Source: Phycisphaerales bacterium (GTDB lineage Bacteria > Planctomycetota > Phycisphaerae > Phycisphaerales > UBA1924). Taken from it: a stretch of 64,000 bases of DNA. Positions within the stretch are counted from its first letter, which is position 1, and every line of letters starts with the position of its first letter. The notes under the pieces are model-generated. The model saw only the letters and a program-made list of their open reading frames with translations. It did not search any database and was not told the origin of the DNA. A program made the position numbers and the translations under genes. The stretch is taken from positions 147,740-211,739 of the forward strand of contig JAWKTB010000001.1 of assembly GCA_041402005.1 (NCBI GenBank), written 5' to 3'. Shown piece by piece: positions 1 to 64,000 of this stretch.

Positions 1-892
1 TGCTCCCGCCCACGTGGGGCGTGAGGATCACGTTGCTCAGGCCCTGCAAGGGGCTCGTGAACGACTCGCCCGCGCGGGCGGGCTCCTCCGGGAAGACGTC
101 CACCGCCGCCCCCCCGAGGCGCCCCGTCTTGACCGCCGCCGCGAGGGCGTCCACGTCCACGACGCTCCCCCGCGCGTTGTTGATCAGCATGGCGCCGGGC
201 TTCATCCGCCCGATCTCGCGGGCGCCGATCATCCCCTTGGTCGTCGGCGTCGCCGGCACGTGCAGCGTCACCACGTCCGCACGCTCGAGCAACTCCCCCA
301 ACGACCCGCACGCCCGCGCGTTGCCCAGGGGCAGCTTCGCCTCGACGTCGTAGTACACGACGACCATCCCCATCGCCTCAGCGAGCACCGACACCTGCGA
401 CCCGATGTGCCCGTACCCGACGATCCCCAGCGTCTTGCCACGCACCTCGTGCGACCCGGCGCTCGACTTGTCCCACACCCCGGCGTGCATCTTGCCCGAC
501 CGGTCGAACATCCGACGGTGCAGCGCGATCACCTCGCTGATCGTCATCTCCGCCACTGACCGTGTGTTGCTGAACGGCGCATTGAACACCGGCACGCCCC
601 GGGCCGCCGCGCCCTCCAGATCCACCTGGTTCGTCCCCGCGCAGAAGCACCCGACCGCGAGCAGGCGCCCCGCGCCGTCCAGCGTCCCCTCGTCGATCTG
701 GGTCTTGGAGCGGATGCCCAGCACGTGCGCCTCCGCCGCGGCTTGCGCCAAGGCGTCGCCCGTCAACGCCCCCGCCAGCGTCACCACGTCGAACCCCGCT
801 GCGATGAGACGCTGGGCCCCCGCCTCGTGCACGCCCTCGGCGAGCACGATCCGGATCTTGTCCTTCGGAAAACTCGTCTTCGCGGGTGTCAT
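1..892 (-). CDS. serA: D-3-phosphoglycerate dehydrogenase, N-terminal ~297 codons (3' end runs off the left edge)
   Basis: Absent from the ORF track because it is open at the window edge. Hand translation of the minus strand from ATG (892-890): MTPAKTSFPKDKIRIVLAEGVH...GKTLGIVGYGHIGSQV (NAD GxGxxG)...MLINNARGSVVD...NVILTPHVGGS (D-2-hydroxyacid dehydrogenase signature). No stop down to position 1. Confidence 0.85.
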   Translation of the reverse strand, partial: MTPAKTSFPKDKIRIVLAEGVHEAGAQRLIAAGFDVVTLAGALTGDALAQAAAEAHVLGIRSKTQIDEGTLDGAGRLLAVGCFCAGTNQVDLEGAAARGVPVFNAPFSNTRSVAEMTISEVIALHRRMFDRSGKMHAGVWDKSSAGSHEVRGKTLGIVGYGHIGSQVSVLAEAMGMVVVYYDVEAKLPLGNARACGSLGELLERADVVTLHVPATPTTKGMIGAREIGRMKPGAMLINNARGSVVDVDALAAAVKTGRLGGAAVDVFPEEPARAGESFTSPLQGLSNVILTPHVGGS

Positions 893-903
893 CGAGGCCT
901 GGC

Positions 904-1848
904 TCATGGGACGGGCGATTCCGGCGTGCTCGGGGCGACCATCGAAGTATCGGCAGCCCCGCCCCCGATCTCGACCCAACCCAGCGCGATCGCCCCCCCC
1001 AGGACCGCACACAGCACGATCCGGTACCACCCGAAGGGCTCCAAGCCGTGCCGCGTCAGGAACGCGACCAGCCACCTCACCGCCAGAGCCGCGCTGACGG
1101 TCGCGACCACCAGCCCCACGATGATCGGCGCCCACCCGATCACGTCGAACATGTTGGGCGTCCCCGCGTCGTGCGCGTCCTTCAGGTTCTTGGCCAGCTT
1201 GTAGACGCACGCCCCGCCGAGCGTCGGCAGGCCCAGCAGGAAGCTGAACTCCGCCGCCTGCCTGGGCTTGAGCCCGACCAGCACGCCCCCGGTGATCGTC
1301 ATCATGCTGCGGCTGGTCCCCGGGATCATCGCCAGCGTCTGCAGAAGTCCGATGATGAGCGCCTGGCGCCACGTCAGGTCCGTGATCTCGCGCGTCGTCT
1401 CGGTCTCGTCGTGCGCGGGGTCGGCTTCGAGGTGGACGCGGATCTTCCAGCGGTCGAGCAGGATCATGTAGACACCGCCCAGGGCGAGCGCCGCCAGCAC
1501 CGGAACCGGGTGGAAGAGCCATGCCTCGATGAGGTCGTCGAGCAGGACGCCCAGGACCGCCGCCGGGATGAAGGCGATGATGATGTTGATCGCCAGGCGC
1601 AGCCCCGCCGGGTCCTTGCCGACAAGCCCCTTCAGCATCTGCACGACCCGAGGCCAGTACAGCCCGAGCACCGCCAGGATCGCCCCTCCCTGGATCACGA
1701 CGTTGAACGCGTCCACGGACGCCTTCTGCGCTGGCGTATCCAGCCCCATCACCCCCGACGCAAGGATGAGGTGCCCCGTCGAGCTGATCGGCAGGTACTC
1801 GGTGATCCCCTCGACCAACCCCAGGATGACCGCCTGCCACAGCTCCAT
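904..1848 (-). CDS. uppP: undecaprenyl-diphosphate phosphatase (BacA/UppP)
   Basis: 314 aa. N-terminal MELWQAVILGLVEGITEYLPISSTGHL matches the UppP signature, followed by PGTSRS and a multi-TM profile. Confidence 0.9.
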   Translation of the reverse strand: MELWQAVILGLVEGITEYLPISSTGHLILASGVMGLDTPAQKASVDAFNVVIQGGAILAVLGLYWPRVVQMLKGLVGKDPAGLRLAINIIIAFIPAAVLGVLLDDLIEAWLFHPVPVLAALALGGVYMILLDRWKIRVHLEADPAHDETETTREITDLTWRQALIIGLLQTLAMIPGTSRSMMTITGGVLVGLKPRQAAEFSFLLGLPTLGGACVYKLAKNLKDAHDAGTPNMFDVIGWAPIIVGLVVATVSAALAVRWLVAFLTRHGLEPFGWYRIVLCAVLGGAIALGWVEIGGGAADTSMVAPSTPESPVP

Positions 1849-1929
1849 GCGTGATGCTCCCGGGCGCCTGCCCTCCTTGGGCGGGGCCCGAGTGTAGGGT
1901 TCGGCGTCCAGGCCTCCCCGCCATCACCC

Positions 1930-2820
1930 ATGCCCACGAACATGCAGAGCGAGCCCCTGAAACTGATCGAGGTCGCCGACCCCGCCGACCCGCGCCTCGC
2001 GCCCTACCGCGACCAGAAGGACGCCTGGCTCCGGGCGGCGCACAACCCGGGCGCGAGCGCCGACGCCTCGTCCACCGGCATGGGCGATGGGCTGTTCATG
2101 GGCGAGGGCGAGCTGGTCGTCCGCGAGCTGATCGCGTCGGCGTACGAGGTCGAGTCCGTCCTGCTCTCGCCCACGCGCCTCGAGACCATGCGCGACGCCC
2201 TGGCGAGGCTGCCCCGAGGCGTGCCGATCTACGTCGCGACGCGCGAGATGATGGCGGCGATCGCCGGCTTCGACATCCACCGGGGCGTCCTCGCGTGCGC
2301 CAGGCGAGGCCCCGAGCGCGACCCGCGAGAGGTCATCGACGCCGCCCGCCTCCTGGTCGTCATGGAGGACCTGGCCAATCACGACAACGTGGGGGGCGTC
2401 TTGCGCTCACTCGGCGTGCTCGCCGACCCCGCCCGGGGACGCCCGCCGGGCGCCCTGCTGAGCCCGCGCTGCTGCGACCCCCTCTACCGTCGCGCCCTGC
2501 GCGTCTCGATCGGGCACGCCCTGCACGTCCCCTTCACGAGGCTGGCGCCCTGGCCCGAGGCGCTCTCGCTCCTGCGTGACGCGGGCGTGCGCACGATCGC
2601 GCTCACCCCCGCCCCCGACGCGATCCCCCTGCGCGAGGTCTCGTTCGAGGAGGGCGAGCGCGTCGCGCTGCTCGTCGGCGCCGAGGGGCCCGGCCTGACC
2701 CCTAGCGCGATGGCCCGGGTGGACCAGCGTGTCCGGATCGAGCAGCGTCCGGGCGCCGACTCCCTGAACGTCGTCGTCGCCGCCTCGATCGCGCTGGCCC
2801 ATCTGTGCGGCTCGACCTGA
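1930..2820 (+). CDS. TrmH/SpoU-family RNA 2'-O-methyltransferase
   Basis: C-terminal SpoU motifs LLVGAEGPGLT and SLNVVVAASIALAHL. The N-terminal substrate-binding-like region resembles the RlmB/TrmH group. Confidence 0.75.
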   Translation: MPTNMQSEPLKLIEVADPADPRLAPYRDQKDAWLRAAHNPGASADASSTGMGDGLFMGEGELVVRELIASAYEVESVLLSPTRLETMRDALARLPRGVPIYVATREMMAAIAGFDIHRGVLACARRGPERDPREVIDAARLLVVMEDLANHDNVGGVLRSLGVLADPARGRPPGALLSPRCCDPLYRRALRVSIGHALHVPFTRLAPWPEALSLLRDAGVRTIALTPAPDAIPLREVSFEEGERVALLVGAEGPGLTPSAMARVDQRVRIEQRPGADSLNVVVAASIALAHLCGST

Positions 2821-2840
2821 GGCGGGCGTACGCTCGGGGC

Positions 2841-3368
2841 GTGCCCGAGCCGATCCTGCACGTCGCCCTCCTCGAGCCCGAGATCCCGAACAACACCGGG
2901 GTGATCGGGCGGACCTGCGTCGCGGTCGGCGCCGCCCTGCACCTGATCCATCCCCTGGGCTTTGACATCGACGCCAAGGCCCGCCGACGCGCCGGGCTCG
3001 ACTACTGGGAGCGTCTGGACGTGCGCGAGCACGCGGACCTGGAGGCGTACCTTGCCGCCGCGAACGCCGCCTCCCCCGCCCCCACGATCTGGGCTCTCAG
3101 CGCCCGATCCTCACGCCCGATCTGGGAGGCGACGATCCGCCCGGGGGACCACCTGCTGCTCGGCAAGGAGACCGTGGGTCTCGCCCCCGACGTGCTCGAA
3201 CGCTTCCGGGAGACCGCCGTCTGCCTGCCCATGTCCCCTGGCGAACGATCGCTGAACGTCGCGACGGTGATGACCTCCGCGGTCTACGAGGGTGTTCGGC
3301 AGATGATCGGTCGCGGCGAGGCGAGCCTGGACCCCGCCGGGCGTCTCATTCGTGCCGAGCACGCATGA
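2841..3368 (+). CDS. trmL: tRNA (cytidine/uridine-2'-O)-methyltransferase TrmL
   Basis: LHVALLEPEIPNNTGVIGRTCVAVGAALHLIHPLGF and ERSLNVATVMTSAVYE are typical TrmL/SpoU motifs. The track ORF starts at 2805. I chose the in-frame GTG at 2841 by analogy with the short TrmL N-terminus. Confidence 0.8.
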   Translation: MPEPILHVALLEPEIPNNTGVIGRTCVAVGAALHLIHPLGFDIDAKARRRAGLDYWERLDVREHADLEAYLAAANAASPAPTIWALSARSSRPIWEATIRPGDHLLLGKETVGLAPDVLERFRETAVCLPMSPGERSLNVATVMTSAVYEGVRQMIGRGEASLDPAGRLIRAEHA

Positions 3369-3475
3369 CTTTGCGCGCAAGAGCGCGAACTTTCAGCCCG
3401 AACCCGCGTACCGATAACTGAACGAATGACTCCCCGGTCTGACCCACCGGATCCGCGAATCATCTCTCTCTCCTC

Positions 3476-3514
3476 CAGTGGCCGCCTCTGAGAACGAGGC
3501 GGTACACTGTTTTT
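3476..3514 (+). terminator. Rho-independent terminator downstream of trmL
   Basis: CAGTGGCCGCCTC / GAGGCGGTACACTG stem (about 13 bp with one bulged A), 7-nt loop, directly followed by TTTTT (3510-3514). Confidence 0.6.
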
Positions 3515-3529
3515 GGACTCTGAGACCCG

Positions 3530-3781
3530 ATGCGCGAGGCCCGGCCCACCATGGACGACACGCCGAGCCGCCGACCCCGGCGGGCCCTGAAAATCACGGT
3601 GATTCTCGCTCTGGCGGCTCTGGCCGGCGGGTGCTCCAAGTCCCCGCTCGCCGCCGACGGGGTGCGATCGCAGTTTGATCGGTACGACCGGACCCGCTAC
3701 GAGGACGTCCCGGCGTTCACCGAAAACGAGTTCGGCGAGCGGACCCCGAACCTGCGCGGACGCCTCCTCCGCGTCGACTGA
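3530..3781 (+). CDS. small putative lipoprotein, unknown function
   Basis: Signal peptide with lipobox: KITVILALAALAGGC|SKS. No recognisable domain. The start could instead be ATG 3551. Confidence 0.4.
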   Translation: MREARPTMDDTPSRRPRRALKITVILALAALAGGCSKSPLAADGVRSQFDRYDRTRYEDVPAFTENEFGERTPNLRGRLLRVD

Positions 3782-3936
3782 TCGGGCCCTCCAACGCGCC
3801 ACGCCGCGCCAGTCGTAACGAATCCGTCGAGAAACTCGAAGCGTCCGCGGCGAGTTCTCCGATCCGTTGGTAGTCTCCACGCGCGCCGGCACGGCCGCCG
3901 CGCGCCGAATGGACTCCCTTCCGGCAGGATCGCCAC

Positions 3937-4602
3937 TTGGCCAGGATGCGCCAGGACCACCAGGGCCCCCGTTTTTCCCGTCGCACCAAGACGGTCTGGG
4001 GCGCCCTCGCTGTCTCGATGACCCTCGTCGGCGGCGGGCTGTCGGCCCTCACCGGCTCGACCCCGGGTCTCCGTCAGGGCGCCACCCTCTCCCCGCTCGC
4101 CTCCCTCTCGGGCCCCTCCTCGATCGAGTCCGTCTTCCACACGCGTGAGCCGGTCGCCGACCACGAGTGGAACGCGATCGTCATCCACCACTCCGCCTCC
4201 CCCGTCGGCAGCCCCCAGTCCATCGACGAGCAGCACCGGGCCATGGGCCTGACCGGGCTCGGGTACCACTTCGTGATCGGCAACGGCCTGGGCATGGGCG
4301 ACGGCGAGGTCCACGTCGGATATCGCTGGCTCGACCAGCTCCCGGGCGCCCACGTCGCCGGCCCCGCGGGCCAGACGTACAACCGGACCTCGATCGGCAT
4401 CTGCCTCGTGGGCGACGGCGACCGGCGCGCGTTCACCGACGCCCAGATGGCCCGCCTCGTCGAGCTCGTCTCGGCGTTGATGAAGCAGACGGGCATCCCG
4501 CCCGAGCGCGTGTATCTGCACTCGGACCTTGCCAGCACGCGGTCCCCCGGCGCCTACTTCCCGGCCGCCGAGTTCCGCGAGCTGATCCGCGCCGCGCCCT
4601 GA
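3937..4602 (+). CDS. membrane-anchored N-acetylmuramoyl-L-alanine amidase (Amidase_2/PGRP fold)
   Basis: N-terminal TM segment (VWGALAVSMTLVGGGLSAL). Then WNAIVIHHSAS...GLGYHFVIGNG...PGAHVAG...NRTSIGICLVGD...YLHSDL, as in AmpD/Amidase_2. Confidence 0.75.
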   Translation: MARMRQDHQGPRFSRRTKTVWGALAVSMTLVGGGLSALTGSTPGLRQGATLSPLASLSGPSSIESVFHTREPVADHEWNAIVIHHSASPVGSPQSIDEQHRAMGLTGLGYHFVIGNGLGMGDGEVHVGYRWLDQLPGAHVAGPAGQTYNRTSIGICLVGDGDRRAFTDAQMARLVELVSALMKQTGIPPERVYLHSDLASTRSPGAYFPAAEFRELIRAAP

Positions 4603-4788
4603 CCATCCGGACACCCGCCCCGATCCTGGACCAAACGCGCGGGCGTGGGTGCATCCTGCCGCCCGCCGAACCGACTAAGATCGACGTCGCGGCCCCCCGT
4701 GTGGGGTGGCACGGTCGCCCTGGCGATGAGGCCCTCGACCCAGTCTCGGGCGGTCGGACTTCACACCTTCGCGGATTCCGCAACGGTC

Positions 4789-5706
4789 ATGTCGAGCTTC
4801 CCGGACACCCGGCGGAGAAGGGCGATCTCATCGGGAGGGTTCCGCGTCCTCGCTGAGCTGGGACGCGGGGCGGCGTCCATCGTCTATCTCGTCCAGGACC
4901 CACGCACCAAGCAGGTGTGGGCGCTCAAGCACGTCGCCAAGGTCGGTCCCAGGACCAGCCGCTTCCTCGACCAGGCCGGACAGCGAGTACCGCACGCCCA
5001 ACGCCTCGACCACGACTCGATCCGCCGGATCCCGAGGATCATCAAGAAGGGCTCGCTCCTGGCCGCCAAGGAGCTCTTCCTGGTCATGGAGTTCGTGGAC
5101 GGGATCGCGCTCGACGAGTACCGACCCCGGACGTTCGTCGAGGCCGTCGATCTCTTCGGGCAGACGGCCAGCGCCCTGGCGCAGATGCACGAGCGCGGGA
5201 TCGTCCACGCGGACATGAAGCCCCACAACGTCATGGTCTGCGAGGATATCAAGGACCACAAGCTGGCCAAGATCATCGACCTGGGGCAGAGCTGCAAGGT
5301 GGGCACGATCAAGCCCCGCATCCAGGGCACACCCGACTACATCGCCCCCGAGCAGGTCCACCGGCGCGAGATCACGCCCAAGACGGACGTCTACAACCTC
5401 GGCGCCACCATGTACTGGGTGCTCACCCGCAAGCACATCCCCACCGCGCTGGCCAAGGACGACAGCTCGCTGGTCGGCTCGCTCGACGCCGCCCTGATCG
5501 AGAAGCCCAGGCCCGCGCGGGAGATCAACCCGAACATCGACGAGCGTCTCGACGAGCTGATCATGCGCTGCGTCGAGGTGGACCCGGACGCCCGCCCGGA
5601 GATGCGAGTCGTGTGCGACCGCCTCGAGTTGATCCTGGGCGTGCTGCGCTCGAGATCGGAGTCCGACGCCTCGCGCGCCGGGCTGACGCTCGAGGGCCTG
5701 GACTAA
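4789..5706 (+). CDS. Ser/Thr protein kinase (kinase domain only)
   Basis: Hanks motifs: LGRGAASIVY (G-loop), WALKHV (Lys), HADMKPHNVMV (catalytic loop), IIDLGQS (DFG-like), GTPDYIAPEQ (APE). The track ORF starts at 4645; I chose ATG 4789. Confidence 0.85.
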   Translation: MSSFPDTRRRRAISSGGFRVLAELGRGAASIVYLVQDPRTKQVWALKHVAKVGPRTSRFLDQAGQRVPHAQRLDHDSIRRIPRIIKKGSLLAAKELFLVMEFVDGIALDEYRPRTFVEAVDLFGQTASALAQMHERGIVHADMKPHNVMVCEDIKDHKLAKIIDLGQSCKVGTIKPRIQGTPDYIAPEQVHRREITPKTDVYNLGATMYWVLTRKHIPTALAKDDSSLVGSLDAALIEKPRPAREINPNIDERLDELIMRCVEVDPDARPEMRVVCDRLELILGVLRSRSESDASRAGLTLEGLD

Positions 5707-5722
5707 GGCCTCAGGGGACCCC

Positions 5723-6619
5723 GTGGACCCTCTCGACCTGAGCAACGCCGACGCGGTCTGCGCGATCTTCCTCGCGGGCGCCGAGGCCAACCGGGACGCG
5801 TCCTGCCGCCGAAACTCGATCGACGAGATCAGCGCGCCCGGTCGCCTGATCGCGACCGGCGACCTGCACGACAACCCGGTGCACCTGGCCCGCCTCGTCG
5901 AGGCCGCCCGACTGCGAGACGACGACGACCCCGAAGAGCGCGCCCACCTGACCCTGCACGAGATCATCCACCCCGAGACGCTTGTTTCCGGCATGGACTT
6001 CTCGTTCCGCGCCCTCGCCCGCGTCGCGGACCTCAAGACGCGATTCCCCGAGTACGTGCACACGCTGCTGGCCAACCACGAGCTGGCGCAGGTGCTGGGC
6101 GCCGGGATCATCAAGAACGGCGTGCGCGTCGTCGAGGCCTTCCGCGAGGGGCTGCACTACGCCTTTGCCGACGACGCCGAGCGCGTCGAGGAGGCGATCT
6201 GCCGCTTCGTGCTCTCGATGCCCCTGGCGTTGCGATGCCGCACGCCCAGGGGGGACATCCTGTGCGCGCACTCCCTGCCCGGGCCGGCGATGATGCAGCG
6301 CTTCGACCCGTCGATCCTGACGAGAGAGATGACCGCCGAGGACTACGAGCCCAGGCGCGGGTCGGCCCACCTGATGGTCTGGGGACGGGGCTACGACGCC
6401 GAGCAGCTCGAGGACCTGGTCGAGCGGTGGGGGGTGAACATGTTCATCCTGGGGCACGAGCACGCGCCGAGCGGCGTCGCCCTGGTCGAGCCAAACGCCC
6501 TCGTCCTCTCCTCGGACCATGCCCGGGGGGTGTACCTCCCGATCGACCTGGATCACCCCCCCGCGCCGGCCGATTGCCCCTCTCTGGTCGTGCCCCTGGG
6601 CGACTTCGGGGCGACCTAG
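5723..6619 (+). CDS. calcineurin-like metallophosphoesterase, possible protein phosphatase
   Basis: GDLHDN (motif I) and LLANHE (GNHE-like), later GHEH. Motif II is divergent (LHEIIH). The GTG start lies 16 nt after the kinase stop. Confidence 0.6.
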   Translation: MDPLDLSNADAVCAIFLAGAEANRDASCRRNSIDEISAPGRLIATGDLHDNPVHLARLVEAARLRDDDDPEERAHLTLHEIIHPETLVSGMDFSFRALARVADLKTRFPEYVHTLLANHELAQVLGAGIIKNGVRVVEAFREGLHYAFADDAERVEEAICRFVLSMPLALRCRTPRGDILCAHSLPGPAMMQRFDPSILTREMTAEDYEPRRGSAHLMVWGRGYDAEQLEDLVERWGVNMFILGHEHAPSGVALVEPNALVLSSDHARGVYLPIDLDHPPAPADCPSLVVPLGDFGAT

Positions 6620-6636
6620 GCTCCCTCCCCGGGCGT

Positions 6637-7836
6637 ATGTCCTGCACGGAGATGACCATGCGAACCGCGACGATCCTGCTCCTGGCCCTGCTCGTCCCGC
6701 CCTCGTGCGCCCAGACGCCCAAGGCGCCGAGCCAGCCCGCCGACCCCGCGCCTGAGCGGACCGAGATCGAGGCCCAAGCGCCCGAGCAGAAGAAGGAGGC
6801 GGTCCTCGCGTACTTCGACGAGATGGCCGACAAGCTGGCGCCCCTGGTCGAGTCGAAACTCGCCAAGGAGTTCCTCGCCGAGACGCGCGCGCTGCCCTCG
6901 ATCGAGCCGTTCAAGATCTACGTCCTCCCCGGCAGCGTCCCCGAGGGCGTGACCGAGGCGCAATACGCGACGCTCCCCGAGGAGGGGCGTCAGCCGTTGC
7001 GCCCGATGATGATCCAGTCGCAGCGCTACTACCAGACGATCTACGGCCCGCCCCTCACCTACGCGCGACCCCTCGACCTCGTCGGGACCGTCGGCGGCTG
7101 GGACACCCTCGAGGGCAAGAAGATCCTCGACTTCGGGTACGGGCAGATCGGGCAGGACCGCCTGATGGCCCAGTGCGGCGCCGACGTCGTCGGGACCGAC
7201 GTCGCCAGCCTGCTCGCCGCTCTCTACGAGCGCGAGAGCGACGTGCAGGTCACCGGCTCGACCGGCAAGACCGGCTCGATGAAGCTGTACCAGGCCCGCT
7301 GGCCCGCGGGCGACCGCGCCATCAACCTCGTCGGCGAGGGGTACGACCTGTTCATCGCCCGCGACGTCCTGCGCATGGGGCGCATGGACCCCCAGGCCGA
7401 CCTCGAGCCCGCCCACCGCGTCAGCCTCGGCGTCTACCCCGACTACTTCCTCTCCCACCTCAACCGCATCATGAACACGGGCGGCCTCGTCATGATCTAC
7501 AACACCGGGCGCTACCCGCCCCTGGACTGGGGCGATCTGTCGCTCGGCGCCGACATCCGCTCGCCCTTCAGCCCGGAGCAGTGGAAGGACGCCGGCTTCG
7601 AGTTGATCAAGCTCGACGAGAACGACGACGAGATGATGCGCCAGCACGCCTACGCCCTCGGCCTCGACAAGGGCAAGGACGCGATCGACCCCGAGCGTCA
7701 CGTCTTCGTCCGCTACACGCTCGCGCGCAAGATCCGCGACCTGCCCGAGCACGACGCGGGCAAGAAGCCGCAGGACGACAAGGACGTGCCCCGGACGCCC
7801 TGGGGTACGCCGATCCGGGGCAACTCGGGCGGCTGA
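6637..7836 (+). CDS. signal-peptide protein with class-I methyltransferase-like fold (paralog 1)
   Basis: N-terminus MSCTEMTMRTATILLLALLVPPSCAQ. ILDFGYGQIGQDRLMAQCGADVVGTDV resembles SAM-MTase motif I plus an acidic loop. Clear paralog of 7910-8923. The track ORF (6235) is over-extended through the upstream gene. Confidence 0.55.
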   Translation: MSCTEMTMRTATILLLALLVPPSCAQTPKAPSQPADPAPERTEIEAQAPEQKKEAVLAYFDEMADKLAPLVESKLAKEFLAETRALPSIEPFKIYVLPGSVPEGVTEAQYATLPEEGRQPLRPMMIQSQRYYQTIYGPPLTYARPLDLVGTVGGWDTLEGKKILDFGYGQIGQDRLMAQCGADVVGTDVASLLAALYERESDVQVTGSTGKTGSMKLYQARWPAGDRAINLVGEGYDLFIARDVLRMGRMDPQADLEPAHRVSLGVYPDYFLSHLNRIMNTGGLVMIYNTGRYPPLDWGDLSLGADIRSPFSPEQWKDAGFELIKLDENDDEMMRQHAYALGLDKGKDAIDPERHVFVRYTLARKIRDLPEHDAGKKPQDDKDVPRTPWGTPIRGNSGG

Positions 7837-7909
7837 CAAAGCGAAACGCCCTCAACCCGGTCCATCCCGCCCCGGTACGAGAGCCGGGGTCACGCGAAGG
7901 GAGGCCGCG

Positions 7910-8923
7910 GTGCGCCGATGCGTCGTGTCAACACTGATCGTTCTCACCGCCGCGACGCTCGCGAGGGGTGAACCCGGGTACGCCGAGCAGGCGGAGGCGT
8001 TGCGTCCGCTGGCGACCACGCCCGCCGCCCGGGCCTGGCTGGACGAGGCGGCGCGCCTGCCCGACTTCGAGCCGCGGAGCGTCTATTACCGACGCACGCC
8101 CGAGGGCACGCAGGCCTACTCGGAGGACGAGTACGAGCAGCTCCCCGAGGACGAGCGCGAGGGGCTGCGAACGCTCGAGCCGGCGCCCGCGAAGCGCTAC
8201 TACGAGACGATGTACGGCTCGCCCCTCGCCTACCTGCGCGCGATCGACCTGGGCGCCAAGAACCTCGCTCAGGATGGCCAGCCTTTCTCGCTCGAGGGCG
8301 CCCGCGTCTTCGACCTCGGCTTCGGCCAGCTGGGCCAACTCCGGATGCTCGCCCAGGCTGGCGCCCACGCCGTCGGCGCCGACCCCGATCCGATCCTCCG
8401 TGCCATGTACTCGCGCCCGGGCGACACGGGCCCCGTCGAGCGCGAGGGCGGCCCCGACGGCTCGGTCACCCTCGTCCACGACCTCTGGCCCGCCGACGAG
8501 AGCGCCCGCGAGCGCGTCGGCGCCGACTTCGACCTGATCATCGCCCGCAACCTCCTGAAGACCGGCTACCTCCACCCCCCGCAGGAGACACCCGCCTACA
8601 CCCAGGTCCACTTCGGCGTCCCCGACGCCGACCTCCTCCGTGCCCTGCACGACGCCCTGCGTCCGGGCGGCGTCCTCGTCGTCTACACCCTCGGCGGCAA
8701 GTACGAGCCCCCGGGCGAGGACTACAGCCCCTCGTCCGACATCGCCAACCCCTGGACGCGAGAGGAGTGGGAGGACGCCGGCTTCGAGGTCATCGCCCAG
8801 GACGCGCCCGAGGACGACATGGCCCGGAAGGTCGGCGCCGCCCTCAAGTGGGACGAGATGGGCATGAACCTCCAGCACCATCTCTTCGGCGTGTACTCGA
8901 TCTACCGCCGGCCCGCCCAATGA
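7910..8923 (+). CDS. signal-peptide protein with class-I methyltransferase-like fold (paralog 2)
   Basis: N-terminus VRRCVVSTLIVLTAATLARGE. VFDLGFGQLGQLRMLAQAGAHAVGADPD, DLIIARNLL, GGVLVVYT, WEDAGFEVI all align with paralog 1 (ILDFGYGQIGQ..., DLFIARDVL, GGLVMIYN, WKDAGFELI). Confidence 0.55.
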   Translation: MRRCVVSTLIVLTAATLARGEPGYAEQAEALRPLATTPAARAWLDEAARLPDFEPRSVYYRRTPEGTQAYSEDEYEQLPEDEREGLRTLEPAPAKRYYETMYGSPLAYLRAIDLGAKNLAQDGQPFSLEGARVFDLGFGQLGQLRMLAQAGAHAVGADPDPILRAMYSRPGDTGPVEREGGPDGSVTLVHDLWPADESARERVGADFDLIIARNLLKTGYLHPPQETPAYTQVHFGVPDADLLRALHDALRPGGVLVVYTLGGKYEPPGEDYSPSSDIANPWTREEWEDAGFEVIAQDAPEDDMARKVGAALKWDEMGMNLQHHLFGVYSIYRRPAQ

Positions 8924-8986
8924 CCCCTCCTCGACCCGTGCGTGGACGTCGGGCACAATGGCCCCGACGCTCCCCTGGCGAGGACC

Positions 8987-9262
8987 ATGAAGGCGACACA
9001 CCCGAGATGCCCGTTCTGCGCCTACGACATGTCGGGCGAGGTGCGCACCTGGACGACGAGCTGCCCCCTGATGGCGCGCTGCCCCGAGTGCGGGCGCGAG
9101 GCGGCGAGCGCGCTGCTCTTCCGCGACATGCCGATCGTCGGCGTCGATCCGTACGCCGGGCGGCGAACCCCGGGGTGCTTCTTCGCGGTCGCGTTGCTGC
9201 TCATCCTGGGGATCCCGCTCGTGGTCATCGTGGGCGTCATGATCTGGGTGGCGACGTTCTGA
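8987..9262 (+). CDS. Zn-ribbon protein with a single C-terminal TM helix
   Basis: HPRCPFCAYDMSGEVRTWTTSCPLMARCPECGRE followed by the hydrophobic FFAVALLLILGIPLVVIVGVMIWV. The N-terminal motif is shared with the next gene. Confidence 0.5.
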   Translation: MKATHPRCPFCAYDMSGEVRTWTTSCPLMARCPECGREAASALLFRDMPIVGVDPYAGRRTPGCFFAVALLLILGIPLVVIVGVMIWVATF

Positions 9263-9310
9263 AATCGCCCACGCGCTCGATCCGCAGACGCCACCGATAG
9301 ACTCTCCCGC

Positions 9311-10270
9311 GTGCCCGCACGCGAGCCCATGCCCAGATGCCCCCGGTGCGGGTACGACCAGTCGGGCGAGGTCGCCCGTTGGACCGACCAATGTCCGCTC
9401 CGTGGCATCTGCCCAGAGTGCGGGCTGGAGTTCCTCTGGCGCGACGCATGCCGATCCGAGTTCGGTCTGCCGGGCTGGGCCGTCGAGTCGCACCGGGGGC
9501 TCGGGGCGATTGTCGCCGCGTTCCGTGCCTCGTTCGTCGCGCTCGCGCCCCCGCTTTTCTGGCGCCGCCTCGAACTCCACCATCAGACCCGCCACGCCCG
9601 CCTCGCCTGCGTCGTCGCGCTGCTCGTCCTGAGCGTCTACCCGATCCGAGTGCTCGCGCAGCTCGCCGAGTGGGTCGGCCTGTCCACCCGCCAGGGCTTC
9701 GGTCCCTTCGGCGTCCGCCGCCTGCTTGACACGTACTCGTTCCCGATCGACGAGTTCTACTCGGGGCTGTACTGGCCCTTTGGCCAGGGCAGCACCATCT
9801 TCCTCGACGACGCGGGCATCGCCCTGTTCATCCCCGGTCTCACCGCCGCGATGGCGTGCGTCGTCGGTGGGGCGCACGCCAACTTCTTCCGCGTCCCGAT
9901 CCGGCGCGACCACCTGTTTCGAATCGCGCTGTACGCGATCCTCTTCCCGGCCGTGTTCTTCTTTCGTGTCGACGGGATGCTCAGCGCCGCCGAGTCGCTT
10001 CGGAGCGCCGTCCTGGGCGTCAGGGGTCCAGGACGGGGGATCGTCGACACGATCCGGGCGCTCAGAGATTCGCCGTGGCCCTTCACCTTTCTCCTCCTCT
10101 GGTGGCTTGTGTTCTGGCACGCCGCCCTGCGCTGGTACCTCCGATCCCCGAGGGCGCTCCTGCTGGCCCTGCTGGGCGTGGCGCTGAGCATCGCCGTCGT
10201 CTCCGGCGTCGAGATCGCGTTCCACGCGCTGCTCGTCCGCATCGACCCACCGACGCCGACGTTCCCCTGA
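9311..10270 (+). CDS. Zn-ribbon protein with a polytopic membrane domain
   Basis: [34 protein letters not shown], then several hydrophobic segments ([61 protein letters not shown]). Confidence 0.5.
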
Positions 10271-10314
10271 AGACACCGCCCGGGCGTCCCGCCCCACACG
10301 ACGTAGACTCTGCC

Positions 10315-11619
10315 ATGCCTACCCACGCCCCCGACCCCGTCATGGACATCCTCCGCGCCGCCGACACCGAGGTCGCCGACATCGTCGCCGCCGAGGCCCG
10401 TCGCCAGGAGACGACGATCGAGCTGATCGCCAGCGAGAACCACGCCTCGCCCGCCGTCATGGCCGCCGCCGGCACCGTGATGACCAACAAGTACGCCGAG
10501 GGGTACCCCGGGCGTCGCTACTACGGCGGGTGCGCCCAGCACGACGCGATCGAACGCCTCGCCCAAGACCGCGCCAAAAAACTCTTCGGATGCTCCTACG
10601 CCAACGTCCAGCCCCACTCGGGCGCCCAGGCCAACATGGCCGCCTTCATGGCGACGATGGAGCCGGGTGACACCTTCGCCTCGCTGATCCTCAAGGACGG
10701 CGGGCACCTCTCCCACGGCATGAAGATCAACTTCTCCGGCATCTTCTACAACCCCGTCCACTACGCCCTCCACTACGACAAGAACCACCCCGAGCACGAG
10801 CGGATCGACTACGACTCCGTGCGAGCCGTCTGCCGCGAGCACAAACCCAAGGTCCTGCTCTGCGGCTACTCGGCCTATCCACGCGTGATCGACTTCGAAC
10901 GCTTCCGAGAGATCGCGGACGAAGTGGGGGCCCTGCTGGTCGCCGACATCGCGCACATCGCGGGCTTGGTGGCCGCCGGAGTCCACCCCAGCCCCTTCCC
11001 TCACGCCCACGTCGTCACGACCACCACGCACAAATCCCTCCGCGGCCCGCGCGGCGGCATGATCATGACCAACGACGAGGAGCTCTCGAAGAAAATCAAC
11101 AAGGCCCTCTTCCCAGGCGTCCAGGGCGGGCCGCTCATGCACATCATCACCGCCAAGGCGGTCGCACTCGGCGAGGCTCTCGACCACGATTTCAAGACCT
11201 ACCAGCAGCAGGTCGTCACCAACGCCCGGACACTCGCCGCCGCCCTGGCCGCCCACGGCTACCGCATCACCTCCGGCGGCACCGACAACCACCTCATGCT
11301 CGTCGACCTTACCGCCCGCGACGCCAACCTCACCGGCAAGGACGCGGAAGGCTGGCTCGAGCGCGCCGGCCTCATCACCAACAAAAACGGCATCCCCGAC
11401 GACCCGCGCTCGCCGATGGTGACGTCGGGCCTGCGCCTCGGCGCGCCCGCGACCACGACCCGCGGCTTCAAGGAGGCCGAGATGCGCGAGGTCGCCGCCT
11501 GGATCGACCGCGTCCTGGGCGCGGGCCTCGAGGGCGAGGACAAGCTCGCCAAGACGGCCGAGACCGTTCGCACCGAGGTCAAGGATCTCTGCGCCCGCTT
11601 CCCGCTCCCGCACGTCTGA
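10315..11619 (+). CDS. glyA: serine hydroxymethyltransferase
   Basis: [45 protein letters not shown] (PLP lysine). The track ORF (9856) is over-extended; I chose ATG 10315. Confidence 0.95.
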
Positions 11620-11643
11620 CGCCGAGCGATCGGAGGGCAGCGC

Positions 11644-11940
11644 ATGACCTACGTGATCGTCTGGCGTTTCCGCCCCGACGCCGGAAGTATTGACGCGTTC
11701 GTGCGCGCCTACGACGCCGATGGTGACTGGGCACGGTTCTTCGCGACCGGCTCGGGCCATGTCGGGACCGAACTGGTCGATCTGGGTGACGGGTCGTTCC
11801 TCACCATCGACCGCTGGCGGACGCGTGAAGACCACGCCCGTTTCCTGAGCGCGAACGCCAAGGCCTACGAGGCCCTGGACCAACGCTTCGCCCACCTGTG
11901 CGCCCACGAGGAACGCCTCGGCGAAGGCGAGACCCGCTGA
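11644..11940 (+). CDS. small ABM/Dabb-like (antibiotic biosynthesis monooxygenase fold) protein
   Basis: 98 aa. The pattern MTYVIVWRFRP...FLTIDRWRTREDHARFL is typical of ferredoxin-like ABM domains. Confidence 0.45.
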   Translation: MTYVIVWRFRPDAGSIDAFVRAYDADGDWARFFATGSGHVGTELVDLGDGSFLTIDRWRTREDHARFLSANAKAYEALDQRFAHLCAHEERLGEGETR

Positions 11941-12001
11941 CCCCTGGCAACGAACCCTCAGCGCACGCGAGGGGGCTCCCTCGTCGTCAGAGCGCACGAA
12001 A

Positions 12002-12025
12002 AGCCCCCGGCTCGCGCCGGGGGCT
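12002..12025 (-). terminator. GC-rich hairpin between convergent genes, terminator for the minus-strand membrane-protein gene
   Basis: AGCCCCCGGC-tcgc-GCCGGGGGCT, a perfect 10-bp stem. On the minus strand it is followed by TTTTCG (complement of 11996-12001). Confidence 0.55.
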
Positions 12026-12079
12026 CGTCAAGAAAAGTCAAGCTCTGACTCAGAACTCAGGACTCTGTCCTGATTCTTC

Positions 12080-12688
12080 TCACGGCGCCGCGATCCCCGG
12101 CACGCCGCCGCTCACCGCCGCCTCCGCCGCCGGCCACAGCCAGCCGAAAATCCCCGCGGTCAGCAGCGAGAAGACGACGCCGTCGACGGCGCTGAAGAAC
12201 AGGTACCGCATCGGCTTGAGCTGGAACGTGTTGTGCCCCAGCGAGCCGAAGACGTACCCGAGCACGCACCCCGTGCCGACGATGCGGAACACGTCGAGGT
12301 ACGCCGCGCCCGCCGGCAGCGCGTGTGATGCGAGGTACGCGACGAACACCGTCACCAGGAAGAACTCGACGAAGATCGTCCCGAGGCACTTGGGAAAGCT
12401 CGGCATCGCCTTGGGCACGACGATGAACGCCCACGGCCCCTTCTTCAGATGCTCCTTGAATGCCTCCGACTTCATCTTCTCCTTGTCGTTGCCACACCCC
12501 GGGAGGTAGTACATCCCCGCCTCGGGCTTGGTCTCCTCCAGCGCCCGCGTCATCGGGCCCTCGTCCTTGAACGCCTTCATGTCCGCCTTGTGATACGGCA
12601 GCGCCATCCAGATGATCGAGCTCGCAATGAACACGACCACCGTCGAGATCACGATCGGCAGCCACAGGTCCAACAGTTCCACTTGCAT
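12080..12688 (-). CDS. hypothetical integral membrane protein
   Basis: MQVELLDLWLPIVISTVVVFIASSIIWMAL... with about 5 hydrophobic segments. The track ORF (to 13132) carries an Arg-rich 147-aa extension that I discard. The ATG at 12688 gives 202 aa. Confidence 0.6.
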   Translation of the reverse strand: MQVELLDLWLPIVISTVVVFIASSIIWMALPYHKADMKAFKDEGPMTRALEETKPEAGMYYLPGCGNDKEKMKSEAFKEHLKKGPWAFIVVPKAMPSFPKCLGTIFVEFFLVTVFVAYLASHALPAGAAYLDVFRIVGTGCVLGYVFGSLGHNTFQLKPMRYLFFSAVDGVVFSLLTAGIFGWLWPAAEAAVSGGVPGIAAP

Positions 12689-12870
12689 GCAATTCCCCTT
12701 CGGCACGCCCCGTCCCTGGGGCGGGTGAACGACGCATCCTGCCCCGGGGCCATGCCCCGCGTCAAGCCGGGGGCCGGGCGCGCGGGGGCCCCGACCGCCG
12801 ATTCCGCCCGAGGACAGGTGATTTCCCGTGACCGGCGCTCCCCGATCGGCTACGTATCTCCTCCGGGGAC

Positions 12871-13767
12871 ATGCCCTACCGCATCGATCCATCCAGGCCG
12901 CTCGCCGACGAGGTCCGGCGCATCGCGGGCGAGCAGCTCGGGCGCGCCCTCGACGCCATCGACTCCTCCAGCGAGGACGACGGCGTCGACCCGGTGCACC
13001 GCGTCCGCGTCTGCGCCAAGCGGCTCCGAGCGATGCTCCGCCTCGCCCGCGCGCCGATGGGCGACGCGTTCGGGGCGGAGAACGCCGTCGTACGCGACGT
13101 CGCCCGCTCGCTCGCCGCCGCCCGCGACGCACAGGTGGTCCTCGACGCGTTCGACTCGCTCTTGCCCGCCGACGGGCTCACGCCCGATCTGTGCGTGCTG
13201 CGCGCCACGCTCGACGCGCAGCGCGACCTCGAGGCGGCGGGGATCGAGGACTCGAGGGGCGCGCTCGCCGCGGCGAGACCGCCCCTCGAAGCCGCGCTGG
13301 CGCGTGTCCCCGACCTTCCGGTCGATGACCTGCGGATCGACGACGTCTGGCGCGAGTTCGCTTCGACGTACCGACGCGCCCGCCGGGCGATGCGCGACAC
13401 CCTGGCCGATCCCGCCCCCAGCCACTCGCACGAGTGGCGTTCCTGGGCGAAGCGCCACTGGTACCACGTCCGCCTCATGAGCCAGGCTTCTCCCAAGGCG
13501 ATGCGTGAGCGGGCCAGCCGCCTCGAACGCCTCACGGAGCGTCTGGGACGCCGCCACGACCTCGACATGCTCCGGGCCCGCCTGACGGACCCCGACGGCC
13601 CTCTGCACGCCCTGGAGGGCGCCGAATGGGCTCTGGTCCGCCTCGACAAGGCGGCAGGGCGTCTGGCGATCCGCAGCGCCCGCGAGGGCCTGCGCTTGTT
13701 CTCGGACAAGCCGAGCGAGCTCGCCCGCCCGCTCGCGTCCAGGTGGGCGCGTCGGGCCGCCCGCTAG
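12871..13767 (+). CDS. CHAD domain-containing protein
   Basis: VHRVRVCAKRLRAMLRLAR and HEWRSWAKRHWYHVRLM are the repeated His/Arg-rich helices typical of CHAD. Confidence 0.7.
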   Translation: MPYRIDPSRPLADEVRRIAGEQLGRALDAIDSSSEDDGVDPVHRVRVCAKRLRAMLRLARAPMGDAFGAENAVVRDVARSLAAARDAQVVLDAFDSLLPADGLTPDLCVLRATLDAQRDLEAAGIEDSRGALAAARPPLEAALARVPDLPVDDLRIDDVWREFASTYRRARRAMRDTLADPAPSHSHEWRSWAKRHWYHVRLMSQASPKAMRERASRLERLTERLGRRHDLDMLRARLTDPDGPLHALEGAEWALVRLDKAAGRLAIRSAREGLRLFSDKPSELARPLASRWARRAAR

Positions 13768-13900
13768 CGTCCGTCCGCGCGGCCTGCGCGCCCTGCGCCG
13801 CCCGACGCGCGACGATCCGCGCCATGGGGAGTTCACTCCACTGGCCCGCCCCGAGCGCCGGGGCATGCTTGGCTGGACAATCGAAGAAGGAGAGATAGAG

Positions 13901-14080
13901 ATGCGGACATCACCCAGCACCCCGCGCGCCCCCGAGAGTCGTTCCAGCCCCCGCCCCGACTTCTTCCCGGGCTGGACAGGCCCGTTCCGCAAGCCCCGCC
14001 CCGTCGGGCGCGACCTGTGCGTCGCCTGCGCCTGCCTGACCATGCTGCTCTACGCGGCCAGGGCGCTCGGCTACGTCTAA
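13901..14080 (+). CDS. possible small membrane-anchored protein (59 aa)
   Basis: Strong RBS (GAAGGAGAG) about 7 nt upstream of ATG 13901. C-terminal hydrophobic stretch LCVACACLTMLLYAARALGYV. No homology recognised. Confidence 0.3.
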   Translation: MRTSPSTPRAPESRSSPRPDFFPGWTGPFRKPRPVGRDLCVACACLTMLLYAARALGYV

Positions 14081-14126
14081 GACGGAATCGTTCTGACGAT
14101 CTCGACCCGCGGGAGACCCGTCGCGC

Positions 14127-14744
14127 TCAGTCGGACTTCTCGTGGTGGAAGGCCGGCATGACGTCGAGGATCTCGTCGACCAGCCCGTACTCGAGCATCT
14201 CCTTGTCGTCGAGCCACAGGTTCCGGTCGCAGTCCTTGGTGATCTTCGCCTTGGGCTGCCCGGTCATCTCCGCGTAGAGGTCGTAGATCCGCTCGCGCAG
14301 GCGGAGCATCTCCTTCGCCTCGATCTCGAGGTCGGTCGCCTGGCCCTCCATGACCCCCGAGAGCAGGGGCTGGTGGAGCAGGTTTCTCGCGTTCTTGAGG
14401 GTGTAGCGCTTGCCCTTCGTGCCGCAGGACGCGATCACCGAGCCCATCGACGCCGCTTGGCCGATCACGTAGGTGCAGACGTTGGGCTTGATGTAGCGCA
14501 TCGTGTCCACGATGCCCAGCCCCGCCGTCACGCTCCCGCCGGGCGAGTTGACGTAGACATGCACGTCCGCCTCGGCGTCCTCGTTGGCGAGGAACAGCAG
14601 CTGCGCCACGATCAGGTTGGCCATCTCGTCGCCCACCGGGCCGGCGACGAAAATGATGCGGTCCTTGAGCAGGCGCGAGTAGATGTCGTACGAACGCTCG
14701 CCGCGTCCGGTCTGCTCGATGACGATCGGAACCAGGTACGACAT
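14127..14744 (-). CDS. clpP: ATP-dependent Clp protease proteolytic subunit
   Basis: [33 protein letters not shown] (Ser), LLHQPL (His), DCDRNLWL (Asp). Confidence 0.95.
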
Positions 14745-14823
14745 GGCTGGTGGCTCTCCGTCTGTGGACCGGGGCTCGTCGGCCCCGGGGGTGTGCGTGT
14801 CCGTGCGCTCGATTCGAAAGAGG

Positions 14824-15423
14824 TCAGAGGGCGCTCTTGCCCGGGATCTCCTTGGGCGGCTGGCTGAGCACCTCGTCCACCAGCCCGTACGCCTTCGCCT
14901 CCGGGGCGTTGAAGTACCGGTCCCGCTCCCCGTCCGCCTCGATCTGCTCGACCTTCTGCCCCGTGCACTCGGCGAGGATCTCGTTGATCGCCCGCTTCGC
15001 CTTGATGATCTGCTCGGCCTGGATGCGGATGTCCTCGGTCTGGCCCGTCACTCCCCCGTAGGGCTGGTGGATCATCACCTTCGCGTGGGGCAGGATGAAC
15101 CGACGCCCCTTGGCGCCGGCGGCCAGCAGCACCGCCGCCCCCGAGTACGCCCGCCCGATGCAGTACGTCGCGACGCTGCTCGAGAGGAACCGCATCGTGT
15201 CGAAGAGGGCGAGCGTGTCGTCCACGCTCCCGCCCGGGGAGTTGATGTAGAAGTTGATCTCCTGAGCCCGCCTCTGGTTCTCCAGGTAGAGCATCTGCAT
15301 CATGACGCGCGAGGCGGACGCGTGGTTGATCTCGCCGACGAGGAAGACGATCCGGTTCTCGAGCAGGAGCTCGTCGATCGTCATCTCGCGGGTGCGCTGG
15401 TAGGTGACGTTGGCTGCCGGCAT
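14824..15423 (-). CDS. clpP: ClpP paralog (second proteolytic subunit)
   Basis: [32 protein letters not shown] (Ser), MIHQPYGG (His), [21 protein letters not shown] (Asp). The track ORF (to 15588) is over-extended; I chose ATG at 15423. Confidence 0.9.
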
Positions 15424-15651
15424 GGGTCCTTCCCGCCTCCCCCGTGCTCGCGCGCCACGTAAGTCGTGGCGACTCAAGGGCTCGCGTGGCCGGGGGGTCG
15501 GGCCGGCGCGCCCCGCGTGGCTGGTCTTCGCCCGTTCCATCGGACGAACGCCCTCGGGGCATGATAGGAGCCGCCCAAACGGGCGCAACTGAGCCCAGCC
15601 AGATCCCAGTCAGAGAGGGGAGGATGGCCCGGACGGGCTCGATCGTGCGCT

Positions 15652-15680
15652 TTGCCGTAGGGGTTGGGGACCACTAGAGT
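15652..15680 (+). promoter_or_regulatory. sigma70-like promoter candidate
   Basis: TTGCCG (15652-15657), 17-nt spacer, TAGAGT (15675-15680), in the clpP / phosphoesterase divergent intergenic region. Pattern match only. Confidence 0.25.
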
Positions 15681-16573
15681 TGCCGTCCACGACCCCCGGG
15701 CCGCGTCTGGTCGCCCCGCCGGGCCGCCGTCCAACACCCGTGCCGCCCGGACCGACCCCGGCAAGACTGCCCCGGAGATCCAGCTTCGTGCCCACCGCGG
15801 TCATCAGCGACATCCACGGCAACGCCGCCGCCCTCCGCGCCGTCTTCGCCGACATCGCCAAGCGCGGGGTCGACCGCATCATCAACCTGGGCGACGTCGT
15901 GGGCTACGGCCCCGACCCGCTGGAAGTGATCGACATGGTCCGCGAGCGCTGCGCCTGGACCCTGATGGGCAACCACGACTTCGCGGTGCTCTACGAGCCG
16001 ACCAACTTCAACGCCGCCGCCGAGTCGAGCGCCTACTGGACGCGATCCCGCCTCGACGCCGAGCCCGACGACGCGCTCCGCGCCGAGCGCTACGACTTCC
16101 TGGGGCGCCTCAAGGTCCGCGTGCTCGAGCGTCTGCCCGACGCGAACGGCTCGCCCCCGATCCTCGCCGTCCACGCCTCGCCACGTCGCCCCATCAACGA
16201 GTACATCTTCCCCGACGACGCGATGGACGCCCCCGACAAGCTCGAGGCCATCTTCGAGCGCGTCGAGCGCATCGCCCTCGTCGGGCACACCCACGTCCCG
16301 GGCGTCTTCACCGACGAGCCCGACTTCTACCCGCCCACCGAGCTGGGTGACGGCGGCGCCTACAAGTTCCTCGACGACGAGAAGGCCATCATCAACGTCG
16401 GCTCGGTCGGCCAGCCCCGCGACGAGGACCCTCGCGCCAGCTACGCGGTGCTCTACCCCGACCGCGTCGAGTTCTTCCGCGTCGAGTACGACGTCCAGTC
16501 CACCGCCGACAAGATCCGCGCGATCCCCGAGCTGCACGACTGGCTCGCCGAGCGTCTCTTCCGAGGGCAGTAG
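15680..16573 (+). CDS. metallophosphoesterase (YfcE/MJ0936-like)
   Basis: AVISDIHGNAAAL, INLGDVVGYGPDP, LMGNHD, VGHTHVPG. The true start is probably GTG 15788 (VPTAVISDIHGN), because the first 36 codons are Pro/Arg-rich and overlap the promoter candidate. Confidence 0.75.
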   Translation: MPSTTPGPRLVAPPGRRPTPVPPGPTPARLPRRSSFVPTAVISDIHGNAAALRAVFADIAKRGVDRIINLGDVVGYGPDPLEVIDMVRERCAWTLMGNHDFAVLYEPTNFNAAAESSAYWTRSRLDAEPDDALRAERYDFLGRLKVRVLERLPDANGSPPILAVHASPRRPINEYIFPDDAMDAPDKLEAIFERVERIALVGHTHVPGVFTDEPDFYPPTELGDGGAYKFLDDEKAIINVGSVGQPRDEDPRASYAVLYPDRVEFFRVEYDVQSTADKIRAIPELHDWLAERLFRGQ

Positions 16574-16615
16574 CCCGCCGACCCGGTCCGCGAAACCCGA
16601 AGCCAAGCAAGGACG

Positions 16616-18877
16616 ATGGCCAAGAAGCCCAACACGCTGCTGAGAGTCGCCGTCCCCCTCGCGATCCTGGGCGGGGGTCTCGCCCTCGCGATCGCGATCG
16701 CGGTCCGCCCGCCGACGACCTCCAAGCCGACGACCCAAGGCGCCCAGTCGAGCGCTCCCTCGACGACCCCGGACGCCTCGACCCCAAGCGAAACGCCCGG
16801 CGTCGACGCGCCAACGCCTGTCGAGCCCCGCGAGACCGCCGACACAACGCCCTCGACGCCCCAGGCCATCGAGGGTCTCCACGCCCGCCCCGTCGAGGGC
16901 CAGGGCGATCTCCGCCCGCTCGGCTCGCTCGAGGAGGTCGACCGCACCGAGCTCTACGTCGTCTTCTCCCCCTTCGGCGCCGGCGTCGAGACCCTCAAGC
17001 TCACCCACGACTACAAGACCGTCGAGAAAAAGGAGCATGTCGAGCTCCAGCGCGCCGTCACCGGGCGCGAAGGCGCCGCCATCCCCTTCGGCCTGGCCAA
17101 GGTCACGATCAACGGGTCCGACGTCCCCCTCGGCGGCGCGGTCTGGCGACAGGACGCTTCCGACCCGGGCCTCTTCACCGCCGAGATCGAGGACGCCGAC
17201 GGGAACCTCGTCGCCCGCATCACCCGCCACTTCGTCCTCGTCCCGGGCTCGTTCAACCTCCGCATCGACCAGCATCTCGACAACCTCACCGACGCCCCGA
17301 TGACGGTCGTCTGGACCCAAACCGGCCCGATCGATCTCGAGAAGCCCCGCTCGACCTACGGCGGGGACAAGCGCCGCATCCGCTACGGCTACTTCTTCCC
17401 CCCCGAGAAGCAGGGCGCCAGCGCCACCGTCACCGCCGACAGCCGCCTCACCTCCCGCATGGGCATCTTCGGCCCACGCGACAAGGCCTCGGGCAAGTAC
17501 GCCCTCGACGACGCCGTCTGGCCCAACCGATGGAGCGAGCAGGACGACCTCCACCTCGTCTGGGTGGGCCTGACCGACCGGTACTTCGCCGTCGTCGCCC
17601 ACACCCCCGTCGACCCGGCCTCCCCGCCCACGACCGCCGACGCCAAGTTGTTCACCAACGCGCAGACCGTCAAGCGCCTCATGCTCAACCGGTCCTCGCA
17701 GATCAAGGACCAGGAGTTCCCGCCGACCATCGTCCTCCAGCTCACCAGCGCCCCCCAGACGGCGCCCGCAGGCGGCGCGTGCGACGCCTCCATCGGCGTC
17801 TACGCCGGTCCCATGGACCCGCGTCAACTCGACGCCGACCCCATCGCCTCGTCCCTGGGCATCAACGACATCGTCGTCTACAACTTCGGCTCGCTCTGCG
17901 CCGCCTGCACCTTCGGCTGGCTCACCCACGTCCTCCTCTTCATCCTCCGCACCCTCCACATGCTCACGCAGGACTGGGCGCTGGCCATCATCCTCCTCGT
18001 CGTCGTCGTCCGCACGTGCCTGCACCCGATCACGCGCTGGAGCCAGATCCGCATGCAGCGCTTCGGCGCCCAGATGCAGTCCATGGGCCCCAAAATCAAG
18101 AAGATCAAGGAGAAGTACGCCGACGACCCCAAACGCGCCCAGCAGGAGCAGGCCAAGCTCTGGAAGGAGGAGGGCATCAGCCCCGCCGGCATGCTCGGGT
18201 GCTTGCCCATGTTCCTCCAGAGCCCCGTCTGGATCGCCCTCTACGCCACGCTCTTCTTCGTCTACGACCTGCGCCACCAGCCCGCGTTCTACGGCGTCTT
18301 CCAGAAGATCTCGGGCGGGCACTGGCACTTCCTCGCCGACCTCGCCAGCCCCGACGCCGCCATCCCCATCCCCGCCTCCTGGCACTTCAGCTTCTGGATC
18401 TGGGGCACGGTCACCTCCATCAACATCCTCCCCTTCATCCTCGCCGGCGTCTTCTTTGTCCACCAGAAGTACCTGACGCCCCCGACCAGCGCCACCATGA
18501 CCCCCGAGCAGGAGCAGCAGCAGAAGATCATGCGGGTCATGATGGTCGTCATGTTCCCGCTGTTCATGTACGCCGCCCCGTCGGGCCTCGCCCTCTACTT
18601 CTGCACCAACTCCTCGCTCGCGATCGTCGAGAACAAGTGGATCCGGGCGCACATGAAGAAGCACGACCTCCTGAACGTTGACAAGATCAAGGCGGACAAG
18701 GCCCAGAAGAAGCAGTCCGGCTTCCTCGCCCGCCTCATGCAGATGGCCGAGCAGCAGCGGGCCGCCCGCACGGGCCGCCCCGCCGACTACGGCACGGGAC
18801 GCGCCGGACGCAACATGTACCGCCGCCAGTCCAAGAAGAACACCCCCACGAGACGCTACAAGAAACGCGACAAGTAA
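16616..18877 (+). CDS. yidC: membrane protein insertase YidC (long form)
   Basis: N-terminal TM, large periplasmic domain, then DWALAIILLVVVVRTCLHPIT, PKIKKIKEKYADDPKRAQQEQAKLWKEEGISP, GCLPMFLQSPVWIALY, and a basic C-terminal tail. Confidence 0.9.
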   Translation: MAKKPNTLLRVAVPLAILGGGLALAIAIAVRPPTTSKPTTQGAQSSAPSTTPDASTPSETPGVDAPTPVEPRETADTTPSTPQAIEGLHARPVEGQGDLRPLGSLEEVDRTELYVVFSPFGAGVETLKLTHDYKTVEKKEHVELQRAVTGREGAAIPFGLAKVTINGSDVPLGGAVWRQDASDPGLFTAEIEDADGNLVARITRHFVLVPGSFNLRIDQHLDNLTDAPMTVVWTQTGPIDLEKPRSTYGGDKRRIRYGYFFPPEKQGASATVTADSRLTSRMGIFGPRDKASGKYALDDAVWPNRWSEQDDLHLVWVGLTDRYFAVVAHTPVDPASPPTTADAKLFTNAQTVKRLMLNRSSQIKDQEFPPTIVLQLTSAPQTAPAGGACDASIGVYAGPMDPRQLDADPIASSLGINDIVVYNFGSLCAACTFGWLTHVLLFILRTLHMLTQDWALAIILLVVVVRTCLHPITRWSQIRMQRFGAQMQSMGPKIKKIKEKYADDPKRAQQEQAKLWKEEGISPAGMLGCLPMFLQSPVWIALYATLFFVYDLRHQPAFYGVFQKISGGHWHFLADLASPDAAIPIPASWHFSFWIWGTVTSINILPFILAGVFFVHQKYLTPPTSATMTPEQEQQQKIMRVMMVVMFPLFMYAAPSGLALYFCTNSSLAIVENKWIRAHMKKHDLLNVDKIKADKAQKKQSGFLARLMQMAEQQRAARTGRPADYGTGRAGRNMYRRQSKKNTPTRRYKKRDK

Positions 18878-18879
18878 CT

Positions 18880-18934
18880 CCCCTCCCCCGCTCCCAGCGG
18901 GGGAGGTGTCGAGCAACGCGAGACGCAGGGGGTC
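18880..18934. repeat. palindromic repeat, family C, copy 1 (intergenic, starts 3 nt after the yidC stop)
   Basis: cccctcccccgctcccagcgggggaggtgtcgagcaacgcgagacgcagggggtc. Stem CCTCCCCCGC/GCGGGGGAGG. A second copy of about 80% identity lies at 23873-23927 inside rimO. Confidence 0.85.
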
Positions 18935-18945
18935 TTCCGTCCTCC

Positions 18946-19017
18946 GCGCCTCCCTCCCTCTCCCCTCCGGGGAGAGGGCCGGGGTGAGGGGCTCCCGTCC
19001 TCCCTCCTGTCTTTCTC
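18946..19017. repeat. palindromic repeat, family B, copy 1
   Basis: gcgcctccctccctctcccctccggggagagggccggggtgaggggctcccgtcctccctcc. Stem CCCTCTCCCC/GGGGAGAGGG. A near-identical copy lies at 22196-22264. Confidence 0.85.
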
Positions 19018-19108
19018 TTCCACCTTCTTCCACCCGAGGCTTCGAGGACTCAGCCTCGGCGTCTCCCCCGACGCGCCACCTTCCAACCGGCTCATCTACC
19101 CTCCTCAC

Positions 19109-20443
19109 GTGTCCGACACGATCGCCGCCATCGCTTCACCCCCCGGGCGCGCCGCCCGCGCGGTTGTTCGTCTCTCGGGCCCGGGCGTCGCCGACGCGCT
19201 CGCCACACTCCTCGACCACGATCCCGCAAGGCGCGGCGCATACACGTCCCGACTCCGGCTCAATGAAGCCCTCTCGCTGCCCGTCCTCGTCCTCCGCTTC
19301 GTCGCGCCGAGTTCGTACACCTCGGAGGACGCCGCCGAGCTGCTTCTCCCAGGCTCGTCGGCGCTGGCGAGGCGTGTACTCGACCGCCTGCTCGCACTCG
19401 ACGGCGTACGCGCCGCCGAGCCGGGCGAGTTCAGCGCCCGCGCCTACCTCAACGGACGTCTCACGATCGAGCAGGGCGAGGGCGTCGCCCGCCTGATCGC
19501 CGCCGAGACCGACGCGCAGCTCGACGCCGCCCGCGACCTGCTCGCGGGGCGCATCGGCGAGACCTACCGCGCCTGGGCGAACGAGCTGACCGATCTGCTC
19601 GCCCTGGTCGAGGCCGGCATCGACTTCACCGACCACGAGGACGTCACGCCGATCGAGCCTCGCGAGCTGCACGCCCGCCTCGGTGCTCTCCGGGTGTCGA
19701 TCGAGAACGCGCTCTCGGGCGCCAATCCCACGGCGTCCGATCCCGAGGGGCCGCTCGTCGTCCTGGTCGGCGCGCCCAACGCCGGCAAGTCCACCCTCTT
19801 CAATGCCCTGCTCGGGCGCCCGCGAGCGGTGGTGAGCGAGCGCGCCGGCACGACCCGCGACGCCCTGATCGAGCCCCTCGACCTCTCGCGCGACGCCCCG
19901 GACGCCGCCATTGTCCGCCTCGCTGATCTGCCCGGCCTCGACCCGCACACGTCGGGCGCGATCGATGGACGGGCCCAGCACGCCGCGCTCGACAACATCG
20001 CGAAGGCCGACGCCTTGATCCAGTGTGACCCCACCGGGCGCTTCGCGCCGATCGCCGAGGCGCGACCCAACACGCCGACCATCCGCGTCCGCACCAAGGC
20101 CGACCTTCCCGCCACGTCGACGACGAGCAACGCGAGCCGTGGGGTCGCAATCGAGGTGTGCGCCCTGGACGGGTACCACCTGAGCGCCCTGCGACGAGCG
20201 ATCGCCGACGTCGCGTTCGCCTCGGGCGCCCCCAACCTCGTCCCGCGTCACCGGGGCGCCCTCGCCCGAGCCTCGCGAGCCCTGGGCGAGGCGATGACGC
20301 TCTCGGGCGACGATTCCCCCGACCCCGCCCCGACCGCCGGCGCCATGCGTGACGCCCTCGACGCCCTGGGCGAGTTGTGCGGACGCATCTCCCCCGACGA
20401 CGTCATCGCCCGCGTCTTCGCGACCTTCTGCGTCGGCAAGTGA
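19109..20443 (+). CDS. mnmE: tRNA modification GTPase MnmE
   Basis: [12 protein letters not shown]1 [23 protein letters not shown]-terminal FCVGK. GTG start. Classical position downstream of yidC. Confidence 0.9.
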
Positions 20444-20444
20444 C

Positions 20445-20500
20445 TCCCCCCCCCTCGGTGGGATGGGCGTCCCGCCCGTCTCCCCTCTTCCTCTGTCTTT
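20445..20500. repeat. repeat family A (core GGCGTCCCGCCCGT), copy 1, immediately after the mnmE stop
   Basis: ctccccccccctcggtgggatgggcgtcccgcccgtctcccctcttcctctgtctttc. Hairpin followed by a C/T-rich tail. Confidence 0.8.
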
Positions 20501-20507
20501 CGGATCT

Positions 20508-20966
20508 TCACGACCCCAGCAGCGCCTCCACGAACGCCCCCAAATACCGCTCGACGAACGCGTCCACCGCCCACCCCGTCGCGACGGCGTCCACCCCCCA
20601 GCAGCACACGACCGGCTCACTCATCTCGGGGTCCGCCTGCACGATCAGCACGTCGTCCACGACGTAGGCGCTGGGCGTCTTGTCCCCCAGGTACGCCGAC
20701 AGCGCGTTCCGCTCCGGGCGCCCGATCGACACCGTCGGCCTCGCCCGCAGCTCGTCGTGGTTGAGGTACCACAGATCCGTGCACACGACCGGGCGGACCA
20801 GCTCGCCCGCGCCGCGCTCGACGAGTCTCGTCCCGATCGTCCGCGCCAGCCGCTCCGCGACCGGTCGGTCGTACACCTCCGCGTCGAGGCTCGAGCCGAC
20901 GACGATCGGCGCCGCCTGCTCGGGCAGGATTCTCGGCTCGGCGATCTCCCTCGCCCCCGCGTCCAT
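20508..20966 (-). CDS. hypothetical protein
   Basis: 152-aa ORF with ordinary amino-acid composition, convergent with mnmE and divergent from clpS. No motif recognised. Confidence 0.4.
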   Translation of the reverse strand: MDAGAREIAEPRILPEQAAPIVVGSSLDAEVYDRPVAERLARTIGTRLVERGAGELVRPVVCTDLWYLNHDELRARPTVSIGRPERNALSAYLGDKTPSAYVVDDVLIVQADPEMSEPVVCCWGVDAVATGWAVDAFVERYLGAFVEALLGS

Positions 20967-21064
20967 GCCGAACCCTCCTCGACCCGGTCATCCCCAAGCG
21001 CGCCGCGTGACGCACGTCCCGCCGCGTCCGGTACACTCTACGTGCTCCAGCCACGGAGGGCGCC

Positions 21065-21385
21065 ATGAGCCAGTCAGCGGACAACCAGGGTCACCAGGCA
21101 CGCGGAAGCGCGGCGGTCAAGGAAAGCCCCGCCCCGCCCCGCCTCGACCGCCTCCCGTCCTATCGGGTCCTGCTCCACAACGACGACGTCAACAACATGC
21201 TCGAGGTCGTGGACGCGATCCTCGAGCTGACCACCCTCAAACGCACCCGGGCCTTCGAGATCATGATGACCGCCCACACCCAGGGCGTCAGCCTGATCCT
21301 CCTGACCCACAAGGAACGCGCCGAGCTCTACCGCGACCAGTTCCACTCAAAGCGCCTGACCGTCACGATCGAGCCCAACGACTAG
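21065..21385 (+). CDS. clpS: ATP-dependent Clp protease adaptor ClpS
   Basis: YRVLLHNDDVNNMLEVVDAILE...AFEIMMTAHTQGVSLILLTHKERAE matches the ClpS core. Confidence 0.85.
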   Translation: MSQSADNQGHQARGSAAVKESPAPPRLDRLPSYRVLLHNDDVNNMLEVVDAILELTTLKRTRAFEIMMTAHTQGVSLILLTHKERAELYRDQFHSKRLTVTIEPND

Positions 21386-21395
21386 GCGACCCCAC

Positions 21396-21450
21396 TCCTC
21401 CCCCTCGGTGGTACAGGCGTCCCGCCTGTCCTATCCCGTCTTCCTTTCCC
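21396..21450. repeat. repeat family A, copy 2, about 10 nt after the clpS stop
   Basis: ctcctccccctcggtggtacaggcgtcccgcctgtcctatcccgtcttcctttccc. Same orientation as copy 1. Confidence 0.8.
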
Positions 21451-21710
21451 GCACGCCCCGGCGCAGGCCGCACATCCCGCGCGCACGCCCCGGCACGGCG
21501 CGTCCGCGTCAAGCGACCACGCGCGCCGCCCGTCCTTTTCCACGTTCTCGCCCCGTCCCATCCGAGGCAATCGCGCCGGGTCTCGCACACGCGCTCAACG
21601 GACACGCCGGTCGCGTTCGAGGCCAGCGCCGGTCAAGGTCGACGCCCCGCCCGTCGATCCTCCTCGCCTGTCGCCGGGGAAGTCTCGGCGCACGCTGAGG
21701 GGACACGCAC

Positions 21711-22193
21711 ATGCCGATTCGTCTGGGCGACCTCCTGGTCCTCAAGGGTGTCATCACCGAGCAAGAGAAGCAGCAGATCCTGGGCGCCCAAGTCGGGCGG
21801 GCACGCCCCTTCGGCGCCCTCGCCGAGGAGATGTTCGGCGTCAGCCCGGAGGACATCGAGGAGGCCTGGGGCCAGCAGTACGCCCACCTCGCCGAGCGCC
21901 TCAACCCCGCCACCGCCACCGCCCATCCCATGACCCGCTCGTTCATCGACCGCCGCCAGGCGTGGCAGTTCAGGGTCGTCCCCATCCGCTTCGACGGCAC
22001 CGAGCTCGTCTGCGTCACCACCCCAGAAGACCTCGCCCGCGCTATGCGCTTCGTCGGCTGGGCGATCGACCGCCCCGTCCGCTTCGCGATCTGCGACGAA
22101 GAGAAGATGCTCGCCGGCCTTGAGCGTCTGTACCCGATGCGCGCCGCCGCCACGGGCGTCACCGAGACCGTCGCCCGCCTCGCCGCGAGCTAG
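21711..22193 (+). CDS. GspE/MshE N-terminal-domain (T2SSE_N)-like protein
   Basis: MPIRLGDLLVLKGVITEQEKQQILGAQ resembles the T2SSE_N opening helix pair (RLGELLV..G.IT..QL..AL). A second half is like ...VVPIRFDGTELVCVTTPEDL. No ATPase domain. Confidence 0.5.
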   Translation: MPIRLGDLLVLKGVITEQEKQQILGAQVGRARPFGALAEEMFGVSPEDIEEAWGQQYAHLAERLNPATATAHPMTRSFIDRRQAWQFRVVPIRFDGTELVCVTTPEDLARAMRFVGWAIDRPVRFAICDEEKMLAGLERLYPMRAAATGVTETVARLAAS

Positions 22194-22195
22194 TC

Positions 22196-22264
22196 GCGCC
22201 CTCCCTCCCTCTCCCCTCTGGGGAGAGGGCCGGGGTGAGGGGCTCTCCGTCTTCCCTTCCCTCC
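22196..22264. repeat. palindromic repeat, family B, copy 2
   Basis: gcgccctccctccctctcccctctggggagagggccggggtgaggggctctccgtcttcccttccctcc. Begins 3 nt after the stop of 21711-22193. Confidence 0.85.
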
Positions 22265-22319
22265 CGCGCCTCCACCGAAGAACCCGGACGCGATCACCGC
22301 GCCCCCTACACTTCCCGCC

Positions 22320-24107
22320 TTGACCGCGACGACCCCCAAACCCTCCGCCGACAACGAGATCCGCACGGTCTCGTTCGTCTCTTTGGGCTGTCCCAAGAAC
22401 CTCGTGGACTCCGAGAAGATGCTCGGCCTGCTCGCCGAGGACGGCATCGCCCCAGTCTCCGCCGACGCCGGCGAGGACAACGAGCACGACGACCTCTCCC
22501 TCTCCGGCTCCGAGCAGGACTCGGGCGCGACGAGCGGTCGCGTCACCCCCGCCGACGCCGTCGTCATCAACACCTGCGGCTTCCTCGAAGCCTCCAAACA
22601 AGAATCCCTGGGCGTCGTCCGCGAGGCCATCGCCCTCAAGGATGCGGGCCAGATCAAGCGTGTCGTCGTCGCCGGGTGCCTCGTGCAGCGCCACCGCGCC
22701 AAGATGCTCGACTGGGCCCCCGGCATCGACGCGATGGTCGGCGTCTTCGACCGAGACAAGATCCTCGAAGCAGTCCGTGGCGAACGCGCCGAGCGCGAAA
22801 CCCTCGAAGACGCGGCGCAGAAAGGCCCCAACTACTGGATCAGCGCCAACGCCCTCGTCAAAGCCAAAGCCCACGGTTTGCAAACCGTGGGCCTCTCCGT
22901 CAACGGCAAAGACGGCAAGGGCGTCGGCTACTTCGAGTCCGACTCGGCCCGCCTCCGCCTCACCCCGCGCCACTACGCCTACCTGCGCATCAGCGAGGGC
23001 TGCAACCAGAACTGCGCCTTCTGCACCATCCCCTCCATCCGCGGCAAGATGCGCTCCAAGCCCATCGACCGCATCGAAGCCGAAGCACGCGAACTCCTCC
23101 GCGACGGCGCCTTCGAACTCCTCCTCATCGGCCAGGACACCACCAGCTTCGGCGACGACATCGGCATCGGCCTCCCCCCCCTCGTGGCACGGGCGTCCCG
23201 CCCGTGTTCTTCTTCTTCCTCTTCTATCCCGGGCGCTTCTCACGGGCGGGACGCCCGTGCCACGGAAGACCTCTTCTCCGCCGGCCTCCCCAAGCTCCTC
23301 AAAGCTCTCTCCGACGCCTCGCGCCAGGAAGCCAAGCACGCCTGGCTCCGCCTCATGTACGCCTACCCCTCCAACTTCACCGACCCCATCATCGACGCCT
23401 TCGCGCAGCTGGTCGCGGAAGGCAATCTCCTCCCCTACATCGACATCCCCCTCCAGCACGCCTCCGACAACGTGCTCACCGCCATGCGCCGCAACGTCAG
23501 CGCGAGCCAGCAGCTCGAGCTCATGCACAAGCTCCGCGACCGCATCCCCGGCATGGCCATCCGCACCACCTTCGTCACCGGCTTCCCGGGCGAGACCGAG
23601 GACGACCACGACGAGCTTCTCGAGTTCATCGAGGAGGTCGGCTTCGACGCCGTCGGGTGCTTCCGGTACTCGCGCGAGGAGGGCACGGTCGCCGGTCGCA
23701 TGGAGCTCGACCCGAAGCTCGCGGTCCCCGAAGAGATCAAGCAGCGCCGCCACGACGAGATCATGGAGCTCCAGCAGCAGATCGCCCATGAGCAGGCGGC
23801 CTACCTCGCCGAGCAGTTCGACCCCGCCAACCCAACTGACTCCGGCTGCCACTTCGACGTCCTCATCGACCGCCCCTCCCCCGCTCTCAGCGGGGGAGGT
23901 CTCTCGCGAAGTGAGACGGAGGGGGTCTATCAAGGCCGCACCTACTTCCAAGCCCCCCAGATCGACGCTGTCACCTATGTCCACGCGCGCGAACGCCTCT
24001 CCCCCGGCGAACTCGTCCGGTGCGCCATTATCGCCTCCGACGGCTACGACCTCATCGCCCGCCCCGTCACCGAGCTCGAACGCAAGGTCTCCCTCCCCCT
24101 CGCATAG
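22320..24107 (+). CDS. rimO: ribosomal protein S12 methylthiotransferase RimO, with in-frame repeat insertions
   Basis: VSFVSLGCPKNLVDSEKM, VVINTCGF, TPRHYAYLRISEGCNQNCAFCTIPSIRG (radical-SAM CxxxCxxC), LPYIDIPLQHAS, TTFVTGFPGETE, and a C-terminal TRAM domain. It is 595 aa, about 150 aa longer than E. coli RimO as I recall it. Confidence 0.9.
   Translation: MTATTPKPSADNEIRTVSFVSLGCPKNLVDSEKMLGLLAEDGIAPVSADAGEDNEHDDLSLSGSEQDSGATSGRVTPADAVVINTCGFLEASKQESLGVVREAIALKDAGQIKRVVVAGCLVQRHRAKMLDWAPGIDAMVGVFDRDKILEAVRGERAERETLEDAAQKGPNYWISANALVKAKAHGLQTVGLSVNGKDGKGVGYFESDSARLRLTPRHYAYLRISEGCNQNCAFCTIPSIRGKMRSKPIDRIEAEARELLRDGAFELLLIGQDTTSFGDDIGIGLPPLVARASRPCSSSSSSIPGASHGRDARATEDLFSAGLPKLLKALSDASRQEAKHAWLRLMYAYPSNFTDPIIDAFAQLVAEGNLLPYIDIPLQHASDNVLTAMRRNVSASQQLELMHKLRDRIPGMAIRTTFVTGFPGETEDDHDELLEFIEEVGFDAVGCFRYSREEGTVAGRMELDPKLAVPEEIKQRRHDEIMELQQQIAHEQAAYLAEQFDPANPTDSGCHFDVLIDRPSPALSGGGLSRSETEGVYQGRTYFQAPQIDAVTYVHARERLSPGELVRCAIIASDGYDLIARPVTELERKVSLPLA
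22869..22892. repeat. perfect 24-nt palindrome inside rimO
   Basis: gcccacggtttgcaaaccgtgggc is its own reverse complement. It is translated as AHGLQTVG. Confidence 0.9.
23171..23270. repeat. repeat family A, two inverted arms, inside rimO
   Basis: Arm gtggcacgggcgtcccgcccgtg (23184-23206) and its exact reverse complement cacgggcgggacgcccgtgccac (23241-23263), separated by a C/T-rich spacer. Translated as LVARASRPCSSSSSSIPGASHGRDARAT. Confidence 0.9.
23873..23927. repeat. palindromic repeat, family C, copy 2, inside the rimO TRAM-domain region
   Basis: cccctcccccgctctcagcgggggaggtctctcgcgaagtgagacggagggggtc, translated as PSPALSGGGLSRSETEGV. Its twin lies at 18880-18934. Confidence 0.85.
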
Positions 24108-24131
24108 TCTCGGATCCGTCGGGATCGCGTG

Positions 24132-24238
24132 CCCCACGACTCGAAGACTCGTCGTGGGCGTGAATAGATGTTCTCAACCCGGTTGTGGGATTCGGTTGCA
24201 TGTCAGGTACGCCCACGACGAGTCTTCGAGTCGTGGGG
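24132..24238. repeat. REPIN: two identical 30-nt REP sequences in inverted orientation
   Basis: ccccacgactcgaagactcgtcgtgggcgt (24132-24161) and its exact reverse complement (24209-24238), with a 47-nt spacer. It lies between the rimO stop and the RAYT stop. Confidence 0.9.
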
Positions 24239-24250
24239 TTTCCCTCCTCA

Positions 24251-24784
24251 TCAATCGCCCAACCCCGGAATCGGATCCCGGAACGTCCACACGCTTGCGT
24301 GCTCCAGACGCCCATGCTCGACGATGTAGTCGAATACCCGGGCGTGGTGCTCCCGTGACCGGATCGTCACGACGTGACACCGCCTCGACCAGAGTCCACC
24401 CGGGAAGCGGTCACGCAGCGCGTGCGACGACGCCCGTTTGAGGCGTCCGACCTCGCGCCCTACGTCGCGACCCTCGAAGTTCGCGAGGAGGTGAGCATGG
24501 GTCGCGCTGACGCTCAGCACGAGCGTCTCCAACTCGATTGCTTCGATCTTCTCGAGCGATTCCCGAAGCGCGCCCCATCGATCCCCAATGCCCAGCGCGA
24601 CGCGAGGACGAGTCATCCGCGCCCTGGCATGCCTTTGCAGCCCCGCGTGCTCCCCCTTGGAAGGCGGACGCCTGTAGTCCCCCGACGAGTGGACCCTGTG
24701 ATCGTGGTCCCGGAACCCCCGTGGATCACCCGGGAGCCACGACCCATACGTGGACCAGATCACGTGCTTCCAGTCCCGCGCCAT
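24251..24784 (-). CDS. REP-associated tyrosine transposase (RAYT, IS200/IS605 Y1 HUH family)-like protein
   Basis: MARDWKHVIWSTYGSWLPGDPRGF (typical N-terminus of this family), HUH motif in LSVSATHAHLLANF, candidate catalytic Tyr in ARVFDYIVEHG. Flanked on both sides by the same REP. The track ORF (to 24943) is over-extended across a REP; I chose ATG at 24784. Confidence 0.7.
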   Translation of the reverse strand: MARDWKHVIWSTYGSWLPGDPRGFRDHDHRVHSSGDYRRPPSKGEHAGLQRHARARMTRPRVALGIGDRWGALRESLEKIEAIELETLVLSVSATHAHLLANFEGRDVGREVGRLKRASSHALRDRFPGGLWSRRCHVVTIRSREHHARVFDYIVEHGRLEHASVWTFRDPIPGLGD

Positions 24785-24806
24785 CGCGCGAGAGTACCCG
24801 AACGGA

Positions 24807-24836
24807 CCCCACGACTCGAAGACTCGTCGTGGGCGT
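24807..24836. repeat. REP copy upstream of the RAYT gene
   Basis: ccccacgactcgaagactcgtcgtgggcgt, identical to 24132-24161. Confidence 0.9.
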
Positions 24837-24948
24837 ACGCAGAGACCCGCCATGCCCCAGGCGTCACGGCGAGCCCCCGAGTTGTGGGGTCTCCCCCGTG
24901 CCCCGGGCTCTTTGGAGCCCCCGACCTCACCCGCCCGATCCAAGAGGC

Positions 24949-26301
24949 ATGCTCCGCCCCGGGCAATCTGTGATGCTGTGCGCGCTCGCCCTGCTCACGC
25001 TCGGCGTGGTCATGGTCAACTCCGCCGCCATGCGGGTGGACCCGATCGACGTCGCCGCCCCGGGCGTGCACGCCTCGACCGACCCCTCGGTCGTGACGCG
25101 CGAGGGCATCACCGCCCGCTCGATCCTGCTCTCGCGCTCCACCCTGTACATGGCGGTCGCCGTCGGCGCGATGGGCCTGGCCTCGCGCCTCCCGGTCCGC
25201 CGCCTGGCCAAGCGTCTGGAGACGACTCCCTGGCCCAAGCCCTTGGGCGAGGTCGGCTGGCTCGCCGCCGGGGCCTTGAGCATCATCGCTGTGCTCGGTC
25301 TCGTCTACGTCCCGGGCATCCAGCGCGTCGTCAACGGCTCGGCTCGCTGGATCACACTCCCGATCCCCGGCCTCGAGTCCTTCCAGCCCTCCGAGGTCGC
25401 CAAGTGGGCGATCGTCCCCTTGCTCGCCTGGTACGCCGCCCGGCGCGCCACCTCGGGAACCGTCAAGGGCGGCATGCGCGAGTTCTGGAAGGGCCTGGCC
25501 CCCGCGATCGTCTGCCTCGCCGCCGTCGCGGGCATGATCGTCCTCGAAGACCTTGGCACCGGCGCGCTCATCGCGATGGTGGGGGCGATCGTGCTGCTCG
25601 CCGCGGGCGCACGCCTGTGGCACTTCCTGATGTTCGTCCCGCCCGCCGCCGCCGCCGTCACCCTCGCGATCCTCCAGAGCCCGTACAGAGTCCAGCGGAT
25701 CATCACCTTCATCGACCCCTTCGCCGACCCCCAGGGCGCGGGCTACCACATGATCCAGTCGATGTCCACGGTCGCCGGGGGTGGCATCTTCGGGCGCGGC
25801 CTCGGGCACGGGCTCCAGAAGTTCGGGTATCTCCCGGAGGACACGACCGACTTCCTCTTCGCCGTCATCTGCGAGGAGCTTGGCCTCGCGGGCGCGATGC
25901 TCGTGATCTGCCTGTACGCCGCCATCGTCTTCAGCGCCGTCAAGGTCGTCCGGCGCGCGGACCTGCTCACGCTCAAGCTCGTCGCGATCGGCGTCGCCGC
26001 CACCGTGACGATCCAGGCCCTCATCAACATGGCGGTCGTCACGGGGCTGGGCCCGACCAAGGGCATCGCCCTGCCGCTGCTCTCGTCGGGCGGGACGGGC
26101 TGGATCCTGACCGCGACGATGCTCGGCGTGCTCGCCGCCATCGACCGCAGCGCGCCCGAGACCGAGGACGAACCGGAGCTGGTCGTGCGAGCCCGGATGC
26201 CCCGTGAGCCCTCGCGTCCCGCGACGATCGCGCCATCAGGCCCCGTGCTCGAGCCCGTCGTCGTCAAGCCGCGCGTTCGTCTGGCACACCCCAAGCCATG
26301 A
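24949..26301 (+). CDS. ftsW: SEDS-family peptidoglycan glycosyltransferase FtsW/RodA
   Basis: FQPSEVAKWAIV, PEDTTDFLFAVICEELGL, GPTKGIALPLLSSGGTG. The track ORF (24538) is over-extended; I chose ATG 24949. Confidence 0.85.
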   Translation: MLRPGQSVMLCALALLTLGVVMVNSAAMRVDPIDVAAPGVHASTDPSVVTREGITARSILLSRSTLYMAVAVGAMGLASRLPVRRLAKRLETTPWPKPLGEVGWLAAGALSIIAVLGLVYVPGIQRVVNGSARWITLPIPGLESFQPSEVAKWAIVPLLAWYAARRATSGTVKGGMREFWKGLAPAIVCLAAVAGMIVLEDLGTGALIAMVGAIVLLAAGARLWHFLMFVPPAAAAVTLAILQSPYRVQRIITFIDPFADPQGAGYHMIQSMSTVAGGGIFGRGLGHGLQKFGYLPEDTTDFLFAVICEELGLAGAMLVICLYAAIVFSAVKVVRRADLLTLKLVAIGVAATVTIQALINMAVVTGLGPTKGIALPLLSSGGTGWILTATMLGVLAAIDRSAPETEDEPELVVRARMPREPSRPATIAPSGPVLEPVVVKPRVRLAHPKP

Positions 26302-27398
26302 CCGAGCCCGCCCCGGTCTTCATGGGCGGCGGCTCGGGCGGGCACCTCTACCCCGCCCTCGCGATCGCCGAGGCGATCCGGCGCGAGCGCCCCAACGCCC
26401 GGTGCGTCTTCCTCTGCTCCACCAAACCCATCGACGCGACGATCCTCTCGAGCGAGGGCGTGGAGTTCCACCCGATCCCGGCGGCGCCCGCGGTCATGCG
26501 CCCCACGGGCCTCGTCCGCCTGATGCGATCCTGGGGCCCGAGCGTGCGCACGGCTCGGGCCGTCTTCCAGCAGCTCAAGCGCGACGGCTTCGACCCACGC
26601 CCGGTCGCGATGGGCGGGTACGTCGCGGCGCCGTGCGTGCAGGCCGCGAGCGCCGAAAAGCGGCCCGCGCTCATGGTCAACCTCGACGCCGTCCCGGGCC
26701 TGGCGAACAAGTACATCGCGCGCAAGGCGACCCGGATCGTCACCGCCGCCCCGGTCGAGGGGCGGGACTGGACGCGGGTGCGCCCGATCGTGCGCCGGGC
26801 GGCCCTGCCCTCGCGCCCGCCGACGGAATGCCGCGCCTCGTTCACCCTCGACCCCGACCGGCGCACGCTGCTGGTCACCGGCGGGAGCCAGGGCGCCCGC
26901 TCGGTCGGCGATTTCCTCGCCGCCTTCGTGCGCACGAACCCGGGCGCCCTCGAAGGATGGCAGATCCTCCACCAGACGGGCGGCGCCGCCAACGCCGAGT
27001 ACGAGCGGGCGTACGCCGACGCGGGCGTTCGCGCCCTCGTCGTGGACTACATCGACCGGATGGGCGACGCCTGGGGCGGGGCGGACCTGGCGATCGCCCG
27101 CGCGGGCGCGGGCGCGGTCGCCGAGGCCTGGGGCGCCGGCGTTCCCTGCCTCTTCATGCCTTACCCCTACCACAAGGACCAGCACCAGAAGCGCAACGCC
27201 GCCCCCCTCGTCGAGTGTGGCGGCGCGCAGATCCTCGATGACCACATCGACGCGAAGGCCAACCTTGCGGCGCACGCGGGCGAGCTCTCGGCGCTGCTCA
27301 CCTCGCCCGACCGCCTCGCCTCGATGCGAATGGCGTTGTCGAAGCTCCCCCGCCCGGACGGCGCGGACGCCGTCGCCAGAATGATCCTGGACGCGTAA
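26298..27398 (+). CDS. murG: UDP-GlcNAc:lipid I N-acetylglucosaminyltransferase MurG
   Basis: GGGSGGHLYPALAIAEAI, LLVTGGSQGARSV, IARAGAGAVAEAWGAGVPCLFMPYP. A 4-nt overlap with ftsW. Confidence 0.9.
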   Translation: MTEPAPVFMGGGSGGHLYPALAIAEAIRRERPNARCVFLCSTKPIDATILSSEGVEFHPIPAAPAVMRPTGLVRLMRSWGPSVRTARAVFQQLKRDGFDPRPVAMGGYVAAPCVQAASAEKRPALMVNLDAVPGLANKYIARKATRIVTAAPVEGRDWTRVRPIVRRAALPSRPPTECRASFTLDPDRRTLLVTGGSQGARSVGDFLAAFVRTNPGALEGWQILHQTGGAANAEYERAYADAGVRALVVDYIDRMGDAWGGADLAIARAGAGAVAEAWGAGVPCLFMPYPYHKDQHQKRNAAPLVECGGAQILDDHIDAKANLAAHAGELSALLTSPDRLASMRMALSKLPRPDGADAVARMILDA

Positions 27399-27502
27399 AC
27401 CCAGGGCGCGTCCCGCTTACCGGACGCCAAAACCGGAAAACCCCCGAGGCGAGGGCCCCATCCGCGGGCTCGGGCCTGCCCACCGCGTGTAGAATCGGCG
27501 CG

Positions 27503-28099
27503 ATGGAGGCGAGCCTCAGAGCAACCAGCCGCACGCGCTGCGTCCTCGCGCACGAGCCGGGCATCGACCCGCCCCGCGCGCTGGTCGAGGCGCTCAAGCG
27601 TCACGGCGTGAGCACGGTCGTGTGCGACAGCCCCTTCGTGGCGCTCGCGCGTCTGTGCGAGGCGAACGGGCACGAGCCCGACGCCCCGGTCGCCCTGCTC
27701 CTGCTCGAGCCCGAGGGGATGCCCCGGGCCGAGGCGCTGCGCGAGGCCGCGGAGCGGTTCGTGCCCGGCGCCGCCTGCTGGGTCTACGAGTCGGGCACGC
27801 GTCCGCGCCTCCGGGCCGCGATCGGGCGTCGCCCCCGCCCGCCGCGTCATGAGCGCACTGGGCAGGTCTCCCCACCCGCCCCGGATCGGCGCACCCCGCC
27901 CCGACGCCAGGCGGCCCCGACGCTCCGCCTGGTGGACCTGGAGCCCCCGCCATCCCCCAACCAGGGGGAGGAGGCGAACACGGGGGCGCCCGTCGACGAA
28001 GGATCATGGAAGGGGTCCCGGGGCGCGGGCGTCTCTCGCCCGCTCCTGAGCGACGACGAGTTGCAGATGCTTCTCTCCCCGGACCCAACAGAGGATTGA
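27503..28099 (+). CDS. hypothetical protein, N-terminal receiver-like fold lacking obvious phospho-acceptor motifs
   Basis: CVLAHEPGIDPPRALVEALKRHGVSTVVCDSPFVALARL...VALLLLEP has an alternating beta/alpha pattern. The C-terminal half is Pro/Arg-rich. Confidence 0.35.
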   Translation: MEASLRATSRTRCVLAHEPGIDPPRALVEALKRHGVSTVVCDSPFVALARLCEANGHEPDAPVALLLLEPEGMPRAEALREAAERFVPGAACWVYESGTRPRLRAAIGRRPRPPRHERTGQVSPPAPDRRTPPRRQAAPTLRLVDLEPPPSPNQGEEANTGAPVDEGSWKGSRGAGVSRPLLSDDELQMLLSPDPTED

Positions 28100-28126
28100 C
28101 CGACGCCACAAGCGCACGGAGAGCGG

Positions 28127-29548
28127 ATGAGCGGCGCCTCGGTGAGAAAGCAGACGGTGGACGACGACCGGCGTGAATCCGATGCCGGCGCGCCGGGGGA
28201 CCTGCGCGTCATCCTCGTGGGGCGCACCGGGCTCGACCAGACGCTCCGGCGCGACCCCAGGGTCGAGCTGGTGCGCGCGCGGGCGGCGCTCGACGCGGTC
28301 GGCGAGCTGGGCGACCCGATCGACGAGACGTCGCCTCGGCGGACGGTGGTCGTGGTCGGCGCGGACGCCGAGCCCAAGGGCTCGGAGCTCGGCAAGTTCC
28401 TCGAGGCGCTGCGGATCGTGGAGCCGGGCGTGCGCGTCGCGCGGGTCGGGCGTGCGGGCGAGACGGGGGCGTACGACGCGGCCCTGGACGACGGCGCGGG
28501 CGCCGACGAGCTTCGTGCGATGTTCAACGGCGCGCCGACGAAGCGCGAGGCGCCCCCCGTAGAGGTCCGGCGCGAGACCCCGGAACGCCCGGCGCCCAAG
28601 GCCCCCGAACCCGAAGAATCTGACGAGATCGACGTCGAGGCGCTCTCGCGCGGGGCGATCGTCCCGCCGATCGTGGAAGGCCCGGGCGACACGGGCGTGC
28701 TCGAGCGGGTGCTGCGGGGCGAGGATCCGATCGGCGCCGGCGTGGCGCTGATCCGCGCCCGCATGGGGCGGGACGACGTCGAGTTCGTGCCGGCGGACGA
28801 GCGGACGCGCGCGGGCAACCCGGCCGCCGGGTGCGCCGAGGTGCGCCTTGGCGAGCGGCTCGCGGGGCTCCTGGTTCTGGAGGGCCCCGCGCCGACCTCC
28901 GCCGAGCTCGAGATCCTGCGTGAGCACGCCGGCTGGCTCTCGGGCTGGGTGCGCCTGGGCGAGCAGCAGCGCGCCCTGCGCGACGCGGCGTTCACCGACC
29001 ACCTGACCGGCGCTTGGAACCGGCGCTACTTCGAGCGCTACCTGTCCGCCGCCATCGACAAAGCCCGCGCCGCCCGCTTCCCCGTGACCGTCATGGTCTT
29101 CGACATCGACGGCTTCAAGCGGTACAACGACGAGTACGGGCACGCCGCGGGCGACGAGATCCTCATCGAGACCGTCCGCCTTCTCCGCTCGGTGATCCGC
29201 CCGTCGGACCGGGTCTGCCGGATCGGTGGCGACGAGTTCGCGGTGATCTTCTACGAGCCCGAGGGCCCGCGCCGCCCGGACTCGGCGCCGCCGAGTTCCA
29301 TCTACGCCATCGCCCAGCGCTTCCAGCGTCAGATCTGCGAGCACCGCTTCCCGAAGCTGTCCGATGAGGCGCAGGGGACGCTGACGATCTCGGGCGGACT
29401 GGCGACCTACCCCTGGGACGGGGCGGACGCGACCGCCCTGCTCAACCGCGCCGACCAACTCGCGCTCGCCTCCAAGGGTCAGGGCAAGAACGCGATCACG
29501 CTCGGACGCGGGGCGGCGATCGTGTGCAAGCGAAACTTCGACGCCTAA
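28127..29548 (+). CDS. diguanylate cyclase (GGDEF) with N-terminal receiver-like and sensor regions
   Basis: TDHLTGAWNRRYF, MVFDIDGFKRYND, RPSDRVCRIGGDEFAVIF (RxxD I-site five residues before GGDEF). Confidence 0.85.
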   Translation: MSGASVRKQTVDDDRRESDAGAPGDLRVILVGRTGLDQTLRRDPRVELVRARAALDAVGELGDPIDETSPRRTVVVVGADAEPKGSELGKFLEALRIVEPGVRVARVGRAGETGAYDAALDDGAGADELRAMFNGAPTKREAPPVEVRRETPERPAPKAPEPEESDEIDVEALSRGAIVPPIVEGPGDTGVLERVLRGEDPIGAGVALIRARMGRDDVEFVPADERTRAGNPAAGCAEVRLGERLAGLLVLEGPAPTSAELEILREHAGWLSGWVRLGEQQRALRDAAFTDHLTGAWNRRYFERYLSAAIDKARAARFPVTVMVFDIDGFKRYNDEYGHAAGDEILIETVRLLRSVIRPSDRVCRIGGDEFAVIFYEPEGPRRPDSAPPSSIYAIAQRFQRQICEHRFPKLSDEAQGTLTISGGLATYPWDGADATALLNRADQLALASKGQGKNAITLGRGAAIVCKRNFDA

Positions 29549-29594
29549 GCCCGGACCTCGGGCCGGAGAGACGGACCGGGGGTACGCTCTGGCC

Positions 29595-30518
29595 ATGCCC
29601 GCGCCCGCCGCGAGAGAGCGACGCCCCCGGACCACGCTCGCCTACGACCTGATCGCGATCGACCTCGACGGCACACTGCTGGGCCCCGACGCGCGCGTCT
29701 CGGAGCGCAACGTCCAGGCGGTGCACGCCGCCCGCGACGCGGGGCTGGACGTGATCGTCTGCACCGGGCGGGGCTACATCGAGTCGAGGCGGATCCTGAA
29801 CGCGATCGGGCAGACGGACGCCGTCATCGTCGCCGGCGGGTCGGTGACGGCGTGCGGGCGGACCGGGGCGACGCTGCACCGCTTCGCGATGCACCACGCG
29901 CTGGTGTCGCGGGCGGTGCGAGTGATCAACGAGAGCGGGAGCCCGGCGATGGTGCTCAAGGACGCGCCCGCCGCCGGGTACGACTACCTGATCGTCTCGG
30001 GCGAGGACGAGCACCCGCTCGACCCGATCACGAGCTGGTGGTTCGACCAGGCGGGGGCCACGGTCCGTTTCGTGCGCACGCTCGACGCCGACGAGCACCC
30101 GGAGCAGACGCTCCGCGTCGGGCTGTGCACGGACGAGCACCTCTCCGCGCCGATCGCGACGAGATTGCAAGTCGAGATGGGCGAGGCGACGCTGATGCAC
30201 AACTTCCCGGCGGTCGTCGGCCCGCACGCGGGGGGAGGCGCCCCACGCCGGGTCAACATCGTCGAGCTCTTCGACGCCCGGGCCAGCAAGTGGTCCGCCC
30301 TGTCGAGGCTGGCGGAGCAGCGCGGCATCACCCCTTCCCGCATCGCCGCCATCGGCGACGAGATCAACGACGTCTGCATGATCGAAAAGTCGGGCCTCGG
30401 CGTCGCGATGGGCAACGCCGTGCCCGCGGTCCGGGGCGTCGCCGATCGGCACACACTGCCCAACACCGAGGACGGCGTCGCGCACGCGATCGACCGCATC
30501 CTCGCGGGCGAGTGGTAG
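29595..30518 (+). CDS. Cof-type HAD-IIB family hydrolase
   Basis: LIAIDLDGTLLG (DxD), VCTGRG, GDEINDVCMIEKSGLGVAMGNA. Confidence 0.8.
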   Translation: MPAPAARERRPRTTLAYDLIAIDLDGTLLGPDARVSERNVQAVHAARDAGLDVIVCTGRGYIESRRILNAIGQTDAVIVAGGSVTACGRTGATLHRFAMHHALVSRAVRVINESGSPAMVLKDAPAAGYDYLIVSGEDEHPLDPITSWWFDQAGATVRFVRTLDADEHPEQTLRVGLCTDEHLSAPIATRLQVEMGEATLMHNFPAVVGPHAGGGAPRRVNIVELFDARASKWSALSRLAEQRGITPSRIAAIGDEINDVCMIEKSGLGVAMGNAVPAVRGVADRHTLPNTEDGVAHAIDRILAGEW

Positions 30519-30523
30519 CCCGC

Positions 30524-31390
30524 GTGCCGCCCCAGACGCTCTCCCAGATCCGAGCGATGCTCGAGGAGCGGGGCCTGGCCCCGAAGAAGTCGCTGGGTCA
30601 GAACTTCCTGATCGATCAGAACCTGATCGCCAAGCTCGTCAGCGCCTCGGGCGTCGGCGCTGGCGACCTCGTCCTCGAGGTCGGGCCGGGGACGGGGACG
30701 CTGACGCGGGCGCTGCTCGAGTTGGCGTGCGACCTCGTCGCGTGCGAGCTGGACGCGGGGCTCGCACGCCTGCTCCATGAGACGATCGAACCCGAGTTTC
30801 CAGACCGCTTCACGCTGATCGAGGGAGACTGCCTGGCCTCGAAGCGCGAGGTGAACACGGACGTCGTGCGCGCGCTTGGGGAGCGTTCTTTTCGCCTGGT
30901 CGCGAACCTGCCCTACCAGGCGGCGACACCCCTCATGCTCGCACTGCTCACGCAGCACGAACGCTGCGCCTCCCTGCACGTGACGATCCAGAAGGAGGTC
31001 GCCGACCGGTTGCTCGCCTCCCCTGGATCGAAGGCCTACGGCACGATCAGCGTCGTCGCCCAGGCGCTCGCCAGCGTCGAGCGCGTTGCGACGCTCCCAC
31101 CCGAGTGCTTCTGGCCTCGCCCCGACGTGACCAGCGCCATGATCTCGATCACGCGTCTCGAGCGCCCGCTCGTCCCGGGCGGGGTGAGCGAGTGGTCGCG
31201 GTTCGCCTCGGTCGTGCAGGAGCTGTTCGCCTCACGGCGCAAGCAGCTCGGCGCGGCGATCAAGCGGGCGGCGCCCCGCCCCATCGAACTGCCCGAGGGC
31301 GTCTCCGTGAGCGACCGCGTCGAGTCACTTTCCCCGGCGCGGATCGTCGCGCTGGCAAGGGCGATCGAGGAGGCGGGAAAAGCCCGATAG
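30524..31390 (+). CDS. rsmA: 16S rRNA (adenine1518/1519-N6)-dimethyltransferase
   Basis: KKSLGQNFLIDQN, VLEVGPGTGTLT, ANLPYQAATPL. The track ORF (29852) is over-extended; I chose GTG 30524. Confidence 0.9.
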   Translation: MPPQTLSQIRAMLEERGLAPKKSLGQNFLIDQNLIAKLVSASGVGAGDLVLEVGPGTGTLTRALLELACDLVACELDAGLARLLHETIEPEFPDRFTLIEGDCLASKREVNTDVVRALGERSFRLVANLPYQAATPLMLALLTQHERCASLHVTIQKEVADRLLASPGSKAYGTISVVAQALASVERVATLPPECFWPRPDVTSAMISITRLERPLVPGGVSEWSRFASVVQELFASRRKQLGAAIKRAAPRPIELPEGVSVSDRVESLSPARIVALARAIEEAGKAR

Positions 31391-31442
31391 GGGCGTCGGG
31401 GCGTGTCTTTGACCGTGCATCGCCTTCTGGTAGGCTGCGCTC

Positions 31443-32492
31443 GTGCCGGACGCGGAGGCGGAAACAGGTACATACGCCGGGCTCGCCGCGGCGGGGGACC
31501 CCCAGAGCCTCGGTCAGTCCCTCGGCCCCCTCCTCCGCCAGACCTGCAACGGGCGCCTGGGCGAGATCAACTGGTTCCGAGCCACCTGGCAGCACGGCGG
31601 CGCCGCTACCGGCTACTCCACATGGACATTCGACGACGGGCGACGTGTCGACGCCGTCGTCAAGCTCCCCGTCAACTTCACCGAGTGGTTCTGGACCGTC
31701 AGCCTCGGGGGCGTGGATCACGGCCACTGGGAGAGGGCGGGAGATTGCCCAACCCCCCGCGTGCTCGCCGGGGGCGAGCAACTGGCCGGCTATGACCTCG
31801 CGTGGCTGGTGTTCGAGCGATTGCAAGGTCCGACGCTCGCCGGCGGGCTCGACAAGGCGGGCGTCAAGGAGTTGCTGCACTGCGCCGCGGAGTTTCATGC
31901 CCGTGCCGAGAGCGTTCGCCCGATCGCCGAGGCGCGTCCACCCGCCCAGGAGGACTGGGGCGCCGAGCTTGAGCAGGCCAGGGAGGCCTGCCGGGGCGAC
32001 CGGATCGAGAACGCCCAGCACTGGAATGCCCTGCTGAAGCAACTGGCCCGGGCCCTGCCCTCGCTGGTCGCCCGCTGGCGGGCCCGCCCCATCGACACGT
32101 GGTGCCACGGCGACCTGCACGCACACAACGCGATGCACCGAACCTCGCCGTCGGGTGATCCCGCGTCAAACGGCGGCGCCGCAGGGCGTTGCGTGCTGAT
32201 CGACCTCGCCCTCGTCCACCCCGGATGCTGGATCGAGGACGCCCTCTACCTCGAGCGTCTCTACTGGGCCCGCCCGGAGGCCCTCCACGGGGTCAAGGTC
32301 GTGCAGACACTCGGCAAGTACAGGCGTGAGAATGGTTTGGCGGGCAACGGGGACGCGTCGGAGCTTGCGAACATACGACGAACATTGATGGCCGCCACGG
32401 CCCCGGCCTTCCTGGCGACCGAGGGGCGTCCGGCCCATCTTGCGGCGGCACTGGGGGTTCTGGAACGGCTGTTGCCCATGGTGACGCGGTAG
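31443..32492 (+). CDS. aminoglycoside-phosphotransferase-like (APH/CHK fold) kinase
   Basis: WCHGDLHAHNAM (HGDxxxxN catalytic loop) and CVLIDLALVHPGCWIEDALYLE (metal-binding D). Confidence 0.6.
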   Translation: MPDAEAETGTYAGLAAAGDPQSLGQSLGPLLRQTCNGRLGEINWFRATWQHGGAATGYSTWTFDDGRRVDAVVKLPVNFTEWFWTVSLGGVDHGHWERAGDCPTPRVLAGGEQLAGYDLAWLVFERLQGPTLAGGLDKAGVKELLHCAAEFHARAESVRPIAEARPPAQEDWGAELEQAREACRGDRIENAQHWNALLKQLARALPSLVARWRARPIDTWCHGDLHAHNAMHRTSPSGDPASNGGAAGRCVLIDLALVHPGCWIEDALYLERLYWARPEALHGVKVVQTLGKYRRENGLAGNGDASELANIRRTLMAATAPAFLATEGRPAHLAAALGVLERLLPMVTR

Positions 32493-32566
32493 AATCCGCC
32501 GCCAACCCCCGGGAGGGCCCAAAGGGGGCCCGGGGGGGAACTCTGCCCAGCCACACGAGGTGACCA

Positions 32567-32737
32567 TTGGACCAGCTCGAACAGCTCAAGCAACTCATCG
32601 AGTCCGCCCGCGAGGACTACAACAAGGCCAAGGGGGGGAACCGGGCCGCAGGCACCCGCGTCCGCAAGGTCATGCAGGACGTCAAGAACGTCGCCCAGGA
32701 GATCCGCAAGGAGATGCTCGGCACGCGGGACTCCTGA
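32567..32737 (+). CDS. Hc1 (histone H1-like) N-terminal-domain small protein, 56 aa
   Basis: Not in the ORF track (shorter than 60 aa). TTG start directly after an in-frame TGA, with GAGG 6 nt upstream. LDQLEQLKQLIESAREDYNKAKGGNRAAGTRVRKVMQDVKNVAQEIRKEMLGTRDS aligns with chlamydial Hc1 ...LLESIQQNLLKAEKGNKAAAQRVRTESIKLEKIAKVYRKE. Confidence 0.6.
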   Translation: MDQLEQLKQLIESAREDYNKAKGGNRAAGTRVRKVMQDVKNVAQEIRKEMLGTRDS

Positions 32738-32813
32738 TCAGGACCGTCTTCCCAACCAGCCCCCTCGTACGTCGCCCGCACGCTCGGAGTGGGCGCGCCC
32801 GGGATGTCTGACC

Positions 32814-33395
32814 ATGAGCGTGGCGGCGAGCCATCAAGGTGCGGCCCAACCGACCAACGGCGTGCGCGACGCCGTCGTCCAGGGTGTGCCCGCGCTCGAC
32901 CCCTCCAGCCGCTTCCTCATCGACATCGACCGCCTGGACCTGTCCTCCACCTTCCTCGATCGCGACGGGATCGCCCCCTGGATCCCGCACCGCGACGAGA
33001 TGGCGCTTCTCGACGAGATCGTCTGGAAAAGCCGTGACAACACGCACGGCGTCGCCCGCAAGCGCGTCCGCGACGACGAGTTCTGGGTCCGCGGGCATTT
33101 CCCGGGGCGGGCGATGCTCCCGGGCGTGCTCATGGTCGAGGCCGGCGCCCAGCTGGGGTGTTTCCTCTACAACGTGCGCCAGCCCCGGACCGTGCTCGCG
33201 GCCTTCCTGCGGATCGACAACGTCGTCTTCCGTCGCGCCGTCGAGCCGGGCGAGGATCTCTACCTGCTCGCGCGCGAGGTCAAGTGCTCGACCCGTCGCT
33301 TCGTCTCCGAGATCCAGGGCGTGGTCGACGGGCAGCTCGCGTTCGAGGCCTCGATCACCGGCATGAACCTCGGCCCGTCCGAGCAGCAGGGCTGA
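32814..33395 (+). CDS. FabZ/FabA-like hot-dog fold dehydratase
   Basis: FWVRGHFPGRAMLPGVLMVEAGAQLG (catalytic His plus the PGVL.VEA helix). It has a ~60-aa N-terminal extension relative to canonical FabZ. Confidence 0.65.
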   Translation: MSVAASHQGAAQPTNGVRDAVVQGVPALDPSSRFLIDIDRLDLSSTFLDRDGIAPWIPHRDEMALLDEIVWKSRDNTHGVARKRVRDDEFWVRGHFPGRAMLPGVLMVEAGAQLGCFLYNVRQPRTVLAAFLRIDNVVFRRAVEPGEDLYLLAREVKCSTRRFVSEIQGVVDGQLAFEASITGMNLGPSEQQG

Positions 33396-33412
33396 CGGGC
33401 GCCGGCGTCGGC

Positions 33413-34594
33413 GTGCACGACACCCTCGACATCATCGTCGACCTCGAGGACGCGGGCGACGTCGCCACCCATGTGGACGCGCTGCCGGCTCGCCCCGGCG
33501 TGATCGCCTTCGAAGCGCCGGCGGGCGCGACGATCCTGCTGGCCGCGACCGGGGATCTGCGGCGCTTCGCCCGCTCGCGGCTCGGCCTCGACCCCGACGC
33601 CCCGCCGACCAGGGCGAATCTGCGAGGCGTCACCGCCCGTCTCGCGGCGACGCTGGTCGGGGCCTCGTTCGAGGGGGACGTCGTCTACCTGCGCGAGGCC
33701 CGCCGGCGCCTGCCCAAGACATACCGGGCCCAGCTCGACACCAGGCGGGCCTGGTGCGTGCATCTCGATCCCGAGTCGCCGACGCCGACGTGGCGCAAGT
33801 TCGACGCCGCCTCGGCCGGCGCCGAGCGTTTGCCGCTGCGCACAGTCCTGGGCCCGATCGCGGACAAGGACGCGGCCGGTCGCTTCGGCGAGGCGCTCGA
33901 CGACGCCTTCGACCTGTGCCGTTATCCGAAGGAGCTCGAGCGGGCTCCCCACGGCCAGGCGTGCGCGTACAAGGAGATGGGGCGTTGCGGCGGGGCGTGC
34001 GACGGGTCGGAGACGATGGAGGCGTACCGCGCCCGCGCTCGCGAGGCGTGCGGGTTCGTCTCGCGCCCCGTCAAGCTCAGTGTCTCGGCGTTGGAGGCGG
34101 AGATGGCGCGGGCGGCCGAGGGCCAGGACTTCGAGCTGGCCGCCAGCCTGCGGGACCGCGTCGGGCGGGCGAAGAAGCTGGACAAGGTCGCGATGCGTTG
34201 GGCCAGGCGCCTGGACCGCCTGGCGATCCTCGCGGTCCAGCCCTCGCCTCGGCGGGGGTGGGCGCGCCTGTTCCGGTGCGACGCGACCGGCATCGCTCCG
34301 ATCGCCGACGCCAGCGGGAAGATCGACGAGGGCGGGGCAGGGGCGTTGCTCCGGTCGATCATCGCCGCGGGCGCCCCGGGCGGCGGGGAGAGGCTGACGC
34401 TGGAATATGGGGAGTCGCTCGGCTTGCTCGCCAATCACCTGTACCATCCCCGCCGCGGATCCGGGCGGCTCGTGAATCTCGACCCGCCACCAAGCGCGGG
34501 CGAACTGCGACGGCACATCCGCGCCGCCGCCAGAGTCCGCCGGGACGAGACCGGCGGGGCGGACGACACGACCGAGCGGGAGATCGGGGCGTAG
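33413..34594 (+). CDS. UvrC N-terminal-half homolog with degenerate GIY-YIG motif
   Basis: PGVIAFEAPAGATILLAATGDLRRFARSRL (GIY-YIG scaffold, both Tyr lost), CAYKEMGRCGGAC (compare UvrC CLQYQIGRCLGPC), UVR-domain helix AEGQDFELAASLRDRV. No RNase-H-like or HhH C-terminal part. The track ORF (33158) overlaps fabZ-like; I chose GTG 33413. Confidence 0.55.
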   Translation: MHDTLDIIVDLEDAGDVATHVDALPARPGVIAFEAPAGATILLAATGDLRRFARSRLGLDPDAPPTRANLRGVTARLAATLVGASFEGDVVYLREARRRLPKTYRAQLDTRRAWCVHLDPESPTPTWRKFDAASAGAERLPLRTVLGPIADKDAAGRFGEALDDAFDLCRYPKELERAPHGQACAYKEMGRCGGACDGSETMEAYRARAREACGFVSRPVKLSVSALEAEMARAAEGQDFELAASLRDRVGRAKKLDKVAMRWARRLDRLAILAVQPSPRRGWARLFRCDATGIAPIADASGKIDEGGAGALLRSIIAAGAPGGGERLTLEYGESLGLLANHLYHPRRGSGRLVNLDPPPSAGELRRHIRAAARVRRDETGGADDTTEREIGA

Positions 34595-34614
34595 ACCCCG
34601 TGGAGCAAGAGCAC

Positions 34615-35652
34615 GTGAGCGCACCCGAGACGTCCCCACTTCTGTTCGAGCCGATCCTCAAGGCGAAGGTCTGGGGTGGGCGTCGCCTGGCGCGGTATGG
34701 CAAGAAGCTGCCCCAGGGGCAGATGATCGGCGAGAGCTGGGAGATCGCCGACCTGGGCGAGACGAGCGTCAGTGGCGGCGGGGGCGGCGAGGCGCGCTCG
34801 CGCATCGCGTCGGGTCCCTTGCAGGGAAGGACGCTGCACGAGGCGATCCAGCTCTGGGGCGCGCGCCTGCTGGGCGAGCGCGTGCTCCACAACGAGCGCG
34901 TGCGTCAGGAGACGGGGATGCCCGAGTTCCCGCTGCTCGTCAAGTTCCTGGACGCGCGCGAGCACCTGTCGGTGCAGGTGCACCCGAGCCCGGAGTACGC
35001 CGAGACGCACGAGGACGCGCACCTGAAGACCGAGAGCTGGCTGATTGTCGAGGCCGAGCCCGGGAGCGTGATCTTCAAGGGGCTGCGCGAGGGCGTGGGG
35101 CCGGATCGCCTGCTCCAGGCGATCAAGAGCGGGTCCGTGCCGGATGTGCTGCGGGCGATCCCGGCGGTGGTGGGGGAGTGCCACACGCTGGCGAGCGGGA
35201 CGGTGCACGCCCTGGGCGCGGGGGTGCTGGTCGCCGAGGTCCAGACGCCGAGCGACACCACGTTCAGGCTCTACGACTGGACGAGCGAGTACGACCGCCC
35301 GGAGCGGGAGTTGCACCTGGCCGAGGCGCTGGCGTGCGTGGACTATGGTCGCGCGCCGTCGGCGGGCGTGCGCGAGCCGGGCGTCACCCAGGCGGTCGTC
35401 GCGGAGACGGAGTTCTACCGATTGCGCTCCGCGAGGCTCGAGCACCGCGAGCGTCTGGGAGTCGACGTGCCCGACGCGCCCGTCGTCGTGATGAGCGTCG
35501 GGGGCGAGAGCGGGTTCTCGGCGATCTGGCGGGGCGAGACGACCCAGGTCCCGCTGGGCTCGACCGTGCTCATCCCCGCCGAGCTGTCGGGTGAGTGCGA
35601 GCTGGCGGCGTGGGACGCGCCCGCCGAGGTGCTGATCGCCGAGGTGTTGTAG
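34615..35652 (+). CDS. manA: class I mannose-6-phosphate isomerase (cupin)
   Basis: KVWGGRRL, GESWEI, LLVKFLDAREHLSVQVHP, KTESWLIVEAEPGS, GTVHALGAGVLVAEVQTPSDTTFRLYDW. The track ORF (33754) is over-extended; I chose GTG 34615. Confidence 0.8.
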   Translation: MSAPETSPLLFEPILKAKVWGGRRLARYGKKLPQGQMIGESWEIADLGETSVSGGGGGEARSRIASGPLQGRTLHEAIQLWGARLLGERVLHNERVRQETGMPEFPLLVKFLDAREHLSVQVHPSPEYAETHEDAHLKTESWLIVEAEPGSVIFKGLREGVGPDRLLQAIKSGSVPDVLRAIPAVVGECHTLASGTVHALGAGVLVAEVQTPSDTTFRLYDWTSEYDRPERELHLAEALACVDYGRAPSAGVREPGVTQAVVAETEFYRLRSARLEHRERLGVDVPDAPVVVMSVGGESGFSAIWRGETTQVPLGSTVLIPAELSGECELAAWDAPAEVLIAEVL

Positions 35653-35677
35653 AGACGGCGCGTTCGGCGCACAAGAA

Positions 35678-35701
35678 AGCCCCGCCTTCTCCGGCGGGGC
35701 T
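35678..35701 (-). terminator. GC hairpin between convergent manA and the aminotransferase gene
   Basis: AGCCCCGCC-ttctcc-GGCGGGGCT (9-bp stem). On the minus strand it is followed by TTCTTGT. Confidence 0.5.
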
Positions 35702-35724
35702 CGATGGCACAGATCGGCGCCAGA

Positions 35725-36900
35725 TCACGCGCGGTATGCGTCGGCGACCTTGGCGATCGCCTCACCCACCCCGTCCACCTGCTCGTCGGTCAGGTTGTGA
35801 TGGATGGGGATGCACAAGACGCGTGCCGAGAGGGCGTCGGCGACGGGCGGGTGCTCGCTGACGAAGCTCTTGAACGCCGGCTGGCGGGAGGTCGCTCGCG
35901 GGTAGTGGACCGCGGTCGGCACGCCCTCGCCCTTGAGGGCGGCGCAGAACTGGTCGCGGTCGCACGTGAACGCGTCGAGGTCGAGGCGGCAGGTGTACAG
36001 GTGCCAGGCGGGCTCGACGCCCTTGGCGATCCGGGGGCGCTCGACGCCGTCGATCGGGTCGATGATGGCGTGATAGCGGCTTGCGACCTCGCGCCTGCGG
36101 TCGGTCTGCTCGGGGAGGGTCTCGAGCTTGGAGAGACCGATGGCGCCGGCGACGTCGTTCATGCGGTAGTTGAATCCGATGGACTCGTGGAGGTACTTGT
36201 CGGTCTCGCCGTGCGAGCGGAGGAGGCTCATGGAGCGGGCGAGGGCGTCGTCGTTGGTGGTGACCATGCCGCCCTCGCCGGTGCCGAGGTTCTTGGTGGC
36301 GTAGAAGGAGTAGGTGACGATGTCGCCGAAGGCGCCGAGGCCCTTGCCCTTGTACGTCGCCAGGTGCGCCTGGGCGGCGTCGTAGATGACCTTCAGGTTG
36401 TGCTTCTTGGCCAGGGCCTGGACGGCGTCGATGTCCACCGGGATGCCGTAGAGGTGCGTGCAGGCGATCGCCGTCGTCTTGGGCGTGATGCGCTTCTCGG
36501 CGTCGGCGATGTCGATCTGGTACGTGTCCTCGTGGACGTCGCAGAAGATGGGCCTGGCGCCGGCGGCGACGACCATGCTCGCGGTGGCGATGAAGGTCCA
36601 GGCGGGGACGAGGACGTCGTCGCCCGGCTTGATCGTGGCGCCGTAGGCCAGTTGGAGAGCGGTGGTGCCGTTGGAGCAGGTCAGCCCGTGCTTGGCGCCG
36701 GAGAGTTGGGCGAAGCGTTCCTCGAGGGCGGCGCACTTGGTCGCGGCCCGGAGCATGCCCGAGCGGAGGACCTCGGTGGCGGCGGCGACATCGGATTCGG
36801 TGAGGCCGACGGCCATGAAGGGGACGCCGGTCTCGAAGACGGGGCGCCCGCCGTCGATCGCGAGCGTGCGGGATCCGGTCGGGGCGCTGGCCTGGCTCAT
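35725..36900 (-). CDS. DegT/DnrJ/EryC1/StrS-family PLP-dependent sugar aminotransferase
   Basis: CSNGTTALQLAY, DVLVPAWTFIAT, SFYATKNLGTGEGGMVTTND (PLP lysine). Confidence 0.85.
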   Translation of the reverse strand: MSQASAPTGSRTLAIDGGRPVFETGVPFMAVGLTESDVAAATEVLRSGMLRAATKCAALEERFAQLSGAKHGLTCSNGTTALQLAYGATIKPGDDVLVPAWTFIATASMVVAAGARPIFCDVHEDTYQIDIADAEKRITPKTTAIACTHLYGIPVDIDAVQALAKKHNLKVIYDAAQAHLATYKGKGLGAFGDIVTYSFYATKNLGTGEGGMVTTNDDALARSMSLLRSHGETDKYLHESIGFNYRMNDVAGAIGLSKLETLPEQTDRRREVASRYHAIIDPIDGVERPRIAKGVEPAWHLYTCRLDLDAFTCDRDQFCAALKGEGVPTAVHYPRATSRQPAFKSFVSEHPPVADALSARVLCIPIHHNLTDEQVDGVGEAIAKVADAYRA

Positions 36901-37237
36901 CGGGGTGGTTCCTGTCCGTGGGTGTTGCGGGTCTGACCCTCTCGGGGGATTCCGATCCGCCCGGGCCCCGATCGTAGGAGGGGCTCAGGGCCATCGGAAG
37001 GGGATCCAGGGGGCAGTTCGGGTGTGGAATCGTCGCAGGCGTTCTGGGCGGCGTAGGCCCGACAGGCGTCGTGCGAGGAATTTTCCGTGCATTGGGTGGC
37101 ATCGCTCCAGACGCGTGGCACCTTGTAGACGTTGCAGGCCGAGCGGCCCCACTGGAGGGGAAACGCGGGCACGAGGGGGGCGTCGAGAGACGCCCGGCCA
37201 CGATTCTCTTTCTCTCTTTCTCTCTGCCAAGACAGGC

Positions 37238-37278
37238 GAACAAGCCCCTGCGGAAACGCGGGGGTTTGTTCTTTATTC
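37238..37278 (+). terminator. orphan Rho-independent terminator-like hairpin (no upstream plus-strand CDS)
   Basis: GAACAAGCCCC-tgcggaaacgc-GGGGGTTTGTTC followed by TTTATTC. It lies in a 570-bp non-coding gap between divergent genes. Confidence 0.5.
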
Positions 37279-37469
37279 GGGTCACGCCCCCTGAGCCCCT
37301 TTCGAGCGCCCGTTCCGCCCCGATTCCGGGTGTGAAACCTGGTTTTTTGGGTAGGTCCGCCCCCCCCGCTTCTGGTAGCCTCACGTGTGAGAGAAGCCGG
37401 GCGTGAGAGACCCGGCGCCACAAGTAGAGAGAACCAGCCCCGCGATGCGGGGGGAGAAAGGGAAGAGTC

Positions 37470-38080
37470 ATGAGGATGCGCGGAGTGTTCGCCGTCGGTG
37501 CGGCGGCTGTTTCGCTCGCGACCACTGCCGGGTCCGCGGCGACCAATGTGTACACCGACAGTGTGTCGTTCCTGAGCAATGTCGCCCCGGGGTTCTACTT
37601 CGAGAACTTCGCGAGCGTCCCCGTCGGCGCCGCCGGCCCGATCCTGAGCTTCAGCAACGGGACGTTCTCGTACGACATCACCGCCCAGGGCGGTGGCACG
37701 AACAACCTGTTCAACAACCCGGGCCTGGTCTCGACCGACTCGGCGCTCGACGCGATCGTGATCACCTTCACGAGCGGCAACGTCACCGCCGTCGGCGGGA
37801 ACATGTGGGGCACGGACATCAACTTCTCCGCCATCCCGGCGGACATGACCATCACGCTGAGCGACGGCACGGTCGAGACCTACACCTCGACCAGCGCCAC
37901 GGCGTTCCGCGGGTTCACCAGCGACATGCTGATCACGAGCGTCGTCATCGACGCCTCGGACCTGCCCGCCAACGCGTGGTCGACGCTCGACAACCTGTAC
38001 GTCGGCGCCGCGGTCCCCGCCCGAGCGGGATCGCGCTGCTCGGCCTGGGTGGCATGCTCGCCGCCCGTCGCCGTCGCTGA
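37470..38080 (+). CDS. PEP-CTERM sorting-signal protein, reading frame broken by a 1-nt shift at 38016-38024
   Basis: Frame 0 carries the signal peptide MRMRGVFAVGAAAVSLATTAGSA and a Thr/Ser/Asn-rich body ending ...NLYVGAAVPA. The neighbouring frame then reads PSGIALLGLGGMLAARRRR-stop (38080), a canonical PEP-CTERM TM plus Arg tail. A strong terminator follows at 38106. Confidence 0.6.
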
Positions 38081-38105
38081 TCGCCGGCGCCTTGATCTGA
38101 ATCAG

Positions 38106-38136
38106 AGGGCGGGCCTTGATTGGCCCGCCCTTTTTT
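38106..38136 (+). terminator. Rho-independent terminator after the PEP-CTERM gene
   Basis: AGGGCGGGCC-ttgatt-GGCCCGCCCT (perfect 10-bp stem), with the final stem T opening a TTTTTT run (38131-38136). Confidence 0.8.
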
Positions 38137-38171
38137 CGTTTCGCGTTCGCGGACGACTGGCGAGCGTGTGG

Positions 38172-39515
38172 TCAGGCCTTGAGCAGGCGTTCGAGGAAGT
38201 GAATGTCCACGCCGCCCCGTGCGAACGCCGCGTTGCGCATCAGGCGTCGGTGGAGTGGGATCGTTGTCTTGATCGGCCCGACCTCGAACTCCGCCAGGGC
38301 CCGCTGGGCGCGGGTGATCGCGGCCTCGCGCGTCTCGGCATGGACGATCAACTTCCCGATCATCGAGTCGTAGTTCGGTGGGACGCGGTACCCGGGCACG
38401 ACGTGCGAGTCCAGACGCACGCCGGGGCCGCCCGGGACCTGCCAAGTGTCGATCCGCCCGGCGCTGGGCATGAAGTCGCGGTCCGGGTCCTCGGCGTTGA
38501 TGCGGCACTCGATCGCGTGCCCGCTCACGCTGATGTCCCGCTGCTTGTAGGGCAGGGGCTCGCCGGCGGCGATCAGGATCGACTGCTTGACGATGTCCAC
38601 GCCCGTGATCAGCTCCGTCACCGGGTGCTCGACCTGCACGCGGGTGTTCACTTCGAGCATGTAGAAGTTCTGCGACTCGTCCATGAGGAACTCGACAGTC
38701 GCGGCGCCCGCGTACTCGGCGCTCTTGACAAGCCTTGCCGCCGACTCGCAGACGGCGTTGATCTTCTTGCGCTCGATCCCCGGCCCGGGCGCCTCCTCGA
38801 CGACCTTCTGGTGGCGACGCTGCATGGAGCAGTCGCGCTCGAAGAGGTGGATCGCGTGCCCGTGCTTGTCGCCCAGGACCTGGACCTCGACGTGCCTGGC
38901 GTTCTCGAGGAACTTCTCGACGAAGACCGCCCCGTTCCCGAAGGCGGCCTGGGCCTCCTGCCTCGCCTTGCCGATGTTGGTGCGCAGGCTGGCCTCGTTG
39001 CGGCAGACGCGCATCCCGCGCCCGCCGCCCCCGGCCGCCGCCTTGATGATGACCGGGTACCCGACCTCGGCGGCGACCTTGACCGCCTCCTCCTCCTCCT
39101 CGATCGCCCCCTCGGAGCCCGGGAAGACGGGGACCTTGGCCGCCTTGGCGTAGCGCTTGGCCTCGACCTTGTCGCCGAGCTTGCCCATCGCCTCGGGGCT
39201 GGGGCCGATGAACTCGATCTTGCAGTCGCGGCAGACCTCGGAGAAGTCGGCGCGCTCGGAGAGGAAGCCGTAGCCCGGGTGGATCGCATCGACGTCGGCG
39301 ATCTCGGCGGCCGAGATGATCCGCGAGATGTTCAGGTAGCTGTCCTTGGCCGGCGCCTCGCCGATGCAGATGGCCCGGTCGGCCAGACGCAGGTACGGCG
39401 CGTCGGCGTCGGCCTTTGAGTACACGCACACCGCCTCCATGCCCAGCTCGTGGCAGGCCCGGAGGATGCGGAGGGCGATCTCGCCGCGGTTTGCGATAAG
39501 AACTCTGCGGAACAT
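38172..39515 (-). CDS. accC: acetyl-CoA carboxylase biotin carboxylase subunit
   Basis: MFRRVLIANRGEIALRILRAC, HPGYGFLSE, KAAAGGGGRGMRV, EVNTRVQVEHPVTE. Confidence 0.95.
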   Translation of the reverse strand: MFRRVLIANRGEIALRILRACHELGMEAVCVYSKADADAPYLRLADRAICIGEAPAKDSYLNISRIISAAEIADVDAIHPGYGFLSERADFSEVCRDCKIEFIGPSPEAMGKLGDKVEAKRYAKAAKVPVFPGSEGAIEEEEEAVKVAAEVGYPVIIKAAAGGGGRGMRVCRNEASLRTNIGKARQEAQAAFGNGAVFVEKFLENARHVEVQVLGDKHGHAIHLFERDCSMQRRHQKVVEEAPGPGIERKKINAVCESAARLVKSAEYAGAATVEFLMDESQNFYMLEVNTRVQVEHPVTELITGVDIVKQSILIAAGEPLPYKQRDISVSGHAIECRINAEDPDRDFMPSAGRIDTWQVPGGPGVRLDSHVVPGYRVPPNYDSMIGKLIVHAETREAAITRAQRALAEFEVGPIKTTIPLHRRLMRNAAFARGGVDIHFLERLLKA

Positions 39516-39613
39516 GGTGGGTCAGGCAATAGGCAATGGGGAAGACAACAAAGACCGGAGGCGCATGGGCGTCAGGCGATTGGGACCATTGCCCATTGCC
39601 CATTGCCCCGCTC

Positions 39614-40081
39614 TCATGCCGGTCGCACCAGGAACAGCTTCTGTCCGAACTCGACGGCGTCGCCGTTCTGCACGAGGATCCGCTCGACCACGCCCGAGGC
39701 GTCCGACTTGATCTCGTTGAACACCTTCATGGCCTCGACGACGCAGACGACCGAGCCGTTGGAGACGTTCGATCCGACACTGACGTAGGGGTCGGCGTCC
39801 GGGTTGGGGGCGGAGTAGAACGTGCCGACCATGGGTGACTCGATGGCGACCAGGTCCGGGTCGTCGGCGCCCGCATCGTCGGAAGCGCCCGAGGCGCTGC
39901 CCTGGGCGTGAGCGGGCCCCGCCGAGCCGTTGAGCATGGGGGCCGCGGCGTGGTAGGCGACCGGGCCCTCGCCGCCCCGCTTGATGGTGACGGTCTCGTC
40001 CTTGTCCCGCAGGTCGAGCTCGGTCAGCTCGTTCTCGACCATGAGGCGGACAAGTTCCTTGAGTTTGCGTGTGTCGATCAT
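39614..40081 (-). CDS. accB: biotin carboxyl carrier protein
   Basis: IESPMVGTFYSAP and CVVEAMKVFNEIKSD (biotinyl-Lys in AMK). The track ORF (to 41296) is over-extended; I chose ATG at 40081. Confidence 0.9.
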   Translation of the reverse strand: MIDTRKLKELVRLMVENELTELDLRDKDETVTIKRGGEGPVAYHAAAPMLNGSAGPAHAQGSASGASDDAGADDPDLVAIESPMVGTFYSAPNPDADPYVSVGSNVSNGSVVCVVEAMKVFNEIKSDASGVVERILVQNGDAVEFGQKLFLVRPA

Positions 40082-40125
40082 GTTCTGGGTCTCGCGAGAC
40101 CGGCCAGCGTACACGGGAGAGGGCG

Positions 40126-41262
40126 TCAGCGCCTCGTCGCCCACCGGATGTCCCTGGGCAGGGAGCAGAGATTGGTCGAGCCCCGCCCGGTGACAAGATA
40201 GTCGTTCTCGATCCGCACGCCCCCGACGCCGGGCAGGTAGACGCCCGGCTCGATGGTGACGACGTTTCCTTCCTCCAGGACGGCGTCCTTGGGGGCCTTG
40301 GCGCCCATGCCGGGCGCCTCGTGGATGTTCAGCCCGATGCCGTGTCCCAGGCCATGCCCGAAGCGGTCGCCATAGCCGGCGTCGGAGATGATCTTGCGGG
40401 CGACAGCGTCCACCTCGCGGCACCCCGCGCCGGGGCGGAGAGCCGCCGCCGACGCCTCGTGCGCCTCGAGCACGATCTGGTAGATCTCGGCGATCTTGCG
40501 GGGCCACGTGCCGAAGACGACCACGCGGGTCATGTCGGAGTGGTACCCGCGCCACGTCGCGCCCCAGTCGATGAGCACCGGGCTGTTGGCCCGGATCTTC
40601 GCCTTCTCGGAGGGGGAGTAGTGGCCCTGGGAGCTGTTCGCCCCGGCGCCGACGATCGTCGCGAAGCTCGGGTCGCTCGACCCACGCGCCTTCATCTCGA
40701 ACTCGAGGATCGAGCCGACGTCCAGCTCGCTCATGCCTATCTCGATCTTGTCGAGGGTGGCCTCCAGCGCGCCCTCCTGGATCTTGATGGCTTTTCGGAT
40801 GAGCGCGACCTCGGTCTCGTCCTTGACGGCGCGGAGCTTGGAGACGAGCGCGGTCGTGTGCTTGAGGGCGCCGGCGGCGTAGCCGTGCCGCCGGAGCGAC
40901 TTCTTCAGGTGCGCTTCGAGGCTGAGCGTCATGTGGTCGCCCTGGACGCCGATGCGCTCGGCGCCCCGGGCGGCGAGCTCGTCCGCGACCGCGTCCGCCA
41001 TCTGCCCGGTCCGCATGATCGTCTTCACGAGCGGGCGGAAGGACTCGACCTCCTCCTGGTAGCGAAAGTCGGAGACGAGCGTCGCCTTGCCTGGGCCGAC
41101 GATGAGCCAGCTGTCCCCGCCGAGGAAGCCCGTGAGGTAGGCGACGTCCATCGGGTTCGAGACGACGAGGTGATCGACGCCGGGACCCTTGAGCAGGGCG
41201 CGCAGGCGGCGGATCCGCCCCGCGTGGGGGCTCTCGACGCTCTTTGTCCGGCGCTTCGCCAT
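40126..41262 (-). CDS. pepP: Xaa-Pro aminopeptidase (M24B)
   Basis: DFRYQEE (creatinase-like N domain), HGLGHGIGLNIHEAP, VVTIEPGVYLPGVGGVRIENDYLVT. I chose ATG at 41262. Confidence 0.85.
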   Translation of the reverse strand: MAKRRTKSVESPHAGRIRRLRALLKGPGVDHLVVSNPMDVAYLTGFLGGDSWLIVGPGKATLVSDFRYQEEVESFRPLVKTIMRTGQMADAVADELAARGAERIGVQGDHMTLSLEAHLKKSLRRHGYAAGALKHTTALVSKLRAVKDETEVALIRKAIKIQEGALEATLDKIEIGMSELDVGSILEFEMKARGSSDPSFATIVGAGANSSQGHYSPSEKAKIRANSPVLIDWGATWRGYHSDMTRVVVFGTWPRKIAEIYQIVLEAHEASAAALRPGAGCREVDAVARKIISDAGYGDRFGHGLGHGIGLNIHEAPGMGAKAPKDAVLEEGNVVTIEPGVYLPGVGGVRIENDYLVTGRGSTNLCSLPRDIRWATRR

Positions 41263-41352
41263 GGGCGGGGATGATAGCTCTCGCTCTGCCCGGCATCCGT
41301 TCGGGAAGTTCTCTGGGCGCGATCCAGAGCCGCCCGGATCCCGTACCTTTGC

Positions 41353-43065
41353 GTGCCGGGCAAGACGCCCGTCACGATGGCGAACAAGCGATCGGTGCTG
41401 AAGACGGCGGGCGACGGGGGACGCGTGGACGAAGGGCAGAGCGAGCGACGCACGGAGGACGGGCGAGTGACGCTCGCCGCCAGCGCCATCGTGCTCGCGT
41501 CGGTGCTCGGCTTCTGCGTCGTCTGGCCCATCGCCCAGTCGATCTGGCACAGCTTCGCGAGGGCGGGGTCGCTCGAGTGGTCGGGCGTGTGGTCGGCGCT
41601 GGCGATGTCGCCGATGTCGGTCGTGCGGTCGTTGTGGGCGGCGCTACTGATCGGGACACTGGCGACGGCGCTCGGGTGGCCCGCGGCGTGGTTGCTCGCG
41701 CGCGGTCGGGGCGCGCGCTGGGCGCCTCTGGTGCTCACACCCATGCTCGTGCCCAGCTACCTCGCCTACTCCGGCTGGGGGATGCTGCGCGACCCGGGGA
41801 CGTTCCTGGGCGACATGCTCTCGCGGGCGGCGTCGGACGGGGCTCGCTGGGCGCCGCTCCTCGCGGGCAAGACCTTCGCCGTCATGGGGCTCGCACTCTG
41901 GGCCTCGCCACTGGCGGCGCTCGTGCTCGCGTCGGGGATCGCCCGGCGCGACCCGGCGGCCGAGGACGCGCTGCGACTCGAGCCGGCCTCGTTCACGCGG
42001 CGCGTGCGCACGACGCTCGCCATGCACCGCGGGGCGATCGCCGGGTCGGCCGCCCTCGTCTCGCTCGTCATGCTCGGCTCGGCGGTGCCACTGCACCTGT
42101 CGCAGCTCGACACGCTCGCCGTCGTGGTCTGGCGCGAGCTGGCGGGCTCGTCCCGTGATCTGTGGTGGCGTTCCTGGGTCGCGGCGACGCCCCTGCTCGT
42201 GGTCGCGCTGGTCGCGGGGTGGGTGATCGGGGGCGTGCTGATCCGCAAGGGCGCCCGCGACGCGCCGGAGGGCCCGCGCGAGGCGCCGACGCCCCGGTCC
42301 CGCATCGGATCGAAGCTCGGGACGCTGGGTGTGTGGGCGCTCGGCGTCGGCGCCCCGGTCGCGCTCTTCGCCTGGGGGATGCGCGACCCGCACTCGCTGA
42401 TGCGGTTCTGGCGTCTGAGTGGTGACGGCGCCATCTCCAGCCTCGAGGTCGCGGGCATCGTCGGCGCCATCTGCCTGGTCTTGGCGCTCGCGCTCAGCGC
42501 GGCGCTCGCGGTCGGCGGGCGGGGCGGGCGCCTGGTCGCAAGCATTGGCGTGCGCGTGATGCTCATCGCGGCGTTGATCCCGGGCGTGCTCGTCGGCGCG
42601 GCCATCGCCGAGGCGACGACCTCCGTTGGACTCGATCTGGGTCTGACCGCGCCGGTGATGGCGTGCGTCGCGCGCGGATCGTTCATCGTCGGCATCGTTG
42701 CCTGCTGGGCGGCGTGGTCGGAGCCCCCGTCGCTGCGCGACACGCGCCGCCAGCTCGGGGGCGGGTGGCGCGCGTGGGCGCTGGGCGCCTTGCCCTTGCA
42801 GGCGCCGGCGCTGCTCGGGGGCGCGCTCGCGTCGGCCGCCCTCAGCTTGCACGAGATCGAGGCGACCGTCATGGTCTGGCCTCCGGGGCTCGACTCCCTG
42901 TCGCGTCAGACGCTCGAGTACCTGCACTTCTCGCGGATGGAGGAGCTGTCCGCCGCGGCGATCTGGATCACCGCCGTCGGCCTCACGCTCGCGCTGCTCG
43001 CGGGCGCGCTCATCGCCCTCGCCTCGACCCGCCTTCGGGGCGCCAGAGAGGGGGCCAGGGCGTGA
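41353..43065 (+). CDS. two-domain ABC-importer permease (FbpB/ThiP-like), tentative
   Basis: About 12 hydrophobic segments in two halves. EAA-like loop EDALRLEPASFTRRVRTTLAM. No cognate ATPase or binding protein is adjacent. The start may be ATG 41377. Confidence 0.45.
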   Translation: MPGKTPVTMANKRSVLKTAGDGGRVDEGQSERRTEDGRVTLAASAIVLASVLGFCVVWPIAQSIWHSFARAGSLEWSGVWSALAMSPMSVVRSLWAALLIGTLATALGWPAAWLLARGRGARWAPLVLTPMLVPSYLAYSGWGMLRDPGTFLGDMLSRAASDGARWAPLLAGKTFAVMGLALWASPLAALVLASGIARRDPAAEDALRLEPASFTRRVRTTLAMHRGAIAGSAALVSLVMLGSAVPLHLSQLDTLAVVVWRELAGSSRDLWWRSWVAATPLLVVALVAGWVIGGVLIRKGARDAPEGPREAPTPRSRIGSKLGTLGVWALGVGAPVALFAWGMRDPHSLMRFWRLSGDGAISSLEVAGIVGAICLVLALALSAALAVGGRGGRLVASIGVRVMLIAALIPGVLVGAAIAEATTSVGLDLGLTAPVMACVARGSFIVGIVACWAAWSEPPSLRDTRRQLGGGWRAWALGALPLQAPALLGGALASAALSLHEIEATVMVWPPGLDSLSRQTLEYLHFSRMEELSAAAIWITAVGLTLALLAGALIALASTRLRGAREGARA

Positions 43066-43112
43066 CGAAAACCCCCGGACGACGCACGCGATCGGCTACC
43101 ATTGACCGCCCG

Positions 43113-44237
43113 ATGCCCCGCGAGCGACGCGCAAACTGCACCCGCCATCGCCCGGCGTCGCGCCGACTCCCGGGCCTGCTCGCGATCGCGCTCACCTCCC
43201 TCGCGACCCAGCTCACCGCCTGCTCCCACGAGGACCTCGACCAGCCCGAGCCGATCGACGTATCGCTCGTCTGGGGCGAGGTGGGCAGCTCGCCCGGCCA
43301 GTTCACCTACCCCCGCGCGATGGCGGTGATCCCGGGCGACGAGCCGCGCCTGCTCATCGTGGACAAGACCGCGCGGATCCAGCTCTTCAACGCCGCCACG
43401 GGCGAGTTCCTGGGCGGCTTCCGCACGCCCGAGCTCGACCTGGGCAAGCCCACGGGCCTGTGCGTCGCGCCCCACCCGACCGACTCCTCTCGCTATGCCT
43501 TGTATGTCGCCGACACGCACTACTTCCGCGTGCTGGTGTACGAGCTGCCCGACGCGATCGGCGACGACCCCTCGATCCCGCGCGAGCCCTTCGCCACCTT
43601 CGGCTCCTACGGCACCGACAACGGCCAGTTCATCTACCCCACCGACGTCGCCGTCCTGCATGACGAGCAGGGACACGTCCAACGCATCTACGTCGGCGAG
43701 TACAACGGCAACGACCGCGTCAGCGTCTTCGACGTCTCGACGGGCGCCGACGGCAAGCCGGTGTTCACGTTCAGCTTCGCGATCGCCCGCGCGGGCGTGC
43801 CGGGCGAGGACCCCGAGCCCGTCGTTCGACGCCCGCAGACGCTCATCATCGACCACAAGAGCCGCGAGCTGCTGCTCACCGACGCGTGCGACCACCGGAT
43901 CGGGCGCTTCACGCTCGACGGCAAGCTCATCAAGTGGATCGGCTCGCCCGACACCGCCTCGCGCGCCCCGGGCACGTTCAAGTTCCCCTACGGCATGGCG
44001 CTACTCGACGACCGCACCGTCCTTGTCAGCGAGTTCGAGAACGCCCGCGTCCAGCAGATCGACCTCGAGACTGGCGAGTGCCTGGGCGTCTGGGGGCGCC
44101 CGGGTCGGGGCGAGGGCGAACTCTCCCGCCCATGGGCGGTCGAGGTCATCGGCAAGACCGCCTTCGTGCTCGACTCGGACAACGACCGGGTCATGGCGTT
44201 CCGGGCGCCCGCCCCCGCGGCGGAGGCGGCGCGATGA
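43113..44237 (+). CDS. NHL-repeat beta-propeller lipoprotein
   Basis: Lipobox LATQLTAC|S. Repeated NHL-type units PGQFTYPRAMAV, NGQFIYPTDVAV, PGTFKFPYGMAL, EGELSRPWAVEV. The track ORF (42663) is over-extended. Confidence 0.7.
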   Translation: MPRERRANCTRHRPASRRLPGLLAIALTSLATQLTACSHEDLDQPEPIDVSLVWGEVGSSPGQFTYPRAMAVIPGDEPRLLIVDKTARIQLFNAATGEFLGGFRTPELDLGKPTGLCVAPHPTDSSRYALYVADTHYFRVLVYELPDAIGDDPSIPREPFATFGSYGTDNGQFIYPTDVAVLHDEQGHVQRIYVGEYNGNDRVSVFDVSTGADGKPVFTFSFAIARAGVPGEDPEPVVRRPQTLIIDHKSRELLLTDACDHRIGRFTLDGKLIKWIGSPDTASRAPGTFKFPYGMALLDDRTVLVSEFENARVQQIDLETGECLGVWGRPGRGEGELSRPWAVEVIGKTAFVLDSDNDRVMAFRAPAPAAEAAR

Positions 44238-47200
44238 CAGTCCCGCTCGCCGTCCTGTCCCTCGGTCCCCTCCAGTTCGACGAGCCGATCTGGCTCCTCC
44301 TGATCCCCGTGCTCTGGGCGCTGACGCTGTACCTGTCGCGCCGCTCGATCGCGGGGCTGGACCGCGCGTCGCGGATCGCGGCGATCGTGATCCGGCTGCT
44401 GCTCATCGTGCTGATCGTCGGCGCGATCGCCGAGCCACACTCGCGGAAGGTGAGCCACGCGGTCGCGGTGACGGCGGTGGTGGACGAGTCGCGCTCGATC
44501 CCCCCGGGACGTCGCCTCGCCGTCGATCAGTACCTCGAAGATGCTGGCAAGAAACGCCAGAGCGCGGACGATCTCCTGGGCGTCGTGACGGCGGCCGAGG
44601 ACGCGTACGTCCAGGCGCTCCCTTCCTCGCGCGTCGAGGGGATGGTCCGCCAGTACGTCGGCGCGACGGACGGCACGAACCTGGGCGAGGCGACGCGACT
44701 CGCCCTCGCGGTCGCGAACGAGGACGCGGCCAACCGTCTCGTGCTGATCTCCGACGGGAACGAGACGGACGGGTCGATCCTCGCCGCCGCCGAGGCCGCC
44801 AAGGCCCTGGGCGTGCCCATCGACGTGCTGCCCATCAACTACGACTACGAGCACGAGGTGATCGTGGAAAGCCTGATCGCGCCCGCGACGGCGCGCGGGG
44901 GCGAGACGATCAACCTGAAGGTGGTCGTGTTCGCGGCGGCGCCCGCCGCCGGACGCCTCGTCATCACCGAGAACGGCGAGCCGATCGACCTCGACCCAGA
45001 CTCCGACGAGATGGGCGTGGTCGTGGAGCTGGTCGAAGGGCGCAACGTCCTGACCGTCCCGATCGCGCCGCGGCGCGTCGGGCCCCAGACGTACGAGGCG
45101 GTGTTCGAGCCCCTCGGCGCGATCACGCTGGGCGACCAGGGCCAGCGCGTCATCGCGGGCGTCGGCGACTCCATGATCGAGAACAACCGCGCTATGGCGG
45201 TGACGTTCGTCGGCTCGGAGGGCGCGGTCCTCGTCGTCGCGGAGGACGCCGCCGAGTCGGAGCCCTTGACCCGCGCCCTCGCCGAGGCCGAGCTGCGCCC
45301 GGAGACCATCGCCTCGGACCGCTTCCCGCCGACGCTGACCGAGCTGAACCGGTACGAGGCGATCATCCTCGTCGACGAGCCCGCGTACAACTTCTCCGCC
45401 GCCAACCTCGAGAACCTCCGCCAGTACGTGCACGATTCCGGGGGCGGACTCGTGATGACGGGCGGGCCCGACTCCTTCGGCGCCGGCGGGTGGATCGGCA
45501 CCGCGATCGAGGACGCCCTGCCCGTCCGCCTCGATCCCCCGCAGAAGCGACAGATGCCCCGGGGCGCCCTCGCCCTGGTCATCCACTCGATCGAGATGCC
45601 CCAGGGCGTGTACTACGGCAAGCAGGTCGCCAACGCCGCCGCCGACGCCCTCAGCCGCCTCGACCTCATCGGCATCATCGAGTTCCAGATGTGGGGCGGC
45701 ACCGACTGGGTCCACCAGCTCCAGCCCAAAGGCGACGGCGTCTCGGTCAAGCAGTCGATCAACAAGCTCGAGTTCGGCGACATGCCGAGCTTCGACGAAT
45801 CGCTCCAACTCGCGCTCAGCGGCCTCTCCGCCGCCAGCGCCGGGCAGAAGCACGTCATTGTCATCTCCGACGGCGACCCCTCGCTGACCCACTCCATCCT
45901 CGACGATTACAACGACGCCGGGATCTCGATCAGCACCGTCGGCGTCTTCCCGCACTCGACCGCCGACTTCAACTCGCTCAAGAGCATGGCGGACGACACG
46001 GGCGGGACCTTCTACGCCGTCAACACCAACGCCGCCCTCGCGACGCTCCCGCAGATCTTCATCAAGGAAGCGCAGACCGTGAAGCGGTCGCTGATCTGGG
46101 AGGGCGAGCCCTTCTCGCCGACCGTGATGAACGTCGGCTCCGAGACGATGCGGGGCATCACCGGCGTCCCCCCAATCTCGGGGTACGTCGTCACCGCCGA
46201 CCGCGAGGGGCTGAGCCAGGTCACGCTGCGCGGGCACGAGAACGACCCGATCGCGGCGGAGTGGCAGTTCGGGCTGGGCAAGGTGTTCGCCTTCACGTCG
46301 GACGCGACGAGCCGGTGGGGCGCCGCCTGGACCGGGTGGGACGCCTTCAAGCAGTTCTGGGAGCAGCACGTCCGCTGGGCGATGCGCCCCTCGGGATCGG
46401 CGAACCTGCGCCTGACGACCGAGGCGCGGGGCGACTCGACGCTGCTGGTCGTGGAGGCGTTCGACGCCGACGGGGCTCGGTTGAACTTTGCCGACTTCCA
46501 GGCGCGCGTCGCCAAGCCCGACGGCAAGGGCGCCGCGGTCGACATCCAGCAGGTCGGACCCGGGCGCTACGAGGGCGTGATCGACTCGTCGGACCCCGGG
46601 TCGTACGTGGTGTCGCTCCGCTTCCGGGCGCCCGGCGCCGACGGCGGCGTGCTCGAGGGCGCCGCCCAGGCGGCGGTCACGCGCCCCTTCGCCGACGAGT
46701 TCCGCGCCCTCGAATCAAACATCGCCCTCCTCCGCCAGGTGGCGCAGGTAACCGGGGGCCAGGTGCTCACGGGTGACGCAACGCAGGACAAGCTGTGGCG
46801 GCGCGACGGGCTCGACATGCCCGTCTCCACGACCTCGATCTGGCTGACCGTCGCGCTGATCGCCGTCGGGCTCTTCCTGACCGACGTCGGCGTCCGCCGC
46901 GTCCGCGTCGAGCCGCGGGCGGTCCTCGCCTGGTTCGCCAGGGCGATGGGCGCCTCGCGCTCGACCGCCGGCGAGCAGATCGACTCCCTGCGCCAGGCCC
47001 GCGAGAAGGCCCGCAAGCGGATGGAGACCGAGGGGGAGGGCAAGAAGGACGCCGACCGGGCCAAGCGGCGTTTCGAGGTCGACGCCTCCGCCCCGCCCCC
47101 GCCCCAGGGGCCCACGGTCCTGGGCGGGGAGCCCATCAAATCCGACCGACCGAAGGCGCCGCCCAAACCCAAGGCGGCGGCTGGCGAAGAGGAAGAGGGA

Positions 47201-47284
47201 GGGATCTCCCGCCTGATGCGCGCCAAACGACGCGCCCAGGAGGAGTACGAGAAGGACAAGGACCAGGGCCCGAAGGATCAGTAG
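44234..47284 (+). CDS. large BatA-like membrane protein with two VWA domains and a GATase1-like domain
   Basis: N-terminal double TM (LLIPVLWALTLYLSRRS...IVIRLLLIVLIVGAI). VWA motifs AVVDESRSI / LISDGNETDG and HVIVISDGDPS. YEAIILVDEP...SGGGLVMTGG (class-I amidotransferase-like). C-terminal TM plus a Lys/Glu tail. Its ATG overlaps the upstream stop (ATGA). Confidence 0.75.
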   Translation: MTVPLAVLSLGPLQFDEPIWLLLIPVLWALTLYLSRRSIAGLDRASRIAAIVIRLLLIVLIVGAIAEPHSRKVSHAVAVTAVVDESRSIPPGRRLAVDQYLEDAGKKRQSADDLLGVVTAAEDAYVQALPSSRVEGMVRQYVGATDGTNLGEATRLALAVANEDAANRLVLISDGNETDGSILAAAEAAKALGVPIDVLPINYDYEHEVIVESLIAPATARGGETINLKVVVFAAAPAAGRLVITENGEPIDLDPDSDEMGVVVELVEGRNVLTVPIAPRRVGPQTYEAVFEPLGAITLGDQGQRVIAGVGDSMIENNRAMAVTFVGSEGAVLVVAEDAAESEPLTRALAEAELRPETIASDRFPPTLTELNRYEAIILVDEPAYNFSAANLENLRQYVHDSGGGLVMTGGPDSFGAGGWIGTAIEDALPVRLDPPQKRQMPRGALALVIHSIEMPQGVYYGKQVANAAADALSRLDLIGIIEFQMWGGTDWVHQLQPKGDGVSVKQSINKLEFGDMPSFDESLQLALSGLSAASAGQKHVIVISDGDPSLTHSILDDYNDAGISISTVGVFPHSTADFNSLKSMADDTGGTFYAVNTNAALATLPQIFIKEAQTVKRSLIWEGEPFSPTVMNVGSETMRGITGVPPISGYVVTADREGLSQVTLRGHENDPIAAEWQFGLGKVFAFTSDATSRWGAAWTGWDAFKQFWEQHVRWAMRPSGSANLRLTTEARGDSTLLVVEAFDADGARLNFADFQARVAKPDGKGAAVDIQQVGPGRYEGVIDSSDPGSYVVSLRFRAPGADGGVLEGAAQAAVTRPFADEFRALESNIALLRQVAQVTGGQVLTGDATQDKLWRRDGLDMPVSTTSIWLTVALIAVGLFLTDVGVRRVRVEPRAVLAWFARAMGASRSTAGEQIDSLRQAREKARKRMETEGEGKKDADRAKRRFEVDASAPPPPQGPTVLGGEPIKSDRPKAPPKPKAAAGEEEEGGISRLMRAKRRAQEEYEKDKDQGPKDQ

Positions 47285-47320
47285 ACGACGGGCGAGCGGG
47301 CCCGAGATGCAAGACCCCCC

Positions 47321-47350
47321 ACGCCGACGACGAGTCCTCGAGTCGTGGGG
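47321..47350. repeat. REP copy (same family as the RAYT-flanking REPs), 2 mismatches, inverted orientation
   Basis: acgccgacgacgagtcctcgagtcgtgggg versus acgcccacgacgagtcttcgagtcgtgggg at 24209-24238. Confidence 0.8.
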
Positions 47351-47366
47351 TCCAAGGAGCTCCCAG

Positions 47367-48422
<1,056 letters not shown>

Positions 48423-48440
48423 GGACGGAAGGAGGCTCGG

Positions 48441-49937
48441 ATGCGTGGAAAGAACGGACAGACGGCACGACGGGTGGTGTGTGTGATCGCCGCGCTCGGT
48501 TTCGTGGCGACCGCCGCGCTCGGGCACGGCGAGATCCCGAAGGCGACGCCGATCGACCGCCTGATTCCGAATCTGGAGCAGTACGTCGCCGAGCACCCGG
48601 ACAGCGCCGAGGCGCACTACCGCCTGGGGCGCGCGCACGCGATGATCCTCCAACTCAAGCGGCGCGAGATCGCCGTCTGGGATCGCAACAACGAGCTTGT
48701 CCCGGCGCAAACATCATGGCAGTACGTGCTCGATCGACCTCGATGGGGCAACGAGCCCGAGCCACCGGCCCCCGAGCCATTCACCGAGGACGAGCTATGC
48801 GAGCACCTTGCTGCAGCGATCACGAACCTGAACCGTGCGATCGAGATGGACCCGTCAGTGGCGAGATTCCACCTTGCCCTCGGGTCGGCACTCGACGTCG
48901 GGCGCGAATTCGTGATCGAGGTCGGTGTGCATCCGTTGCTCGGGCCAGGCGATTCACCGGAGCTGCCAAGGTGGCTGGAGGATCGCATGATGCGCTTCTC
49001 CAAGGGGCCACTGAACGAGTTCGAGGATCTGTCCCAGATCATTCGCGGCGGCGAATACCCAGACTGGAATCCGATGACTCGTCGTGCTGTCGTCGCTCGC
49101 CTCTGGCAGATGCGCGATACCGCCGAAGACTGGCTCCACGCCGAGGTCCGGCGTCTGCTCGAACTCGACTGGCAGGAGCGATGCATTGATGAGTACTTCC
49201 TCGCGATGACGCTCGCGCTTCCGAGTGATGGAAAGAGCCAGACCCTCCCGCTCTGGGGTGGCATCCGCTCGTGGGTGTCGTACGAGGCCGCCGAGTGCTT
49301 CATCGCCGCCGTCGAGGCACGGGGTGAGCAGCCCGAAGACCGCACCCGCCTCGCCGCCGCAATAGCCGCCAAGGAAGCGATCGAGAACCTTCCTCGCCCC
49401 GGCGCGATCACCCCCATCGTCTTCTCCACCGGTCGAGCCGACTGCCTTGTTGATCTCACGATCAGCAAGACCGCCCCCTTCGACCTCGACGGCTCCGGCA
49501 TCACGCGCGACTGGTCCTGGGTCTCCCCCGACACCGCCATCCTCGTCTGGGACTCCGACCACACCGGCAAGATCACCTCCGGGCGCCAGCTCTTCGGCAA
49601 CGCCACCTGGTGGGTCCTCTTCGAGCACGGCTACCAGGCCCTCGACGCCCTCGACGACGACCGTAACGGCTCGCTCCGGGGCGACGAGCTCGTCGGCGTC
49701 CGCGCCTGGTTCGATCGCAATACCAACGGCGTCTCCGACGAGGGTGAGGTCGTCGACCTCGACACGATCGGCGTCGTCGCCCTCGGCTGCCGCGTGACCG
49801 GGTACGAGGGCGCCAGCCCCATCTGCCGCGATGGCGTCGAGCTTTCCGACGGGTCAGTCCTGCCCTCGTACGACTGGATCGCCCACGCCGAGCCCGCCCG
49901 GGGCAAGGCGAACGACACAGGAGCATCGAACCCATGA
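48441..49937 (+). CDS. secreted protein with TPR-like N-terminal region and C-terminal EF-hand-like Ca-binding loops
   Basis: Signal peptide VVCVIAALGFVATAALG. HPDSAEAHYRLGRAHAM. C-terminus FDLDGSG..., DSDHTGKITSGRQLFGN, DDDRNGSLRGDEL, DRNTNGVSDEGEV (DxDxxG loops). Confidence 0.55.
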   Translation: MRGKNGQTARRVVCVIAALGFVATAALGHGEIPKATPIDRLIPNLEQYVAEHPDSAEAHYRLGRAHAMILQLKRREIAVWDRNNELVPAQTSWQYVLDRPRWGNEPEPPAPEPFTEDELCEHLAAAITNLNRAIEMDPSVARFHLALGSALDVGREFVIEVGVHPLLGPGDSPELPRWLEDRMMRFSKGPLNEFEDLSQIIRGGEYPDWNPMTRRAVVARLWQMRDTAEDWLHAEVRRLLELDWQERCIDEYFLAMTLALPSDGKSQTLPLWGGIRSWVSYEAAECFIAAVEARGEQPEDRTRLAAAIAAKEAIENLPRPGAITPIVFSTGRADCLVDLTISKTAPFDLDGSGITRDWSWVSPDTAILVWDSDHTGKITSGRQLFGNATWWVLFEHGYQALDALDDDRNGSLRGDELVGVRAWFDRNTNGVSDEGEVVDLDTIGVVALGCRVTGYEGASPICRDGVELSDGSVLPSYDWIAHAEPARGKANDTGASNP

Positions 49938-50164
49938 CCCGTGTTCCCAAGCGTGCGTTCTCCGTGACTCCCGGGCGGGCGGTGCTCGTCCTCGTCGGCG
50001 GCGTGCTGGTCGCGTCCCAGGCGGGCTGCTACAAGCGCGTCACCCGCGCCGAGGGTCTGGGCAGTGACCAGCTCGCGCCCAAGATCGCCCAGCCGCAGAC
50101 GACCTTCACCCAGGACCTCGGCGCCGCGGTCATGGGCGACAAGAAAAAGAAGAAGCACAAGTAA
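49934..50164 (+). CDS. small lipoprotein with poly-Lys tail
   Basis: AVLVLVGGVLVASQAGC|Y lipobox, C-terminal DKKKKKHK. Its ATG overlaps the upstream stop (ATGA). Confidence 0.45.
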   Translation: MTRVPKRAFSVTPGRAVLVLVGGVLVASQAGCYKRVTRAEGLGSDQLAPKIAQPQTTFTQDLGAAVMGDKKKKKHK

Positions 50165-50182
50165 CAGGCAAAGGAGCCCGCC

Positions 50183-50740
50183 ATGACACGCAGTTTGACA
50201 GCGTCTCTCGCCGTCGCGGCCGCGTTCGTTCTCGCCGGCTGCTCCACCCCGTCGCTCAACGGCGTCCCCGAGTCCGACCGCGTCGACCTCGACGCCCTCG
50301 AGGGCGTCTGGGTCTCGGAGGACACCACCGTCCGCATCGAGGCGGGCGACGACAAGCTCTACATGGGCGACACCAACGGCTCGCGCGTCCGCGTCCAGAT
50401 CGCGATCGCGGACTTCGATGGGCGTTACGTCGCGGACGCGACGCTCGACACCGACTCCGCCGAGCACGAGGACCCGATCCTGCTCTCGTTCGTCGTCCCG
50501 GTGCACAAGTTCGCCCGCATCGCGCTGGAGGGCGACACCCTGACCTACGCCGAGCTGAAGGACGGGTGGGTCACGGACCACGCCACGGGCTCGCTCGGCG
50601 GCCTGACGAAGGTCGGCGATCAGCACGTGCTCACGGGCTCTGAAGCCCAGGTCCACGCCCTGCTCGCCAAGGCGCTCGACGACGAGGACGCGTGGGAGGA
50701 CTCCAAGACGTTCACGCGCTTGAAGAAGGGCGAGGATTGA
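50183..50740 (+). CDS. lipoprotein, unknown function
   Basis: MTRSLTASLAVAAAFVLAGC|S lipobox. AAAGGAG RBS 7 nt upstream. Confidence 0.55.
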   Translation: MTRSLTASLAVAAAFVLAGCSTPSLNGVPESDRVDLDALEGVWVSEDTTVRIEAGDDKLYMGDTNGSRVRVQIAIADFDGRYVADATLDTDSAEHEDPILLSFVVPVHKFARIALEGDTLTYAELKDGWVTDHATGSLGGLTKVGDQHVLTGSEAQVHALLAKALDDEDAWEDSKTFTRLKKGED

Positions 50741-50858
50741 ACACGAAGGTCGCGAAGAACTCGAAGGATGGAGACCGCGTGCCGCGTCGCTCGGCCCGTG
50801 ACCTCGTCTTCCCGCTTCGTGACCTTCGAGTCCTTCGAGTTCAACCGGGGACCGCGTC

Positions 50859-51881
50859 TTGCTGAGAACCCCCAACCCAACCCGCCCCAAGTCGATCGAC
50901 GAGCTGCTCGACAGCCGTCTGATCTCGCAGATCTCGCGCCTGGACCTGACCAGCCGCAAGATCTTCGCGGGCAAGCTCAAGGGCGAGCGCCGCTCGAAGA
51001 AGCGCGGCGAGAGTGTCGAGTTCGCCGACCACCGCCCCTACGCGATCGGCGACGACCTCCGACACATCGACTGGAACATCTACGCCCGCCTCGACCACCT
51101 CTTCATGAAGCTCTTCCTCGAGGAGGAGGATCTTTCCCTGCACATCGTGATCGACTGCTCCGAGTCCGCCGACTGTGGCGACCCGGGCAAGTTCCTCTTC
51201 ATGCAGCGCCTCGCGATGGCCCTGGGCTACATCGGCCTCGTCAACCTCAACCGCGTCGCCATTACGGCCCTCGCCGGCGAGCTCGCAACCGATCAGCCAC
51301 GCGAGAAACCCGTCGGGACGGGCTCGGTCTTCGCCCCCTCTCCCCTTCCCTCTGGTGGTACGGGCGTCCCGCCCGTCTCCTCCCCCTCCACGCTCCACAC
51401 CATCCGCGACCTCCGCGGACGCCGACGCACCCAGGACCTCGCCCGCTTCATCTGCTCACTCCGCCCCTCTGGCTCGACGGACTTCACCGAGGCCGCCAAG
51501 CGCATCGCCCTGACCCGCCGGGGCAAGGGCGTCATGCTCGTCCTCTCCGACTTCTTCATGAAGGAGGGGTACGAGACCGGCCTGCGCCTGCTCGTCGGTC
51601 GCGGGTACGACCTGTTCGCGATGCAGATCCTCGCCCCCCAGGAGGTCGAGCCCGACATCGCGGGGGACCTACGCCTCAGGGACGTCGAGGACTTCGACCA
51701 GGCCGAGGTGACGATCACGGCGCCCCTGCTCAAGCGCTACAAGCAGACGCTCGCCGCCTACTGCGGCGAGCTGCGTGACTTCTGCGCCCGGCGCGAGATC
51801 ACGCACCTCTCCGTCCGCACCGACACGCCCATCGAGACGCTGATCATGGACTACCTGCGTCAGAGGGGGCTGCTGCGATGA
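50859..51881 (+). CDS. DUF58-family protein (MoxR partner) with in-frame repeat insertion
   Basis: GESVEFADHRPYAIGDDLRHIDWNIYARLDHLFMKLFLEEEDL is the DUF58 signature. TTG start. Confidence 0.8.
   Translation: MLRTPNPTRPKSIDELLDSRLISQISRLDLTSRKIFAGKLKGERRSKKRGESVEFADHRPYAIGDDLRHIDWNIYARLDHLFMKLFLEEEDLSLHIVIDCSESADCGDPGKFLFMQRLAMALGYIGLVNLNRVAITALAGELATDQPREKPVGTGSVFAPSPLPSGGTGVPPVSSPSTLHTIRDLRGRRRTQDLARFICSLRPSGSTDFTEAAKRIALTRRGKGVMLVLSDFFMKEGYETGLRLLVGRGYDLFAMQILAPQEVEPDIAGDLRLRDVEDFDQAEVTITAPLLKRYKQTLAAYCGELRDFCARREITHLSVRTDTPIETLIMDYLRQRGLLR
51334..51390. repeat. repeat family A, copy 4, in frame inside the DUF58 gene
   Basis: ccccctctccccttccctctggtggtacgggcgtcccgcccgtctcctccccctcca, translated as PSPLPSGGTGVPPVSSPST. 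Confidence 0.85.
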
Positions 51882-51887
51882 GACATT

Positions 51888-51977
51888 TCACCACGGAGAA
51901 CACGGAGGGCCACGGAGGGGGACAGTGGTCCTGTATCAAGATCTCCTCTCCGTGTTCCTCCGTGTTCCCCGTGGTGA
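51888..51977. repeat. ~90-nt imperfect palindrome built from CACGGAG(A/G) units (family E)
   Basis: Left arm tcaccacggagaacacggagggccacggaggggga, right arm tctcctctccgtgttcctccgtgttccccgtggtga (reverse complement matches except a few positions). Intergenic, between the DUF58 and BatA-like genes. Confidence 0.85.
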
Positions 51978-51996
51978 GATTTGACGGAGGCGCGCG

Positions 51997-54087
51997 ATGA
52001 CGTGGGCGACCCCTCTCATCGCCGGCATTGCCGCAGCGGTCGCGATCCCGCTGCTCGTGCTGCTGTATTTCTTGAAGCTGCGCCGGCGCGAGATCGAGGT
52101 CTCCACCACCCTCCTCTGGAAGAAGGCCATCCAGGACCTCCAGGCCAACGCCCCCTTCCAGAAGCTCCGCCGCAACATTCTCCTTCTGCTCCAGCTCCTC
52201 ATGCTCGCCGCGGTCCTGCTCGCCATCGCCCAGCCCGAGAAGGCCACCACCTCCGGCATCGGACAACGCAACATCATCCTCCTCGACCGCTCCGCCTCCA
52301 TGGGCGCGACCGACGTCGAGGGCGATGGCTCGCGGAGCCGACTCGACGAGGCCAAGGCCCAGGCCCTCGACCTCGTCAACTCGATGCGCGAGCCGGGCGT
52401 CCTCGACCGGGGCGACGACGCGGCGGATCAGGCCATGGTCATTGCCTTCGACACCACCGCCGAGATCGTCGCCCAGCTCACGAGCGACAAGAACGTCCTC
52501 CGGCGCGCGATCGAGTCGGTGAAAGTCACCGACGCCCCCTCGCGCGTCAAGGAGGCCTTCCGTCTCGCCCAGGCGCAGCGTCCCGAGCGCTTCGTCGAGG
52601 GCGAGGGCCTCAACCGCGGCCCGCCCTTCTCGTTCCACCTCTACTCCGACGGTCGCCTCCCCGACGCCGACGAGGCGATCCCCTCGGTCGAGGACAAGGT
52701 CCTCTTCCACGTCATCGGCTCGCCCACCGCCAACAACGTCGCGATCACCGCCCTCCGCGCCGAACGCGCGTACGACAACCCGGCGCAGCTCTCCATCTTC
52801 GTCGGCGTGCAGTCCACCGACTCCGTCCGGCGGACCGTCGACTGCGAGCTCGCCCTGGACGGGCGCACCGTCGCCGTCCGCGAGGTCACGATCCCCGCCG
52901 CGTCCATCGACCCCGCGGGCGACGAGACCGAGGGCCAGCGCCGCCCGGGCGAGGGCGGCGTCGTCTTCGAGCTGGACATGCCCGACGGCGCCATCGCCCG
53001 CGTCCGCCTCGACACCGGCTCCTCGACCAATCCCGCCGCCGACGTCCTCGCCGTCGACGATCAGGGCTGGCTCGTCGTCCCCCCCGCGCGTCAGACCTCG
53101 GTCGCGATCGTGACCGACGGCAACCTCTTCCTCGCCGACGCCCTCGCCGGCATGCCCCTCGCCCGCCTCGACATCTTCAAGCCCAGCGAGTTCCAGACCG
53201 CCCGCGCCGCCGGACGCGCCGACATCTACGACGTCGTCGTGCTCGACTCGTGGCTCCCCCAGGTCGCCCCGCCCGCGTCACTGCCCCCGGGGCGCTGGCT
53301 CGTGCTCGGCGCCGTCCCCCAGGGGCCCGACGGGCTCATCGACAAAGGTGGTGGCGGCCCGGCGCAGATCCTCGTCTGGTCGCGCTCCCACCCCGCGATG
53401 CGTGACCTGACGCTCGACGCCCTGACCATCATTGAGTCGCGCAACGTCGAGCTGCCCGAGGGCTCGGGCGCGATCACCCTCGCCGAGACCGCGCAGGGGC
53501 CCGCGATCGTCGAGCTGCCCGCCCCCGACTCGCGCGCGATCGTCGTCCCCTTCGACGTGATGAACACGAACTGGCCCTTCAACGCGAGCTTCGTGCTCTT
53601 CCTCGCGCAGGCGATCGACTACCTGGACCGGGACGCGGCGGACGCCGCCGCCGCCAGCGGAGCGGGGCGCCTCTTCCGTCCGGGCGACGTCCTCACCGAC
53701 CGCCTCCCGCCGGGCGTGACCAACGTCCGCGTCGATCCCCCCTCGCCCCAGCCCGAGCAGGAGCTGGTCCCCGCGCCCGACGGACGCATCGCCTTCGGCC
53801 CGATCCGAGGCGTGGGCGTCTACCGGCTCCGCTGGACGGGCGCCGCGGGCGCGACCGACCAGCGCGACGGCCAGCGCGTGACCCGCCACTTCGCCGCCAA
53901 CCTCACCGACCCCGACGAATCCAACGTCACCGCCGCCACCCAGATCACGCTGGGCACGGAGACCAAGAGCGCCGAGCAATCCGGCGCCGACGAAGCCGTA
54001 AAAAGGTACTGGCCGTACCTGCTGATGGTCGCGCTGGGGGTGCTGATGGTCGAGTGGTGGATCTACAACCGGAAGGTCGCGGTGTGA
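51997..54087 (+). CDS. BatA-like VWA-domain membrane protein
   Basis: N-terminal double TM with PLLVLLYFLKLRRREIEVSTTLLW. VWA MIDAS NIILLDRSASMGATD. C-terminal TM YWPYLLMVALGVLMVEWWIY. Confidence 0.8.
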   Translation: MTWATPLIAGIAAAVAIPLLVLLYFLKLRRREIEVSTTLLWKKAIQDLQANAPFQKLRRNILLLLQLLMLAAVLLAIAQPEKATTSGIGQRNIILLDRSASMGATDVEGDGSRSRLDEAKAQALDLVNSMREPGVLDRGDDAADQAMVIAFDTTAEIVAQLTSDKNVLRRAIESVKVTDAPSRVKEAFRLAQAQRPERFVEGEGLNRGPPFSFHLYSDGRLPDADEAIPSVEDKVLFHVIGSPTANNVAITALRAERAYDNPAQLSIFVGVQSTDSVRRTVDCELALDGRTVAVREVTIPAASIDPAGDETEGQRRPGEGGVVFELDMPDGAIARVRLDTGSSTNPAADVLAVDDQGWLVVPPARQTSVAIVTDGNLFLADALAGMPLARLDIFKPSEFQTARAAGRADIYDVVVLDSWLPQVAPPASLPPGRWLVLGAVPQGPDGLIDKGGGGPAQILVWSRSHPAMRDLTLDALTIIESRNVELPEGSGAITLAETAQGPAIVELPAPDSRAIVVPFDVMNTNWPFNASFVLFLAQAIDYLDRDAADAAAASGAGRLFRPGDVLTDRLPPGVTNVRVDPPSPQPEQELVPAPDGRIAFGPIRGVGVYRLRWTGAAGATDQRDGQRVTRHFAANLTDPDESNVTAATQITLGTETKSAEQSGADEAVKRYWPYLLMVALGVLMVEWWIYNRKVAV

Positions 54088-56261
54088 GGCTCGCCCGGGG
54101 GCTCGCGCTCGTCGTCCTCGCGCTCGCGTCCTCGCTCGCCCGGGCCCAGGCGCCCGCGTCCGATCCTGACCAGATCGCTATCGAGGTCTCGTGGGGCTTC
54201 TCCGGCGCGATGGTCGCCGAGCGCTGGTCCCCGGTCCGTTTCAACATCTCCACGGGCTCGCGCGCCGTCTCCGGCGAGGTCCGGATCACCTACCGCCAGG
54301 ACGCCGCCCAGGACATGGCGATCGCCCTGCCCTTCGCGACCACGCCGGGCAAGACGGTCCCGATCGAGGCGGCCCTGGCGCTTCCCCTCGGCTGTGATCT
54401 GGTGCGCGTGCGCGTCATCGACGACCGGGGAAAACGCCTCGCCTCCATGGACTTCCGCTCCGACGCGGACGACCCTGCCCTCTTCCTGCCCAACATCCTG
54501 ACGAGCGAGGGCGCGACAGTGCTCGAACTCGGGGGCACGACCCTGCCGGTCGCCGCACTCGCGATCCAGCAGCGCCCCCCCGGCAAGGAGTGGGACGACC
54601 CGCCCGGCGCGGGTACCTGGTGGCCACTCGTCAGCGTCTGGCGCGTAAACCCCGACCACCTCCCGACGTCGTGGATGTCGTACGACGGCGTCTCGGCGAT
54701 CGTCATCGAAGCGCGGCAGCTCACGTCCCTCCGCCCGGACGTGCTGCTGGCGCTGCGCCGCTGGCTCGAGTCGGGCGGCGCGATGGTCGTGCTCGCCGCC
54801 GACGCGGGCGATGGGTGGAGCTTGATCGCCCCGCGCGTGGAGGGCGAGGCGATCGCCAGTCTCGCACCCGCGACAAGTGTCTCCCGCCCCTCGGAGCTGC
54901 GCCCGCTCGTGCGCGAGGCCGCCGAGGAGATCGCCGCCAGGCCGATCACGCTGAGCCCCGCCGCCGAGCGCCTCGGCTGGCGCGCCCGCTGGGAGCTGCG
55001 CCACGACGCGGGCGCCCTGCTGATCGAGGGCCCGGTCGGCTTCGGCTGGCTGACGATCCTGGGCACACGCCCGGAGCGAGTCCCGAAGGTCGCGAGCGAC
55101 GCCGAGGCCGCCGCCATCTGGCGCAACGCCCTCAACCCGAGCGTCGGGCGCTGGATCAGGCCACGCGAGGGGCGCGTCTGGTACAACCAGTGGGGCGCCT
55201 CGGGCGCCACGCCCCAGCACCAGGGCGCCATCGCCTCGATCCTCGATCACATCCTCCGCGTCCCGACTCCCGGGCTCGGCGTCTTCATCGTGCTCGTTCT
55301 TTTCATCGTCCTGCTCGCGGCGCTCGTCGGGCCGGTGGACGCGATCGTGCTCAAGAAGCTGCGTCGCCGCCAGCTCTCCTGGGCGACGGCGCTCGCGTAC
55401 ACCCTCGTCGCCTCCGTCCTCGCCGCGGGGATCCCCGTCGCGATGCGCTCGGGGAACACTATCTATTCCCGCGCCTCGTGCGTGGACGTGCTCGCCCCGC
55501 AACTCGGCTCGCGCGCGGAGCGCTCGGCGCTGAGCTCCGTCTTCGCCGCCACCTCCGGACGCGTCGGCGTGGAGAACCCCGCCCCCGGCTCCTGGTGGCG
55601 CCCGGTCTCCGCCCTCGCCTCGTACTTCGACGTCCCCGCCGGCCCGACCCTGAGCACGCTCCAGTCCGCGCGTGCCACCCCGACCGGCGTCGTGCGCGAG
55701 AACGTCCCCGACCCCGCCATCCCCGGCGCGCTGCGCCTCTGGACGCTCCGCACCACGCTCGACCAGGGCCCGACGTCGGCGCCCCTCGTCTCGATCGAGG
55801 CGGGTGAGCGCCCGAGTGAATGCCGCGTCCGCCTCATCGGACTCGACGGCGTCGAGCGCATCACCCAGGCCGACGTTCGCCTCCCGGCGCGGACGAAGCA
55901 GCGCTGGACCACCCCCGCGACGACGATCGAATCCGACGGCGTCACGATCACCTTCGACGCTGCCGCCATCGGCATGCCCGCGCCGCCCCGGGACTGGCTC
56001 CCCGCCGACAAGCAGGACGACGACACAGACTGGGAGTACGCCGCCGGCGCCGCCTACCGCCCGGCCCGGTTCCTCGACCTGCCGGGCGCCTGGCGGCGCA
56101 CCAGCGCGATCGACCAGTACGCGGTCTACGGCCAGTGCGCCCTGATCTACCTCGAACTCTGGCGCGCCGCGCCCGACGTCTCCATCACCCGCCCCGCCGA
56201 CGTCGCAACGCTCGAGGTCTACCGCGTCGTCGTCCCCCTGCCCGAGGAGCCCGCCCCGTGA
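54084..56261 (+). CDS. hypothetical signal-peptide/membrane protein of the MoxR-Bat cluster
   Basis: GTG overlaps the upstream stop (GTGTGA). Signal peptide LALVVLALASSLARAQA. Internal TM pair GLGVFIVLVLFIVLLAALVG / ALAYTLVASVLAAGIPVA. Confidence 0.55.
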   Translation: MRLARGLALVVLALASSLARAQAPASDPDQIAIEVSWGFSGAMVAERWSPVRFNISTGSRAVSGEVRITYRQDAAQDMAIALPFATTPGKTVPIEAALALPLGCDLVRVRVIDDRGKRLASMDFRSDADDPALFLPNILTSEGATVLELGGTTLPVAALAIQQRPPGKEWDDPPGAGTWWPLVSVWRVNPDHLPTSWMSYDGVSAIVIEARQLTSLRPDVLLALRRWLESGGAMVVLAADAGDGWSLIAPRVEGEAIASLAPATSVSRPSELRPLVREAAEEIAARPITLSPAAERLGWRARWELRHDAGALLIEGPVGFGWLTILGTRPERVPKVASDAEAAAIWRNALNPSVGRWIRPREGRVWYNQWGASGATPQHQGAIASILDHILRVPTPGLGVFIVLVLFIVLLAALVGPVDAIVLKKLRRRQLSWATALAYTLVASVLAAGIPVAMRSGNTIYSRASCVDVLAPQLGSRAERSALSSVFAATSGRVGVENPAPGSWWRPVSALASYFDVPAGPTLSTLQSARATPTGVVRENVPDPAIPGALRLWTLRTTLDQGPTSAPLVSIEAGERPSECRVRLIGLDGVERITQADVRLPARTKQRWTTPATTIESDGVTITFDAAAIGMPAPPRDWLPADKQDDDTDWEYAAGAAYRPARFLDLPGAWRRTSAIDQYAVYGQCALIYLELWRAAPDVSITRPADVATLEVYRVVVPLPEEPAP

Positions 56262-57211
56262 TCGAGATCAAGGGCCTGACCAAGCGCTTCGGCGCCCTCA
56301 CCGCCGTCGACGATCTCTCCCTCTCGATCAACGCGGGCGAGATCTTCGGCTTCATCGGGCCCAACGGCGCCGGCAAGTCCACCACCATGAAGATCCTCGC
56401 CTGCCTCCTCCAGCCCGACGCCGGCGAGGCGAGCGTCGCCGGGTGCGACGTCCGACGCGACGGCGACCGCATCCGTCGCCTCCTCGGATACATGCCCGAT
56501 TTCATCGGGTACTACGACGACCTCACCGTCGATGAGTACCTCCAGTTCTTCGCCGCCGCATTCCGCATCTCGCGCAAGTCCCGGCGCGCCACCATCGACG
56601 GCGTCCTCGAGCTCACCGACCTCACCGACAAGCGCGACGCCATGGTCGCCAGCCTCTCGCGGGGCATGTCCCAGCGCCTCGGCGTCGCGCGCGTCCTCAT
56701 CCACGACCCCAAGGTCCTCCTGCTCGACGAGCCCGCCTCGGGCCTCGACCCCCGCGCCCGCATCGAGATGCGCGAGCTCCTCGCCGAGCTCGCCCGCATG
56801 GGCAAGACGCTCATGGTCTCCAGCCACATCCTCAGCGAGCTCGCCGAGATGTGCTCCTCGATCGGCATCATCGAGAAGGGCAAGCTGATCTACGCCGGCT
56901 CGATCGACGAGGCGTACGACCGCGTCAAGGGGGGCGAGCGCGTCGTCATTCGCCTGGAGGCGACCGAGGACGTGGACCTGGTTTCCAGCGTCGTGGCCTC
57001 GAAGCTCGCCGAGGACGAACGCGTCCTGTCCGCGACGCCCGACGCGGACAAGCCCGCGATCATCCGCGTCGAGCTCGCGCCGGGCCAGCACGGGCACCAC
57101 TTCCTGATCGAGCGCGTCATCGCCGCCGGCGGTCGGATCGCGGCCTTCGAGCCCAAGGGCGTGAACCTGGAGGACGCGTTCCTGCGCCTGACGAAGGGCG
57201 CGGTGCAATGA
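56258..57211 (+). CDS. ABC transporter ATP-binding protein (ABC-2 type)
   Basis: GPNGAGKSTT (Walker A), LSRGMSQRLGVA (signature), LLLDEPASGLD (Walker B). GTG overlaps the upstream stop (GTGA). Confidence 0.9.
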   Translation: MIEIKGLTKRFGALTAVDDLSLSINAGEIFGFIGPNGAGKSTTMKILACLLQPDAGEASVAGCDVRRDGDRIRRLLGYMPDFIGYYDDLTVDEYLQFFAAAFRISRKSRRATIDGVLELTDLTDKRDAMVASLSRGMSQRLGVARVLIHDPKVLLLDEPASGLDPRARIEMRELLAELARMGKTLMVSSHILSELAEMCSSIGIIEKGKLIYAGSIDEAYDRVKGGERVVIRLEATEDVDLVSSVVASKLAEDERVLSATPDADKPAIIRVELAPGQHGHHFLIERVIAAGGRIAAFEPKGVNLEDAFLRLTKGAVQ

Positions 57212-59103
57212 GTGAGTCGGCCCCCAGCGTGGAGAGCGCCCCCGGACGCCCGCCGTCGCGAGCCGCGACGATCGCGGGCGCGCTGCTCCCCTGGCGTCTC
57301 TTCTTCGGCCCCGTCTTCCAGAAGGAGATGCGCGTCTCCGGACGCAAGCTCTCGACCTACCTCGCCCGGACGGCCTACGCCCTGATCCTCGCCCTCGTCG
57401 TCGTGCTCACCTTCTGGCAGGCGTGGGAGGCATCGGGGTACACCGATTCAGCGTCCGGACGCCTCCAATCCCTCCAGAACCTGGCGCCGAGCGTCGTCGT
57501 CGCCGTGCTCTGGTTCCAGTTCGTCGCGACACTCCTGCTCGCGCCAGTGATGGCCTCGGGCACGATCTGCGACGAGCGCCGGGCCCAGACCCTGCCCACG
57601 CTCCTGACCACCCCGTTGACCGCGCTCGAGATCGTCTGCTCCAAGATGGCCAGCCGCCTGGCCCACCTGCTCATCCTCGCGCTGCTGGCGCTGCCGATCC
57701 TGCTCGGGATCCGCCTCTTCGGCGGCGTCCGCGCCGAGACGATCCTCGCCGGCGCCGCCCTGACGATCTCCTGCGCGATCCTCGCCGCCGCCGTCGGTGT
57801 CCTCGCTTCCACGCTCTCTAGGCGGGGCACGATCGCCGCCCTGCTCACCTACATCTTCCTTTTCGCCATCTTCCTCGCCCCGCCCATGCTCGCGATGCGC
57901 TACAACGCGTTCATCGACGAGACCTTCGGCGACGACACCCGCCTGACCGACCTCATCGGCGAGTCCGCCCCCGACTGGCCAGCCACCATCCCGCCGACGC
58001 TCATCATCGGCTCCAGCCCTCCCGCCGCCATGGGCGTCGTCACCATCGACCCGCCCAACGGCATCGACGCGCGCACGCTCTGGGTTGGCTCGACGATCTA
58101 CACGCTCGTCCTCGCCCTGGGCTCGACGCTGCTCGCCTCCGCCTCCGTCCGGCGCACGATGCGTCGCTCGATCGACGAGAGCGCCCCGCGCCGTCGACGC
58201 CGACGCAAGCGTGGCGCGAGCCCGGACGCCGAGCCCGAGCCCGCGAGACTCTCGCATCGGCGCTCGCGCACCGTCTCCGACCGCCCCGTCTTCTGGCGCG
58301 AGCTCCGCCAGCCCCTGTTCAACCGACGCCGGACGTTCGCCTTCGCCGTCGTCGTCGTCCTCATCGTCGCCCTGCTCACGTATCCCGGCAACCTGCACGA
58401 CCAGGGCGTCGCGATGATCCCGGTCGGGCTGGGCATGATCCTGCTCGTGCTCCAGGCGGCGCTGCTGTCCGCCCCAGGCTTTGCCGCCGAGCGCGAGGCC
58501 CGCACGCTCGACACGCTCCTCACCACCCGCCTACGCGCCTCGGAGATCGTCTGGGGCAAGGCCCTGGGCGCCGTCCGCAAGCAGTGGTTCCTGCCACTCC
58601 TGCTCATGCTCCACGCCGGGCTCCTCGTCGTTTTCGGCGCCGAGCACTGGCTCCTGCTCGTCCAACTCCCCATCATCATGCTCGGGCCGATCGTGATGCT
58701 CGCCGGGACGGGCGTCTACTTCGGCCTCCGCTTCCGCAAGACCGTCACCGCCTCGGGCGTCAACCTCGCCCTCGCCCTCGCGCTCTGGCTCGGGTGGCCG
58801 ATCCTGATGGGCTTGCTCTTCGGCGCCCTCGAGGTCGCGTCCTACGACGTCGCCAACGCCGTCGCCTCGGTCACGCTCTTCCTCAACCCCATCGCCATCC
58901 CCGTCGTCATCACCGAAGGCCTACACGGCGTCTCGGGGCTCTCCCTCGACGCCATCGACTATGACCTGCCGATGGACGACCCGGGCCCCCTCGTCGTCAC
59001 GGCCCTGCTCGTCGTCTGCTCGGGCGCCCAGGCCGGCGTCGGCCTCCTCGCCGCACGCCTCGCCCAGGCCCGCTTCTCCCGCTACACCGGGCGCACGTCC
59101 TGA
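57208..59103 (+). CDS. large ABC-2-type transporter permease (two fused halves)
   Basis: ATG overlaps the ATPase stop (ATGA). Two blocks of about 6 hydrophobic segments are separated by an Arg-rich linker (RRRRRKRGASPD). Each half begins with an FxxExR-like motif (VFQKEMRV / VFWRELRQ). Confidence 0.65.
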   Translation: MSESAPSVESAPGRPPSRAATIAGALLPWRLFFGPVFQKEMRVSGRKLSTYLARTAYALILALVVVLTFWQAWEASGYTDSASGRLQSLQNLAPSVVVAVLWFQFVATLLLAPVMASGTICDERRAQTLPTLLTTPLTALEIVCSKMASRLAHLLILALLALPILLGIRLFGGVRAETILAGAALTISCAILAAAVGVLASTLSRRGTIAALLTYIFLFAIFLAPPMLAMRYNAFIDETFGDDTRLTDLIGESAPDWPATIPPTLIIGSSPPAAMGVVTIDPPNGIDARTLWVGSTIYTLVLALGSTLLASASVRRTMRRSIDESAPRRRRRRKRGASPDAEPEPARLSHRRSRTVSDRPVFWRELRQPLFNRRRTFAFAVVVVLIVALLTYPGNLHDQGVAMIPVGLGMILLVLQAALLSAPGFAAEREARTLDTLLTTRLRASEIVWGKALGAVRKQWFLPLLLMLHAGLLVVFGAEHWLLLVQLPIIMLGPIVMLAGTGVYFGLRFRKTVTASGVNLALALALWLGWPILMGLLFGALEVASYDVANAVASVTLFLNPIAIPVVITEGLHGVSGLSLDAIDYDLPMDDPGPLVVTALLVVCSGAQAGVGLLAARLAQARFSRYTGRTS

Positions 59104-59133
59104 AGGTGGGGCGGTCGAGCGCGCCGGCCTCCC

Positions 59134-59832
59134 CTACTCCACGAACACCCCGATCTCGTCGATCCCCTTGCGCTCGATCTTCGGCACCACGCAATCCTCG
59201 GTCGGATACCCCACCGGGATCAGCAGATACGCCTTCTCGTGCTCGGGCCTCCCGAGCACCTCGCGCAAAAACCCCATCGGGCTCGGCGTGTGCGTGAGCG
59301 TCACCAGCCCCGCCTGGTGCGCCGCCGTGAGCAACATCCCGACCGCGATCCCCACGCTCTCGTTCAGGTAGTACGTCTGCCCACCGTCGTCCGTCTTCTT
59401 GAGCGCGAACACGACGATCAACCAGGGCGCGATCTCGAGGAACCGCTTATCCGGGTTGGTGCCGAAGGGCTTGAGGTCCTCCAGCCAACGCTCGCTGGCC
59501 CGGCGCTCGTAGAACTCCCGCTCCTCGCCTTCCGCCGCCTCGCGGATCTTCCGCTTCATCTCCGGGTTGCTGACCGCGACGAATCGCCAGGGCTGCTTGT
59601 TCGCCCCGCTGGGCGCCGTCCCCGCCGCCCGGATCACCCACTCGATCGTCTCCCGCGAGACCGGGCGGTCGGAGAACATCCGCACCGTCCGCCGAAGCTT
59701 CATCGTCTCGTAGAACCGCCTCGCCGCGGCTTCGGCCCCCTCCGGAGGCTCATGCGATTCGAGGGGGATGTGCGGCGCGTCCGCCGGTGGCGGCCCATAC
59801 AGGGGCGAGCCCTCGCCTGTGCCCTTGTCCAT
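59134..59832 (-). CDS. nitroreductase-family flavoprotein, iodotyrosine-deiodinase-like subgroup
   Basis: RRTVRMFSDRPV, APSGANKQPWRFV, EREFYERRASERWLEDLKPFGT, VGMLLTAAHQAGL. Confidence 0.65.
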   Translation of the reverse strand: MDKGTGEGSPLYGPPPADAPHIPLESHEPPEGAEAAARRFYETMKLRRTVRMFSDRPVSRETIEWVIRAAGTAPSGANKQPWRFVAVSNPEMKRKIREAAEGEEREFYERRASERWLEDLKPFGTNPDKRFLEIAPWLIVVFALKKTDDGGQTYYLNESVGIAVGMLLTAAHQAGLVTLTHTPSPMGFLREVLGRPEHEKAYLLIPVGYPTEDCVVPKIERKGIDEIGVFVE

Positions 59833-59922
59833 CCGGCAACCTCCTCTCAGGCGAGGATACTCGTGTCCTCCACCCGCCTCGCCGGGTGCAGCCCCTTACT
59901 GCCAGACCGCCGATATCCCGGG

Positions 59923-62811
59923 GTGGTCCGCCCCCGCCTGATCGCCCTGCTCGCGTGCCTCCTGCCGACCCTCGCGGCGGCGCAGGAGTACGTCCAGGTC
60001 CCCGACGACCCGGGCAGCTTCAACGAGCCTCCCCTCGGCGCCCTCGCCGACCCCGCGCGCCGACCCGACAGCGCCGGACGCGTCGTCGCCTTCTACGACT
60101 TCGAGGAGGAACTGACCAACCCCCTGCCCGTGCCCGTCGGTTGGGCGCGGGGGCAGAACGACCCCGAAGTCTCGCGCGACCGCCCGGGCTTCCCGATCTG
60201 GAACGCCGCCGAGCTCGATTACGACGCCCCGGCGTTCCGGGGCGCGGGCTCGGTCCGGCTGCCGGTCAAGGGGGATTCGACGAGCCTGATGCTGATCCCC
60301 GGCGTGCTCTCCGTCTTCGCCGAGGGCGACTACCTCGCCAGCGCCCAGGTGCGCACGAGGGGACTGACGTACGCGCGTGCCCAGCTCGTCGCGCGCCTGC
60401 TCGACAAGGACCTCGCCCCGATCAAGGGCGCCGAGTCTCGCTCGCCCCTGGTCACGTCCGAGGGCCAGTGGACGCGACTCGAGGCGCCGATCAACGGGAG
60501 CGGGGGGGACGCCGCGTACCTCCAGCTCGAGCTGCTCGTCCTCCAGCCCGAGCAGTACGACCCGATCCCCCCGGACGCGAGCTACCGCGTCGCGAGGCAG
60601 GACTACGACGGGGCCGCGTGGTTCGACGACGTGGGCGTGATCGCCATCCCGCGGATCGAGATCGTGCCCGACGCGCCCGCCGCCCTCGCCGTCGGCGACA
60701 CCCCGCCCGCCCTCGACATGCTCGTCCGCGACCTCGCGGGTCAGGCGATCAACGTCGAGATCCTGGTACGCGACGCCGACGATCAAGTCGTCGACCACCT
60801 CGAACGCGATATGCCAGGCGGACGCTTCGTCGAGCGATGGCGCCCCAACCTCCCCGTCTACGGGTGGTACCGCGCCGACATGATCGTCCGCGCCGGAGAT
60901 GCCCCGCGTCGGATCGTCGGCTCCGCGACCTCCGCGTTCGCCTGGGCGCCCGACGCGCCCGCGCCGTCGACCTCCGTCGGCGCCGCCTCCGGGGCGCCGA
61001 GCGTCGGTCTCAACACCGCCTCGCTCCCGGACGCCCTCGCCCGCGAGCTGCCCCGCCTGGCCCACCTCGTCGGCGCCCGCTCGGTCGACGTCTGCGTCTG
61101 GGATCGCGACGCGCCCCCCGAGACCGGCGACGCTCTCGCCGACCGCATCGCCCCGCTCGTCGACCAGCTCCTGCTCGACCAAGTACGAGTCACGCTCTCG
61201 ATCGCCAGCGTCCCGCCCGACATCGCGACGGGCCTGAACATCGACGTTGACGACGTCGTCTCGCTGCTCGCGCGCGACCAGCGTGCGTTCGGCGATCTGG
61301 CGGACCCGCTGCTCGATCGTTACGGCCAGCGCATCCAGCGCTGGGGCCTCGGCTCCCCCTCGAGCGCCGCGCCCTTCGCGCACACGAAACTCGATGCCGA
61401 CCTCGACCGCGCCACCTCGGCCGTCGCCCGCCTCGTTACCGCCCCGATCGTGGACGTTCCCTGGCGCACGGACCAGGCGATCGTGCCGGCGATCGCCTCG
61501 CCCGGGCGCGCTGCGACGATCCACGTCGTGCCGGGCACATCCCCGGAGGCTCACGCCGCCCTCGTCGCCGAGTGGGAGCACGCGGTCGAGAGTGTCAACG
61601 CCAGCCCCAGCCACCTCGCCGACCCGACCTCGCTGACGGTCTCGCTCGAGGCGCTCGACGAGAACGTCTTCGGCGTGCGCGCCGCCGCCGCCGACCTCGC
61701 CCGCCAGACGCTCACACTCTGGCAGGCCTTCACGAAGCGCGAGTTCTCGGGGTCGCCCGTCACCATCGCGCTGCTCGATCCCTGGCGCGTCGTCGACGAG
61801 CGCCGCCCCCGCGTCGAGCCGACCCCCGCCCTGCCCGTCTGGCGCACGCTCTCGGCACGCCTGCGTGGGCGACGCGTCGCGCTCCAGCTCCCCCTGGCGG
61901 AAGGGATCCACGCCCTTTTGCTCGAGCCGGTCGCCGGCGCCGACACCGAGTCCGACGCCGCCCTCGCCGTCTGGTCCGACACCCCGCGCGTGATCGACCT
62001 CAACCTCGGCGAGAGCGCCCTGACACGGATCGACCTCTTCGGCAACCGCTCGCCCGTGGACATGGCGACGCGGGAGGATCCCGCCGACGCCCCGGCCGCG
62101 CACCTCGCCATCTCCCCCGAGCCGATCTTCATCGAGGGCGTGGACGCGCGCCTCGTCCACCTCCTCGCCTCGATCCGCCTCGCCCCCAGAGACCTGCCGG
62201 GTGATCGCGACGAGCACGTCCTGACGCTCTCCATGACGAACCCCTGGGGGCACGTCATCCAGGGCGCTCTCTACGTCGTCGAGCCCGGCGGCTTCTCCGA
62301 GCCCGAGACCCCCGTCGACCGGAGCTGGCGCATCACGCCCCGCAAGGTCCCCTTCATGCTCGGCGCCGGCGAGTCGCTCGCCCAGACCATCATCGTCGCG
62401 CACAGCCTCGCCGAGGAGGCCGGCGTCAAGCCCGCCGTCGTGGACGTCGCCCTCGTCGCCGACCGCGACCGGGGCGTGCACCGCGTGAGGCGCTCCCTCG
62501 AGGTCGGCCTCCCGGGCGTCTCCCTGGACCTCTCCACGCGACGCTCGTCCCCCGACGAGCCCTCCCCCTTCATCGCCCTCGACGCGAACGTCACCAACAT
62601 CTCCGACGCCTCGATCTCGTTCGACCTTCTGGTCGTCGCCCCGGGCCAGCCCCGCGTCCGCCGTCACATCGCCGACCTCCGCCCGGGCGAGTCCGCGACG
62701 CGCACGTTCGCGTTCCCCGCGGATGAATCACTGCACGCCGCCCGGATCGCCGTCGGGCTGGAGCGCACCGACGCCGAGGGACGCCTCAACAAGACCGTCC
62801 TTGTCGAGTGA
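59923..62811 (+). CDS. large secreted hypothetical protein (~960 aa)
   Basis: Signal peptide VVRPRLIALLACLLPTLAAAQE. No catalytic motif recognised. The track ORF (59239) is over-extended antisense through the nitroreductase gene. The GTG 59923 start is tentative. Confidence 0.5.
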   Translation: MVRPRLIALLACLLPTLAAAQEYVQVPDDPGSFNEPPLGALADPARRPDSAGRVVAFYDFEEELTNPLPVPVGWARGQNDPEVSRDRPGFPIWNAAELDYDAPAFRGAGSVRLPVKGDSTSLMLIPGVLSVFAEGDYLASAQVRTRGLTYARAQLVARLLDKDLAPIKGAESRSPLVTSEGQWTRLEAPINGSGGDAAYLQLELLVLQPEQYDPIPPDASYRVARQDYDGAAWFDDVGVIAIPRIEIVPDAPAALAVGDTPPALDMLVRDLAGQAINVEILVRDADDQVVDHLERDMPGGRFVERWRPNLPVYGWYRADMIVRAGDAPRRIVGSATSAFAWAPDAPAPSTSVGAASGAPSVGLNTASLPDALARELPRLAHLVGARSVDVCVWDRDAPPETGDALADRIAPLVDQLLLDQVRVTLSIASVPPDIATGLNIDVDDVVSLLARDQRAFGDLADPLLDRYGQRIQRWGLGSPSSAAPFAHTKLDADLDRATSAVARLVTAPIVDVPWRTDQAIVPAIASPGRAATIHVVPGTSPEAHAALVAEWEHAVESVNASPSHLADPTSLTVSLEALDENVFGVRAAAADLARQTLTLWQAFTKREFSGSPVTIALLDPWRVVDERRPRVEPTPALPVWRTLSARLRGRRVALQLPLAEGIHALLLEPVAGADTESDAALAVWSDTPRVIDLNLGESALTRIDLFGNRSPVDMATREDPADAPAAHLAISPEPIFIEGVDARLVHLLASIRLAPRDLPGDRDEHVLTLSMTNPWGHVIQGALYVVEPGGFSEPETPVDRSWRITPRKVPFMLGAGESLAQTIIVAHSLAEEAGVKPAVVDVALVADRDRGVHRVRRSLEVGLPGVSLDLSTRRSSPDEPSPFIALDANVTNISDASISFDLLVVAPGQPRVRRHIADLRPGESATRTFAFPADESLHAARIAVGLERTDAEGRLNKTVLVE

Positions 62812-62829
62812 CGCCTGGGGCTGGCGGGT

Positions 62830-63606
62830 CTACGCCGGACGCAGCACGTACAGCGCGTACCCGCTGATCGGCGCCTCGATGTCATGCCCGTCCTCCTCGA
62901 CCACCGCCTCCAGGCGCATCGCCGATCCCGCGATCGCGTCCAGCCACTGGCTCTGTGAGTACGCCCGGAGTGAGTACGCCGAATCGATCCGGCGTTCCGA
63001 CGTGGACGTCTTGACGATCATGTGGCTGACGACGCGCTCGACCCGGTCGCGCGCCGCCGCCGGCAGATACTGCACGATCTGCGTCACCGAGAGCCCGCCG
63101 CGTCGCGCTCTCCAGACGTCCTCGCTCTCCATCTCGACGCCGTAGGCGCACACGCTCATCCCGATGACGTACACGCCGTCGGGCTTGAGCGCCCGCGCCA
63201 CCTCGCGCAGGTGCGCCCGCAACGACCGCTCGGTCTCGAGGTGGCGGATCGTGTTGATGAGGTTGAACGCCAGATCCGCGCGCCAGGGGGCGCGGTCCGC
63301 GAAGCGCGTCATGTCGCTGACGAACACGCTCGCCCGGCGCGCGTGCCCGAGGCGAGCGAGCCGCGACCGGGTGTACTCGACCATCTCCTCCGACGCATCG
63401 AAGCCGACCACGCGCCGCCCCCGCCCCGCGGCGACGCGCAGGTACCGCCCCGTCCCGCACGCGGGCTCCAGCCACACCCCCGGGGATCGCCCGCCAACGA
63501 AGCGATGCTGGATCCGCTCCAGCCCGTCCACTTCCAGGGCCGTCCCGGACGTGTGCAGCACGTCGTACACCTTCGGATCCGCATAGAACGACTGTCGCAC
63601 GCCCAC
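62830..63606 (-). CDS. class I SAM-dependent methyltransferase
   Basis: WLEPACGTGRYLRVAAGRGRRVVGFDASEEMV (motif I plus acidic loop), DLAFNLINTIRHL, LKPDGVYVIG. Confidence 0.8.
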   Translation of the reverse strand: MGVRQSFYADPKVYDVLHTSGTALEVDGLERIQHRFVGGRSPGVWLEPACGTGRYLRVAAGRGRRVVGFDASEEMVEYTRSRLARLGHARRASVFVSDMTRFADRAPWRADLAFNLINTIRHLETERSLRAHLREVARALKPDGVYVIGMSVCAYGVEMESEDVWRARRGGLSVTQIVQYLPAAARDRVERVVSHMIVKTSTSERRIDSAYSLRAYSQSQWLDAIAGSAMRLEAVVEEDGHDIEAPISGYALYVLRPA

Positions 63607-63620
63607 GCCCGGAGGGTAGC

Positions 63621-64000
63621 ATGGACGCTGTCTCCGACCGGAGGACCGAGATGGGCCACGCCAGCCCCGCCGTCGAGCAGATCGCTCTGATGATCGAGGA
63701 GCTGCCCACGTTGCTCGGGCGTTTCCTCGTCGGCTTCAACGAGTTGACGCGCATCGCGCAGGCGCCGAACATGCCCAACCACGTCATCTGGACGCTCGGA
63801 CATCTCTCGCTCTACCACCACCGGTCCGTCGAGCGGATCCTGCGTCTCGAGCCGGGGCCGTTGCCCGAGGGCGACTTCGTCACCGCCGACGGACGTGCCG
63901 GCGACGCCTGGCGCTTCGACACCGAGAGCGTCTGTTTCTCCTCGACCCCCATCGCCGATTCCGCGATCTATCCCACGCTCGAGCGGGGCATCGAGATCCA
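63621..64000 (+). CDS. DinB-family-like protein, 5' partial (runs off the right edge)
   Basis: GGAGGG RBS 4 nt upstream of ATG 63621. Open frame to the window end. PNHVIWTLGHLSLYHH resembles the first His-containing helix of DinB_2. Confidence 0.45.
   Translation, partial: MDAVSDRRTEMGHASPAVEQIALMIEELPTLLGRFLVGFNELTRIAQAPNMPNHVIWTLGHLSLYHHRSVERILRLEPGPLPEGDFVTADGRAGDAWRFDTESVCFSSTPIADSAIYPTLERGIEI

What the first reader, a model, noticed from the sequence alone, without database searches (positions are those of the whole stretch)
22320..24107. rimO carries three palindromic repeat elements inserted in frame (RPE-like behaviour)
All RimO hallmark blocks are present and in one 595-codon frame (N-terminal Cys triad, CxxxCxxC radical-SAM box, TRAM). 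Three extra segments coincide exactly with DNA palindromes: 22869-22892, 23171-23270 and 23873-23927. Two of these have near-identical copies in intergenic DNA elsewhere in this window, so they are dispersed repeats, not ancestral coding sequence. They add roughly 8, 30 and 18 residues without stop codons. The well-known precedent is Rickettsia palindromic elements inserting in frame into protein genes. I am not aware of this being described for this kind of high-GC genome. A fourth, acidic low-complexity insert (DAGEDNEHDDLSLSGSEQDSGATSG, ~22455-22540) has no obvious repeat origin.
Basis: partly seen in the sequence, partly recalled or inferred. Interest (0 to 1): 0.75.

Follow-up and report, generated by a model that had tools for sequence, protein, structure and literature searches.

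The report
Repeat hairpins translated inside rimO
Two short, GC-rich hairpin repeats that are also scattered between genes have landed inside an intact, conserved ribosome-modifying gene (rimO) and are read through as extra protein loops. This is a real but already-known kind of event, now seen in a new bacterial order. The third "insert" is not an insert at all.

Summary
The 595-codon ORF 22320-24107(+) is a bona fide RimO: it scores above the TIGR01125 cut-off, has all Cys motifs, and shows dN/dS 0.11-0.30.

Two of the three claimed inserts are dispersed REP-type elements read in frame.
- **P2 (23172-23273):** a REPIN-like doublet with 24-nt perfectly complementary arms and a 34-nt CT-rich spacer. 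Single copies lie after two stop codons and inside a DUF58 gene, where they are read in another frame.
- **P3 (23873-23928):** 86% identical to an intergenic copy. It does not simply add residues; it replaces a 20-aa segment conserved in 57 of 86 orthologs.
- **Both sites** are length-hypervariable loops across 86 Phycisphaerales orthologs, get low-confidence AF2 predictions, and carry other repeat families in relatives.

**P1 (22869-22892)** is a real, perfect 24-nt palindrome built from rare codons. No ortholog has a length change there, and no other copy was found. It is not an insertion.

The acidic segment is conserved across all 30 aligned homologs.

A RAYT-like HUH transposase gene, flanked by a fourth repeat family, lies just downstream of rimO.

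In-frame intragenic REPs, including dimers that encode 20-30 aa, were already described in 2013 in high-GC bacteria and in the PVC member Opitutus terrae. This is therefore a new member of a known kind.

The parts
22320..24107 (+). rimO CDS (595 codons, TTG start), intact and under purifying selection
   Evidence: ORF. Pfam UPF0004, Radical_SAM and TRAM_2. TIGR01125 393 bits versus cut-off 357. dN/dS 0.11-0.30 versus five relatives. The identical protein is annotated RimO in an NCBI Phycisphaerales MAG.
22455..22540 (+). Acidic segment (DAGEDNEHDDLSLSGSEQDSGATSG): conserved across the aligned homologs and not repeat-derived
   Evidence: Present in all 30 aligned homologs, with invariant D58, S60, G63, S64, E65, Q66 and D67. 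Extra relative to T. maritima RimO 4JC0. pLDDT below 50.
22869..22892 (+). P1: perfect 24-nt palindrome, codon-aligned (AHGLQTVG). It is not an insertion and not a dispersed repeat
   Evidence: 12 of 12 pairs. No length variation in 86 orthologs. Unique in the window. Rare codons GGT, TTG and CAA; P(observed codons given the peptide) about 1e-5. The tract is shared with non-sister L003. The metagenome scan gave only unrelated hairpins.
23172..23273 (+). P2: loop residues 285-318, occupied by a B-family REPIN-like doublet. Layout: C-rich lead, arm 23183-23206, CT-rich spacer 23207-23240, inverted arm 23241-23264
   Evidence: Arms 24 nt and 100% complementary. MFE -59.4 kcal/mol. The loop is 0-16 aa in 76 of 86 orthologs and 7 aa in L001/L006. 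The same element sits at the same site in L003, L004 and L005, with a variant in L002. pLDDT below 50 for residues 282-315.
23873..23928 (+). P3: C-family element inside loop residues 518-537, replacing a conserved 20-aa TRAM-domain segment
   Evidence: 48 of 56 nt identical to intergenic 18880-18935. 57 of 86 orthologs carry xxTGxxxExTxGVSxGGxLY here and the sister lineages have 9 aa. C-family elements occupy the same site in L003 and L005. pLDDT below 50 for residues 523-532.
20444..20483 (+). B-family single copy, directly after a TGA stop codon
21398..21450 (+). B-family variant copy (stem ACAGGCG/CGCCTGT), directly after the clpS stop codon
   Evidence: The same variant occurs in L002 rimO and downstream of rimO in L007.
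51340..51380 (+). B-family single copy inside the DUF58 CDS 50859-51881, read in a different frame (PSGGTGVPPVSS)
   Evidence: The DUF58 loop is hypervariable and holds B-, C- and D-type peptides in relatives. DNA confirmed in L107 and L108, with a short loop in L109.
18880..18935 (+). C-family intergenic copy, directly after a TAA stop codon
18949..19005 (+). D-family copy (GGGGAGAGGGCCGGGGTGAGGGG type), adjacent to the C copy
   Evidence: The same C-then-D adjacency occurs in frame in the DUF58 gene of L107.
22200..22257 (+). D-family copy in the 126-nt spacer just upstream of the rimO start
   Evidence: 55 of 58 nt identical to 18949-19005.
24132..24239 (.). E-family inverted doublet (30-nt arms 24132-24161 and 24209-24238) between the rimO stop and the RAYT-like gene
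   Evidence: MFE -79.2 kcal/mol.
24251..24784 (-). RAYT-like HUH/Y1 transposase gene (177 aa), flanked by inverted E repeats (24212-24238 and 24807-24833)
   Evidence: Pfam Y1_Tnp E 2e-4 and NCBIfam REP_Tyr_transpos E 2.4e-5, both below the curated cut-offs. The family alignment has invariant H96 and H98 and near-invariant Y153. The profile's best PDB hit is 4ER8 TnpA-REP, E 7.9e-5. An ortholog with the same flanking repeats lies downstream of rimO in L003.
24804..24838 (-). E-family repeat upstream of the RAYT-like gene
47320..47353 (+). E-family copy (2 mismatches) between two genes

Best explanation
rimO here is a working gene whose two most tolerant surface loops have been colonised by short, GC-rich, hairpin-forming REP/REPIN-type repeats from the genome's own dispersed families.

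**Proposed mechanism**
1. The repeats spread through the genome, presumably through single-strand cleavage and joining by HUH tyrosine transposases of the RAYT type. One such gene, with its own flanking repeats, lies next to rimO. This step is inferred.
2. Most insertions into genes are lost. Survivors add a multiple of three bases, carry no stop codon in the frame used (easy for these stop-poor GC-rich elements), and land in loops that tolerate extra Pro/Ser/Gly/Arg-rich peptide. This step is shown.
3. Once fixed, the CT-rich spacer changes length in steps of three, while the arms stay nearly unchanged.

**What each feature is**
- P2 is such a doublet. It adds about 27-31 residues to a radical-SAM-domain loop.
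- P3 is such an element. It stands where a conserved 20-residue TRAM-domain segment used to be.
- P1 is a different thing. It is a palindrome made in place within existing codons, most likely by template switching or short-tract conversion on an already half-palindromic sequence. It is not an inserted repeat.
For: **rimO is intact and constrained.** See; all Cys motifs are invariant.

**P2 and P3 are dispersed.** Copies occur after three stop codons and inside DUF58.

**P2 and P3 are inserted or replaced relative to orthologs.**
- P2 site: 0-16 aa in 76 of 86 orthologs and 34 aa here. The element-free relative L001/L006 has LTPEAAR.
- P3 site: a conserved 20-aa segment in 57 of 86 orthologs, 9 aa in the sister lineages, and an unrelated 20 aa here.

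**Frames are open.** The B doublet has no stops in all three forward frames. C and D have none in two of three. The same families are read in different frames in different genes and lineages:
- B: VARASRP versus GTGVPPV.
- C: PSPALSGGG versus SPAQAGEV.
- D: GEGRGEG versus GERAGVRG.

**The inserts sit in loops.** pLDDT is below 50 at residues 282-315 and 523-532, between conserved elements. Both segments are extra relative to T. maritima RimO 4JC0.

**The sites show turnover.** A second protein, DUF58, has one loop holding B, C, D and other repeat-type peptides in many lineages, and a short loop in others.

**Spacer indels are multiples of three.**

**A RAYT-like gene flanked by E repeats is present.**

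**Precedent exists in the literature.** PMC3733652 reports intragenic REPs and REP dimers. PMC10969869 covers RPEs.

**P1 is a DNA-level feature without an indel.**
Against: - No transposition step was observed, and no target-site duplication or defined target was recognised.
- The neighbouring RAYT-like gene is flanked by family E, not by B or C. No enzyme can be assigned to the elements inside rimO.
- The RAYT-like protein scores below the curated Pfam and NCBIfam cut-offs.
- Genome-wide copy numbers are unknown. Only 64 kb of this genome was available, and the genome is not among the GTDB representatives scanned.
- The P2 arms differ at only 0-1 of 46 nt from L004 and L003, although third-codon-position identity is 0.71-0.73. 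A passive, neutral, ancient insertion does not explain this. It needs homogenisation, selection on the hairpin, or repeated insertion at the same site.
- The distribution of P3-site states does not fit one gain on the NJ tree.
- There is no proteomic evidence that the junction peptides are made. All sequences come from MAGs.
- The template-switch origin of P1 is an inference only.
Confidence: 0.72

Rival explanations
1. The intragenic hairpins are exapted, functional nucleic-acid elements rather than passengers. They could act as mRNA structures that pause ribosomes or RNA polymerase or protect the transcript. They could also be DNA sites still bound by a RAYT-type protein. Selection would then act on the arms.
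For: - The P2 arms differ at only 0-1 of 46 nt across lineages whose third-position identity is about 0.71-0.73. The binomial probabilities are 1e-7 and 8e-6 against the third-position rate, and 1e-4 and 2e-3 against overall identity.
- L002 carries a variant in which both halves of each stem changed together (ACGGGCG/CGCCCGT to CAGGCG/CGCCTG).
- P1 shows a compensatory pair change between the window and L003 (CAC..GTG versus GAT..GTC). It uses rare synonymous codons that preserve pairing.
- The hairpins are very stable: -59 and -32 kcal/mol.
Against: - The closest relatives L001 and L006 do without P2 and P3. L002 does without P3. In both cases rimO is still constrained.
- Different families occupy the same loops in different lineages.
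- The L005 copy shows uncompensated decay in its arms.
- Arm conservation is equally expected from gene conversion with other genomic copies, or from recent re-insertion.
- No Rfam family matches.
Confidence: 0.15
2. The extra segments are ordinary lineage-specific loop expansions that arose in place, by slippage or duplication in low-complexity sequence. They only look like repeats because GC-rich, Pro/Gly/Ser-rich loops converge on similar sequences.
For: - The loops are hypervariable in length in many lineages, including some inserts with no hairpin signal (L027, L048, L062 and L063 at the P2 site).
- The spacer of P2 is a (TCT)n-like microsatellite that varies between lineages.
- This is the best reading for P1 and for the acidic segment.
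Against: - P3 is 86% identical over 56 nt to a copy that follows a stop codon 5 kb away.
- The P2 core recurs with its C-rich and CT-rich flanks at three other places in 64 kb, against 0 matches in shuffles.
- The same C-then-D tandem occurs both between genes in the window and in frame in the DUF58 gene of another genome.
- The peptides in relatives match translations of the window's intergenic elements in alternative frames.
Confidence: 0.05
3. The locus is an assembly artefact or a decaying pseudogene, and the real rimO function is supplied elsewhere.
For: - All the data are MAG contigs.
- Repeats can confuse assemblers, and one ortholog (L032) has a run of N exactly at the P3 site.
- The rest of the genome could not be searched for a second rimO.
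Against: - The ORF is uninterrupted with every catalytic motif, and dN/dS is 0.11-0.30.
- The same elements sit at the same sites in independent MAGs from other samples (L003, L004, L005).
- The locus is syntenic: trmE-clpS-mshEN-like-rimO-ftsW-murG.
- The elements (about 56-100 nt) are shorter than typical reads.
- There is no second RimO-like sequence in the 64-kb window.
Confidence: 0.04

Closest known systems
Intragenic REPs (GTAG-/CGTC-tagged palindromic repeats; Di Nocera et al. 2013, PMC3733652)
   Same: - Short GC-rich stem-loop repeats that normally sit downstream of genes.
- Singles and inverted dimers found inside ORFs of known proteins.
- Dimers encoding 20-30 aa, and some genes hit twice.
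- Described in high-GC bacteria and in the PVC superphylum (Opitutus terrae), where one family carries a GTGG tag instead of GTAG.
- All four B copies here begin with GTGG.
   Different: - The sequences here were not compared with the 28 published families.
- rimO and DUF58 are not among the published targets.
- The published Planctomycetes (R. baltica) cases are only in short hypothetical ORFs.
- Several points seen here did not come up in the parts of that paper searched: several families share the same orthologous loop across species, one element replaces a conserved segment, and the arms are more conserved than silent sites.
Rickettsia palindromic elements (RPE; Ogata et al. 2000, as reviewed in PMC10969869)
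   Same: Palindromic dispersed repeats inserted in frame into unrelated housekeeping genes, read through as extra peptide, at positions compatible with the fold.
   Different: - RPEs are about 100-150 bp and come from small, reduced genomes (AT-rich, from my own knowledge), with a conserved encoded peptide.
- The elements here are 40-100 nt and about 70% GC.
- They belong to REP/REPIN-like families and are read in several frames.
- They occur in free-living Phycisphaerales next to a RAYT-like gene.
- No sequence relationship was tested or is expected.
REPIN-RAYT systems (Bertels & Rainey 2011, PMC3116915; Nunvar et al. 2010)
   Same: - Two inverted REPs separated by a spacer and folding into one long hairpin (P2; also the E doublet).
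- A single-copy HUH tyrosine transposase gene flanked by its REPs (24251-24784 with the E repeats).
- The RAYT-like gene and its flanking repeats lie at the same place, downstream of rimO, in a relative (L003).
   Different: - Classical REPINs are extragenic.
- The RAYT-like gene here is tied to family E, not to the families inside rimO.
- The protein is below the curated family cut-offs.
- Mobilisation has not been shown.
Intragenic MITEs with open frames (ERIC, BOX, Anabaena MITEs; reviewed in PMC10969869 and by Delihas 2007)
   Same: Small non-autonomous repeats that can fuse in frame with host ORFs.
   Different: MITEs have terminal inverted repeats and target-site duplications and derive from IS elements. 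None of these features was found here.

Membership tests
RimO (30S ribosomal protein S12 methylthiotransferase) | Score above the curated equivalog cut-off; UPF0004, radical-SAM and TRAM architecture; N-terminal Cys triad and CxxxCxxC | tested here: met
   TIGR01125 393.1 bits versus 356.95. Three Pfam domains. C86, C120, C228, C232 and C235 are invariant and C24 is near-invariant. Best PDB hit is 4JC0 RimO, E 6e-68.
REP (repetitive extragenic palindrome)-type repeat | Short (20-40 nt core) GC-rich imperfect palindrome present in multiple dispersed copies, typically just downstream of genes | tested here: met
   In 64 kb: B at 4 loci, C at 2, D at 2, E at 4. Shuffles gave 0 matches. B at 20444 and 21398 and C at 18880 directly follow stop codons.
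REP (repetitive extragenic palindrome)-type repeat | High copy number genome-wide (tens to hundreds) | not testable with these tools
   Only the 64-kb window of this genome is available, and the genome is not in the scanned GTDB representative set.
REPIN | Two REPs in inverted orientation separated by a short spacer, able to fold as one long hairpin | tested here: met
   P2: 24-nt arms, 100% complementary, 34-nt spacer, MFE -59.4 kcal/mol. Each arm contains its own small hairpin, ACGGGCG-TCC-CGCCCGT.
REPIN | Cognate RAYT gene flanked by the same REP family | tested here: not met
   The only RAYT-like gene in the window is flanked by family E, not by B or C. A cognate gene elsewhere in the genome cannot be excluded.
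RAYT (REP-associated tyrosine transposase) | HUH motif and catalytic Tyr; similarity to TnpA-REP; gene flanked by inverted REPs; single copy | tested here: inconclusive
   - H96 and H98 are invariant and Y153 near-invariant in 40 homologs.
- The profile's best PDB hit is 4ER8 TnpA-REP, E 7.9e-5.
- The gene is flanked by inverted E repeats and is the only copy in the window.
- However, NCBIfam NF047646 scores 24 bits versus a cut-off of 80, and Pfam Y1_Tnp 21.9 versus 23.
Rickettsia palindromic elements (RPE) | Membership in the RPE sequence families of Rickettsia genomes | not tested
   No RPE sequences were compared. The host, base composition and element length all differ. The resemblance is in behaviour only.
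GTAG/CGTC-tagged REP superfamilies | Conserved GTAG (or variant such as GTGG) or CGTC tetranucleotide at one end of the stem-loop | tested here: inconclusive
   - All four B copies start with GTGG (GTGGCAC, GTGGGAT, GTGGTAC, GTGGTAC), a variant tag reported for O. terrae GTAG-20.
- The E copies carry GTAC or CAC.
- No comparison with the published consensus sequences was made.
MITE | Terminal inverted repeats plus target-site duplication | tested here: not met
   Comparison with the element-free site in L001 showed no direct duplication at the P2 or P3 boundaries.

The most novel reading that the evidence does not exclude
In Phycisphaerales, REP/REPIN repeats may be a routine source of protein-loop variation. 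On this reading, several families repeatedly enter, replace and leave the same tolerant loops of conserved proteins such as rimO and DUF58. The translated copies would stay part of the genome's live repeat population. They would be kept nearly identical to the family master sequence by conversion or re-insertion over divergences at which silent sites are about 30% different. They would therefore serve at once as protein sequence and as transposase substrate.
Probability: 0.25. Interest if true: 0.6.

Novelty: new member of a known kind. Interest (0 to 1): 0.4.

Why it matters
**For annotation.** RimO and DUF58 proteins of this order differ in length by tens of residues because of repeat-derived peptides, not because of new domains. 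Segments such as VARASRP...HGRDARAT, SPAQAGEV...RRRG and GEGRGEG should be recognised as translated repeats.

**For evolution.** The case extends in-frame REP colonisation from Rickettsia, Proteobacteria and Opitutus to Phycisphaerales. It also offers a tractable example in which one housekeeping enzyme has two loops with presence, absence and replacement states across close relatives. This allows three tests:
- how much insertion a radical-SAM enzyme tolerates;
- whether translated repeats are homogenised with extragenic ones;
- whether a conserved TRAM-domain hairpin is dispensable.

**On its own** it does not change what is known about how such repeats move.

Tried and rejected
- **Rfam.** A scan of 18000-26000 at E up to 1 found only a chance snoRNA match at 0.37. 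None of the elements is a known RNA family.
- **P1 as a dispersed element.**
  - It has no second copy in the window, even allowing 3 mismatches.
  - Among the 85 loci held at that point, only the orthologous site of L003 matches.
  - A scan of JGI metagenomes for the 18-nt core gave 21 hits in unrelated organisms (GC 0.26-0.68). Most look like terminator hairpins, and none is in a rimO or Phycisphaerales repeat context.
  - The idea was rejected.
- **P1 as a by-product of the peptide.** The site is somewhat self-complementary in all orthologs (mean 5.2 of 12 pairs versus a null of 3.7). However, the observed rare codons have P about 1e-5 given the peptide, so protein constraint alone does not explain it.
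- **PDB search with the single RAYT-like sequence.** This was uninformative (E 0.32). A profile of 40 homologs was needed.
- **Source genome.** The genome-contig scan did not return it (best hit 84% identity), so no genome-wide census or search for a second rimO was possible.
- **One gain per site.** Mapping each site as a single gain on the NJ tree failed for P3: the states conflict with the tree. Recurrent gain and loss, or recombination, must be invoked.
- **Hairpin count.** The window has 7 perfect hairpins with stems of at least 10 bp, against a mean of 2.5 (maximum 9) in Markov simulations. This is not significant by itself. The evidence rests on specific repeated sequences, not on hairpin counts.
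Full report
**1. The gene**

The window has 70% GC. ORF 22320..24107(+) is 595 codons with a TTG start.
- It has the Pfam domains UPF0004, Radical_SAM and TRAM_2.
- It passes the curated RimO equivalog model TIGR01125 (393 bits against a cut-off of 357).
- Its best solved relative is T. maritima RimO 4JC0 (E 6e-68).
- An identical protein is annotated RimO in an NCBI Phycisphaerales MAG, on a 601-kb contig.
- In an alignment of 30 homologs, C86, C120, C228, C232 and C235 are invariant.
- Against five relatives whose DNA I fetched (L001-L005), dN/dS is 0.11-0.30.
- The neighbourhood is syntenic: trmE, clpS, an MshEN-like gene, rimO, ftsW, murG.
- No second RimO-like sequence lies in the window.

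The gene is intact and constrained.

**2. The palindromes exist**

- P1 (22869-22892) is a perfect 24-nt palindrome.
- P2 has 24-nt arms at 23183-23206 and 23241-23264, 100% complementary, 34 nt apart.
- P3 has an 11-bp stem at 23875-23899.
- The P2 segment folds at -59.4 kcal/mol and P3 at -32.4 kcal/mol.

**3. Which of them are dispersed repeats**

A self-comparison of the window and pattern searches define four families.

| Family | Copies in the window | Notes |
|---|---|---|
| B (core GTGG-ACGGGCG-TCC-CGCCCGT, with a C-rich lead and a CT-rich tail) | 20444-20483; 21398-21450; the rimO doublet; 51340-51380 | The first two directly follow stop codons. 21398-21450 is a variant with stem ACAGGCG/CGCCTGT. 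|
| C | 18880-18935; rimO 23873-23928 | The first directly follows a TAA stop. The two copies share 48 of 56 nt. |
| D (the GGGGAGAGGGCCGGGGTGAGGGG type) | 18949-19005; 22200-22257 | The second lies just upstream of rimO. |
| E | 24132-24162; 24207-24239; 24804-24838; 47320-47353 | Flanks the RAYT-like gene (section 9). |

P1 has no other copy.

The copy at 51340-51380 is not intergenic. It lies inside a DUF58 gene (50859-51881) and is read in a different frame from the rimO copy, as PSGGTGVPPVSS rather than VARASRPC.

**4. Are they insertions? Comparison with orthologs**

I aligned the protein with 29 database homologs. I then aligned it with rimO genes from 80 GTDB species representatives plus the five close relatives, giving 86 sequences in a codon-aware alignment.

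*P2 site (residues 285-318)*
- The loop is 0-16 aa in 76 of 86 sequences.
- It is 31-43 aa only in the window and in L002-L005.
- The closest element-free relative (L001/L006, 91% identity on conserved columns) has GIG-LTPEAAR-FSAGLP. The window has GIG-LPPLVARASRPCSSSSSSIPGASHGRDARATEDL-FSAGLP.
- L003, L004 and L005 carry the same doublet at the same place, with spacers that differ by whole codons.
- L002 carries the variant subfamily, which is also present in the window at 21398.

*P3 site (residues 518-537)*
- 57 of 86 sequences carry a conserved 20-aa segment, xxTGxxxExTxGVSxGGxLY.
- The sister lineages L001, L002 and L006 have only 9 aa.
- The window again has 20 aa, but of unrelated sequence that is the C element.
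- P3 is therefore repeat-derived, but it stands in place of an ancestral conserved segment. The net change is 0 against the order-wide state and +11 aa against the sisters.
- C-family elements also occupy this site in L003 (read in another frame after the first loop) and in L005. A D-type peptide does so in P0040.
- On an NJ tree, ((L003,L004),((L001,L006),(win,L002))) with L005 and L007 outside, these states cannot be explained by one gain.

*P1 site*
- All 86 sequences have exactly 8 codons here, matching xxGxxTVG. P1 is not an insertion.

*Acidic segment*
- It is present in all 30 aligned homologs, with seven invariant residues. It is not repeat-derived.

**5. Position in the protein**

All four extra segments are absent from T. 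maritima RimO. In an AlphaFold2 model (mean pLDDT 65), pLDDT is below 50 at residues 47-72, 155-217, 282-315 and 523-532. These are exactly the acidic segment, the region holding P1, P2 and P3. Each lies between confidently predicted strands and helices. Low confidence does not prove that a segment is a surface loop, but it fits with the hypervariable alignment.

**6. Why read-through works**

- The B doublet has no stop codon in any of its three forward frames.
- C and D have none in two of three forward frames.
- The same families are translated in different frames in different genes and lineages:
  - B as VARASRP or GTGVPPV;
  - C as PSPALSGGG or SPAQAGEV;
  - D as GEGRGEG or GERAGVRG.
- The only strong filters are therefore a length divisible by three and a tolerant site.

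**7. The phenomenon is general in this order**

The DUF58 loop between NRVAVTALG and IRDLRGRRR is hypervariable across 24 homologs. It carries B-, C- and D-type peptides, and others such as EPRPSGSGP, in many of them.

At the DNA level:
- the DUF58 gene of L107 holds a C element followed by a D element, in frame;
- this is the same C-then-D adjacency found between genes at window 18880-19005;
- L108 holds a D-like element plus a B variant;
- L109 has a short loop with no element.

Different families in the same loop of close relatives argue for repeated entry and turnover at tolerant sites.

**8. An observation a purely passive model does not explain**

The two P2 arms (46 nt) differ at 0 positions from L004 and at 1 from L003. 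Third-codon-position identity to those genomes is only 0.71-0.73. The binomial probabilities are 1e-7 and 8e-6. The L005 copy has 5 differences that are not compensated. L002 carries a variant in which both halves of the stems changed together.

Three explanations are possible, and I cannot separate them with 64 kb of the genome:
- gene conversion with other genomic copies;
- re-insertion at the same site;
- selection on the hairpin.

**9. A candidate enzyme next door**

ORF 24251-24784(-) (177 aa) is flanked by inverted E repeats at 24212-24238 and 24807-24833.
- Alone, it scores below the curated cut-offs: Pfam Y1_Tnp 21.9 bits against 23, and NCBIfam REP_Tyr_transpos 24 against 80.
- A search of 1.84 billion representative proteins found 570 relatives.
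- In an alignment of 40 of them, H96 and H98 are invariant and Y153 is near-invariant.
- The profile's best solved match is E. coli TnpA-REP, 4ER8 (E 7.9e-5), followed by IS608-type TnpA.
- An ortholog with identical E repeats lies downstream of rimO in L003.
- It is the only such gene in the window.

It is RAYT-like, but it is linked to family E, not to the families inside rimO.

**10. P1**

- The window has 12 of 12 Watson-Crick pairs and L003 has 10 plus one G-T. The site averages 5.2, against 3.7 for all 46,930 other codon-aligned 24-mers in the 86 genes. Only the window itself reaches 12.
- The codons used are rare in this genome: GGT 5.5%, TTG 2.8% and CAA 11%. P(observed codons given the peptide) is about 1e-5.
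- Over residues 171-191 the window is 93-96% identical to the non-sister L003, but only 69-80% identical to its sister L002.
- The H/V codons of the window (CAC..GTG) and the D/V codons of L003 (GAT..GTC) differ in a pairing-preserving way.
- A metagenome scan for the 18-nt core found 21 unrelated hairpins and no repeat family.

My reading, by inference, is that a half-palindromic coding tract was made perfect in place. The likely causes are template switching or a short conversion tract, possibly exchanged between lineages. It remains partly unexplained.

**11. What is known**

- Rickettsia palindromic elements are the classic case of in-frame palindromic repeats (PMC10969869).
- Di Nocera et al. 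2013 (PMC3733652) already reported REPs inside ORFs of known proteins in several species.
  - The highest number was in Opitutus terrae, a high-GC member of the same PVC superphylum.
  - More than half of the inserts were dimers or groups encoding 20-30 aa.
  - Some genes were hit twice, and one family carried a GTGG tag.
- Their Planctomycetes examples (R. baltica) are only in short hypothetical ORFs, and rimO is not among their targets.

The present case is therefore a new member of a known kind. The extra points are:
- a new order (Phycisphaerales);
- rimO and DUF58 as hosts;
- several families sharing orthologous loops;
- replacement of a conserved segment;
- unusually conserved arms.

**12. 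Verdict**

- Observation: partly confirmed.
- Interpretation: right for P2 and P3, wrong for P1.
- Novelty claim: overstated.
- Interest: moderate.

Noticed in passing
window 24251-24784 (-), with repeats at 24212-24238 and 24807-24833; L003 4900-5433 (-): A RAYT-like HUH tyrosine transposase gene, flanked by inverted E-family repeats, sits between rimO and ftsW here and in relative L003. L001 and L002 have a 415-aa minus-strand gene at that spot, and L004 has neither.
   Followed up: yes
window 50859-51881 (+), repeat at 51340-51380: A DUF58 gene carries a single B-family repeat in frame (PSGGTGVPPVSS). Its loop is a hot spot for B-, C- and D-type repeat peptides across Phycisphaerales homologs.
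   Followed up: yes
window 18880-19005; L107 about 930-1050: The C and D elements lie side by side (13 nt apart) after a stop codon in the window. The same C-then-D tandem lies in frame inside the DUF58 gene of another genome. C and D may form one composite unit of about 125 nt.
   Followed up: partly
window 22455-22540 (RimO residues 46-74): The acidic motif DDLSxSGSEQD, between the first and second cluster cysteines, is invariant in all 30 Phycisphaerales homologs and absent from T. maritima RimO. It looks like a functional lineage-specific addition of unknown role.
   Followed up: partly
window 22830-22925 (RimO residues 171-201): This tract contains P1 and two rare AAA Lys codons. It is 93-96% identical to the non-sister L003 but only 69-80% identical to the sister L002. 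That suggests a short recombination or conversion tract between lineages.
   Followed up: partly
window 51888-51977: A 90-nt near-perfect palindrome built from CACGGAG-type units lies between the DUF58 gene and the next gene. It may be another repeat family or a terminator.
   Followed up: no
window 13252-13289: A 38-nt imperfect palindrome (TCGAGGGGCG...CGCCCCTCGA) lies inside ORF 12871-13767(+), encoding ...EDSRGALAAARPPLE.... It may be another intragenic hairpin.
   Followed up: no
window 7022-7602 versus 8193-8788: Several matching blocks of 23-73 nt lie at the same spacing. This suggests two tandem paralogous genes.
   Followed up: no
L032 (UBA7812), P3 site of rimO: This public MAG has a run of N exactly at the P3 loop. 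The site may be hard to assemble, or may hold a long repeat, in that genome.
   Followed up: no
P0009: A RimO 72% identical to the window's is labelled 'Leptolyngbya sp. PLA3 / Cyanobacteria bacterium' in NCBI. It groups with the Phycisphaerales proteins, so it is probably a mis-binned or mislabelled MAG.
   Followed up: no
L027 P3 site; L043 and L075 P3 site: Other rimO orthologs carry different repeat-like peptides at the same loop: a fourfold PPRSGGVPKGEG tandem in L027, and GQWTVDSGQWTS in L043 and L075.
   Followed up: no
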